From the NCBI GenBank assembly GCA_002269645.1, contig NIVC01002706.1, forward strand, positions 62,001 to 126,000: a stretch of DNA of 64,000 nucleotides, given 5' to 3'. The DNA is from Macrostomum lignano (lineage: Eukaryota). The notes beneath the pieces are model-generated. The model was not told the DNA's origin and did no database searches. It was given only the letters and a program-made list of their open reading frames with translations. The position numbers were made by a program, and so were the translations under genes. Within the stretch, counting starts at the first letter, position 1, and the number at the start of each line of letters is the position of its first letter. Below, piece by piece: positions 1 to 64,000 of this stretch.

Positions 1-256
1 TCAAACAATAAAGCACACATAGTTTCCTTAATATTTTTAAGGCTTCCATTTAATACACAGTCGTACGTGTCTAATTCCTGATTTGATATGATACATGTGA
101 GTGTAGAATGTTATTAATGCATAGAAATTTGATCAGCTGGTTATATAGATATCTATTTGTATTTTATTGTCAAAGTAAACAAGTAAACATCAAAGCGCGC
201 CGCCCGGCTGATAATTTGCAGTTTAACTAACAAATAAACAAAACCAAAGCACCGCC

Positions 257-640
257 ATGCTTACTCGAAGCCTTTCATCTCGCCGACAATCGGCGGCCTC
301 TGCCAGCGGTCTGTTCCGCTGCTGCCGGCGCTGGTTGAACCTGCAAGAATATCAGAGCAAGAAGCTGATGCAAGATTACGGAGTGAATGTGCAAAGCTTT
401 GTAGTTGCCGACAATGCACAGTCGGCTAGCAAATTGGCCGACTCGTTCAAACCGGCCGAGTACGTTATTAAAGCTCAGATATTGGCCGGCGGCCGGGGCA
501 AAGGCGTCTTTGACACCGGATTCAAAGGCGGCGTCCATCTCACTAAGGAGCCAGCTAAGGTGGCTGGCCTGGTTCAGAGCATGCTTGGGCACAAGCTGGT
601 TACTAAGCAGACTGGAAAGGAAGGCGTCATGGTGTCCAAG
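257..640 (+). CDS. SUCLG2: SUCLG2 exon 1
   Basis: MLTRSL...EGVMVSK, then donor AAG|gtaacc at 641. Confidence 0.95.
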
Positions 641-3600
641 GTAACCGCTCAGTTATTTGTCGTACTAAGGTTTACGTCTAACTCTTATTCCTCGACCCTT
701 CGGTTTTAAGGCTTGAAAGCACTTTTCCTTCTTTAATGTCCGATGTCAATCCGCCCTTTCCCTCCTCTGACGCCTAATGTCAATCCGCCCTTTCCCTCCT
801 TTGATGCCTGATGTCAATCCGCCCTTTCCCTCCTCTGACGCCTAATGTCAATCCGCCCTTTCCCTCCTTTGATGCCTGATGTCAATCTGCCCTTTCCCTC
901 CTTTGACGCCTAATGTCAATCCGCCCTTTCCCTCCTCTGATGCCTGATGTCAATCCGCCCTTTCCCTCCTTTGATGCCTGATGTCAATCCGCCCTTTCCC
1001 TCCTTTGACGCCTGATGTCAGTCCGCCCTTTCCCTCCTTTGATGCCTGATGTCAATCCGCCCTTTCCCTCCTTTGACGCCTAATGTCAATCCGCCCTTTC
1101 CCTCCTTTGATGCCTGATGTCAATCTGCCCTTTCCCTCCTTTGACGCCTAATGTCAATCCGCCCTTTCCCTCCTCTGATGCCTGATGTCAATCCGCCCTT
1201 TCCCTCCTTTGATGCCTGATGTCAATCCGCCCTTTCCCTCCTTTGACGCCTGATGTCAATCCGCCCTTTCCCTCCTCTGATGCCTGATGTCAATCTGCCC
1301 TTTCCCTCTTTTGATGCCTGATGTCAATCCGCCCTTTCCCTCCTTTGATGCCTGATGTCAATCTGCCCTTTCCCTCCTTTGACGCCTAATGTCAATCCGC
1401 CCTTTCCCTCCTTTGATGCCTGATGTCAATCCGCCCTTTCCCTCCTTTGACGCCTGATGTCAATCTGCCCTTTCCCTCCTTTGATGCCTGATGTCAATCT
1501 GCTCTTTCCCTCCTTTGATGCCTGATGTCAATCCGCCCTTTCCTCCTTTGATGCCTGATGTCAATCCGCCCTTTCCCTCCTTTGATGCCTGATGTCAATC
1601 CGCCCTTTCCTCCTTTGATGCCTGATGTCAATCCGCCCTTTCCCTCCTTTGATGCCTGATGTCAATCTGCCCTTTCCCTCCTTTGACGCCTAATGTCAAT
1701 CCGCCCTTTCCCTCCTTTGATGCCTGATGTCAATCCGCCCTTTCCCTCCTTTGACGCCTGATGTCAATCTGCCCTTTCCCTCCTTTGATGCCTGATGTCA
1801 ATCTGCTCTTTCCCTCCTTTGACGCCTGATGTCAATCCGCCCTTTCCTCCTTTGATGCCTGATGTCAATCCGCCCTTTCCCTCCTTTGATGCCTGATGTC
1901 AATCTGCCCTTTCCCTCCTTTGACGCCTAATGTCAATCCGCCCTTTCCCTCCTTTGATGCCTGATGTCAATCCGCCCTTTCCCTCCTTTGATGCCTGATG
2001 TCAATCCGCCCTTTCCTCCTTTGATGCCTGATGTCAATCCGCCCTTTCCCTCCTTTGATGCCTGATGTCAATCCGCCCTTTCCTCCTTTGATGCCTGATG
2101 TCAATCTGCCCTTTCCCTCCTTTGATGCCTGATGTCAATCTGCCCTTTCCCTCCTTTGACGCCTGATGTCAATCCGTTCTTTCCTCCTCTAATGCGAGAG
2201 TTTTTACTATGTTTCACTTAGTTGATGGACGGAAATTAGTCTCCTGACACTTTAAGATAAAACTGAGATTATTGACTGTTTACCTAACGGTTAATTTTGG
2301 TCAGAGCTAATGATTGCCACCGCAATCACCAGGTGATGGTAGCCGAAGCGCTGGACATCAGCCGGGAGACCTACCTGGCCATCCTCATGGACCGCGAGTC
2401 CGGCGGCCCAGTAGTTGTCGGCAGTCCCCAGGGCGGCATGGACATCGAAGAGGTGGCCGCGAAAAGTCCGGACGCCATTTTCAAAGAGGTTGTGGACATC
2501 AACAAGGGCCTGACTAGGGAGCAGGCTGATCGCATGGCCGACTGTCTGGGATTCTCTGGGCCGCGTCGCGCGGAAGCCGCCGAACAGATTCTGAAACTCT
2601 ACAGCCTGTTTCAGGCCGTCGACTGTACGCAGGTGCGTTTAAATGCGTTTGTTTTGCACTTTTAAGCCTCTCAATGTGTGTCGCTCACGGCGGTTGCCTT
2701 GAAGGGTGACTCGATCAAATTCAATAGCGTAATATCCAGGGCAAAACCTGACAAATCGATAAATTATACGAATACAATTAAAATACTTGCCATAGTTATG
2801 CTAAGCTGTTATTTGATGCTCTACTAATAGTTTAAATATTAGGAAAATGCCCTAATAAAAAGATCAATGAAAATGTGTTCAATACAGGTACTGTGCTTAC
2901 TTAACTAATCATTTTTGGGCACTATGTACACAACCAACTATTTTCTTGAGTTAACAAGACCTCTAGTTCGAGCTTTTAAAATACAAAATGTGTCTTAAAA
3001 ATAAGATTCGAACTGGCCATGCATAGTCCAGGACATGATTTTGAGTTCTCCTCCTGGTGCTGACACTGGGATTTTCCTTACGACGACACTGGGATTCCCC
3101 TGGTGCTGACACTGGGATTCCCCTGTTGCTGACACTGGGATTTCCCTAGGTGCTGACACCGGAAATTTCCGTTGCTGACATGGATTTTCCTTGGTGGGTG
3201 CTTGCACTGGGATTTCCCCAGGAGCTGACACAGATTTCTCCTGGTGCTGACACACGGATTCCCCTGGTGCTGACACACGGATTCCCCTGGTGCTGACACA
3301 CGGATTCCCCTGGTGCTGACACTGGGATTTCCTTACACCGACACTGAAATTTTCCTGGTGCTGACACTGGGATTTCCCTTACGCCAAAACTGGGATTCTC
3401 CTGGTGCTGATACTGGGATTCCCCTGTTGCTGACACTGGGATTTCCCTAGGTGCTGCCACCGGAAATTTCCGTTGCTGACATGGATTTTCCTTGGTGCTT
3501 GCACTGGGATTTCCCCAGGAGCTGACACTGAGATTTCTCCTGGTGCTGACACACGGATTCCCCTGGTTCTGACGCTAGGAATTCCCTGGTGCTGACACTG

Positions 3601-5001
3601 AGACTCCCCCTGGTGCTGACTTGGGGTCCCTATGGTGCTGACACAGCGATTTCCCTGATACTTGTTCCTCTATTCTGACATTTTCTGACCCTTCCACTCC
3701 GACACTCCCGCCGCCAGGTGGAGATTAACCCGTTCGGCGAGACGCCAGACGGTCGCGTTGTCTGCTTCGACGCCAAGCTGAACTTCGACGACAACGCCAG
3801 CTTCCGTCAGAAGTCGATCTTCGAGCTGGACGATCACGCCGAGTCCGACCCGCGCGAGGTGGACGCCAGCCAGCACAATTTGAACTACATCGGCATGGAC
3901 GGCAACATTGGCTGCCTCGTGAACGGCGCTGGCCTGGCCATGGCCACTATGGACATTGTGCAGCTGTGCGGCGGCCGACCAGCCAACTTTCTTGACGTTG
4001 GCGGCGGAGTCACTGAGAAGCAGGTTTACCACGCGTTCCGCATCCTCACGTCTGACCAGCAGGTGAACCATTGAGACATTCTTGTTTTGGGTTTATCTCT
4101 ACCGTTGTGTCAGGGTACCTGTAGTTAAGTACACAGGTGTCTCAGTGTAGGCTGCTGTGTACCTGTAGCTGTACACAGGTGTCTCAGTGTAGGCTGCTGT
4201 GTACCTGTAGCTGTGCACAGGTGTCTCAGGCTGCTGTGTACCTGTAGCTGTGCACAGGTGTCTCAGTGTAGGCTGCTGTGTACCTGTAGCTGTGCACAGG
4301 TGCATCTCAGGCTGCTGTGTACCTGTAGCTGTGCACAGGTGTCTCAGGCTGCTGTGTACCTGTAGCTGTGCACAGGTTTCTCAGGCTGCTGTGTACCTGT
4401 AGCTGTGCACAGGTGTCTCAGGCTGCTGTGTACCTGTAGCTGTGCACAGGTTTCTCAGGCTGCTGTGTACCTGTAGCTGTGCACAGGTGTCTCAGGCTGC
4501 TGTGTACCTGTAGCTGTGCACAGGTGTCTCAATGTAGGCTGCTGTGTACCTGTAGCTGTGCACAGGTGTCTCAGTGTAGGCTGCTGTGTACCTGTAGCTG
4601 TGCACAGGTGTCTCAGTGTAGGCTGCTGTGTACCTGTACCTGTGCACAGGTCTCTCAGTGTAGGCTGCTGTGTACCTGTGGTCCTGTAGGCTGTAGCTGT
4701 GCACAGGTGTCTGTCTCCCTATACCCTGACGGTTAGTCTTCATAAGTCTAAGCAACCCACCGTCCCGCAGGTGCGCTGCATCCTGGTGAACATATTCGGC
4801 GGCATCGTGAACTGCGCCACCATCGCCAAGGGCATCACCGAGGCGGCCAAGAAGATCAGCCTTCGCGTGCCGCTGGTTGTCCGCCTTGAAGGCACCAACG
4901 TTGAAGAGGCCAAGCGGCTGCTGGCGGACTCCGGACTGCCAATATTAAGCGCCGATAACCTTGAGGACGCGGCTAAGAAGGCCGTGTCGGCTCTCAGCTA
5001 G
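257..5001 (+). CDS. SUCLG2: Succinyl-CoA ligase [GDP-forming] beta subunit, mitochondrial; join(257..640,2333..2632,3718..4062,4771..5001), 419 aa
   Basis: Kozak-like accgccATG at 257. Arg-rich, acid-free transit peptide ending RRW|[12 protein letters not shown] (the G-SCS beta N-terminus; A-SCS beta has LSLHEY). Motifs [69 protein letters not shown]. Three GT-AG phase-0 introns; exon lengths 384+300+345+231 give a continuous frame to TAG at 4999-5001. Confidence 0.96.
741..2190. repeat. 34-bp minisatellite filling SUCLG2 intron 1
   Basis: (tgatgcctgatgtcaatccgccctttccctcctt)n, about 42 copies. Confidence 0.95.
2333..2632 (+). CDS. SUCLG2: SUCLG2 exon 2
   Basis: Acceptor caccag|GTG, branch-like gctaat near 2306; VMVAEALD...VDCTQ; donor CAG|gtgcgt. 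Confidence 0.95.
3040..3660. repeat. Degenerate ~22-23-bp minisatellite in SUCLG2 intron 2, with a ~300-bp higher-order duplication
   Basis: cctggtgctgacactgggattcc units; the block at ~3121-3230 recurs at ~3421-3530. Confidence 0.9.
3718..4062 (+). CDS. SUCLG2: SUCLG2 exon 3
   Basis: Acceptor ccgccag|GTG; VEINPFGET...ILTSDQQ; donor CAG|gtgaac. Confidence 0.95.
4105..4715. repeat. 37/42-bp minisatellite in SUCLG2 intron 3
   Basis: ctgtagctgtgcacaggtgtctca(gtgta)ggctgctgtgtac units. Confidence 0.93.
4771..5001 (+). CDS. SUCLG2: SUCLG2 exon 4 (terminal)
   Basis: Acceptor tcccgcag|GTG; [11 protein letters not shown]...[10 protein letters not shown]. Confidence 0.95.
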
Positions 5002-5472
5002 GGAATTAGGCTAAGCCACAGTCTGTCTGGCTGGTGTCACCTATTGGACCTAATGATATATGGTTGATGCTCTGAATTTAAAAGCTGGTCCATATTGAGT
5101 AGATAATATTGTTCTGTTTCTCTGCCATCAGTTGTTCGTCTGCGAATTCGCTCCATCCACGCTTTGCCTTCCGTGTTCTAGTTAAAATAGCAATGATGAA
5201 TTCGATCTGGTACGCAGACAGGTAGTGAATAAGCCTTGAAATATGGCACTATTATATTATGCAAAGATTTATAGTTTTTAAAAAATAGCTTTACCAGTTC
5301 AGAGGATTAAGGCGCCGTCTAAAAATTACAAAATATTTATATTCAAAGCTTTGGAATTTCTTATATTACTTGTTAAGTACTCGAAGAGTAGCATATTAGG
5401 GCCATGAATTCGTTTTTTTTCAATATCGATCTAGCAGTTAACTAAGATTCCCCATTGCAAAATATTTCAGTA

Positions 5473-5478
5473 AATAAA
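5473..5478 (+). terminator. Candidate polyadenylation signal of SUCLG2
   Basis: AATAAA about 470 nt after the stop, followed by T-rich sequence. Confidence 0.45.
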
Positions 5479-5694
5479 AAACGTACAGAATCGTATAAAA
5501 GAACATTTAAAACGACTTTCTTATTACAAATCATTTTTGATAGTCTTTTATGTTGCTTTTTTCTTGCATCACTTTCGAATAGTAAACTTTACGCTTAAAC
5601 TGTTGGATTTTTCGCATCTTGCTACTTTTAGGAGTAGTAAGGCTGGCATTTTTTATTCGAAATAACTCGTGTGTAATAAACCAAACCTTGCCGG

Positions 5695-7110
5695 CGATCT
5701 CAGATCCTCAGTTGCTGTGCCGTCAGGCCCCTCCCAGATCCTCAGTTACTGTGCCGTCCCCCCCCCCCCAGATCCTCAGTTGCTGTGCCGTCACCCCCAG
5801 ATCCTCAGTTGCTATGCCGTCACCCCCAGATCCTCAGTTGCTATGCCGTCACCCCCAAATGCTCAGTTGCTATGCGGCTATGCCGTCACCCCCAGATCCT
5901 CAGTTGCTATGCCGTCACCCCCGATCCTCAGTTGTTATGCCGTCACTCCCAGATCCTCAGTTGCTATGCTGTCACCCCCAGATCCTCAGTTGCTATGCCG
6001 TCACCCCCGATCCTCCTTGCTATGCCGTCACCCCCAGATCCTCAGTTGCTATGCCGTCACCCCCAAATGCTCAGTTGCTATGCGGCTATGCCGTCACCCC
6101 CAGATCCTCAGTTGCTATGCCGTCACCCCCGATCCTCAGTTGTTATGCCGTCACTCCCAGATCCTCAGTTGCTATGCTGTCACCCCCGATCCTCCTTGCC
6201 ATGCCGTCACCCCCAGATCCTCAGTTGCTATGCCGTCACCCCCGATCCTCAGTTGTTATGCCGTCACTCCCAGATCCTCAGTTGCTATGCTGTCACCCCC
6301 GATCCTCCTTGCTATGCCGTCACCCCCAGATCCTCAGTTGCTATGCTGTCACCCCCGATCCTCCTTGCTATGCCGTCACCCCCAGATCCTCAGTTGCTAT
6401 GCCGTCACCCCCAAATGCTCAGTTGCTATGCGGCTATGCCGTCACCCCCGATCCTCCTTGCTATGCTGTCACCCCCCGATCCTCAGTTGCTATGCCGTCA
6501 CCCCCAAATGCTCAGTTGCTATGCCGTCACCCCCAGATCCTCAGTTGCTATGCCGTCACCCCCGATCCTCCTTGCTATGCCGTCACCCCCAGATCCTCAG
6601 TTGCTATGCCGTCACCCCCAAATGCTCAGTTGCTATGCCGTCACCCCCAAATGCTCAGTTGCTATGCGGCTATGCCGTCACCCCCAGATCCTCAGTTGCT
6701 ATGCCGTCACCCCCAGATCCTCAGTTGCTATGCCGTCACCCCCGATCCTCCTTGCTATGCCGTCACCCCCAGATCCTCAGTTGCTATGCCGTCACCCCCA
6801 AATGCTCAGTTGCTATGCGGCTATGCCGTCACCCCCAGATCCTCAGTTGCTATGCCGTCACCCCCGATCCTCAGTTGTTATGCCGTCACCCCCAGATTCT
6901 CAGTTGCTATGCTGTCACCCCCCGATCCTCAGTTGCTGTGCCGTCACCCCCAGATCCTCAGTTGCTATGCCGTCACCCCCAGATCCTCAGTTGCTATGCC
7001 GTCACCCCCAGATCCTCAGTTGCTATGCCGTCACCCCCAGATCCTCAGTTGCTATGCCATGACCCCCAGATCCTCAGTTGCTATGCCGTCACCCCCAGAT
7101 CCTCAGTTGC
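5695..7110. repeat. 28/29-bp minisatellite
   Basis: (gatcctcagttgctatgccgtcaccccca)n. Confidence 0.95.
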
Positions 7111-7639
7111 TTAGCTTTGGCTTCGAATACTCGTGTTGACTTCGAATGTCACAGCAGGTTGCAGTCGAATAGATTGTGCATTTTTCAATCCAGGATGCTG
7201 ACTAGAATTTGACCGACTACTAACCTTAAAAAGTAGTCTTGCTGCCTGCCGCCCAAACTAACTGCGCGTAGCCTGGCTTTCACTGGCTTTTTCTTGAATT
7301 TACCAGCGCGGATCACGCACGATTTCACCTGGTGTTCGGCAACGGTGAAATCTAAGAGCAAGGCGTCTCTGCAGCCTTGCAGGGAAATTAATTTAGTACT
7401 GCACTCGGTGCTTCAGGCCGGATCGTGACGAAGTCTCTTCCTGCCTTAAAGTCGCAGTTTCCTGAGCACCTGACTTGAGCTCTCTTAATATGCTATACGA
7501 ATCTGAAAGCGTGCTTCGATCTGAGTAATGAACTTTAAGATCTGGGAAGGGTGGTCTCTCAAGATCTTTACGATTGTCTTGAAATCTAGGATCTATTTTG
7601 GTATCGGTGAGAATATCCTAGGGTCTGTGAGATGACCTT

Positions 7640-8190
7640 ATGATCTGAAATATTGCCTTGGGATCTGAGAGATGGTCATGGGATCTGAGAGATTGTCATG
7701 GGATCTGAGAAATGGACTTGGGATCTGAGAGATGATCATCGGATCTGAGAGATTGTCATGAGATCTGAGAAATAGACTTGTAATCTAAGAAATGGTCATC
7801 GGATCTGAGAGATGAACTTGGGATCTGAGAGTCTTGGGATCTGAGAGTCTTGGGATCTGAGAGTCTTGGGATCTGAGAGATGATCATCGGATCTGAGAGA
7901 TGGTCATAGGATCTGAGAGATGGTCTTGGGATCTGAGAGATGGTCTTGGGATCTGAGAGATTATCATCGGATCTGAGAAATGGTCTTGGGATCTGAGTGA
8001 TGGACTTGGGATCTGAGAGATGGTCGTGGGATCTGAGAGATTGTCTTGGGATCTGAGAGATGGACTTGGGATCTGAGAGATGGTGATCGGATCTGAGAGA
8101 TGGTCTTGGGATCTGAGAGATGGACTTGGGATCTGAGAGATGGGCTTGGGATCTGAGTGATGGACTTGGGATCTGAGAGATAGTCATGGA
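7640..8190. repeat. 20-bp minisatellite
   Basis: (ggatctgagagatggtcttg)n, degenerate at the edges. Confidence 0.92.
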
Positions 8191-11144
8191 ATCCGAGCTT
8201 CTTACATGTAGATTTTTGGGTAGCCCAACCGTGTGCTGTGGGACGATGTCACACAATGGTGCTACTCAACTGCTTTTCCTACAGCTCCCTTAAGCATCCA
8301 ATTAAGCCAGGCGTCTCGAGTACGAGAAAGTTGGAAGGGATATTTTTCCATCCCTGGACGACGGGATCCGCGAGCGGCCAAAATTGCCGCCAATCATTCT
8401 CTGCAGTGTTTTGCCTTCCTCACCTCGGCGTGGAGGTTGCAGCGCTTAACTTTATAATATAATATGTATTATTGATCCCATCGAAACACGCTCCGACTCT
8501 GGCAAATCAATAAATTATTCAACACTCGGTTTGCTCGGCCCGCGCTGCCTTGCTTTGCTGTTTTAATCGGGAAAGCCCGCCAACTTTTTCTCGCCCTTAC
8601 TCCGGCTTCCTCGCAGATTCCTTTAAGCCTTCGAGTTGTTTTCGAAGGTGGCTGTCGTCTGCTGACTGTAGTGTAGAGAGGCACTCAAATCCCAGCTGTA
8701 CGCAGTTTGGGATAATGTAAAGCTGCATGCTTTTTTCCCCATTCAAATCGAATACTTGCCATCCCGCCCCTCCGCGTTTGAGTCAGCAGTGCTCTCTGAT
8801 CTCTAATGTTTGTGCCATAGGCTTGTCTTCGCATTCATTTTCTCACCAAGGCGACAGAATTAGCTCTACCACTCGAGTCCCTTGATCCGATCCTCTACTG
8901 AGTCTACTCAGTCCCGCCCTAGCCTGGGACCGCAGCATCTGCCGCCGCGTCATCCTGTGCTGTCTGCATTTTCTCTCTGTGTGTGTGTTGTAGTCCGTAT
9001 GTATCGAGTGCCTGAGCTTCATACAGTAAATGGGTCTGTTGGCCGAGCTCTGGTCAATACTCTCTGCCTAGCCAGCACCTCTCGGCTGCCAAGCGGAACG
9101 GAACCTGGGGGGGGGGGGATTTCCACTATGACGTCGTATTTATTCGTATTCAAGATGTAGCCTAGAGAAAGAAGCTGCATTCTAATTGGCAAGCATGCCA
9201 GCATGGGGAAAATGATTCTTTGACCGAAATCGAGGACACAATGGAAGAGAATGATGGCGAGCCGTCAACGCCTGTGACTCTGGCGCCACTGTCAAGTCAT
9301 CACCTTCAGTCTTTTTATTACAGTGGCCGTCTGTCAAAGGGACTGCATACGCGTAACAATTTTCATTCTTTTTTTCAAACCTTGTCAGAGATATGTCCCA
9401 ATGCCCCCATGTTTAATAGCTCAGTTTTAAACGAATTGGTGCTTATAGATAAATGAATTCAGCAGCGGCGCTTCTGATTGGCCGGCAGCAAAGCGAACCT
9501 GTCAGCCAATAGGAGACGGCTGAGCAGGTCATCGCTTTATTAGAATCCTTTAACTGCTCCCCCGGGGTCGCTGAACGTGGAACTTTGCCTGCAGGGCAGA
9601 AATTAGCAATAAAACAGTTGGTCTGTCAGTTGGCAAACTCAAGGACGGCAATCGAGCGAAACTTCATCATCCAGCCAGCAGCAGCACTCACAAAACCGAA
9701 CAAATCGAATTGCGCTAACTTCATTACACAGAAATTGTCAATAATCGTCTATCTGAAGCAATGTCTTCACTTCAACAGGTAACTGAATTGCGTGAACAGT
9801 TTCAATCACCGATTATTTATTGTTATGCACTTAACTAGAGGAAATGGAATGTTATGAATAAATGTATTGAATATTGTATTCTAGGTCGCTGATTCCAGGA
9901 TAAACGGCAAATTTGCGTTTTGTTTCTGGCCCAACCTGTCTTGTTCTGTAGGCTCTCAGATTTGGATATCCGTTAACTGACTTAGCACATACAGGGGATA
10001 TAGTATACTTAATTACTATTGCTCGAGTCTATGGCAGAAACCTCGCCGAAAAAAGTTCACCCATATAAACGGCCTTCGATAGGATATATATTTTTGTTTA
10101 AAAGTCAAAACCTCCAGGCAACCTTTTCGGGAGAGAGGAGATTAGAGAGAGTAGAGCTGAGCAGAGACACAAACCTTGAGCAGGCCGGATTGCCATGGAG
10201 AAGTTTCAAAGGACCCGAGGGCCGGATAGAGGCTTCGCGGGCCGGAGTTGGCCAACCCCTGCTTTATATGTTTCATTATTGATCCGATAACCAAAGAGTA
10301 CCATGCAATTCAGTTCCAGTTGCAGACTTTTGTCTATGGTCGAACAGTAGGAATCCGAGGATTTGGGATTTTGGTTTCAGCTTTAGCTATCTTATTATTA
10401 TATTGGCTCCTTATGTTAGCTCGGCTACTCTTTGTTCGATAACTTTGACCTCTGTGTACCACTGCAGTTGTGAACCAGTTTTTTTTATAGAGCCGACCCT
10501 GGGTCAGCTGGGGCCATATATCTGTTTCTCAAGAGCACACGTACTGCAGCATTCTCTATATATCCTTGTTTTCTTCCTAATCCACCCACTGCCGCTTGGG
10601 TTGGGCAGCCGCCATTTTCTCCCAGCTGCGAAGTGAAGGGGATCAAGTGAAGGGGCGAGGACTGCAGTAGGTGCGGGATCAGCCTTAGGGATTCGTATCC
10701 GGGCTGCCAGGCTGGCCGAGGAGAAGGGATGAAGATTTAATTCGCCCGGCCGCCTGGAACCTGGCCGCCCCCCCCCCCCCCCAGCCTGGCCACTTATTAT
10801 TTCCCTGGCAATTACGAGCGATGGATCTTTTCCAATCTGAGCGGGGCATGCGAGGGGGGGTTGGTGGGATTTTTTAATCTGCCCCCCCCCCAATGCTGCA
10901 CCGCAGCAGCACAAACATCCTGCAGCAGCGGCCATGGTGTAGTAGGCGGGAGGCGTGCTTGCCCACCCCCCTCCCGAATTCCAGCGATCCGGCCAGTTTT
11001 GCTGTTTTTGCCAATTGCATGCAGTCTCTGGCATGACCACCACGGAATCCTGCCGGCCGCTTCACTATAAGCCTATATCCATCCGCCTTGTCTCCCCCGC
11101 ACTTGATATCCGCTCAACATCTGACCGCTGGCTCCTGGCCTGCT

Positions 11145-11530
11145 TTCTCTCTCTCTCTTATCTTCTCTACTTTTTTAATCCAATTTCAAGTCTAAAAAGC
11201 CCTCCTGTCTGCCTGCCTACCTGCCGCCTGCCTGCCTGCCTCTCTCTCCTCTCTCCTGTCTTCTCTTTCCCTCTCCTCTCTCTCCTCCTTTTTCCTCCCA
11301 TCTCTCGTCTCTCCTATCTCCTCTCTTTCCTCTCTCCCCCCTCTCCCTTCTCTCCTCTCTCCTCTCTCCTCTCTCCTCTCTCCTCTCTCCTCTCTCCTCT
11401 CTTCTTTCCCCTCCCCCCTCTCCCCTCTGTCCCTCTGTCCTTTCCCCTCACTCCCCCTCTTTCCTCTCATCTCACTTCTTTCCCCTCCTGTCTCTCCTTT
11501 CTTCTCCCCCTCTCCTCTATCTCCTCTCCG
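11145..11530. repeat. CT-rich low-complexity tract
   Basis: ctctcct-type polypyrimidine run. Confidence 0.85.
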
Positions 11531-12902
11531 CTGCAAGTGACAGCAGCAAGCTCCCAGTATGCCAAAGGGACAAGTCTAAGTGCCCTAACTAAACTGAAAA
11601 ATCGAAAAAGAGTCAGAGTTTGCAGCGATTTTCAATGTAATGTGTAAAATTATTTTCGATACATATCAGAGATAGATAAAAACGTAATTTTATGAGATAA
11701 ACAGATCAAGCACCCGCTGTACTCCAATATCTGTCAATGTAGTTCCCATCCTAGTCACAGCTGTATAATCTAATAAATTAGCAATCTGACAAGGCCCAGA
11801 CAGCTAATTTCTTATGCTGCTACCTGAGCTTGTACACGCCAAAGGCACAAATCTGTCCTGTACAGTGAAATCATTGTATTCAGACTTCACGTCCCGTCTG
11901 TTTGTGGCTTGGCCCAACTCGATACTTATAAGCCCAGCCTGCCTGGCTATGGACGTATGCAAGAAATCTCTGGCAAGGATATTGTAGCGCAGAAATCCTG
12001 CAGATATTTTCTTCAGATGAAAACACAGGGGGGGGCGGTTGGCAACCAGACAGACAGACAGACAGCAGGCCGGGGGTAAGGCTGGTGCACTGCGCTCAGC
12101 TCCCTGCACCCCCAAAGTCCCATTGGAGCTGGTAATGAAGTGGAGGGCTCCCCTGAGCTGGCCCCAGTTTAGCTTCAGCCTTGAGCACTATATAGCCTGG
12201 GCTGGGGATAGCAGAGGATCCGGGGGGGGGGGGACTTAGACGGACCGCGGGAGTGCGGCCAACTTCATTAACATGTCATAATCGGGTCCGGTGCCGCCAT
12301 AAATCGTTGAGGGGATTTTTTGGGGGTTCTCCTGCTCCCCTCTCCCAAGCCGCCACTGAGCGAGCAGCCTCAAAACTTTCCCCTCCCCCAAACATGCTTC
12401 TGGTCTCATCCTCCGCCTCAAGTCCTTTTCTCCCCTTCTTCATCTCTCGTTTTCTTCCCTCCCCCCATCGTCTTCCATATTGACCCAGAGTTGACTCTCG
12501 CTATGCACACATCATGAAGGGGCAGCAGCCGCGCCCGCTCGCTTCAACTCGATCAGGGTTGCCGGCCATGAAAACACGACAGGAGTGATGGAGGATGAAA
12601 GGCTTCCGCCCAAACCCACGTCCGTCCCAGCATCCACTTTGAGCGAAGTTCTTCGAGCGAAATTGATTTGTCGCTTTACTACACTTTTACATGTTCGAGT
12701 GCGGCTTTCTTTGCATTTAATAGAATTAAAATAACACGATTTGGAAGCCACGTTAATAATGCAGCTGAGCTTTTTCCAGCTTCGACTCATAAGTCTTCAT
12801 CATGCAATCTGCTTCTTCGGGCAATCAAAAACAGCTGGCTGAAATTTGTTTCTCCAACAGAATTTGAAATCTTTTAAGGTGTCAATGTCAATGTTCCGAG
12901 CG

Positions 12903-13443
<541 letters not shown>

Positions 13444-14054
13444 GTGAAAGGGCTCATTAAAGACTAAGTTTTGCTATAACATCTCCTTATACTCCAAGCT
13501 GTTTTCAATGCTGTTTACTCAAAACTTTCTCAAATACGACTTTAATTGACAGCTCATACTTCCGAGCAGAAACTGCTGACAGACAAGAATCCGTAGCGCT
13601 CCTGGCTCGTGCGCTCGTAGTAGGTTGAGATTCCGCCAAAGCCAGGGGCCGCCTCAAGTCAGCAGGTGAAAGCAAATTTCATCACCTCATCAAGGAGTCT
13701 GGGGATTCCCTCATTGCCGAGAGGCATCTCATTAGCGCTCGACAGCGAATGCTTCCGTTCTGCGAGCTCAACAACTGTGGCTCTCCAAGCCTTTGTCCGA
13801 GATGACATTTTATTTCGAGTCACATCGCTCGGTTGTTGCCGAGAATTAATGGATGACCTACCCGAGCGCCTCAAGGGGTTTGGGGGTTCGAATCCAACTG
13901 ACTGGGTGGTTAGTGCGCCTGGAAACCTGGTTTGTTTATAACTAGTGTAACTGCGGTCTGTGTCTAGCTTTTTAAAAGCTTTGCACTGAATATGAGTTCA
14001 TACGAGCCAATATATTGCATTAGCATTAGAGCCAGCCGCTATCGTTATATCCGC

Positions 14055-14294
14055 AATCATCATCATCATCATCATCATCACCATAATCATCATCATCATC
14101 ATCATCATCATCATTATCATCATCATCATCATCACCATAATCACCATCACCACCACCATCATCATCATCATCATCATCATCACTATCACCACCATCATCA
14201 TCATTACCATCATCATCATCATCATCATTATCATCATCATCATTACCATCATCATCATCATCATCATCATCATTACCATCATCACCATCATCAC

Positions 14295-14333
<39 letters not shown>

Positions 14334-14366
14334 TATCATCATCATCATCATCACCATAATCACCAT

Positions 14367-14398
<32 letters not shown>

Positions 14399-14507
14399 CT
14401 ATCACCACCATCATCATCATTACCATCATTATCATCATCATCATTACCAACATCATCATTATCATCATCATCATTACCATCATCATCATTATCATCATCA
14501 TCATTAC

Positions 14508-14538
<31 letters not shown>

Positions 14539-14636
14539 TTCTTCTTCATCATCATCACCATCATCAGAGTCATCATCATCTTCATCATCATCGGCATCAT
14601 CACCATCATCATCACCATAATTGTCTTCACCATCAG

Positions 14637-14672
<36 letters not shown>

Positions 14673-14762
14673 TATCATCATCATCATGATCACCATCATG
14701 ATCACCATCATCATCACCATCATCATCATCATCATTAGCATCATCATCGGCATCATCACCAT
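14055..14762. repeat. (CAT)n microsatellite 2, with internal duplication
   Basis: CAT/CAC/TAT run; the block near 14120-14210 recurs near 14340-14425. Confidence 0.97.
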
Positions 14763-15599
14763 AGTTTCGTCGGTGTCGAAATTCTTAATCCCAGCAAGCG
14801 CAGCTCAAATCAACATCTCAATGCATCCCCAATCAGATTAACTCAAGTCCCATCTGCCAATGTATCAAATTCCTACCGACACGAAAATCCCTGATAATCG
14901 ATTCAAAATGCAATTTATCAGAAATAGAGCATCCCCTATCGCGGCTAATCCTCGCTCAGTTATTGTCTGCCTCTTCGACACCTGGAAATGGGATACTCGG
15001 CGTGAAAGGTAGAATATAGGAGGCTGGGGGGGGCGCAATGGAAACTGGAGCTCGCGAAATGCGGAGATGTGCGTGTGGGCGGGGCGGGCTGTCTTCCTTC
15101 GAATTGTAAGCTCTTGACAAGTATTTACCGCTCTGGGGGGCACATTGTAGTGCTGCAGCAGCATAAACAACCGCGCCGCTTGGGGGGGGGGGGGGTTGAA
15201 GCGAACCTAGGACCCTCCGCGTCTCTCTCTCTCGTCTCTCTGTCCTTCCGGTCAAGACACAGAGCGGCAGGAATGACAGAATAGCAGGCTGCACTTTAGC
15301 CCCTCTACTGGGCTTGAAGAGGGGAGGGAGCTTTTCGGGAGCTCGGGGTGCTGGCGTCGGGAAGCAGACGGCGGCTCTGCATTGTTTATCCCTCAGCTCA
15401 GACCCCCCAGCGTGAATTGGGCCCTTCTCTTTATGGCCTCCCACCTTTTGTAGGCCCACTACTGTCCTGCCTGTCATTCACGATGGCTGCGCTTGTCAGT
15501 TCTACGCAAATTATGTCTTGATGATTGCAGCTGCGTTGATACGGTTAATATCATTATTCTCCATGATCGTGTCGCATTTACTGTCTTCATTATAATCAG

Positions 15600-16477
15600 C
15601 GGCTTCATCATCACCGGCATCACCACCGGCATCACTATTATCATCACCAGCATCACTATTATCATCACCCGCATCACCATTATCATCACCGGCATCACTA
15701 TTATCAACACCGGCATCACCATTATCATCACCGGCATCACCATTATCATCACCCGCATCACCATTATCATCACCGGCATCACCATTATCATCACCGGCAT
15801 CACCATTATCATCACCGGCATCACCATTATCATCACCCGCATCACCATTATCATCACCCGCATCACCATTATCATCACCCGCATCACCATTATCATCACC
15901 GGCATCACCATTATCATCACCGGCATCACCATTATCATCACCGGCGTCCATTTATCGTCACCGGCATCATCATCACCGGCATCGCCATCATCACCGGCAT
16001 CACCATTATCATCACCGGCATCATCATCACCGGCATCACCATTATCATCACCGGCATCATCATCACCGGCATCATCATCATCATCACCGGCATCACCATT
16101 ATCATCACCCGCATCACCATTATCATCACCGGCATCACCATTATCATCACCCGCATCACCATTATCATCACCGGCATCACCATTATCATCACCCGCATCA
16201 CCATTATCATCACCGGCGTCCATTTATCGTCACCGGCATCATCATCACCGGCATCGCCATCATCACCGGCATCACCATTATCATCACCGGCATCATCATC
16301 ACCGGCATCACCATTATCATCACCGGCATCATCATCACCGGCATCACCATCATCATCACCGGCATCACCATTATCATCACCGGCATCACCATTATCATCA
16401 CCGGCATCATCATCACCGTCATCGTCACTGCTATCTCAATCGTCTCCATCATCATCATCACCATCATCACCATCATC

Positions 16478-16523
<46 letters not shown>

Positions 16524-16566
16524 CCCACCATCATCGTTACCATCGTCACCAGTCTCAATTATCACC
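15600..16566. repeat. CAT-derived 21-bp minisatellite grading into (CAT)n
   Basis: (atcaccattatcatcaccggc)n; ~272-bp higher-order unit marked by ggcgtccatttatcg near 15944 and 16216. Confidence 0.95.
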
Positions 16567-16958
16567 CACAGCACAATCAACAGAAGCTCATTCATCATTT
16601 TCCATTACTTTTTCCGCAAGCAGTCATCGCAGTTCAGAAAGGAATGCAAAGCTTATCGTCATTTTGCGTGTGCCGCCCTTCAAAAGCCCCAGATTCCGAT
16701 GCCGGGCCTGCTGGATCACGAGGTCCCATCTGCCCGCAGTGCAAACGTCTTTGACCACCGGAGCCCCCCCCCCCAGCTGGCGGTTGAATCCATACCCAGC
16801 CGCTGTCTGTGCGGCACCGTGAATCAGTCATGACCCGAATCCCAACAACCCGTGCCGACATTTCAGGCCTAGCTGGCTGCCAGCTTCCACTCTCTGTGTG
16901 CTCCTCTTTGACTTCAAAGACCTATTGTTTATCAGGCTTGTCTTCTGCAAACCTAGCC

Positions 16959-17061
16959 ATGCAGCCAAGTCTGCAAAATCGACGGCTTCCGCTGCCGCCG
17001 CTGCCGACGCCGTCGATGCCGCCACCGCTGCCGCCGCCGCTGCTTCTGCTGCTGGCTGTTG
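16959..17061 (+). CDS. GPI-protein gene exon 1 (signal peptide); start may be ATG 16959 or ATG 17016
   Basis: gccATG; MQPSLQNRRLPLPPLPTPSMPPPLPPPLLLLLAV+G; phase-1 donor G|gtgaga matches the phase-1 acceptor at 30180. Confidence 0.65.
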
Positions 17062-20000
17062 GTGAGAGGCTTGGCTTTGTGTTGCTTTTATCAGTGTGCG
17101 CTATGACTCATCAGTGTGCGCTATATTACTCATCAGTGGGTGCTATGACTCATCAGTGTGCACTATGACTCATCAGTGTGCGCTATGACTCATCAATGTG
17201 CGCTATTACTCATCAGTGTGCGCTATGACTCATCAGTGTGCGCTATGACTGATCAGTGTGCGCTATGAATCATCAGTGTGCGCTATATTACTCATCAGTG
17301 TGCGCTATGACTCATCAGTGTGCACTATATTACTCATCAGTGTGCGCTTTGACTCATCAGTGTGCGCTATGACTCATCAGTGTGCGCTATGACTCATCAG
17401 TGGGTGCTAGGATTCATCATTGGGCGCTATGACTCATAAGTAACCCTAACCCCCAAGGCTGCCAGAGACTTGTAGCGCTGGCTACCAAAAGATGAAAGAT
17501 GAAGGCAATCAGTGCTTGATTGGCATCGTTGACACCACTGGCACCATTACAGTGGGCTGGGTTGCGCGCTTATGATAGTGCGCGCTTATGATAGTGCGCG
17601 CTTACGATTGTGCGCGCTTATGATAGTGTGCGCTTATGATAGTGCGCGCTTATGACAGTGTGCGCTTACGATTGTGCGCGCTTTTGTGATTATGATAGTT
17701 TTGCCCCGAAATACCGGTACAACAGGTGCGCTTTTGACAACGGCGTCTCACACAAGTCTCGTTTGCAGCAAACTGATTTTAAAAATCTCTGCTTCATTTC
17801 AAAACTTCAAAGTTTTCCTAAACTTATACCATACTTCTAAATAGATTTCTAATTAGAAAGATCCTTTTCAACATAAAACTTTGTATTTGAAGCTTTAATA
17901 AGGATTGAATAATTTACGATGCTTGATAAGGAAGGGAATTCGCGCAAAAGCTAAGCTGCTTTGTTATTCAGCGTTGTTCTCCACTTTTTGCCAGTGTTTC
18001 CTGGAAAAAAGAGTTCTTGCTTTCGCCGCACCCCTCCCGACACCACTTAGTACAAGATCGGGTCCGCTCGGTCCACCATCGAATAAGCTAGTTGCCAACG
18101 CTGCAGCATGGGTGATGAGGCCATTTCAAAAGCATCCCAACCCCAGCCTCTATCAAATAGTTTTAGTAAAAACAAGTTTTTTTCAGAGTTCATGTTTTTT
18201 TCAGCGACAAAATAACCACGGAAGTAACGGAATTGTTGACTCTTGGCGGGGGAAAATGGTTATGGTGCAGGCAAAAATGAATGATGGCTCATCATATTTA
18301 GACAGCTCTGTCAGAGCTTTTTAAGCAGTCTGCAGTTGGAAATGCACAAAGTAGAATTAATGAATTCGCGTTGTAAAATACTTGATGGAATGACTGCGGG
18401 CAGCGGTTTCAGTGTGACTTTGACATAACAAAACATTTTTATTGAGTTAATAAACTAATAAATGATGAAATAGCTTCCACTAGACTTACAGCTTGGGTAT
18501 TAATGTGAAGAGGAGTGAAAGACTGGGAGAGTGAAAGACTGAGAGAGTGAAAGACTGGGAGAGTGAAAGGCTGGGAGAGTGAAAGATTGAGAGAGTGAAA
18601 GACTGGGAGAGTGAAAGACTGGGAGAGTGAAAGACTGGGAGAGTGAAAGACTGGGAGAGTGAAAGTCTGGGAGAGTGAAAGACTGAGAGAGTGAAAGGCT
18701 GGGAGAGTGAAAGACTGAGAGAGTGAAAGACTGGGAGAGTGAAAGACTGAGAGAGTGAAAGACAGGAGTTCACATACAAATGAAGTCCATAAATAGCGAA
18801 TTAGCAGAGTGTTGATAAAAGAGCTCATAAATGAAAGCCATTCTAGGCTAACAGTTTGAAACAAGCCTCGGTCGCTTGCAGATATCAGTGAATAAAGACA
18901 GGGGAGAGAATCATGCAGGGCTGTTGCAGCAGCGGCGGCGGTAAGCCGGCGAATTCCTCAACGAGGATCGATGGCTGTTTTCGGGCTTTTCAAAATACCG
19001 CATTTAGTTGGGGGGGATGCAGTTTAGCCTGTGGGCGCCAGTTCCGGGCTCTGGCAATGAAAGCTGGCAAACTCTGGGAGTTTATTGCTGTGCGCAGTCA
19101 CGGCCGGCCCAGGTGAGAGAATGAGGAGAGAGAATAAAAATACGGTTTTGCGATTTCCAACTGCCAGCAGCAGGGAGACGGCAACGGGGGCATTTAAGTC
19201 ATTCTGCTTTTTCAAAGCAAAGTTTAACGTAACAGGGATAGCATACACTGAAGAGATTTGTGCAAGAGTTTTTTCAGTGGGTACTGAAAAAATTAAAGCT
19301 ACTGCTAAAGTATTGTCAGTGGGTCAACGCTAGAGCTCTAATGGGGTCAATGGGTTCGATGTAAACTTCTTGGGGTCAGTAGGTCAAGATTAGAATTCCG
19401 AGGGTCAGTAGGTCAAGATTAGAATTCCGAGGGTCAGTGAGTCAAGATTAGAATTCCGAGGGTCAGTGAGTCAAGATTAGAATTCCGAGGGTCAGTGGGT
19501 CAAGATTAGAATTCCGAGGGTCAGTAGGTCAAGATTAGAATTCCGAGGGTCAGTGAGTCAAGATTAGAATTCCGAGGGTCAGTAGGTCAAGATTAGAATT
19601 CCGAGGGTCAGTGAGTCAAGATTAGAATTCTGAAGGTCAGTGGGTCACGATTAGGGTTCTTAGAATCAGTGGGTCAAGATCAGGGTTCTTTGGGTCACTG
19701 GGTCAGGATTTGGATTCCTTGGGTTAGTGGGTCCGGATTGGAATTCTTAGAATCATGAGCTAAGATTGGGATTCTTAGAAACAATGAGCTAATATTCATA
19801 TTCTTAGAAACAGTAAGCTAAAATTTAGGATTCTTAGAAACAGTGAGCTAAGATTAGGATTCTTAGAAACAGTGAGCTAAAATTAGGATTCTTAGAAACA
19901 GTGAGCTAAGATTAGGATTCTTAGAAACAGTGAGCTAAAATTAGGATTCTTAGAAACAGTGAGCTAAGATTAGGATTCTTAGAAACAATGAGCTAATATT

Positions 20001-23000
20001 CATATTCTTAGAAACAGTGAGCTAAGATTAGGATTCTTAGAATGTCTCCAGTTTGATTCAAATTTTTTTCTATTCCAATTAGTTTTTCAACTTGCAGCGA
20101 AGGTTTTTGCTAATCGCAGATAATTTGAAGCATCAAGTCCTACAATATCGAAGTTAAAAAATCTGATCATTAAGGAAAATATTTTTTGCATTATACAAAT
20201 TTTGAAAATAACCTGTTTCTCTAACAGCCTTTTATCCCTGGGCAGAATTTAATTAAAAATGGCTGGCACTGCTCTCAGCCTGTTGCAGCTCAGAATCAGT
20301 CCACCCTCAGGCAAGACAATTAATTCTGTTGTAAGCTGTGCAACTTCACAATGAAAACTGCAATTGTGTCGGCAGACATCACAGAATATTTGTTTAAAAT
20401 TCTGAGCGTAATTTTCTTTGAGCAGCTACTTGTAGCAGTTATGGACTCTTTTGGGTTTGAAGCGCTGTGCGAGATTAGATAAGATTATAACTCCCCAGGT
20501 GCTATCAAGGTAGGGATTAGAATTCCCCGGGCTATCTGGATTAGGATTAGAATTTTCCAGGCTATATGGATTAGGATTAGAACTCCCCGGGCTATCTGGA
20601 TTAGGATTAGAACTCCCCGGGCTATCTGGATTAGGATTAGAATTTTCCAGGCTATATGGATTAGGATTAGAACTCCCCGGGATATCTGGATTAGGATTAG
20701 AATTCCTCGGGCTATCTGGATTAGGATTAGAACTCCCCGGGATATCTGGATTAGGATTAGAATTCCTCGGGCTATCTGGATTAGGATTAGAATTTCCCAG
20801 GCTATCTGGATTAGGATTAGAATTTCCCAGGCTATCTGGATTAGGATTAGAACTCCCCGGGATATTTGGATTAGGATTAGAATTCCCCCAGACTATCTAG
20901 ATTAGGATTAGAACTCCCGGGATATTTGGATTAGGATTATAACTCCCCAGGTGCTATCAAGGTAGGGATTAGAATTCCCCGGGCTATCTGGATTAGGATT
21001 AGAATTCCCCGGGCTATCTGGATTAGGATTAGAATTTTCCAGGCTATATGGATTAGGATTAGAATTTCCCAGGCTATCTGGATTAGGATTAGAACTCCCC
21101 GGGATATCTGGATTAGGATTAGAATTCCTCGGGCTATCTGGATTAGGATTAGAATTTCCCAGGCTATCTGGATTAGGATTAGAATTTCCCAGGCTATCTG
21201 GATTAGGATTAGAACTCCCCGGGATATTTGGATTAGGATTAGAATTCCCCCAGACTATCTAGATTAGGATTAGAACTCCCGGGATATTTGGATTAGGATT
21301 ATAACTCCCCAGGTGCTATCAAGGTAGGGATTAGAATTCCCCGGACTATCTGGATTAGGATTAGAATTTCCCAGGCTATATGGATTAGGATTAGAACTCC
21401 CCGGGCTATCTGGATTAGGATTAGAATTTCCCAGGCTATCTGGATTAGGATTAGAACTCCCCGGGATATCTGGATTAGGATTAGAATTCCTCGGGCTATC
21501 TGGATTAGGATTGGAACTCCCCGGGATATTTGGATTAGGATTAGAATTCCCCGGGCTATCTGGATTAGGATTAGAATTTCCCAGGCTATCTGGATTAGGA
21601 TTAGAACTCCCCGGGATATTTGGATTAGGATTAGAATTCCCCCAGACTATCTAGATTAGGATTAGAACTCCCGGGATATTTGGATTAGGATTAGAATTCC
21701 CCGATCTATCAGGATGGGGATTAGAAAAGTTTCGACATTGAGCAGCCGGCTGAATCATCAGGCACACAATCAGTGAGCAGCCGGCTGAAACATCAGGCAC
21801 ACAATCAGTGAGCAGCCGGCTGAAACATCAGGCACACAATCAGTGAGCAGCCAACAAAGTGCTCAGCTTTCAGCACAAAAGTGTGCAGAGAGCACCAGAG
21901 GGGTGCAGAACCGTTTCCAGTGTGCTCAGAGAGGCTGAGGTCCTCTCCGCCATCCTCTTGCCTCAGGGATGAGGCAGTTCCCATGTCCTCTTTCTCTCTC
22001 TCCCCAATTTCCTTAATTTTTATCCAATTACCCTCTCTCTCTCCCCACTTACTGGCCCGAAGATCGGGAAGTTCCATGCGGGGCAGAGAGAGAGGGGGCG
22101 GAATGCGATACCCTAATTGTGCTCCCACAAGGAAACTGCGCCTTTTCCGAGAGCCTGAGTGGGATGGGGGTTCTCACACAAAAACAGGTGTGCTTGCAGA
22201 AGATTATTTATCTGCCTGCCCGCTTCTTCTCTTGTCTGTCGGGTTCTTAAATTACTGTGTGCTTGCCCTGCCAGCAGCAAACAAGCCTTACTATCTGCTG
22301 ATATGCATTTTACTGAGAACCACTTTCAAGCACTATGACCCAGAATGAAAACAGAGTGACCCACTTTTAAATTACTGTGACCCATATGTACTCAGACTTG
22401 AACTTGCAGTGCGACCCATAGTTAAAAGTTCTGTGACCCAGATTTGAAGAACTGTGACCCAGGTGACCCAGATTTGAAGCACTGTGACCCAGATGACCCA
22501 GATGACCCAGATTTGAAGCACTGTGACCCAGATGACCCAGGTGACCCAGATTTGAAGCACTGTGACCCAGATGATCCAGATGACCCAGATTTGAAGCACT
22601 GTGACCCAGATGACCCAGATGACCCAGATTTGAAGCACTGTGACCCAGATGACCCAGGTGACCCTTATTTGAAGAAATATAAATTTGACCCAGGTGACCC
22701 AGATTTGAAAGCAATGTGACCCAGGTGACCCAGATGACCCATTATTTTGAAGCACTGTTACCCAGGTTTGAAGAAATGTGACCCAGGTGACCCAGATTTG
22801 AAGCACTGTGACCTAGATGACCCAGACGACCCAGAATGGAAGCAATATTCACAGGTGACCCAGAGTTGAAGCGCTGTGATCCAGGTGACCCAGGTGACCC
22901 AGATTTGAAGCTCTGTGATATAGCTGACCCAGACGACCCAGAATGGAAGCAATATTCACAGGTGACCCAGAGTTGAAGCGCTGTGATCCAGGTGACCCAG

Positions 23001-26000
23001 GTGACCCAGATTTGAAGCTCTGTGATATAGCTGACCCAGACGACCCAGAATGGAAGCAATATTCACAGGTGACCCAGAGTTGAAGCGCTGTGACCCAGGT
23101 GACCCAGATGACCTAGATTTGAAGTAAATTGACCCAGACTTGACCTAACAGTGTGACCCAGCACTCACCTCTCAATAGGCAAGCAACCTTTTTACATCAT
23201 TGCTGGCCTGCCAGCCTGATAAACGAGCTCAGCCCCTACAGAATGCGCAAGCACTCCAGAATTTGTCACCTCCAGCCCCCTCGCCACTCCCCTCCATTTA
23301 CTCCGGCCTCTCAATCCAGTGCAGAGCTGCCCAGAATTTGCATAGTGAGATCGGCCAGGCACCGGCCAAGGCCCGGTGATTAACTTGATTAACGGCGACT
23401 CCCGGAAGCCTCGCGCCCGGCGCCTCCGTTGAGACAGCAAAAGCCATGCAGGCTTAAACAGATCCAGCCCGCCCAGCCCCAGCAGTCCGGCTTCAAGGAC
23501 TCAAGCGGCCACCTGTCACAGCTTGTTAACTGACCGGCTTGTCAAGGGCGTCGCGGGGGGGGGGGGTACATCGCAGTGAAGGAGGAGGCGGAGTAGGACT
23601 GCTCAACCGCGAGATTGATTTTCCTGAGTTTCCTTGGCCGAAACTCTCCCAGCCTGCCTTGGCTTAAAGCTAGATCGCAAATAAGAGCTAGGTTACTTTC
23701 ACCGAGTCTGTCGCTTCTCAGACTTGGCTGTCGCTAGCACTCGATCGCCCAACTCGTCACTCGCTCACTCACACCTGAGCAGTGAGTTCTACTCAGGTGT
23801 AATGGCTTCTGCAGTTGGCAGTTCCTGTTCCAGGTGAAACCGCGAATGTTTCAACTATAACTTTCTTTATTTAGGTTATTAAAGTTCACCTAATTAAAAT
23901 TATCTAGCATCTTAAACCATCTGAAGATGATCACAAGAGTGGGGTTGAGAGACTGGTTGAGACTATAGAAGAGACGCGGAAATGCAGAGGTTGAGAAATG
24001 GCGCAAAAACATACTGAGAGAGACATGGTGAGATACTGAGAGAGAGACAGGGTGAGATACTGAGAGATGCACGGTAAGATATTGAAAGAGGCTGAGATAC
24101 TGAGAGAGAGGCAATGTGAGATACCGAGAGAGACAGGGTGAGATACTGAGAGAGAGACATGGTGAGATACTAAGAGAGAGGCAGGGTGAGATACTGAGAG
24201 AGAGGCAAGGTGAGATACTAAGAGAGAGACAGGGTGAGATGCTCTGAGAGAGACAGGGTGAGGTACTGAGAGAGAGACAGGGTGAGATACTGAGAGAGAG
24301 GCAAGGTGAGATACTGAGAGAGACAGGCTGAAATACTCTGAGAGAGACAGGGTGAGATACTGAGAGAGACATGATGAGATACTAAGAGAGACAGAGTAAG
24401 GTATTGAGAGAGGCAGGGTGAGATACGGAGAGAGACAGGGTGGGATACGGAGAGAGACAGGGTGAGATATTAAGAGAGGTAGAGGGCGAGACACTGAAAG
24501 AGACACAGTGAGATACTGAAGGAGAGAGCAAGAAAAAGCGAGAGAATAGCATTGAACAGAAAGAGCCGATATCTGCAGAGACGAGAGAAAGACAAATGTT
24601 TGAGCTGAAGCCTCTGGCATTTAAAACCAAGCATTTGAGGTTAATAACATACCCGCCCCAATAGTCCCTGCCGAAAGCGAAGTTGTGTCAAACCTCCGCC
24701 AGCCTTGTGCGTGCGCGCTGATAGGAATTTTCCAGGAAACCGTCAGCCGGATTTCATCAGAGCTCTCGAACACCCGACAAGAACACAACAAGCGCATAGT
24801 TGCTGCAAAGTTCCAAGACGCTCGAAACGTTTTCGATTTCGATTTTCGAGGGGACATGAACGGAAATCAAAGAACTAATCCCAACCCCGGCTGAACTTCT
24901 GCCTGCTACACAAAAGGAATTGCAAGCTGATCAATGCGGTCCGTGGTCACGATGGAGCTGCGACAGAAATGAGACAGAGAGCATCAGAGACGAGATCTGC
25001 CGCCTTGTCCTCAAGCTGTGAGCGATGGACTGTGAAATTCTATTGGACATGTTTCCGACTGGCGTGCGCCAGCTTTGTATTGAGAATCGGATTTGAAAGT
25101 GCTCTGGCCATCTAGTATCCCAGTCCTTCTTCTTCTTGAATTCTCCCTCCGCCCCAGTCAGCTGTCTCAGGTCGTCGTCGAGCCGGAGAAAGCTGAGACG
25201 CAAGCCCAGAATAGGAGCAAGAGGAAGAAAAACGGTGGTGGCAGCTAAGTGCTAATGAGGGCCGCTGATCTGCTTTCAGTCGTCAGTGTTTCACCCCATC
25301 CCGATCCCCCCCAACTGCTTTTTATCGCCACCCGGGAGGCTGGGAGCTCCATCACTCCGAGCCCGCCAGGCTGGGATCGGATTTCGGAGGAGGAAGGCCG
25401 CGGTACTTTTCTATAGGAGCCAGCAGAAGAAGAAATGCAGCAAGAAACACCTCCCCCCATCTCCCTGGCTTTTTAAAGGCGGAGAGTGGCTTTCAGAATT
25501 GGAGAGCGGCGCTGCACGCGTCGCGTCATACAAAAGGCCCTCAGTGCATCTCTCTTAGCGCTCCTCTTTAACTTTTCACAGTATCATTCCTTTGCTCCGG
25601 CTTTGACTTTGCCTGACTTGGGCCTGGTCGCTTTTAAAAGCAGCGCCTCCTTCTCGTTCCATCTTATCTTGCACGCTCGCTTTTCTCTGTGTTTTTCCCG
25701 TCGCGCTGTGCCCTTATCTCTGCAGTGGGATTTTATCCCTTGTTGAGCAGGCGGGATGGCTGGCAGTTTCGGTTTAGAAGCTTCTGCAGTGGAAAGCAGA
25801 TTTTTTCATTCTATTTCGCAACTGTTTCAGCCCCGGCCTGTCTGTCTGCTTCAACTGTTCGGATTTCTGTTCAAAAAGTTAAATCGATTCTTTTCCGCTC
25901 TGGCCATAAAAACAAAATGAGCCCGAGGAGGAGTAGTGGGGCCCAAGGAGGGGGGAGGGGGGTTGCCCAGACTTCAGCCGGCCCTGGTCAATTAAACTTC

Positions 26001-29000
26001 ATCGCCTCATTTAGCTCCCAATGGGTTGGGGATCCGCAAGAGAGGGTGGGAACTAGGAGAGAGAGATGGGAAAAGTGGGGACGGCAGAGGCAGCTGCTGG
26101 GAATTAAGAGTTGCAGCAAGAGGACGCTTTGAGACCACTTGTCGCAGATGGGGAACTCAGGACCAGACAAGCCCCCCAAGGAATTAGTCCTGAGGGCGCC
26201 GGTGCAGGGGGTTAGTCACCAATTAAGAAGCTGCTGCTGCTGCTGCTGCTGTTTGGGGAGGGAGCCGCCGAGATCGCGCGAACAGAAACTCAATTTGATG
26301 CGGTGACAGCTTAGGAGACTGGGGAATGAGGAGGGCTGCGCTGCGGGGTCACTTTTTGGGAGGGATTGGATGGAGAAGTGGAGTCCGATTTTGGGATATC
26401 GAGGGCGAGACTCAATGAGAGAATAGGAGAGGAAGTCAGAGATTAGAGGAAGAGGGGCAAACCAGATTTATTGGGAAAGATGGGAGAGGTAGAGAAGGCA
26501 TGGGTAGCTGATGGCTAGAGGGGTAGAGAAGGCATGGGTAGCTGATGGCTAGAGGGGTAGAGAAGGCATGGGTAGCTGATGGCTAGAGGGGTAGAGAAAA
26601 GGTAGATGGAGGCGGAGGGTAGAGAAGGCAAGATAGATTATGGCAGGGGTAGAGAAGGCAGGGTAGATGATGGTAGAGGGGTAGAGAAGGCAGGGTAGAT
26701 GATGGCAGAGGGGTAGAGAAGGCAGGGTAGATGATGGCAGAGGGGTAGAGAAGGCAGGGTAGATTATGGTAGAGGGGTAGAGAAGGCATGATAGATGATG
26801 GCAGAGGGGTAGAGAAGGCAGGGTAGATGATGGCAGAGGGGTAGAGAAGGCAGGGTAGATTATGGTAGAGGGGTAGAGAAGGCATGATAGATGATGGCAG
26901 AGGGGTAGAGAAGGCAGGGTAGATGATGGCAGAGGGGTAGAGAAGTCAAGGTAGGTGAGGGCAGAGGGTAGATAAGACATGACAGGCGGTGTCAAAAACA
27001 CTGATGACAAAAGATGACATCAAGCTGACACATTCCACTAGATAGAGTCAGCACAGTGAAGCAGTCAGCAATTTTGATTTAAATAAAACAGGCGGGGGCC
27101 GCCAGATGGCAGCAGATTGATAAGGGGAACAGAGCCTGTCTGTCAGTTTCCTGTCTGACAGTTTTTGTCCCGCATGCAGAGGCGACGGTGGAAGCCGCCC
27201 AAATCCGGGACTTTGCGCTCCTGCATTGCTTGGAGGGAATCAGCTGTAATCTCTCCGCTATTGCTGTGCGGCAAGAATTAGGGAAGCTGGAACGCCTGCA
27301 TCGAAATTTCTTTGCTTAAACGTCGCCTACAAGCGAAGTTACAAGAAGCTGTTGAATTTTTAACTAAAACTATTGCAACATGTTTGTCCTGATTGCTGCT
27401 TCCGCCAGCCCCGGCTCCTAATAAAGTCTCCTAGCTGTAAAGCTTTTACCTGTTCTGAAATTATTTTCTTTAAAACTGAAAGTATTAGTACAATGGTAGA
27501 ACAGTAATTGTACAATCATTCCGTGGCCTGTCTGTCGATCACTCCTCCCAGATACCCTATGCCTGTCATTTGTTCACTGCAACCCACAGCCTCAACCACA
27601 CCACAGCCTCAACCACACCACAGCCTCAACCACACCACAGCCTCAACCACACCACAGCCTCAACCACAGCCTCAACCACAGCCTCAACCACAGCCTCAAC
27701 CACAGCCTCAACCACACCACAGCCTCAACCACACCACAGCCTCAACCACACCACAGCCTCAACCACACAACAGCCTCAACCACACCACAGCCTCAACCAC
27801 ACCACAGCCTCAACCACACCACAGCCTCAACCACACCACAGCCTCAACCACACCACAGCCTCAACCACACCACAGCCTCAACCACACCACAGCCTCAACC
27901 ACACCACAGCCTCAACCACACCACAGCCTCAACCACACCACAGCCTCAACCACACCACAGCCTCAACCACACAACAGCCTCAACCACACCACAGCCTCAA
28001 CCACACCACAGCCTCAACCACACCACAGCCTCAACCACACCACAGCCTCAACCACACCACAGCCTCAACCACACCACAGCCTCAACCACACCACAGCCTC
28101 AACCACACCACAGCCTCAACCACACCACAGCCTCAACCACACCACAGCCTCAACCACACCACAGCCTCAACCACACAACAGCCTCAACCACACCACAGCC
28201 TCAACCACACCACAGCCTCAACCACACCACAGCCTCAACCACACCACAGCCTCAACCACACCACAGCCTCAACCACACCACAGCCTCAACCACACCACAG
28301 CCTCAACCACAGCCTCAACCACAGCCTCAACCACAGCCTCAACCACAGCCTCAACCACACCACAGCCTCAACCACACCACAGCCTCAACCACACCACAGC
28401 CTCAACCACACCACAGCCTCAACCACACAACAGCCTCAACCACACCACAGCCTCAACCACACCACAGCCTCAACCACACCACAGCCTCAACCACACCACA
28501 GCCTCAACCACACCACAGCCTCAACCACACCACAGCCTCAACCACACAACAGCCTCAACCACACCACAGCCTCAACCACACCACAGCCTCAACCACACCA
28601 CAGCCTCAACCACACCACAGCCTCAACCACACCACAGCCTCAACCACACAACAGCCTCAACCACACTATAGCCTCAACCATATAACGACCTCTCCTTTGT
28701 GTGCTCAGTCAGTGCAATTGTTTGAACCCTGGCTGGCAGTGGATCTCTCACTTATCTATCATTATTCATCGTTGACTTTAATAAGCCAGAAAAGCATTGT
28801 TCTCAGGGTGAACTTTGCCTTTACTCTTTAATCTGACTACAACTAGAAATTTTAAGATCGCTCCGTACTTCTATTTAGTTTAAAGAGGCGGGCTTAGTCG
28901 GCAGAACAAGGCGGCTTCGACACAGGCAGAGGCAGAGGCGGGAGCGCAAGCTGCGCGGGCGACCTCGCTGCAGGAAGTATTAATTAGTCGCAGGGTGACA

Positions 29001-32000
29001 CGGGCCTTGCCGCCTCTCTGCACCCATTTGGCCCTCTTGGCCTCCTGCTAAACTCCGTGACAGCTCCCCTTATTCCCCGTATCCCCCCTCTGACATACCT
29101 TACAGTTGGGCGTGACAGAGAGAGGCAGAGCTGCTGAGTGGCGGTGGAGCTTATCTCTGCCCCGCTAAGCGCGTAATTTTCTATTCACCAAAATTCGCAC
29201 TCTTTCCTGCTGACTCTTGCCGGCGCATCTCTACGAGCGTAGAAGCAAAATAATTGAAATTTGCATCAGCTGTTTAGTTAATAAAATTCTGGGGCAGAAT
29301 TATTTATCAGAGTCAGTTAATTGGGGCTGGATATAGTATCCTTTTTCTATTTATTCCGTATTGCCTTGGCCAATTATAGCAAATAATTCATTGCCAGAAT
29401 ATTGAAAGTAGTGAATTTTAGGCAGCTTATTATTATTAGAAAAAATAAAATAATTTCTTACTGCAATATTCAAACTAGAACCAATCTGCGAGCGAGCAGG
29501 GGGAGGCGAAAATATATTGCGAGCAGTTAGGGTTGCAGCATTCAAGCTCCAGCCAATCAGGGAGCGAGCAGGGGATGAAAATACATTGCGAGCAGTTAGG
29601 GTTGCAGAATTCAAGCTCCAGCCAATCAGCGAGCGAGCAGGGGACGAAAATATATTGCGAGCAGTTAGGGTTACAGTATTTAAGCTCCAGCCAATCAGCG
29701 AGCGAGCAGGGGACGAAAATACATTGCGAGCAGTTAGGGTGCAGCATTCAAGCTCTAGCCAATCAGCGAGCGAGCAGGGGACGAAAATATATTGCGAGCA
29801 GTTAGGGTTACAGTATTTAAGCTCCAGCCAATCAGCGAGCGAGCAGGGGACGAAAATACATTGCGAGCAGTTAGGGTGCAGCATTCAAGCTCCAGCCAAT
29901 CAGCGAGCGAGCAGGGGACAAAAATATATTGCGAGCAGTTAGGGTTACAGTATTTAAGCTCCAGCCAATTAGCGAGCGAGGAGGAAACGAAAATACATAG
30001 CGGGCAGATGCATCATTCAAGCTCCAGCCAATTAGCTCAGTGGGTTTCCCCACTCGATGGGTAGCCAATAAGCGAGCGAGTAGGGTCAGGGAAAGAGCAG
30101 ATGCTTTTAGGCTTAAACAGTCCGTTACTTCTTAGCAAAAAACTAGTCCAATTTTACAACAACAGCCCTTAACTTTCAGGCTGCCTATCTTTTATGGTCC
30201 CAACCAGTGCAGCATCGTGCGAAATCGGCAGCTACTGGAGCGAGTGCAGCCGCCGCTACCAAGGAGCTAATCTATTCGATAATTCCTACAATTTTGGCTG
30301 GAATCTGACTTTTAGCCTGAAAGACATGTGCAGGTGCGGCTAACAGGACATTATTTATGCAAAGTACAATGTACACTGTCATTATTTCAACTAAAAAATA
30401 TTTTTTAGACTGCGAAGCCATGTGAAACTGTTGAAGTGCCTGCACGACTTGATCAACCAGAGATGCGCGGAAAAGATGGACTTTCTCACCATTCAAACTG
30501 TGCTGGACTATAAAAGATACGAACGAGCGGCTGACTTCATCTGTCAGGAGGGCAACATTCAGTGTGAGTTATTTGTTAGTATTTCATGTTTCCGCACACT
30601 TTCATGATATTTCATGCGAATGCAACCAGCTCGCACCTACTTAAATACCTGTGCCAGTGTTCGGGCAGAGCATCGGCTGCCTCGAAAAGTTTCAAGAGGA
30701 GGCCAAGGCGTGCGCCAGGCTGCACTCATTCTCTAGCACCATCAAAACGGCCAACAGGGATATCGAGAGCGCGCTGAATGACCAGTCGGAGGACACGCTG
30801 GGAATTCGCACCGACAAGGCCGCCATGCTGCTCTTTATGGAGCGCAAGATCAAGCAGAAGCTCTGCTCGTGAGTGCCCGCCCACATGCTTGCTCTCTGTG
30901 GCCTCAGCCTCAACCACAGCATCAATTACACCACAGCATCAATTACACCACAGCTTCAATTACACCGCAGCCTCAACCACACTGCAGTCTCAACCACACC
31001 AAACCCTCATCCACAGCCTTAACCACAGCCTCAACAACAGCCTCAACCACAGTCTCAACCACAGCCTCAACCACAGTCTCAACCACAGTCTCAACCACAG
31101 TCTCAACCACAGCCTCAACCACAGTCTCAACCACAGCCTCAACCACAGCCTCAACCACAGCCTCAACCACAGCGTCAACCACAGCCTCATCCCCAGCCTC
31201 AACCAAAGCCTCAACCACAGCCTCCACCACAGCCTCAACCACAGCCTCAACCACAGCGTCAACCACAGCCTCATCCCCAGCCTCAACCAAAGCCTCAACC
31301 ACAGCCTCCACCACAGCCTCAACCAAACCACAGCCTCGTGAAGCTCACGTACAAATTACCTAATAAGCTTGAGACACGACAGGAAAACTTAGCCGATGCT
31401 TCCAGCAATTTAAATTCTGCTGCTCGCAAAAATTCTGACCTCAGCCGCAGCAGTTGCGACAACGGACTCAAGGATGAGCAAAGCCGGAGCAGTCGGAAAT
31501 GAGATTTCACTGCCACAGGAAACTGGACAGGATTGCCTAGGGGGGAAGTTCTTTCTTTCTGAGGAAGAAAACGACCTCATGCCGACTGTGCTCGGGAGAA
31601 GTCTCGGACTCGACTCGCTTGACCGATCTCACCCGATTCAGGGGGGCATTGGGGCAGGTCATTTCGGCTGGGCAAAGCTCCAGATAGGCTGTCCCGGCTA
31701 TTTTTTATCTCTCAGCAATGATGATGAAGCAAGTCGTTTGGCCAAGTCGAAATCGATGCCCAACCATTTGATCAGAGAGTTGCAGAGAGCCAAATTTCAC
31801 TACAAATTATTCTATCACTAATAGTCTGGTAAATTATATTATAGAAAGGAGGAAAATATCCAGACAAAAATTCTCATTTTTGATCAATCCAGCTCATATT
31901 TAAATAAAACTTATCCAGTTAAAACTCTAAACGCAAAAAAATTCACTAGTTTTTTTTTAAAGTCACCTACTTCTAGTAGAACAAAATGAGTATTGGTATC

Positions 32001-33638
32001 GGTTTTTGCGCGAGAATTGACTGAGCACGATTGTCCGCTGTGACAGTTGCCTGTTTTGCTTGGTTGGCTACTGTCTCTACAGGTAGCTAATTGTCTCTGC
32101 AAGTAGCTAATTGTCTCTGCAGGTAGCTAATTGTCTCTGCAGGTAGCTAATTGTCTCTACAGGTAGCTAATTGTCTCTGCAGGTAGCTAATTGTCTCTGC
32201 AGGTAGCTAATTGTCTCTGCAAGTAGCTAATTGTCTCCACAGGTAGCTAATTGTCTCTGCAGGTAGTTAATTGTCTCTGCAGGTAGCTAATTGTCTCTGC
32301 AGGTAGCTAATTGTCTCTGCAAGTAGCTAATTGTCTCTGCAGGTAGCTAATTGTCTCTGCAGGTAGCTAATTGTCTCTACAGGTAGCTAATTGTCTCTGC
32401 AAGTAGCTAATTGTCTCTGCAGGTAGCTAATTGTCTCTGCAGGTAGCTAATTGTCTATGCAGGTAGCTAATTGTCTCTGCAGGTAGTTAATTGTCTCTGC
32501 AGGTAGCTAATTGTCTCTGCAGGTAGCTAATTGTCTCTGCAGGTAGCTAATTGTCTCTGCAGGTAGTTAATTGTCTCTGCAGGTAGCTAATTGTCTCTGC
32601 AGGTAGCTAATTGTCTCTGCAGGTAGCTAATTGTCTCTGCAGGTAGCTAATTGTCTCTACAGGTAGCTAATTGTCTCTACAGGTAGCTAATTGTCTCTAC
32701 AGGTAGCTAATTGTCTCTGCAAGTAGCTAATTGTCTCTGCAGGTAGCTAATTGTCTCTGCAAGTAGCTAATTGTCTCTACAGGTAGCTAATTGTCTCTGC
32801 AGGTAGCTTATTGTCTCTGCAGGTAGCTAATTGTCTCTACAGGTAGTTAATTGTCTCTGCAGGTAGCTAATTGTCTCTGCAGGTAGCTAATTGTCTCTAC
32901 AGGTAGCTAATTGTCTCTGCAGGTAGCTAATTGTCTCTGCAGGTAGCTAGTTGGCACTGCAGGTAATTGGAACTGCAGGTAATTAGCACAACAGGTAATT
33001 GGCACAACAGGTAATTAGCACCGCAGGTAATTGGAGCTGCAGGTAATTAGCACTGCAGGTAATTAGCACTGCAGGTAATTAGCACAACAGGTAATTAGCA
33101 CTGCAGGTAATTGGAACTGCAGGTAATTGGAGCTGCAGGTAATTAGCACTGCAGGTAATTAGCACTGCAGGTAATTAGCACTGCAGGTAATTAGAGCTGC
33201 AGGTAATTAGCACTGCAGGTAATTAGCACTGCAGGTAATTAGCACTGCAGGTAATTAGCACTGCAGGTAATTGGATGTCAACACGCTCCCTTTTCCCGCA
33301 GAGACCGACGAAAAGTAGTCGAATGCGTTGAGCGTCTTCTACTCAACGACCGACATCTGTGCCCCAGCTCCAGCATCCGCCTAGTAACCAGATACTACTC
33401 GCTCCTGCTGCCCGACACCTGCAGCTACGTTGAGCTGTCCCCAGCCGTCGCTTCGCCGGGCGGCGGCGAAGTCGCTTCGTCATCGAGTCGATACGAAACC
33501 GGCCAGACAAACGAATACGGGGCCAGCGTCGGCCGGGTCAACCGCGGCAACGGAGCTATCGGGACAGCCAACTTCAGGTCGTCTGCTATCCTTGCAGTCA
33601 GCGCTGCTGTGGCTGCCGCAGTCAGATGCGTGTTCTAA
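16959..33638 (+). CDS. Predicted secreted, GPI-anchored cysteine-rich protein (two 6-Cys helical modules, DUF19/CPG4-like); join(16959..17061,30180..30333,30409..30563,30658..30868,33302..33638), 319 aa
   Basis: Manually spliced. Intron phases 1,2,1,2 are all mutually compatible and the total is 960 nt. All junctions are GT-AG (G|gtgaga, AG|gtgcgg, T|gtgagt, TC|gtgagt; acceptors aactttcag, ttttttag, gtgccag, ttttcccgcag). The join gives signal peptide ...LLLLLAVGCLSFMVPTSAA, 12 regularly spaced Cys and a C-terminal hydrophobic tail SSAILAVSAAVAAAVRCVF*. Exons 2-5 are well supported; the exon 1 link is inferred. Confidence 0.75.
17088..17440. repeat. 20/22-bp minisatellite
   Basis: (tcatcagtgtgcgctatgac)n, starting about 26 bp after the exon-1 donor. 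Confidence 0.92.
17562..17700. repeat. 16-bp minisatellite
   Basis: (gcgcgcttatgatagt)n. Confidence 0.88.
18505..18765. repeat. 16-bp minisatellite
   Basis: (gagagtgaaagactgg)n. Confidence 0.93.
19365..19640. repeat. 29-bp minisatellite A
   Basis: (gtcaagattagaattccgagggtcagtag)n. Confidence 0.93.
19740..20043. repeat. 29-bp minisatellite B
   Basis: (ttaggattcttagaaacagtgagctaaga)n. Confidence 0.92.
20478..21722. repeat. 30-bp minisatellite with higher-order structure
   Basis: (ggattaggattagaattccccgggctatct)n; marker tataactccccaggtgctatcaagg at 20486, 20938 and 21300. Confidence 0.95.
21742..21852. repeat. 35-bp tandem repeat, about 3 copies
   Basis: cagtgagcagccggctgaaacatcaggcacacaat at 21771 and 21806, partial at 21841. 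Confidence 0.88.
22365..23160. repeat. GACCCAG-based minisatellite with a 107-bp higher-order repeat
   Basis: gacccagat/gacccaggt subunits; gacccagacg at 22819, 22926 and 23033. Confidence 0.92.
23995..24520. repeat. ~22-bp purine-rich minisatellite
   Basis: (gagagagacagggtgagatact)n, degenerate. Confidence 0.9.
26485..26965. repeat. 32-bp purine-rich minisatellite
   Basis: (ggcagaggggtagagaaggcagggtagatgat)n. Confidence 0.92.
27582..28680. repeat. 17/12-bp minisatellite
   Basis: (ccacaccacagcctcaa)n with 12-bp ccacagcctcaa patches. Confidence 0.95.
29470..30035. repeat. 68/69-bp tandem repeat, each unit carrying AGCCAATCAG and TTAGGG
   Basis: CCAAT at 29481, 29553, 29622, 29691, 29759, 29828, 29896, 29965 and 30028. 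Confidence 0.92.
30180..30333 (+). CDS. GPI-protein gene exon 2
   Basis: cttaactttcag|GC; (G)CLSFMVPTSAASCEIGSYWSEC...NLTFSLKDMC; donor AG|gtgcgg; in-frame stop at 30170 just upstream of the acceptor. Confidence 0.8.
30409..30563 (+). CDS. GPI-protein gene exon 3
   Basis: ttttttag|A after a 75-bp intron; LRSHVKLLKCLHDLINQRC...FICQEGNIQ; donor T|gtgagt. Confidence 0.85.
30658..30868 (+). CDS. GPI-protein gene exon 4
   Basis: gtgccag|TG after a 94-bp intron; FGQSIGCLEKFQEEAKAC...KQKLC; donor TC|gtgagt. Confidence 0.85.
30900..31335. repeat. 12-bp minisatellite (same family as 27582-28680)
   Basis: (ccacagcctcaa)n, starting about 30 bp after the exon-4 donor. Confidence 0.93.
32070..33272. 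repeat. 20-bp array grading into a 16-bp array, both with a CAG|GTA core
   Basis: (gcaggtagctaattgtctct)n to ~32945, then (gcaggtaattagcact)n to ~33272. Confidence 0.96.
33302..33638 (+). CDS. GPI-protein gene exon 5 (terminal)
   Basis: Strong acceptor ctcccttttcccgcag|A; DRRKVVEC...DTCSYVELSP...RGNGA...SSAILAVSAAVAAAVRCVF-TAA(33636-33638). Confidence 0.85.
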
Positions 33639-33789
33639 CCCGGACTGCAGCTGCCTGTCCTGACTGGCATTGAGCTGAGTCAGCTGCTTCTTCTGTGCAA
33701 GCAAAGCGCCTGTGACTCCTGCATGTATTGTTTTCTTTGAATCTCGCCCAATACAACTGTGCCCTCTACAGTCATCCCACTGTTTTCCT

Positions 33790-34470
33790 CCCTCCCTACC
33801 CCCTGTCCCCTCCCTCTTTGCCCCTTGTCCCTCCCTCTCTGCCCCCTGTCCCCTCCCTCTTTGCCCCTTGTCCCTCCCTCTCTGCCCCCTGTCCCCTCCC
33901 TCTTTGCCCCTTGTCCCTCCCTCTCTGCCCCTGTCTGCCCCTGTTCCCTCCCTCTCTGTCCCCTGTCCCCTCCCTCTTTGCCCCCTGTCCCTCCCTCTCT
34001 GCCCCTGTCTGCCCTGTTCCCTCCCTCTCTGTCCCCTGTCCCTCCCTCTCTACCCCCTGTCCCCTCCCTCTTTGCCCCCTGTCCCTCCCTCTCTGCCCCT
34101 GTCTGCCCCTGTTCCCTCCCTCTCTGTCCCCTGTCCCCTCCCTCTTTGCCCCCTGTCCCTCCCTCTCTGCCCCTGTCTGCCCTGTTCCCTCCCTCTCTGT
34201 CCCCTGTCCCTCCCTCTCTACCCCCTGTCCCCTCCCTCTTTGCCCCCTGTCCCTCCCTCTCTGCCCCTGTCTGCCCCTGTTCCCTCCCTCTCTGTCCCCT
34301 GTCCCTCCCTCTCTACCCCCTGTCCCCTCCCTCTTTGCCCCCTGTCCTTCCCTCTCTACCCCCTGTCCCTCCCTCTCTGCCCCTGTCTGCCCTGTTCCCT
34401 CCCTCTCTGTTCCCTGTTCCCTCCCTCTCTGTCCCCTGTCCCTCCCTCTCTACCCCTGTCCTCCCCTTTC
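33790..34470. repeat. Pyrimidine-rich composite minisatellite
   Basis: ctgtcccctccctctttgccc and ctctctgcccctgt units. Confidence 0.92.
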
Positions 34471-34954
34471 TGTTTAAAATGTTTTCTAACAATGTGAGCC
34501 ACGTGTATTTTTTCTATCTTTGCTGTGGCTGTTTCCCTATCTTAAAGTTTTCGAATTGTTGCTTAAGAATATTTCAGTTATTAATATCCACAGGGGCCTG
34601 TAAATATCTGCATGCTTGGTTTGCGGTGTACCTTTCAATTGTACCCCTTTACTAATAGAAATTATTAATGAAGTTTGTGACGACAAGCAACCACTGAATT
34701 CTATAAAAATCAAAACCCTCTAATTTGTATGCGAGTGTGACTAATCAACTTGTAGATCCTGCTTATAGTTTGCACTTTTGTAGTCTGCTAGATGATTAGA
34801 ATTTGCGTTGAATTTTTCAATTCTAATGCCGGCACTGAGCATTTAAGCCAAGTCTAGAGCCCCTGTTCCATGCATCTTGAAGTGCGAATGCTTAGTGTGC
34901 GCACATCTGGACTGGCGTATCTATCTTGTGAAATCTGTGCACTTTTAGCTCGTG

Positions 34955-36765
34955 ATAATTCTCTCCTCTGTTCCTGATGATCCTCTCTCCCCTGTTCCTG
35001 ATGGTCCTCTCTCCCCTGTTCCTGATGATCCTCTCTCCCCTGTTCTTGATGATCCTCTCTCCTCTGTTCCTGATGATCCTCTCTCCCCTGTTCCTGATGA
35101 TCCTCTCTCCTCTGTTCCTGATGATCCTCTCTCCCCTGTTCCTGATGATCCTCTCTCCTCTGTTCCTGATGATCCTCTCTCCCCTGTTCTTGATGATCCT
35201 CTCTCCCCTGTTCCTGGTCCTCTCTCCTCTGTTCCTGATGATCCTCTCTCCCCTGTTCCTGATGATCCTCTCTCCCCTGTTCTTGATGATCCTCTCTCCT
35301 CTGTTCCTGGTCCTCTCTCCCCTGTTCCTTGTCCTCTCTCCCCTGTTCCTGATGATCCTCTCTCCCCTGTTCCTGATGATCCTCTCTCCCCTGTTCCTGA
35401 TGATCCTCTCTCCCCTGTTCCTGGTCCTCTCTCCCCTGTTCCTGGTCCTCTCTCCCCTGTTCCTGGTCCTCTCTCCCCTGTTCCTGGTCCTCTCTCCCCT
35501 GTTCCTGATGATCCTCTCTCCTCTGTTCCTGGTCCTCTCTCCCCTGTTCCTTGTCCTCTCTCCCCTGTTCCTGATGATCCTCTCTCCCCTGTTCTTGATG
35601 ATTCTCTCTCCCCTGTTCCTTGTCCTCTCTCCCCTGTTCCTGATGATCCTCTCTCCCCTGTTCCTGATGATCCTCTCTCCCCTGTTCCTGATGATCCTCT
35701 CTCCCCTGTTCCTTGTCCTCTCTCCCCTGTTCCTGATGATCCTCTCTCCCCTGTTCTTGATGATTCTCTCTCCCCTGTTCCTTGTCCTCTCTCCCCTGTT
35801 CCTGATGATCCTCTCTCCCCTGTTCCTGATGATCCTCTCTCCCCTGTTCCTGATGATCCTCTCTCCCCTGTTCCTTGTCCTCTCTCCCCTGTTCCTGATG
35901 ATCCTCTCTCCCCTGTTCCTGATGATTCTCTCTCCCCTGTTCCTTGTCCTCTCTCCCCTGTTCCTGATGATCCTCTCTCCCCTGTTCCTGATGATCCTCT
36001 CTCCCCTGTTCCTGATGATCCTCTCTCCCCTGTTCCTGATAATCCTCTCTGCCCTGTTCCTGATAATCCTCTCTCCCCTGTTCCTGATGATCCTCTCTCC
36101 CCTGTTCCTGATGATCCTCTCTCCCCTGTTCCTGATGATCCTCTCTCCCCTGTTCCTGATGATCCTCTCTCCCCTGTTCCTGATAATCCTCTCTCCCCTG
36201 TTCCTGATGATCCTCTCTCCCCTGTTCCTGATGATCCTCTCTCCCCTGTTCCTGATGATCCTCTCTCCCCTGTTCCTGGTGGTCCTCTCTCCCCTGTTCC
36301 TGATGATCCTCTCTCCCCTGTTCCTGATGATCCTCTCTCCCCTGTTCCTGATGATCCTCTCTCCCCTGTTCCTGATGATCCTCTCTCCCCTGTTCCTGAT
36401 AATCCTCTCTCCCCTGTTCCTGATGATCCTCTCTCCCCTGTTCCTGATGATCCTCTCTCCCCTGTTCCTGATGATCCTCTCTCCCCTGTTCCTGATGATC
36501 CTCTCTCCCCTGTTCCTGATGATCCTCTCTCCCCTGTTCCTGATGATCCTCTCTCCCCTGTTCCTGATGATCCTCTCTCCCCTGTTCCTGATGATCCTCT
36601 CTCTCCTGTTCCTGATGATCCTCATGATCCTCTCTCCCCTGTTCCTCATGGTCCTCTCTCCTCTGTTCCTCATGGTCCTCTCTCCTCTGTTCCTCATGGT
36701 CCTCTCTCCTCTGTTCCTCATGGTCCTCTCCCCCTTGTTTTCGATAATCTTCTCTCCCTGTTTCT
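34955..36765. repeat. 24/21-bp minisatellite
   Basis: (cctgatgatcctctctcccctgtt)n. Confidence 0.96.
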
Positions 36766-37204
36766 GTGTTATAAAGAACCCTTGTCATTTGCTTGCTCAG
36801 CTCGTACTCACGACCCTAATGGCCGTCATGAATTTATTTGAGTGGCACAGTTGACTCTCACAGAATCTGTCAGTGTGGTTAAGGGATTTGTAAAATTGTT
36901 ATAAGTATCAAAATTATACAATGTGAGATTATAATAAGTGGTAATGTTTAAATGCCTGTATCAATAAATTGAATGTCAAAGCCCTTCTACTGAGTACCAA
37001 GCATTGCTAACCGTTTTTTGCGTGGCTGAGAGCGTTTCATTAAATTGAGTTTGCTTTTCAGTGAAAACTGTTTGTTATAAATTTACTAAAATCCTACTGC
37101 TAGTAGAACAGATGCTGATACGAGCGTATCTTTTCTAGCAATAAAAATGCTTTATAATATACTTTTTTCATTTCGGTATCTAACAATTTGAAGATGATTT
37201 TGAG

Positions 37205-37520
37205 TAGAGTCAGGGACTATTCTAAAGAGAGTCAGAGACTACTCTGGAGAGAGCCAGGCAGGGGATTCTGGAGAGAGTCAGACAGGATTCTGAAGAGAGT
37301 CAGACAGGATTCTGGAGAGAGTCAGGATTCTGGAGAGAGTCAGAGACTACTCTAGAGAGAGTCAGACAGGATTCTGGAGAGAGTCAGGATTCTGGAGAGA
37401 GTCAGAGACTACTCTAGAGAGAGTCAGACAGGATTCTGGAGAGTCAGACAGGATTCTGGAGAGAGTCAGGATTCTGGAGAGAGTCAGAGACTACTCTAGA
37501 GAGAGTCAGACAGGATTGTA
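37205..37520. repeat. ~22-bp minisatellite
   Basis: gagagtcagacaggattctgga units. Confidence 0.88.
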
Positions 37521-38654
37521 AAGATGGTCCTCAGGTGATGAGCAGGACATGAAGGCCTGTAGTGTTTGAAAGTTCTATTTGCAAAAGACATTGTTTTTGT
37601 AGCTCCAAAAATCTATTTTTAGCAATTCTTTCAGAAGACGTTCTCTTTTATGTTGACAGTGTTTTCAAGTTTTCTTCTAAAAATAGAAATGTGTTGGTGG
37701 CAGCACCCGTGTCTGGAGAACTGGCAGACACAGGTAAGTAACTAAATACTCCAAGTATTGATTGAAGACGCTTGGCCTGATCGATAGCTAACATCTGACA
37801 GCTTTTGAAAGCTGATAAACAGAATTCCTCAAGTACCAGCTGCAGCAACAAGGAGCTTGAAAACACACACAGATAGGTGATCGATTTTACTTTAGTCACA
37901 GGCCAGGTGCTTCTCTGCCTCTATTCCGCGGAATATTTTATCAACACCTTCTTGAAAGGGTGGCTGATGGAGATGCCAATCCCGCTCTGTCAAGCATCGC
38001 AGTGAGATTGCCTTATTAGGTCATCACCGGGAGAGCGTTCACTGAGCGGCTTGCAGAAAATATTCCCCGCTTATTGACAGCCTCCCGTGCCCCCCGGCTG
38101 TCACCTGGGGAAGACAATTCTTCCTCTGGGCCGCCCAAGCCCAAGCAGGCTGCGCGAGTACAAAAGAAATTCTCAAACACTGCAAATAACAAGCTGCCAG
38201 TGTCAATGCAAAGGTGCGTTGGAGACAACATCGGCAGAGTCTGGTAGGCGTCAGGCTGGGTGGCTGGTGCAAAACACACACAAAGGACCTCGTGAGCACC
38301 CTTGCAGATATTTGAGCAGGCTGTTTACGACGAGCTGCATCTCTCGTATGCCTTCGTCTCTCCTCCTCTTCCCTTCATAACAGTGTTTGGCACTGAGATG
38401 CTTTCTGCTTCTCGGGGTAGGCGAGACCTTGAAATGCTCCTTTTCACTGTGCTCTTCGTTTCTTTGGGATTGGGAAACTGAGACGAATAGAGGATCTGCC
38501 AGGTGTCCGGCCATCGATCAGCGGCTTCGAATTTGGGCGAGGGGGATTTCGAAAGAATATCTGCTCCAATGTGGGATAATATTGGAGACAGGGACTGACA
38601 ACACGTGGTATTTCTGTTCTGGGCTCGATAGTGTTATGAGAACAGTACCTAGTA

Positions 38655-38955
38655 ATGAATCTTATGACTGGTTTCGTTATGACTGATTCTGTTATGACTG
38701 ATTCTTTTGACTTGAATCTGCAATGACTGATTCTCTTATGACTGATTCTGTTATGACTGATTCTGTTATGACTGATTCTGTTATGACTGATTCTGTTATG
38801 ACTGATTCTGTTATGACTGATTCTGTTATGACTTGAATCTGCTATGACTGATTCTCTTATGACTGATTCTGTTATGACTGATTCTGTTATGACTGATTCT
38901 TTTATGACTGATTCTTTTATGACTGATTCTGTTATGACTGATTCTGTTATGACTG
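38655..38955. repeat. 15-bp minisatellite
   Basis: (atgactgattctgtt)n. Confidence 0.93.
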
Positions 38956-39394
38956 ATGCTGTCATTAGTCTGACTGAATAGGTCAGTCTGCAAAAAGTAC
39001 AGTCATTCCTCGAAGGAGCGCACTTTTTGTCCACTGCTTCAGCCGCATCAGACTTTAAGGCTGCTGGCAAAAGCATAGCACTATCGGGACTCTCTGGTTG
39101 CGATCAGTGATTTCGCTAAACTGTTTGAGCATTAAGTTCTCTCCGAAGCCAGTCAATAGAATTCACTTCGGCTTCACTCGGTCAAGTCCACTTTGCAAAT
39201 CTTCGTGAGGCTTCTTTAAAAGTGAACTGAGGAATTCAATTGTTAAAAATCCGCTTTCTGTAGCTCACAAATCTGTTCACCTGTCCTTTCATTCAAATTT
39301 CTACAGGAAGAACTTCTCTCATTTGCCTTGCTCAATTTCCACTTTCTGTTAATTGCGCTTCTCGGGCTCCTTTCCTCTTTCTCCTTGCCTCTTC

Positions 39395-39575
39395 ACCCTC
39401 TCTCCGCCCTCCACCCTCTCTCCGCCCTCCACCCTCTCTCCGCCCTCCACCCTCTCTCCGCCCTCTCTTCGCCCTCTCTCCGCCCTCTCTCCGCCCTCTC
39501 TCCGCCCTCTCTCCGCCCTCTCTCCGGCCTCTCTCCGGCCTCTCTCCGCCCTCTCTCCGCCCTCTCTCCGCCCTG
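39395..39575. repeat. ctctccgccct short-unit repeat
   Basis: 11-18-bp CT-rich units. Confidence 0.85.
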
Positions 39576-39595
39576 AGCCCTGGGGCCTGAGGCCC

Positions 39596-40822
39596 TGAGA
39601 TCTGAACCCCAACTATAGAGATCTGAGCCCCAACTATAGAGATCTGAACCCCAACTATAGAGATCTGAGCCCCAACTATAGAGATCTAAGCCCCAACTAT
39701 AGAGACCTGAGCCCCAACTATAGAGACCTGAGCCCCAACTATAGAGACCTGAGCCCCAACTATAGAGACCTGAGCCCCAACTATAGAGACCTGAGCCCCA
39801 ACTATAGAGACCTGAGCCCCAACTATAGAGACCTGAGCCCCAACTATAGAGACCTGAGCCCCAACTATAGAGACCTGAGCCCCAACTATAGAGACCTAAG
39901 CCCCAACTATAGAGACCTGAGCCCCAACTATAGAGACCTGAGCCCCAACTATAGAGACCTGAGCCCCAACTATAGAGACCTGAGCCCCAACTATAGAGAC
40001 CTGAGCCCCAACTATAGAGACCTGAGCCCCAACTATAGAGACCTGAGCCCCAACTATAGAGACCTGAGCCCCAACTATAGAGACCTGAGCCCCAACTATA
40101 GAGACCTGAGCCCCAACTATAGAGACCTGAGCCCCAACTATAGAGACCTGAGCCCCAACTATAGAGACCTGAGCCCCAACTATAGAGACCTGAGCCCCAA
40201 CTATAGAGACCTGAGCCCCAACTATAGAGACCTGAGCCCCAACTATAGAGACCTGAGCCCCAACTATAGAGACCTGAGCCCCAACTATAGAGACCTGAGC
40301 CCCAACTATAGAGACCTGAGCCCCAACTATAGAGACCTGAGCCCCAACTATAGAGACCTGAGCCCCAACTATAGAGACCTGAGCCCCAACTATAGAGACC
40401 TGAGCCCCAACTATAGAGACCTGAGCCCCAACTATAGAGACCTGAGCCCCAACTATAGAGACCTGAGCCCCAACTATAGAGACCTGAGCCCCAACTATAG
40501 AGACCTGAGCCCCAACTATAGAGACCTGAGCCCCAACTATAGAGACCTGAGCCCCAACTATAGAGACCTGAGCCCCAACTATAGAGATCTGAGCCCCAAC
40601 TATAGAGACCTGAGCCCCAACTATAGAGACCTGAGCCCCAACTATAGAGACCTGAGCCCCAACTATAGAGACCTGAGCCCCAACTATAGAGACCTGAGCC
40701 CCAACTATAGAGATCTGAGCCCCAACTATAGAGATCTGAGCCCCAACTATAGAGACCTGAGCCCCAACTATAGAGACCTGAGCCCCAACTATAGAGACCT
40801 GAGCCCCAACTATAGAGACCTG
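39596..40822. repeat. 21-bp highly homogeneous minisatellite
   Basis: (agacctgagccccaactatag)n, about 58 copies; agatct variants lie near the ends. Confidence 0.97.
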
Positions 40823-41814
40823 AACTTGCATCACTCTTTTTTCTGCCCCTCATCCAGATTCGCGCCGTGATTTCCTGTAAAATTCTCTGCAGCCTCGCCA
40901 GATAGAAAACACACCAGCGATTTTTATCTGTTATTCGGGAAATTTAATCAGAAACACGAACTAGCACCCAAAGTTAGAGGTCTTACATGTACTGCATTGC
41001 TTTTGTTTACTTTACAAGCCAAACGGTAAATTTATCTTTTTCAAGTACAGCTTCTGCAACCTAAGGAAATTAGAAATTCCAACAACAAATACAGATAGAT
41101 CAACAAGCAGCCGTATTTTTTAAGCTTCACACGGTTCACACCAAAACTTGTTTTTCTCCTTCTTAGTACAAGATGCGCGCCTGGCGCCATTGGCCCAGCA
41201 GCAGGCGCGCATCTCGCAGCTTGCTGTCCCGGTTCTGTCCAATGACAGCAGGGCTACGCTTGGCGCTCGCTACCTTAGTGACTACAAATAGTTAGCTCTC
41301 TGTCACTGAGCCGGACAGGCCAACCATTCTGAGTCTCCATTCTGAGCTGTTCAGTTAATTCAAGTAGGATTAATTTTATTTTTAAAACAAAAAAGCATAA
41401 CGCCATTTATTGGTCTGGATAAACAGGTGAGTGAAGCATTGCATATAAATATGAATATAAATTATTAATGCATATCTATAAGGATCGTGTCTCAGTGCCA
41501 GTCGGTAACTAATAATAGACCGAGGCGGCGGCTCAAATACTGCACTGTGCGATAAAGGCCGAGGTTCATGGTAGCTGCTATCGATTAGCCATAAATTTGG
41601 TGGCATCTATAAACGTTCTAGAAGAAGAAATATAAGCCAGTAGGCAAATCAGAAGTGCGGCCACTGGGCACTGTTTACTGATCGAGGCTGAAAATACTGT
41701 TGAGATTGTTGGTCCGATACTGAGTTGGAGACTGATGCTGAGAAGGGGAGAGAGAGGGAGGTAGAGAAAGAGAGAAGGTAACGGCTGGTGGGATATGGAT
41801 TAATATAGAGGGAG

Positions 41815-42615
41815 ATGGATAGGAGACAGGTGGGAGATAGATAGGAGACAGACACTGGACAGATAGGAGACAGACACAGGACAGATAGGAGACAGACACT
41901 GGACAGATAGGAGACAGACACTGGACAGATAGGAGACAGACACTGGACAGATATGAGACAGACACTGGACAGACAGGAGACAGACACTGGACAGATAGGA
42001 GACAGACACTGGACAGATAGGAGACAGACACAGGACAGATAGGAGACAGACACTGGACAGATAGGAGACAGACACAGGACAGATAGAAGACAGACACTGG
42101 ACAGATAGGAGACAGACACTGGACAGATAGGAGACAGACACAGGACAGATAGGAGACAGACACTGGACAGATAGGAGACAGACACTGGACAGATAGGAGA
42201 CAGACACAGGACAGATAGGAGACAGACACTGGACAGATAGGAGACAGACACAGGACAGATAGGAGACAGACACTGGACAGATAGGAGACAGACACTGGAC
42301 AGATAGGAGACAGACACTGGACAGATAGGAGACAGACACTGGACAGATAGAAGACAGACACTGGACAGATAGGAGACAGACACTGGACAGATAGGAGACA
42401 GACACAGGACAGATAGGAGACAGACACTGGACAGATAGGAGACAGACACTGGACAGACAGGAGACAGACACTGGACAGATAGGAGACAGACACCGGACAG
42501 ATAGGAGACAGACACTGGACAGATAGGAGACAGACACAGGACAGATAGAAGACAGACACAGGACAGATAGGAGACAGACACTGGACAGATAGGAGACAGA
42601 CACAGGACAGATAGA
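41815..42615. repeat. 22-bp minisatellite
   Basis: (gacagataggagacagacactg)n. Confidence 0.95.
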
Positions 42616-43251
42616 AAACAGGAGAGGGTGAGAGGCTCAGACCTGTTGCCATCAGAACTGATCTGTACTGACCATCGCTTCCTCAGATCAATATTCATTA
42701 TTTTCCATCCTACTTTCTCAACCGACTGAACTCGTCTTCATTTTTCGTCGGCCATGGTGCTTCATCAGTAATTTATATTTTTTAGCTCTCCTTATCTGAT
42801 TTGTGCATTCTAGTGGTCACCCATTAACAAAAGTATATATCAAATATTAAAGTACACACTCCAGTTAACTCCTAATCCGTTAGGCTCAATACATTTTTCA
42901 TGATCCGGACCTCGCTTCCATGTTTTACGGGTCTGCTAGCCACAAATTAGAATTAATTCCGCTGACTAGCGAGTATTATGACCAGCCTTTAATCTGGATT
43001 CTCATGAGCATGAGCATTCGCACAAATCCTTGTGATTTCCCGCATAAGACCAGCTGGTCTCCCCTATAAGGCCAGCGCACACAAGGAAAGGGTTTGTAGC
43101 GCTTTGTAAGGATATAGTAGCCCAGTTGGTACTGCGGTACCAGTTTAACTTATTCGATTTCGACAGTGCAAACCAACGGTTTTCACTGAAGCGTTTTTGC
43201 TATTTCGATTGTTTCATATCGAATATAGATTTTTTGTCACTTTTTTTCGAA

Positions 43252-46230
43252 TTAGACCCAGTCAGAAGCAGGTAGCAACCCAATTAGACCCAGTCAGTAA
43301 GCAGGTAGCAACCCAATTAGACACAGTCAGTAAGCAGGTAGCAACCCAATTAGACACAGTCAGTAAGCAGGTAGCAACCCAATTAGACACAGTCAGTAAG
43401 CAGGTAGCAACCCAATTAGACACAGTCAGTAAGCAGGTAGCAACCCAATTAGACACAGTCAGTAAGCAGGTAGCAACCCAATTAGACACAGTCAGTAAGC
43501 AGGTAGCAACCCAATTAGACACAGTCAGTAAGCAGGTAGCAACCCAATTAGACACAGTCAGTAAGCAGGTAGCAACCCAATTAGACACAATCAGTAAGCA
43601 GGTAGCAACCCAATTAGACACAATCAGTAAGCAACCCAATTAGACACGATCAGTAAGCAACCCAATTAGACACAGTCAGTAAGCAGGTAGCAACCCAATT
43701 AGACCCAGTCAGTAAGCAGGTAGCAACCCAATTAGACCCAGTCAGTAAGCAGGTAGCAACCCAATTAGACACAATCAGTAAGCAACCCAATTAGACACAA
43801 TCAGTAAGCAACCCAATTAGACCCAGTCAGTAAGCAGGTAGCAACCCAATTAGACACAATCAGTAAGCAACCCAATTCGACACAATCAGTAAGCAACCCA
43901 ATTAGACACAATCAGTAAGCAACCCAATTAGACCCAGTCAGTAAGCAGGTAGCAACCCAATTAGACACAATCAGTAAGCAACCCAATTAGACACAGTCAG
44001 TAAGCAGGTAGCAACCCAATTAGACACAATCAGTAAGCAACCCAATTAGACACAATCAGTAAGCAACCCAATTAGACCCAGTCAGTAAGCAGGTAGCAAC
44101 CCAATTAGACACAATCAGTAAGCAACCCAATTAGACACAGTCAGTAAGCAGGTAGCAACCCAATTAGACACAATCAGTAAGCAACCCAATTAGACACAAT
44201 CAGTAAGCAACCCAATTAGACCCAGTCAGTAAGCAGGTAGCAACCCAATTAGACACAATCAGTAAGCAACCCAATTAGACACAGTCAGTAAGCAGGTAGC
44301 AACCCAATTAGACACAGTCAGTAAGCAGGTAGCAACCCAATTAGACCCAGTCAGTAAGCAGGTACCGACCCAATTAGACACAATCAGCAGGTAAGCAGGT
44401 AGCAATCCAATTAGACACAATCAGCAGGTAAGCAGGCAGCAACCCAATTAGACACAGTCAGCAGGTAAGCAGGCAGCAACCCAATTAGACACAATCAGCT
44501 GGTAAGCAGGCAGCAACCCAATTAGACACAATCAGCAGGTAAGCAGGTAGCAACCCAATTAGACAGTCAGTAAGCAGGTAGCAACCCAATTAGACACAGT
44601 CAGTAAGCAGGTAGCAACCCAATTAGACACAGTCAGTAAGCAGGTAGCAACCCAATTAGACACAGTCAGTAAGCAGGTAGCAACCCAATTAGACACAATC
44701 AGTAAGCAGGTAGCAACCCAATTAGACACAATCAGTAAGCAACCCAATTAGACACAATCAGTAAGCAACCCAATTAGACACAGTCAGTAAGCAGGTAGCA
44801 ACCCAATTAGACCCAGTCAGTAAGCAGGTAGCAACCCAATTAGACCCAGTCAGTAAGCAGGTAGCAACCCAATTAGACACAATCAGTAAGCAACCCAATT
44901 AGACACAATCAGTAAGCAACCCAATTAGACCCAGTCAGTAAGCAGGTAGCAACCCAATTAGACACAATCAGTAAGCAACCCAATTCGACACAATCAGTAA
45001 GCAACCCAATTAGACCCAGTCAGTAAGCAGGTAGCGACCCAATTAGACACAGTCAGTAAGCAGGTAGCAACCCAATTAGACACAGTCAGTAAGCAGGTAG
45101 CAACCCAATTAGACCCAGTCAGTAAGCAGGTAGCAACCCAATTAGACACAATCAGTAAGCAACCCAATTAGACACAATCAGTAAGCAACCCAATTAGACA
45201 CAATCAGTAAGCAGGTAGCGACCCAATTAGACACAGTCAGTAAGCAGGTAGCGACCCAATTAGACACAGTCAGTAAGCAGGTAGCAACCCAATTAGACAC
45301 AGTCAGTAAGCAGGTAGCAACCCAATTAGACCCAGTCAGTAAGCAGGTAGCAACCCAATTAGACACAATCAGTAAGCAACCCAATTAGACACAATCAGTA
45401 AGCAACCCAATTAGACACAATCAGTAAGCAACCCAATTAGACCCAGTCAGTAAGCAGGTAGCAACCCAATTAGACACAATCAGTAAGCAACCCAATTAGA
45501 CACAATCAGTAAGCAACCCAATTAGACCCAGTCAGTAAGCAGGTAGCAACCCAATTAGACACAATCAGTAAGCAACCCAATTAGACACAGTCAGTAAGCA
45601 GGTAGCAACCCAATTAGACACAGTCAGTAAGCAGGTAGCAACCCAATTAGACCCAGTCAGTAAGCAGGTACCGACCCAATTAGACACAATCAGCAGGTAA
45701 GCAGGTAGCAATCCAATTAGACACAATCAGCAGGTAAGCAGGCAGCAACCCAATTAGACACAGTCAGCAGGTAAGCAGGCAGCAACCCAATTAGACACAA
45801 TCAGCTGGTAAGCAGGCAGCAACCCAATTAGACATAATCAGCAGGTAAGCAGGCAGCAACCCAATTAGACACAATCAGCAGGTAAGCAGGTAACAACCCA
45901 ATTAGACACAATCAGCAGGTAAGCAGGTAGCAACCCAATTAGACACAGTCAGCAGGTAAGCAGGCAGCAACCCAATTAGACACAATCAGCTGGTAAGCAG
46001 GCAGCAACCCAATTAGACATAATCAGCAGGTAAGCAGGCAGCAACCCAATTAGACACAATCAGCAGGTAAGCAGGTAGCAACCCAATTAGACACAGTCAG
46101 CAGGTAAGCAGGCAGCAACCCAATTAGACACAATCAGCAGGTAAGCAGGCAGCAACCCAATTAGACACAATCAGCAGGTAAGCAGGCAGCAACCCAATTA
46201 GACACAATCAGCAGGTAAGCAGGCAGCAAC
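43252..46230. repeat. 33/26/37-bp minisatellite with a ~1.3-kb higher-order duplication
   Basis: acccaattagacacagtcagtaagcaggtagca and length variants; marker ggtaccgacc at 44361 and 45667. Confidence 0.96.
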
Positions 46231-47814
46231 AGTAACAAGTAGGGCACAGTTTATCCCAGGCCCTAATCTCTATTTCCAAGAAAGACAATATTTCATATCT
46301 ATAGCTAAGCATGTAGATGGGGCACTGGACAGACTGCTGAATATCTCAGCAGCACGCGGCTACCGTAAGTGGACTTTAGCGGATGAAGTGGCCCGAGGGT
46401 TTGGTATCCATCCAAAGGCCTCGCGCTGGCGACTTTCTGCTCCGAGAAGCTCGAGTCCGAATATCTAGATTGGAGTGCCACGAGTGTCCGAAATGCCGGG
46501 AGGAAGGGAAGGTGTATGGAGGGGAGTGCTATATGATGCACTTCTCTAGACACGATCACATCAGCCAAGATCATGGCGGAAGTTTTGTGCACTTTTGTGA
46601 GTTTTATTATTTATTTTTCATACAGTCATTTTTCGGACAACTGTAGGCTAACTGACTAATACTGCGGCGAATCTAAAAATTATCATTTCTAATGACGTTT
46701 AGTGCATTCAACTATTTCTGTAAAATACTAGCTTGTAACTCATTGGCTACTGCTCAAAATGCTAAGCTCAGTAAAATGCCTACAGTTGTCTGAAAATGCG
46801 GTTTTTTGAGATAGATTAGTACAGACGGCCCTTCACACGTGCTGTACAAATTGACTTCTTATTAACTCTTATCTCTCTGGAATTGATTTAAGCGCACCTT
46901 GAATGGCGATATCGCATCGCTAAGACCGCCCACCCCCCTCTTCTACAAGTTATAGTCGGTGGATATCATCTTGTGCACGTGAGAGGCAAAAGTGGAATTC
47001 ATAGAGCTAGGGGTCAGTGTTGCTGGGGTCGGGCAGTTGCTATGGGGAAAAAGATGGTCAGCTGCAGTGATGGATGACGCGGAGGCGGCGGCGTTCACTG
47101 GAACGGCAGTTCGGGCAAGGCGCGGGGAGCGTTGCAAAAGCGATCATCCGCGGAAAAATCTCCTAGCTCCGGTCCCGCCCCAGGCCCCAAACGGTTCCTC
47201 CAAGCAAAAATTTCAAAGCAAACGCGCTTCAGAAGGAGAGAGGCAGCAGGAGCGGCAGAAGCAGACAGGGGGGGGAAATGTACTGCACCCTTAGTCTGCC
47301 TTCGGGCCTCTCTCACTCTCTAAAAAGCGGAGCAGCTTAGGAAACTGAAAGGCAACACGCGGCTACTGGGCCAGGCGCAGTTTGTGTCAACGCCAGACAT
47401 GCGGCCGAGACAGACATGGCAAGCGAAGGGAGCCGGACCAGCAGGCTCTATTATAAAGCGCTTGCCGCAGGTACATGAGGTCGTGCCAGTCCCAATTTGC
47501 GCTGCACACTGAGAAAAGAAGGTGGCCCGCTGATGGGAATTTGAAATTGTCATTTTTACCTGACTCTGTTTTTCTATGCAAAATTTTCCCCAATACATGT
47601 ATAGACTGCTTGCTCTTTGAAGTCGCCGCCAGGGGCTGCGTGTTTGCATTGCAACCTGTTGGCCTGTGGCATTGGCCTGGTCCTTGATGAGTGACTGAAA
47701 ATCTGCGCTGGACAATGGCGCGTGCTGCCAGAAGCAATGCATTTCTGCTCGTAGTATCAACTGCTTGAGCCAGTAGGAACAAATACCTGAGTTTCTTTCA
47801 GCCCTCAACCAAAG

Positions 47815-48390
47815 GATCCTACAGTCATCTACTAGATGGTCCTACAGTCTAAAAGGTGGTCCTACAGTCATCTACTAGATGGTCCTAGATTGGACCATCT
47901 ATTGGACCATGGTCCTACAGTCGTCTACTAGATGGTCCTACAGTCGTCTACTAGATGGTCCTACAGTCTATAAGGTGGTCCTACAGTCATCTACTAGATG
48001 GTCCTACAGTCATCTAATAGATAGTCCTACAGTCATCTAATAGATAGTCCTACAGTCATCTAATAGATAGTCCTACAGTCGTCTAATAGATAGTCCTACA
48101 GTCATCGACTAGAGGGTCCTATAGTCATCTACTAGAGGGTCCTATAGTCATCTACTAGAGGGTCCTACAGTCATCTACTAGATGGTCCTACAGTCATCTA
48201 CTAGATGGTCCTACAGTCATCTAATAAATAGTCCTACAGTCATCTACTAGATGGTCCTACAGTCATCTAATAGATAGTCCTACAGTCATCTACTAGATGG
48301 TCCTACAGTCATCTACTAGATGGTCCTACAGTCATCTAATAAATAGTCCTACAGTCATCTACTAGATGGTCCTACAGTCATCTACTAGAA
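47815..48390. repeat. 23-bp minisatellite
   Basis: (ggtcctacagtcatctactagat)n. Confidence 0.94.
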
Positions 48391-48704
48391 TCGTCACAAT
48401 GCGGCCGATTTACTTTTCAGCCAACACCGATCTCAAGCAGTCGGCGCAGACTTCAGGTCACTCCATCAGTTCCGTTGAAAAATCAGAAACGTTTTGTCTC
48501 GAACAGAAGCAGGGGAAAGTCCCACAGTCCTTTCTGCTTTGAGCTGCTTTTCATTGTGTTTTCTGTCTCGATTCAGCTATTGAAAGCAGTTTCAATGAAA
48601 GCAGAATTGTCAGATCCCGGATATTATGTTCTTACATGCATCGTGATTTGATATATCAGCTGCATTTTCATTCACCTCTCCAATGCTTTCTTTCTGCAAA
48701 CACG

Positions 48705-51452
48705 CTAATCAAACATCCCTACCATCTATCAAACATCCCTACCATTTATCAAACATCCCTACCATTTATCAAACATCCCTACCATTTATCAAACATCCCT
48801 ACCATTTATCAAACATCCCTACCATTTATCAAACATCCCTACCATTTATCAAACATCCCTACCATTTATCAAACATCCCTACCATTTATCAAACATCCCT
48901 ACCATCTATCAAACATCCCTACCATTTATCAAACATCCCTACCATTTATCAAACATCCCTACTATCTATCAAACATCCCTACCATTTATCAAACATCCCT
49001 ACCATCTTTCAAACATCCCTACCATCTTTCAAACATCCCTACCATCTTTCAAACATCCCTACCATCTATCAAATATCCCTACCATCTATCAAATATCCCC
49101 TTCAGCTATCAAACATCCCCATCAGCTATCAAACATCCCCATCAGCTATCAAACATCCCCATCAGCTATCAAATATCCCATCAGCTATCAAACATCCCCA
49201 TCAGCTATCAAACATCCCCATCAGCTATCAAACATCCCCATCAGCTATCAAACATCCCCATCAGCTATCAAAAATCCCCATCAGCTATCAAAAATCCCCA
49301 TCAGCTATCAAACATACCCATCAGCTATTAAACATCCCCATCAGCTATCAAATATCCCCATCAGCTATCAAACATCCCCATCAGCTATCAAACATCCCCA
49401 TCAGCTATCAAACATCCCCATCAGCTATCAAACATCCCCATCAGCTATCAAATATCCCCATCAGCTATCAAACATCCCCATCAGCTATCAAATATCCCCA
49501 TCAGCTATCAAATATCCCCATCAGCTATCAAATATCCCCATCAGCTATCAAATATCCCCATCAGCTATCAAACATCCCCATCAGCTATCAAATATCCCCA
49601 TCAGCTATCAAATATCCCATCAGCTATCAAACATCCCCATCAGCTATCAAATATCCCCATCAGCTATCAAATATCCCCATCAGCTATCAAACATCCCCAT
49701 CAGCTATCAAATATCCCCATCAGCTATCAAATATCCCCATCAGCTATCAAATATCCCCATCAGCTATCAAATATCCCCATCAGCTATCAAACATCCCCAT
49801 CAGCTATCAAACATCCCCATCAGCTATCAAATATCCCCATCAGCTATCAAATATCCCCATCAGCTATCAAATATCCCCATCAGCTATCAAACATCCCCAT
49901 CAACTATCAAACATCCCCATCAGCTATCAAACATCCCCATCAGCTATCAAATATCCCCATCAGCTATCAAATATCCCCATCAGCTATCAACCATCCCCAT
50001 CAGCTATCAACCATCCCCATCAACTATCAAACATCCCCATCAGCTATCAAATATCCCCATCAGCTATCGAATATCCCCATCAGCTATCAAACATACCCAT
50101 CAGCTATCAAACATCCCCATCAGCTATCAAATATCCCCATCAGCTATCAAACATCCCCATCAGCTATCAAATATCCCCATCAGCTATCAAACATCCCCAT
50201 CAACTATCAAACATCCCCATCAGCTATCAAATATCCCCATCAGCTATCAAACATCCCCATCAGCTATCAAATATCCCCATCAGCTATCAAATATCCCCAT
50301 CAGCTATCAACCATCCCCATCAGCTATCAAATATCCCCATCAGCTATCAAATATCCCATCAGCTATCAAACATCCCCATCAGCTATCAAATATCCCATCA
50401 GCTATCAAATATCCCCATCAGCTATCAAATATCCCCATCAGCTATCAAATATCCCCATCAGCTATCAAATATCCCCATCAGCTATCAAAAATCCCCATCA
50501 GCTATCAAATATCCCCATCAGCTATCAAATTTCTCCATCAGCTATCAAACATCCCCATCAGCTATCAAACATCCCCATCAGCTATCAAACATCCCCATCA
50601 GCTATCAAACATCCCTACCATCTATCAAACATCCCCATCAGCTATCAAAAATCCCCATCAGCTATCAAATATCCCCATCAGCTATCAAATTTCTCCATCA
50701 GCTATCAAACATCCCCATCAGCTATCAAACATCCCCATCAGCTATCAAAAATCCCCATCAGCTATCAAATATCCCCATCAGCTATCAAATTTCTCCATCA
50801 GCTATCAAACATCCCCATCAGCTATCAAACATCCCCATCAGCTATCAAACATCCCCATCAGCTATCAAACATCCCCATCAGCTATCAAATATCCCCATCA
50901 GCTATCAAACATCCCCATCAGCTATCAAACATCCCCATCAGCTATCAAACATCCCCATCAGCTATCAAATATCCCCATCAGCTATCAAACATCCCCATCA
51001 GCTATCAAACATCCCCATCAGCTATCAAACATCCCCATCAGCTATCAAAAATCCCCATCAGCTATCAAATATCCCCATCAGCTATCAAATTTCTCCATCA
51101 GCTATCAAACATCCCCATCAGCTATCAAACATCCCCATCAGCTATCAAACATCCCCATCAGCTATCAAACATCCCTACCATCTATCAAACATCCCCATCA
51201 GCTATCAAACATCCCCATCAGCTATCAAATATCCCCATCAGCTATCAAACATCCCCATCAGCTATCAAACATCCCCATCAGCTATCAAACATCCCTACCA
51301 TCTATCAAACATCCCCATCAGCTATCAAACATCCCCATCAGCTATCAAACATCCCCATCAGCTATCAAACATCCCCATCAGCTATCAAACATCCCCATCA
51401 GCTATCAAACATCCCCATCAGCTATCAAACATCCCCATCAGCTATCAAACAT
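48705..51452. repeat. 20-bp minisatellite with two sub-domains
   Basis: (accatttatcaaacatccct)n to ~49095, then (atcagctatcaaacatcccc)n. Confidence 0.97.
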
Positions 51453-52434
51453 TCCAGTCCACATTGATGCTAATAAAAGCCCTCACAAAGCCCAGTAAAT
51501 GTGAAGCGCAGAAACTGTGTTATTAGCCACACGAGTCCACCACTGCCCCCCTCCCCAGACCCGCAACAATGCGGCAGAACAATGGGGTTGAATCCCAGAG
51601 CTCAGACAAAAGCCATTGATCTTCTGTCCCATCAAACAGCTCCACAGTGTTTCACTTCAGCAGTTGAAAAAAAGTATTGCCGTGACATGAGCTGCGGCAG
51701 CATCAAATCTAGGAAATTTATGCTCCAGCTGTCAGCGAGGCCTCGGCAGCCAACTAAGACTTTTGGATGTCTTATCTCCCGAAATCCCCATCCCCAAGCT
51801 GCTCCGTCTCGTCTAGTGTCGGATTCCCGATCTGCTTGCACTTTTAGCTGCTGCCGCGAAAGCAGCTAGCTGCTGGAATACAAGAGCTAGGATGGGGTGG
51901 CTTTGGCCTCCCACCAAAACCTTCCAATGCTAGGCAGGCAGTCCCCGCTCCTAGACAGCCGTAAGACTGGCATTGTCTCAACTTGCAGCAACAGTAGCAG
52001 CAAGGAATTCTTCAGTTTAGCCTCCTCCGCATCGCGGCTCAGCCAGTTTCCCAGCCATAATTGGGAATATTTGCCTAATTGGACGGTAGGAGGGGGGGGT
52101 AAATAAGATGCAAGTGCCTGCCATTCACGCCGAAAACAATGCATTGTAGAGAGCCTTTGCTTTTAGTAAAATTTCTTCTATGCAGTTGTTGGCTTGCTAA
52201 CTCAAATTTGGGACTAGCTCTTGCTTCTTCTGTGACTTCAAGTTGTTCTCTATCGGCTGAAATATTAGTATTAATAGAACTTGCACCTTCTCTTGTCTTC
52301 AACTTAAAACTCTCTAATTAGTGACATGCAAATTGCCTACGGAGTTTGGCGATTACTGATAGCCAGGGTGCAGCATTGGAGCTTTAAAGCAATGAAGGGT
52401 TGGGGAATGGAAGTTTAGGGAATTGGAGGGTAAC

Positions 52435-52852
52435 GAAAATGGAGGCAAAGGGAAATGGAGGGTAAGGAAAATGGAGGGTAAGGGAAGTGGAGGGTAAGGG
52501 AAGTGAAGGGTAAGGGAAGTGGAGGGTAAGAGAAGTGGAGGGTAAGGGAAGTGGAGGGTAAGGGAAGTGGAGGGTAAGGGAAGTGGAGGGTAAGGGAAGT
52601 GGAGGGTAAGAGAAGTGGAGGGTAAGGGAAGTGGAGGGTAAGGGAAGTGGAGGGTAAGGGAAGTGGAGGGTAAGGGAAGTGGAGGGTAAGGGAAGTGGAG
52701 GGTAAGGGAAGTGGAGGGTAAGGGAAGTGGAGGGTAAGGGAAGTGGAGGGTAAGGGAAGTGGAGGGTAAGGGAAGTGGAGGGTAAGGGAAGTGGAGGGTA
52801 AGGGAAGTGGGGGGTAAGGGAAGTGGAGGGTAAGGGAAGTGGAGGGTAAGAG
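52435..52852. repeat. 16-bp G-rich minisatellite
   Basis: (gggaagtggagggtaa)n. Confidence 0.95.
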
Positions 52853-53345
52853 AAATGCTACAATGAGGATAATGCTTTTGTAATTTCTTTCTAAGCATTA
52901 ATTCCCAGCTCCAAGCAGCTCCCAGTTTCAATTTCAAGGCCTAGCGGCAAGCTGTTTCCACAGAACTGTTTTAGCAAACTAAAAACTGCTTCTCCATCGT
53001 CTTGGCTCTACCGGCTCTCCTTCGCCTTCCCATATCCTCAGAGAAGCAGCGGCTCCCCCTCAGAAGGAGCCCCCAGCTGATTGCTCAAATTAATTATTAA
53101 TACGTCAACAGTCAGTTCAAACTCTCGTGCTGATGGACGCTTTACGTTGAAGCCAGAAAGTTTTTTCCCTTTTTCTCTTCTTCCGCCTCGTATCCCGACC
53201 CTGCCAGACAGGGAGCTCGATGAGTTCGAGCAATCTATTTTTCGAGGCGCGGCTCTTTTTCAAGAGTTTCTTCTTCGATTTTGGATGTCAGAATTTCAGT
53301 TCATCTAACACAAGCACTTGTTTTCGGTTTCCAATGTTAGCTATA

Positions 53346-53410
53346 TGTGGCCGCCGACGGAATCGAACCCGGGGGGTCACGGCGCGTTTTACCACTGAGC
53401 CAATTTATAA
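53346..53410 (-). pseudogene. tRNA-derived relic or SINE head (Pol III A and B boxes, truncated anticodon arm)
   Basis: Minus strand reads TGGCTCAGTGGTAAAACGCGCCGTGACCCCCCGGGTTCGATTCCGTCGGCGGCCA: A box at 53402-53392 and B box GGTTCGATTCC at 53369-53359. Only 22 nt separate them, too short for a full cloverleaf. Confidence 0.55.
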
Positions 53411-53774
53411 GCGTAGAGGCATCGAAGTTGCTGGCTAGTGGCATGCTTTGTTTTGAAGGCTGAAAGCCTACTATTTGGTGAAACTGGGGATTCAAATAAT
53501 TTTTTTCACTAATGTAAAGAGCTCACAGGGCTCCTCAGGCAGATGTTCTGCTTGGTCGCTGATCAGTTTATCAGTTTATACTCCATACCAATATAACAGC
53601 AATTTGAGGAAAACTCGGCCTCAGGGAGTTTTTCCAACCAGTTTTTAGTTGCTACTTGCTCCCGGGGGGACTCCGTGTGCACTTGCTGCACGCTGCAAAA
53701 CAATTAGCATTGCCAAGAATTTTGCGTAGCAAATGGAAAAATAAATTCTCAACTGACTCTTCTTGAATCCCAGA

Positions 53775-54958
53775 TGTCTCGAGCACAGTCTATGAGAGTC
53801 TGTCCTCATCATTCCTAGGCGTCTCAAGCACAGTCTATGAGACTCTTCCCTCATCATACCCAGCCGTCTCAAGCACAGTCTATGAGACTCTTCCCTCATC
53901 ATACCCAGCCGCCTCAAGCACAGTCTATGAGAGTCTGCCCATATCATACCCAGCCGCCTCAAGCACAGTCTATGAGAGTCTGCCCATATCATACCCAGCC
54001 GCCTCAAGCACAGTCTATGAGAGTCTGCCCATATCATACCCAGCCGTCTCAAGCACAGTCTATGAGACTCTTCCCTCATCATACCCAGCCACCTCAAGCA
54101 CAGTATATGAGAGTCTGTTCTCATCATACCCAGCCGTCTCAATCACAGTCTATGAGAGTCTGCCCATATCATACCCAGCCGTCTCAAGCACAGTCTATGA
54201 GAGTCTGCCCATATCATACCCAGCCGTCTCAAGCACAGTCTATGAGAGTCTGCCCATATCATACCCAGCCGTCTCAATCACAGTCTATGAGAGTCTGCCC
54301 ATATCATACCCAGCCGTCTCAAGCACAGTCTATGAGAGTCTGCCCATATCATACCCAGCCGCCTCAAGCACAGTATATGAGAGTCTGTTCTCATAATACC
54401 CAGCCGTCTCAAGCACAGCCTATGAGACTCTTCCCTCATCATACCCAGCCGTCTCAAGCACAGCCTATGAGAGTCCGCCCTCATCATACCCAGCCGTCTC
54501 AATCACAGTCTATGAGAGTCTGTTCTCATCATACCCAGCCGTCTCAAGCACAGCCTATGAGAGTCCGCCCTCATCATACCCAGCCGTCTCAATCACAGCC
54601 TATGAGAGTCTGTCCTCATCATTCCTAGGCGTCTCAAGCACAGTCTATGAGACTCTTCCCTCATCATACCCAGCCGCCTCAAGCACAGTCTATGAGAGTC
54701 TGTTCTCATCATACCCAGCCGCCTCAAGCACAGCCTATGAGAGTCCGCCCTCATCATACCCAGCCGCCTCAAGCACAGCCTATGAGAGTCCGCCCTCATC
54801 ATACCCAGCCGCCTCAAGCACAGCCTATGAGAGTCCGCCCTCATCATACCCAGCCGCCTCAAGCACAGCCTATGAGAGTCCGCCCTCATCATACCCAGCC
54901 GCCTCAAGCACAGCCTATGAGAGTCCGCCCTCATCATACCCAGCCGTCTCAAGCACTT
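53775..54958. repeat. 45-bp minisatellite ending about 95 bp upstream of the GPCR ATG
   Basis: (ctcaagcacagtctatgagagtctgcccatatcatacccagccgt)n, about 26 copies. Confidence 0.95.
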
Positions 54959-55051
54959 CAAGAGACGCCTGTCCACTTCAAGTATCTCAAGCAGGCTGAA
55001 CCAAGCGAAATCCTAAAATAAACCGGATCCCACACTCGCACAGGAATCGCA

Positions 55052-55320
55052 ATGAATGCTGAAAACGCTTCAAGCAACAGCAGCAGAATTTCCTGCCCAA
55101 AGTTCGATTGGTTCGCTGTCGACGTTGAGCACCCGGCCTACCTGTGCCAGCTGGGCACCATCACGATCGGCCTGGTGCTGAACGGGCTCACTATGGGAGT
55201 TTTCTCTGTTGGCAAGGAGTTCAAAGGAGCTCCGTTTGTGTTCATGTGGGCGCTGGCCCTGTCCGACATCTGCAATCTGGTGGTCAAGTGGCCCGAGTGC
55301 TTTGTCATGGCCATGAGAGA
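55052..55320 (+). CDS. GPCR exon 1 (N-terminus, TM1-TM2)
   Basis: MNAENASSNSS...LALSDICNLVVKWPECFVMAMR; donor gtgagt at 55321. Confidence 0.9.
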
Positions 55321-58300
55321 GTGAGTGGCTGCTCTTTGCTTCTTGTTGCGCCTAGGAGCGTTTATTAGAAGGGTCGTTACTCTCAGCGATAGATAGAGTG
55401 AACTGTCTACCCAGACACTGTACCCCATAGACACTGTACCCCATAGACACTGTACCCCATAGACACTGTACCCCATAGACACTGTACCCCATAGACACTG
55501 TACCCCATAGACACTGTACCCCATAGACACTGTACCCCATAGACACTGTACCCCATAGACACTGTACCCCATAGACACTGTACCCCATAGACACTGTACC
55601 CCATAGACACTGTACCCCATAGACACTGTACCCCATAGACACTGTACCCCATAGACACTGTACCCCATAGACACTGTACCCCATAGACACTGTACCCCAT
55701 AGACACTGTACCCCATAGACACTGTACCCCATAGACACTGTACCCCATAGACACTGTACCCCATAGACACTGTACCCCATAGACACTGTACCCCATAGAC
55801 ACTGTACCCCATAGACACTGTACCCCATAGACACTGTACCCCATAGACACTGTACCCCATAGACACTGTACCCCATAGACACTGTACCCCATAGACACTG
55901 TACCCCATAGACACTGTACCCCATAGACACTGTACCCCATAGACACTGTACCCCATAGACACTGTACCCCATAGACACTGTACCCCATAGACACTGTACC
56001 CCATAGACACTGTACCCCATAGACACTGTACCCCATAGACACTGTACCCCATAGACACTGTACACCATAGACACTGTACCCCATAGACACTGTACCCCAT
56101 AGACACTGTACACCATAGACACTGTACCCCATAGAAACTGTACCCCATAGACACTGTACCCCATAGACACTGTACCCCATAGACACTGTACCCCATAGAC
56201 ACTGTACCCCATAGACACTGTACCCCATAGACACTGTACCCCATAGACACTGTACCCCATAGACACTGTACCCCATAGACACTGTACCCCATAGACACTG
56301 TACCCCATAGACACTGTACCCCATAGACACTGTACCCCATAGACACTGTACCCCATAGACACTGTACCCCATAGACACTGTACCCCATAGACACTGTACC
56401 CCATAGACACTGTACCCCATAGACACTGTACCCCATAGACACTGTACCCCATAGACACTGTACCCCATAGACACTGTACCCCATAGACACTGTACCCCAT
56501 AGACACTGTACCCCATAGACACTGTACCCCATAGACACTGTACCCCATAGACACTGTACCCCATAGACACTGTACCCCATAGACACTGTACCCCATAGAC
56601 ACTGTACCCCATAGACACTGTACCCCATAGACACTGTACCCCATAGACACTGTACCCCATAGACACTGTACCCCATAGACACTGTACCCCATAGACACTG
56701 TACCCCATAGAAACTGTACCCCATAGACACTGTACCCCATAGACACTGTACCCCATAGAAACTGTACCCCATAGACACTGTACCCCATAGACACTGTACC
56801 CCATAGAAACTGTACCCCATAGACACTGTACCCCATAGACACTGTACCCCATAGACACTGTACCCCATAGACACTGTACCCCATAGACACTGTACCCCAT
56901 AGACACTGTACCCCATAGACACTGTACCCCATAGACACTGTACCCCATAGACACTGTACCCCATAGACACTGTACCCCATAGACACTGTACCCCATAGAC
57001 ACTGTACCCCATAGACACTGTACCCCATAGACACTGTACCCCATAGACACTGTACCCCATAGACACTGTACCCCATAGACACTGTACCCCATAGACACTG
57101 TACCCCATAGACACTGTACCCCATAGACACTGTACCCCATAGACACTGTACCCCATAGACACTGTACCCCATAGACACTGTACCCCATAGACACTGTACC
57201 CCATAGACACTGTACCCCATAGACACTGTACCCCATAGACACTGTACCCCATAGACACTGTACCCCATAGACACTGTACCCCAAAGACACTGTACCCCAT
57301 AGACACTGTACCCCATAGACACTGTACCCCATAGACACTGTACCCCATAGACACTGTACCCCATAGACACTGTACCCCATAGACACTGTACACCATAGAC
57401 ACTGTACCCCATAGACACTGTACCCCATAGACACTGTACACCATAGACACTGTACCCCATAGACACTGTACCCCATAGACACTGTACCCCATACACACTG
57501 TACCCCATAGACACTGTACCCCATAGACACTGTACCCCATAGACACTGTACCCCATAGACACTGTACCCCAAAGACACTGTACCCCATAGACACTGTACC
57601 CCATAGACACTGTACCCCATAGACACTGTACACCATAGACACTGTACCCCATAGACACTGTACCCCATAGACACTGTACCCCATACACAGTGTACCCCAT
57701 AGACACTGTACCCCATAGACACTGTACCCCATACACAGTGTACCCCATAGACACTGTACCCCATAGACACTGTACCCCATAGACACTGTACCCCATAGAC
57801 ACTGTACCCCATAGACACTGTACCCCATAGACACTGTACCCCATAGACACTGTACCCCATAGACACTGTACCCCATAGACACTGTACACCATAGACACTG
57901 TACCCCATAGACACTGTACCCCATAGACACTGTACCCCATAGACACTGTACACCATAGACACTGTACCCCATAGACACTGTACCCCATAGACACTGTACA
58001 CCATAGACACTGTACCCCATAGACACTGTACCCCATAGACACACTGTACCCCATAGACACTGTACACCATAGACACTGTACCCCATAGACACTGTACCCC
58101 ATAGACACTGTACCCCATAGACACTGTACCCCATAGACACTGTACCCCATAGACACTGTACACCATAGACACTGTACCCCATAGACACTGTTACAAAGCA
58201 AAGGCTTTCGTCATACAATATCATGAATAGCTGTATGTAGGCAGAATTAACTAGCGGTCATTAGTTAGGCCTCACCAACAGACTATATTGATCTTTCCGC

Positions 58301-60482
58301 ATCTCAATAAGCTTGCACTCTAAGCAGCAAAGCTTCAGTTTTCTTTCTACTTGCCACCTCAACAAGGGCCAGGGAGGCCGGGGGAATTAGGAAGATCGGC
58401 AGAGCGGGATCAATAGCTAATCCGTGTCCCGCCTCATCACCGGAATCTTCTCCAGAGAAGCTGGGAAAAGACCAATAAAAGACAGTGGCCAGTGGTCTCC
58501 TTCAAAAGCCCAGGATAGAAGGTGGTCTTGGGATCGATTCGGAGGGCCAGCCCAGCTCGACCCCACTCCAAGTTTGAGACCATTTTATTTATTTGTTTTT
58601 CCTCTCAGCATCCAGTTTCCCAGGCCGAATGTTTGCCTGCTCGACCCTCTCCGCCTTTGCCTCCCTTTTAGTGAGGGACCAAACGAGGAGGAGAGGCGGT
58701 GACGCTGCAAGGGCGGGGGCGGGACGCGGGCCAGCTGCTGGTTCAGCGAAATCCCGGACAAAATCAATGGGAGCCTCTGAGTTGGGCGTCGAGTTTAATT
58801 AATTTATGGAATCGCCGAGTCGGCCAGCCCGTACCAATTGAAGCGCTGGGACAGTTGTCATGTCCTCGGGGGCTTTTTTGTCAGCACAGATTTTACGAGA
58901 CTTTTACAGATTTTTCAGCGCCAGTGGCTTCTGAAGGGGGGGGGGGGTTGGTTATAATAAATAGAGGAGCATTAATATTAATCAGCTTCGCTTATTATTA
59001 TTATTTCGGCAGTGAGCGAGTGAGTAAGCGAGAAAGAGATGAGGGCGGAGAGTGACAGCTAACTGCCAACCAGCCTCCCGTGGGAATAGCATAGGAACAG
59101 CCTTTGGCTGCACAGAGAGGAGTTGATGCGGGAGGGAAATTTCTGCCTAATTTTCTACCAGAGAAAAGTGCTGGAAAATAAAAAATATGATATCATTCAT
59201 GCCCATTTTTATTGCCTGTTTTTCTGTATTTCGGTCAAGCAGCAAGTAGTGCATCGAAATATCTGTGCATCTCATGCTGTACTTCAGCTCTCTCAGCTAT
59301 TTCAGCTACCAGTTTCCTCCTCGAGTCAGTACAATAGACTCCCCCGACTGTCTCAGCCTTCTTTGGCGCACGCCATTTATCACTGGGCTTCTAATTCACG
59401 GTTAAATTTCCTGCTTCATCAGCTTGGTTGCTAGGATTTCAATAAGCCAAATCCCCGTCGCGCACAGGAAACCCAAAGGCTGGAAGCCTCTAAAGGACAC
59501 CAAGCTCTACATGTACTACATGTGGTCCAACTACCTGAACCCCATCGGCAACATCACCGAGAACATCAGCGTCTGGCTCATAGTCTGCCTAGCCCTGGAG
59601 CGCTACATCTCCATGAAGCACTACAACATATCCAAGACTTGGTGCACGTCGAGAAATGCCATACGGGTGACGCTGGGCATCCTCGGCATCGCCTGCCTCA
59701 TCAATCTGTTCTCATTCTTCGGCATGCGCGCCTACTACGGACACGACGGCAACGAGACGTTCGTTGGCGGCAGAGCGTCCTATTTCTACAGCACAGTCTG
59801 GTACGAGATCTGCATCTGGCTGCGCGCCTGCGCCGCCCAGTTCCTGCCGCTGGTGTTCCTGGCCGTCGCCAACTGCCGTTTGATCTTCGCTCTGCGCCGC
59901 CAGTCGCGCAAGATGAAGAAGTACTCGCAGCCGCAGCCGCCCGCGCCGCCGCCGCAGCAGCAGCAGGTCGTGTCGCCTCTGAAACGGTCGAGCGTCAACT
60001 CGCGACGGCACGCTGCGCAGCGCCGCCTCACCATCATGCTGGTGATGGTCATCGGCCTGGTGCTGTTCGGCCAGATACCGCAGGCCTTCTCCTTTCACAA
60101 GCTGTTCAGCATCATCTTCCGCTGCCCGCCGGGCTGCCCGCTGGACCGGTGCCTCACCTACCGCAAGTACAAACTGCTGGCCAACGCGCCCAACCTGCTG
60201 TGCTACAGCTGCAACTTCTTCATTTATTTCGGCCTGAACAAGCACTTCCGCAGTCACGTGATCCGAATGTTCACCTGCCGCTGCTGCTGCTGCCATGCGG
60301 ACGGCTCCGGCCAGGCACACAACACCAACAATGGGCTCTACACCACCATGCAGCCCGACGGGACAGTCGCCGCCATCGCTGTCAACGGTGCCCACGAAGA
60401 AGCCGAACTGGCAGACGACGAACTTGGGCACCAGATGCCGCTGTTGAAGCCGCCGCAGACGCCACAAGCAGTGCCGTCCTGA
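55052..60482 (+). CDS. Class A (rhodopsin-type) peptide GPCR, FMRFamide-receptor-like group; join(55052..55320,59468..60482), 427 aa
   Basis: N-terminal sequons NAS and NSS. TM1 GLVLNGL, TM2 LALSD, TM3 ALERY, TM5 FLPLVFLAVAN, TM6 FGQIP, TM7 NFFIY, C-tail CRCCCC. Phase-2 intron GA|gtgagt ... cgcacag|G restores the frame (1284 nt). Confidence 0.92.
55405..58190. repeat. 16-bp minisatellite in the GPCR intron
   Basis: (agacactgtaccccat)n, about 174 copies. Confidence 0.97.
59468..60482 (+). CDS. GPCR exon 2 (TM3-TM7, C-tail)
   Basis: Acceptor at 59466-59467; GC3-rich ORF with ERY and NFFIY ending TGA at 60480-60482. Confidence 0.93.
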
Positions 60483-61204
60483 GTTCGAATTTTATTTTTA
60501 AAAGTAGCAACAGACTGGGGAAAAGCGCTTTCGCATTCCCAGGAAATGAAGAGAAACATACCTTATACCAAACAATCAACTAAATGTACAGAGTGTTGTA
60601 GCCTGTTCAGTGTGGAGTTTGGATGAGCGAATATTTCTATTTTTTCATCAATTCTTCATGGCTACTTTCTACTCAGCCGTCATAGTCTAAGGACTATGGC
60701 TACTCAATGTACTCTGTGAAACCTGTGATCCCGTGACCCAGTTAATCTGTCCATTGCTGCTGATGCTGCTGCAGCTTCGCAATGAAAAATATTGATTTTA
60801 TAAATTTATTCATCTTGTTGGTCATTTGTCTCGGTAGTACAAATCCGGCCCAAGTTCTCTGACAGTGATGAATTCGATGCAATGCTTTGCGTTATATGCT
60901 TATTTTAGGACATTGGACTTAAAAATGCTACCCTCTAATATTTGCACCCTACTCAGCATTGCCTCACCAAATCTGTGTGGTTGCGTGTTTATAATCTTAA
61001 TCGTTTGCGTACAACTTTGGCACATGTTTAATCCGAATTTAATAGCAATGACTACAACTATATTTATATTCACGTGTATTGCAGTCTGCATCAGTGCGCA
61101 CATAAGCATTTCTCACCCCCTTCAAATATCAAACTCTCATACTTGTGTATCCCTTTCCGTTGTCCTTTATCTGTACCTCCCGGACTACATGTCTGTCTGT
61201 CAGT

Positions 61205-62060
61205 CTGTATCTCCCTCCGTATCCCCTGTGTCTCCCCTCTCTGTGTCTCCCCTCTCTGCATCCCCCCTTCCTGTGTCTCCCCTCTCTGTGCCCCCCTTCC
61301 TGTGTCTCCCCTCTCTGTGTCTCCCCTCTCTGTGTCTCCCCTCTCTGTGTCTCCCCTCTCTGTGTCTCCCATCTCTGTGTCTCCCCTCTCTGTGTCTCCC
61401 CTCTCTGTGTCTCCCCTTCCTGTGTCTCCCCTCTCTGTGTCTCCCATCTCTGTGTCTCCCCTTCCTGTGTCTCCCCTCTCTGTGTCTCCCATCTCTGTGT
61501 CTCCCCTCTCTGTGTCTCCCCTCTCTGTGTCTCCCCTCTCTGCGTCTCCCATCTCTGTGTCTCCCATCTCTGTGTCTCCCCTTCCTGTGTCTCCCCTCTC
61601 TGTGTCTCCCCTCTCTGTGTCTCCCCTCTCTGCATCCCCCCTTCCTGTGTCTCCCCTCTCTGTGCCCCCCTTCCTGTGTCTCCCCTCTCTGTGTCTCCCC
61701 TCTCTGTGTCTCCCCTCTCTGTGTCTCCCCTCTCTGTGTCTCCATCTCTGTGTCTCCATCTCTGTGTCTCCCCTCTCTGTGTCTCCCCTCTCTGTGTCTC
61801 CCCTCTCTGTGTCTCCCATCTCTGTGTCTCCCATCTCTGTGTCTCCCCTTCCTGTGTCTCCCCTCTCTGTGTCTCCCATCTCTGTGTCTCCCCTCTCTGT
61901 GTCTCCCCTCTCTGTGTCTCCCCTCTCTGTGTCTCCCCTCTCTGTGTCTCCCCTCTCTGTGTCTCCCCTCTCTGTGTCTCCCCTCTCTGTGTCTCCCCTC
62001 TCTGTGTCTCCCCTCTCTGTGTCTCCCCTCTCTGTGTCTCCCCTTTCTATGTCTCTCTAT
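61205..62060. repeat. 15-bp pyrimidine-rich minisatellite
   Basis: (tctctgtgtctcccc)n. Confidence 0.95.
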
Positions 62061-62729
62061 GTACCCCCCTATCGTTTTTGTACTAAACTTTATACTTCAA
62101 AAGTGTTCATTTGTTAAAAAAATTATGTCAGTTTGACTGATTCTTAACACCTCTCCCTGTCTATATCTGTCTCTCCTGTCAGCAAAGCAAATACTTCAGT
62201 CTGTTATTGCAAGAACATCTTGCTAAGATTTTATTTTTGTTCAGCTTGCACATAAGTTGGTCTTTTAAATTAGCTAAATATACAATATTATAAACAAAAG
62301 TCACGTCTTTAAATACGCTCGTAACAGACGCATTATTCTAACGCAGTAATGCCTTTTCTTATATTGCTTTTGATAAAATATTATCGGCAAAGTCTCCAGG
62401 TTACGCCCGGTCAAGCCATGCAGGCGGCTAAGATACTCGTATTACTGCCCCTGCCTTCAACAATGTAAAATAGGCATAAAATATATTGGACGACCGACCA
62501 ATGCCGAATGCTTCCGTTTATTAAACAGCAGCATGCTGCCTCCCACTGCGATTGCTGCACTCTCTGACTGGGACCAGCTATCGGAGCAAGCATTATATGA
62601 TATGAATTGCGTTTGGAGTGGGCAAAAGTCCACTGCTGCTTGACCGCATTTATTGCTCTAAGAGATAGTCTACGTCTTAGTCTTAATGCTCTTAATACTC
62701 TTAATACCAAATAGTCTTAATACCCCTAA

Positions 62730-63162
62730 TACTGTACCCCATAGACACTGTACCCCATAGACACTGTACCTCATAGACACTGTACCCCATAGACACTGTA
62801 CCCCATAGACACTGTACCCCATAGACACTGTACCCCATAGAAACTGTACCCCATAGACACTGTACCCCATAGACACTGTGCCTCATAGACACTGTACCCC
62901 ATAGACACTGTACCCCATAGACACTGTACCCCATAGACACTGTACCCCATAGACACTGTACCCCATAGACACTGTACCCCATAGACACTGTACCCCATAG
63001 ACACTGTACCCCATAGACACTGTACCCCATAGACACTGTACCCCATAGACACTGTACCCCATAGACACTGTACACCATAGACACTGTACCCCATAGACAC
63101 TGTAACCCGTAGACACTGTACCCCATAGACACTGTACCCCAGAGACGCTGTACCCCATAGAC
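62730..63162 (+). repeat. 16-bp minisatellite, same family and orientation as the GPCR intron array
   Basis: (agacactgtaccccat)n. Confidence 0.95.
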
Positions 63163-63692
63163 CTGGAAGCCAAAGCAGACTTTCAGGAGTTTGTAAAAAT
63201 TTAAAAAAAAAATTCTGACTTAAGAAGTTAAGGAAGCAAAAAATGATTTAGAAAACCTTTTACGGGCGGGGTTACAGTAACATGACAGCATGTCGCTGCA
63301 CGCTGTCGAGTCAAAAGACCTTGCGCTTTCAGAAGTCAGCATGTCTGATCAGGTGTCAAATTTATAAAAGCGAATTTAAGCATTCACACGATGTCCGTGA
63401 AATGCAGAAAAATTGCTTGGATTCTAGGAACTTCCTTATATAGAAAAGTTTCCCTGTTAGAAATCCTGTGGCCTGCCGGGAGTCCTGTTCCAAACTTTTC
63501 TGCCTCCGCTTGAAGCCCGACGTGATTCTCAGCAGGAAATCGAAACCGAGCAAAACCATTTTGTTGTTAAGGAAAACTCGAGCATCTGTGGGAGGTGACA
63601 TTTCTTCTCAACTTTTTTTCGATTTTTCAAACACGGTTTCCAGTTTGAGCGTGTCACTGTGCCTGCGAAGGGGTAGATGAGATGGTAGCTCG

Positions 63693-64000
63693 TATGGTGT
63701 ACAGTGTCTCTGGTGTACAGTGTCTCTGGTGTACAGTGTCTCTGGTGTACAGTGTCTATGGTGTACAGTGTCTATGGGGTACAGTGTCTATGGGGTACAG
63801 TGTGTCTATGGGGTACAGTGTGTCTATGGGGTACAGTGTGTCTATGGGGTACAGTGTGTTTATGGGGTACAGTGTCTATGGGGTACAGTGTGTCTATGGG
63901 GTACAGTGTCTATGGTGTACAGTGTCTTTGGGGTACAGTGTCTATGGGGTACAGTGTCTATGGGGTACAGTGTCTATGGGGTACAGTGTCTATGGGGTAC
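63693..64000 (-). repeat. 16-bp minisatellite, inverted copy running off the window end
   Basis: (atggggtacagtgtct)n, the reverse complement of the 62730-63162 unit. Confidence 0.95.

Follow-up and report, generated by a model that had tools for sequence, protein, structure and literature searches.

The stretch of the Macrostomum lignano genome analysed here (64,000 nucleotides, hereafter the window) contains at 16959-33638 on the plus strand, to which all features below belong, a five-exon gene whose coding segments add up to 960 nt (103 + 154 + 155 + 211 + 337 nt), corresponding to 319 codons and a stop. All four introns have GT..AG boundaries and exons 1-5 join in compatible phases into a single open frame; the initial annotation, which had assembled five exons into a protein of 319 amino acids, is thereby borne out in its splice sites, phases and summed length. 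The donors of introns 1-4 read G/GTGAGA, AG/GTGCGG, GT/GTGAGT and TC/GTGAGT, and the corresponding acceptors TTTCAG/, TTTTAG/, TGCCAG/ and CCGCAG/. Tandem repeats, counted by TRF at a score of at least 100, make up 46% of the 16,680-bp locus. The relatives found in the databases are three automatic M. lignano models in UniProt, A0A1I8JQE3 (P0001), A0A1I8F1F2 (P0002) and A0A1I8IX97 (P0003), the latter two representing a paralogue.

The candidate first exon (coding part 16959-17061, 103 nt) encodes M1 to V34 and the first base of G35, which supply a putative signal peptide with its n-region and the greater part of its hydrophobic core (..PPPLLLLLAV), up to the donor TTG/GTGAGA. It is followed by intron 1 (17062-30179, 13,118 nt), about 46% of which is made up of tandem satellites (periods 16-137 nt). 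Exon 2 (30180-30333, 154 nt) completes the putative signal peptide (CLSFMVPTSAA) and encodes the cysteines C48, C57 and C85, an LFDxxYNFGW motif and an NLT sequon at 30302-30310, and is matched by P0002/P0003 (RCNIGALWRTCKRDYGAKDLFDGGYNFGW). The short intron 2 (30334-30408, 75 nt, GT..TAG) has an off-consensus donor, GTGCGG, and the paralogue alignment is gap-free over the 2/3 junction. Exon 3 (30409-30563, 155 nt), with C96, C105 and C131 (RSHVKLLKCLHDLINQRCAEKMDF..), is likewise conserved in P0002/P0003, and is separated by intron 3 (30564-30657, 94 nt, GT..CAG) from exon 4 (30658-30868, 211 nt), which carries C145, C156 and C207 and shows a stronger coding signal than any other exon (log-likelihood +39). 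An exon 4 starting from the nearest AG, at 30669, was rejected because an in-frame stop results; we therefore place its start at 30658, which is in frame and fits the length of the paralogue. Intron 4 (30869-33301, 2,433 nt) consists to 65% of satellites with periods of 12, 16, 17 and 20 nt. Exon 5 (33302-33638, 337 nt) begins with the last part of the domain, containing C216, C228 and C248 (to 33422) and conserved in P0003 (DRLQFLNCVERELLRDRLRCP..YYSQLMPDWC), and continues with a Ser/Gly-rich stalk (33423-33545), the putative omega residues G290/N291 (33546-33551), a spacer and a hydrophobic tail, A303-F319 (33585-33635), before the TAA stop (33636-33638).

We consider this gene to be more than a chance assembly because of its codon usage, its GC3 and the M. 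lignano relatives that match exons 2-5. With the other genes of the window as the training set, the codon-usage log-likelihood of the 319-aa frame is +91 bits, versus -112 and -92 bits for the other two frames, and its GC3 of 0.69 is similar to that of the neighbouring genes. Exons 2-5 and their coding frame, together with the conserved cysteines and the family that they define, can be read directly from the alignments, and at the level of sequence comparison these four exons are independently confirmed by the three M. lignano protein models and by the gap-free paralogue alignment. A look-up among 15 billion collected proteins found neither the exact 319-aa product nor any of three start variants, and the model has therefore not been made by any annotation pipeline.

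The initial annotation had recognized no named orthologue and regarded the protein as uncharacterized. The second part of this claim holds for the relatives as well, all of which are uncharacterized and fragmentary, frameshifted or fused, but family members do exist in UniProt. The similarity of the ectodomain to P0001 has an E-value of 5.8e-34, and exon 4 alone retrieved P0001 (9.5e-13), P0002 (7.5e-07) and P0003 (3.8e-06) in a HMMER search of 1.84 billion representatives. A profile built from the window protein and the paralogue gave E = 2.3e-93 for P0002, a score that is largely a self-match, since the paralogue sequence used to build the profile is almost the same as P0002. All 12 cysteines of the ectodomain (C48, 57, 85, 96, 105, 131, 145, 156, 207, 216, 228 and 248) are invariant in two alignments.

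The closest relative, P0001 ("RUN domain-containing protein"), spans exons 3-5, with 72% identity in exon 4 and 93% identity over 28 aa of exon 3. Since the similarity at the DNA level extends to alternative frames, we interpret P0001 as an orthologous or homeologous locus. However, the P0001 model is a 243-aa fragment without a start codon, a signal peptide or exon 2; its frame is shifted against that of the window gene in exons 3, 4 and 5, and its N-terminus derives from sequence that is probably non-coding in the window. Pfam finds no RUN domain in it. P0002 and P0003 ("DUF725-" and "DUF19 domain-containing protein") are 41-46% identical to the window protein and correspond to a paralogue rather than to an orthologue. 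Their alignment is gap-free over junctions 2/3, 3/4 and 4/5 and their tblastn matches end at the exon boundaries of the window gene; motifs such as LFDxxYNFGW, HVKxLKCL, KMDF, RAADxIC and IRTD are shared between them and the window protein, in the same exon-junction register. Immediately before the exon-2 equivalent, P0002 has a Pro/Leu-rich signal peptide (MALLPALPLLLSLPALLLSPVSAAV) at its N-terminus, and so has P0003. Like the window protein, P0003 has a low-complexity stalk followed by a C-terminal hydrophobic stretch, whereas P0002 ends with the exon-4 equivalent. The sequons of the paralogue are located at other positions than in the window protein, and P0003 differs furthermore by an upstream fusion partner that by eye resembles a Ly6/uPAR three-finger protein, suggesting that such a gene adjoins the paralogue. 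No related loci were identified in a metagenome scan. Judged from these comparisons, the family is small and so far seen only in Macrostomum.

The protein contains 14 cysteines, 12 of which are located in the mature ectodomain (C48-C248), whereas C36 falls in the signal peptide and C317 in the tail. Most of the protein features that had been proposed from the sequence were confirmed: the 12 cysteines, all of which are conserved in the paralogue; the NLT sequon, which is the only one (N76-L-T); the RGNGA region, at residues 289-293; and a terminal hydrophobic tail without a cytoplasmic part, the protein ending with the tail itself. No internal duplication of a 6-cysteine unit was detected. Only two hydrophobic segments are present, at about residues 27-42 and 301-319. 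The first corresponds to the putative signal peptide, with the h-region LLLLLAVGCLSFMV and a c-region PTSAA/S in which -3 and -1 are small residues; by such simple rules of thumb we infer cleavage between A46 and S47 (30214/30215). Counted from M1, the n-region is 27 aa long, Pro-rich and unusually long, and an alternative in-frame start in exon 1 is found at M20 (17016). A GPI signal classically consists of small residues, a spacer and a hydrophobic tail that ends the protein. We looked for this layout by hand, as small residues at omega, omega+1 and omega+2, then 5-10 polar spacer residues and a C-terminal hydrophobic tail of 10-20 residues; it corresponds here to G290/N291-G-A, 9-10 spacer residues up to S302 and a 17-residue tail (AILAVSAAVAAAVRCVF). 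The 319-aa product is thus probably GPI-anchored, as far as simple rules can indicate.

The ectodomain could not be assigned to any family or fold in Pfam or the PDB. Pfam hmmscan of the window protein, its core and P0001-P0003 gave zero matches at E<=10, and searching the PDB by sequence, with the single protein and again with a profile, yielded only chance-level matches. The names RUN, DUF725 and DUF19 of the source models were not reproduced by Pfam hmmscan, and we consider them unreliable because three members of one family bear three different names. DUF19 (PF01579) is a nematode extracellular domain with 12 cysteines and DUF725 (PF05267) is found in insect proteins; the paralogue models bear these names, but no match to either profile was obtained at E<=10. 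The comparison by AlphaFold and Foldseek that had been proposed as a check was performed on the core of the paralogue aligned with the window exons. It returned an all-alpha model with about 10 helices (pLDDT 62.6), but no fold match in the PDB; P0003 alone gave a predicted structure with a pLDDT of 38, too low to be of use. In the Foldseek search against the PDB, which is a weak test given the medium confidence of the paralogue model, only generic helical bundles were retrieved, the best being a spectrin repeat (E 0.87, TM 0.22).

In terms of how the protein may work, the closest analogy would be GFR-alpha/GAS1 (Pfam GDNF, PF02351), which have a similar general design: behind a signal peptide lies an all-alpha, disulfide-rich ectodomain, connected by a flexible stalk to a GPI signal. 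However, the window protein has no PF02351 match (E<=10), no PDB sequence match to these proteins and no Foldseek retrieval of them; it also lacks the C-x-C motif and differs in cysteine spacing from GFR-alpha/GAS1. On present evidence it is not a member of this family. The Ly6/uPAR proteins, which typify small, cysteine-rich proteins with a GPI anchor, also have a disulfide-rich ectodomain between a signal peptide and a GPI signal. A three-finger domain measures about 80 aa and has beta-structure and 8-10 cysteines, whereas the domain of the window protein is about 200 aa long, is predicted to be all-alpha and has no UPAR_LY6 match.

The gene's 5' end leaves more room for discussion. We infer exon 1 and its join to exon 2 over the 13.1-kb intron (17061/30180) from the sequence, and exon 1 ranks first among the 193 ATG..GT phase-1 candidates at 8000-30170, with the best donor. 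The motif YTNCAG has been reported as the acceptor for spliced-leader trans-splicing in M. lignano (PMC8629364), and a candidate acceptor that fits it (TTTCAG, 16861-16866) may mark the 5' end of the mature mRNA, with no ATG between this site and 16959. A second acceptor-like site (TATCAG, 16930-16935), which follows a pyrimidine-rich run 23 nt upstream of the ATG and matches YTNCAG only in part, could serve the same purpose. Rfam and a search for the spliced-leader gene both came up empty within the 64-kb window. We also considered the possibility that exons 2-5 are real, but that the true first coding exon is located elsewhere or is additional. Positions 16985-17054 in exon 1 are a degenerate (GCTGCC)n tract, in which Pro/Leu is the product of one of three possible frames, so that the exon consists of low-complexity DNA; it has no homologue match, and its similarity to the signal peptide of the paralogue is outscored by translations of satellites. 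Intron 1 is also about ten times longer than the mean of 1.1-1.4 kb for introns in M. lignano (PMC5730564), and the N-terminal "coding" part of A0A1I8JQE3 maps by tblastn to a unique stretch inside it, at 28857-29023. Yet this stretch carries stop codons here, and it is probably non-coding, being either a 5' exon that is untranslated or alternative, or an artefact of the A0A1I8JQE3 model. No convincing coding ORF or nested gene was identified on either strand of intron 1 by Pfam and coding potential. Furthermore, no other ATG-led phase-1 ORF with a hydrophobic end and a usable donor is present at 8000-30170, the next candidates having poor donors or lying inside satellites, and the signal peptide of the paralogue shares the Pro/Leu-rich character of exon 1. 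We therefore regard a different first exon as unlikely, although it deserves some weight. Still less credible is a transcript that begins with exon 2, joined to a spliced leader at its TTTCAG acceptor or to non-coding exons upstream, and translated from M40 (ATG 30194) into a protein without a signal peptide. The exon 2 acceptor does fit YTNCAG and about 30% of the genes in M. lignano are trans-spliced (PMC8629364), but an ATG provided by the spliced leader would lie in the wrong frame, opening an ORF that is short, at about 45 codons. Exon 2 opens with half a hydrophobic core and a cleavage motif, the paralogue has a full signal peptide, and 12 conserved cysteines with a C-terminal anchor signal require entry into the ER. 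We consider such a start very improbable.

Even if the gene model is right, the protein could be soluble and secreted, or be a tail-less single-pass membrane protein, rather than GPI-anchored. The tail is Ala-rich and broken by R316, and in the P0003 model about 35 aa follow the hydrophobic stretch, which may indicate either that this copy is held by a transmembrane anchor or that its gene model is faulty. On the other hand, the uninterrupted hydrophobic stretch of the window protein comprises 13 residues (A303-V315), or 17 for the tail to F319, and is short for a stable transmembrane helix; moreover, the protein ends with this tail and the small residues G-N-G-A precede it at the right distance, which makes a protein without a GPI anchor rather unlikely. 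A last hypothesis is that the locus is a silent or decaying duplicate, a homeologue that has lost its expression. As a hidden polyploid, M. lignano carries many duplicated blocks (PMC5730564; PMC10468722), intron 2 has a weak donor, and a poly(A) signal was not found near the stop, AATAAA being absent from the plus strand for up to 3.3 kb past it. However, the frame is intact over five exons, the 12 cysteines and the conserved motifs are retained and the codon bias is strong, and we attach only a slight probability to this hypothesis.

We therefore favor the hypothesis, with a probability of roughly 0.7, that the locus is an intact macrostomid protein-coding gene, probably for a GPI-anchored, cysteine-rich surface protein. 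The pre-mRNA would be spliced from the five exons, with satellite arrays filling the two long introns, and the 319-aa product would enter the ER via its N-terminal Pro/Leu-rich signal peptide, to be cleaved around A46/S47. The ectodomain of about 200 aa would be all-alpha, with the 12 conserved cysteines forming six disulfides, and be followed by the Ser/Gly-rich stalk. The C-terminal signal, with omega at about G290/N291, 9-10 polar residues and the 17-residue tail, would most likely be swapped for a GPI anchor, displaying the domain on the outside of the cell membrane. By analogy with other disulfide-rich ectodomains that carry a GPI anchor, the most likely function would be the binding of a partner (ligand, co-receptor, or matrix or adhesion component), rather than that of an enzyme. 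More tentatively, and at less than even odds, the protein may belong to an undescribed family of GPI-anchored all-alpha proteins with six disulfides and a fold absent from Pfam and PDB, restricted to the macrostomids and perhaps fast-evolving and related to recognition or reproduction.

The gene is a genuine, lineage-restricted surface-protein gene, in itself ordinary in its architecture. Its value lies mainly in annotation, as the only relatives in the databases are faulty automatic models with inconsistent names, and the window offers the first reading of the family that is clean and full-length, with a predicted signal peptide, a putative helical domain with 12 cysteines, a stalk and a probable anchor signal. 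It would gain biological interest only if its expression is tied to a specific tissue (adhesive organs, reproductive tract or neoblasts, for instance) or its fold proves to be new. Satellite-filled introns are also present in the genes for succinate-CoA ligase beta and a GPCR in the window, and because these other genes are built likewise, we consider such introns to be normal for this genome, in which splice phases allow genes to be recovered from between the satellite arrays.

The five-exon gene at 16959-33638 (+) is genuine and intact. When its exons (16959-17061, 30180-30333, 30409-30563, 30658-30868 and 33302-33638, all on the + strand) were joined by script, they formed the single open frame that had been claimed, with a total of 960 nt corresponding to 319 codons and a TAA stop. 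All four introns are bounded by GT..AG; three donors match the GT[G/A]AG consensus given for Macrostomum lignano (PMC8629364) and three acceptors terminate in CAG, the donor of intron 2 (GTGCGG) being weaker than the others. An AG closer to the coding part of exon 4 was ruled out as acceptor since its use results in a stop, and the exon must therefore start at 30658. Using a codon table trained on the two recognizable and Pfam-confirmed genes of the window, succinate-CoA ligase beta (257-5001) and a rhodopsin-type GPCR (59424-60479), the spliced model scored +91 bits in the proposed frame, against -112 and -92 bits in the two others, and its GC3 of 0.69 is within the range of the training genes. 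No AATAAA was found on the + strand over 3.3 kb past the stop codon (33639-36962), and satellites begin 150 nt 3' of the stop.

From 5.8 billion proteins, a word-indexed search recovered a sole relative, the automatic M. lignano protein model A0A1I8JQE3 (E 5.8e-34). In tblastn, this protein tracks exons 3, 4 and 5 yet switches between reading frames of the window, a pattern which points to the same or a homeologous locus drawn from an indel-rich assembly and which assigns the window to Macrostomum. When only exon 4 was used as the query, exhaustive HMMER searching recovered this model again and identified two additional M. lignano models, A0A1I8F1F2 and A0A1I8IX97, and the paralogue encoded by these is 41-46% identical to the window protein. 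In the alignment with the paralogue, 12 of 12 ectodomain cysteines are invariant and no gaps occur at the exon 2/3, 3/4 and 4/5 junctions, while the tblastn matches end exactly at the exon boundaries of the window. Exons 2-5 are thus verified, with their order and phases, and the initial model is right for them; its exon 1 is plausible, not proven.

An upstream exon is required, because exon 2 has a reading frame that closes 9 nt 5' of its acceptor. The first residues encoded by exon 2 form half of a hydrophobic core, along with an S-A-A cleavage motif. The signal peptide of the paralogue, MALLPALPLLLSLPALLLSPVSAAV, immediately precedes the equivalent of C48, the first ectodomain cysteine, and resembles the predicted MPPPLPPPLLLLLAVGCLSFMVPTSAA of the window protein in being Pro/Leu-rich and uncharged. 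All 193 open segments of 8000-30170 with an ATG start and a phase-1 GT at the end were compared, and of these the exon 1 proposed initially has the most hydrophobic junction peptide and the best donor (TTG/GTGAGA); the runners-up either fall within satellites or end at poor donors. Within intron 1, neither strand was found to carry an ORF that has a Pfam match or a convincing coding score. The ATG of exon 1 is preceded, with no further ATG in between, by the acceptor-like sites TTTCAG (16861-16866) and TATCAG (16930-16935), and we speculate that they could receive a spliced leader. Against exon 1, no homologue covers it, the 13.1-kb intron is roughly tenfold longer than the mean for the species (PMC5730564), a direct similarity scan did not separate exon 1 from satellite translations, and since its coding part is a degenerate (GCTGCC)n tract, the Pro/Leu reading is one of three low-complexity frames. 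We put the probability that exon 1 is correct at about two thirds to three quarters. Separately, the N-terminal "coding" part of A0A1I8JQE3 has its homologue in a segment at 28857-29023 (+), which has stop codons in the window; CAGGAAGTATT at ~28975 is one base short of a perfect CAG/GTAAGT donor. In the other copy, the segment may serve as a 5' exon, either alternative or untranslated.

The window protein contains 14 cysteines, 12 of which are within residues 48-248, a single NLT sequon, and a hydrophobic segment at each end and nowhere else. A test for internal duplication in the ectodomain was negative. The C-terminus consists of the small residues G290-N291-G292-A293, a polar spacer of 9-10 residues and a 17-residue hydrophobic tail that ends the protein, and such a layout is the textbook GPI signal. 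Only 13 residues in a row are hydrophobic without interruption, fewer than a stable transmembrane helix needs. The protein is probably GPI-anchored, and the anchor claimed initially is plausible, if not proven. The model A0A1I8IX97 likewise has a stalk and a C-terminal hydrophobic stretch, and extends past the latter.

At E<=10, Pfam gave no family for the window protein, its core domain or the three homologues, and the latter carry source names (RUN, DUF725 and DUF19) that do not agree with one another and that Pfam did not reproduce. The PDB contained no sequence relative. AlphaFold produced no usable model from A0A1I8IX97 alone (pLDDT 38); with the paralogue core aligned to the window exon translations, it predicted an all-alpha structure of ~ten helices at medium confidence (pLDDT 62.6, pTM 0.52), for which Foldseek recovered only generic helical bundles from the PDB (best E 0.87, TM 0.22). 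No relatives were found outside Macrostomum at the sensitivity reached, and distant ones may have escaped since the query in the exhaustive search was only 70 aa. The exact 319-aa product and its alternative-start variants were absent from a collection of 15 billion proteins. With the window protein, a small, poorly annotated Macrostomum family gains a clean new member, which, as judged from these searches, is lineage-restricted. By eye, residues 1-135 of A0A1I8IX97 have the look of a separate Ly6/uPAR-type three-finger protein, with a GPI-like tail of its own and a CCSSNNCN motif, and that model thus appears to be a fusion of two adjacent genes; these residues had no Pfam match, and no Ly6/uPAR-type gene is present beside the copy in the window.

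The best-supported reading is that of a secretory-pathway protein. We hypothesize that the signal peptide would mediate translocation into the secretory pathway, where oxidation would yield six disulfides, N76 would be glycosylated and a GPI anchor would be attached near residue 290. At the cell surface, the protein would then present a helical binding module borne on a short and flexible stalk. As a working analogy, the class of GPI-anchored helical cysteine-rich co-receptors (GFR-alpha/GAS1) comes closest, although the window protein failed the tests for membership in that family. A binding or co-receptor role may be inferred by analogy, and the evidence points to no specific ligand or tissue.

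Tandem repeats (TRF score >=50) cover ~51% of the 64-kb window, in dozens of different satellite families whose periods range from 9 to 272 nt. This is well above the 15% reported for simple plus tandem repeats in Mlig_3_7, an assembly of M. lignano. Tandem repeats with a TRF score >=100 account for 46% of the five-exon locus. Succinate-CoA ligase beta at 257-5001 (+), with Pfam matches to ATP-grasp_2 and Ligase_CoA, consists of at least four ORF pieces (257-706, 2288-2662, 3679-4071 and 4690-4998) parted by repeat-bearing introns of 0.6-1.6 kb. The rhodopsin-family GPCR, with 7tm_1 and Srw matches to its long ORF at 59424-60479 (region 59406-60482, +), may have its N-terminal exon in an upstream ORF with a good coding score at 55022-55321 (+), a satellite of ~3 kb (55138-58224) lying between the two. 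Since half of the window is repeats, the ligase gene is likewise split and the GPCR gene seems to be, a gene hidden among satellites, as described initially, is normal for this genome. In several frames, the long CAT/CAC-type arrays at 12846-16548 read as poly-His, poly-Met or poly-Asp ORFs 170-450 codons long, which we rejected as genes and regard as mechanical products of the arrays.
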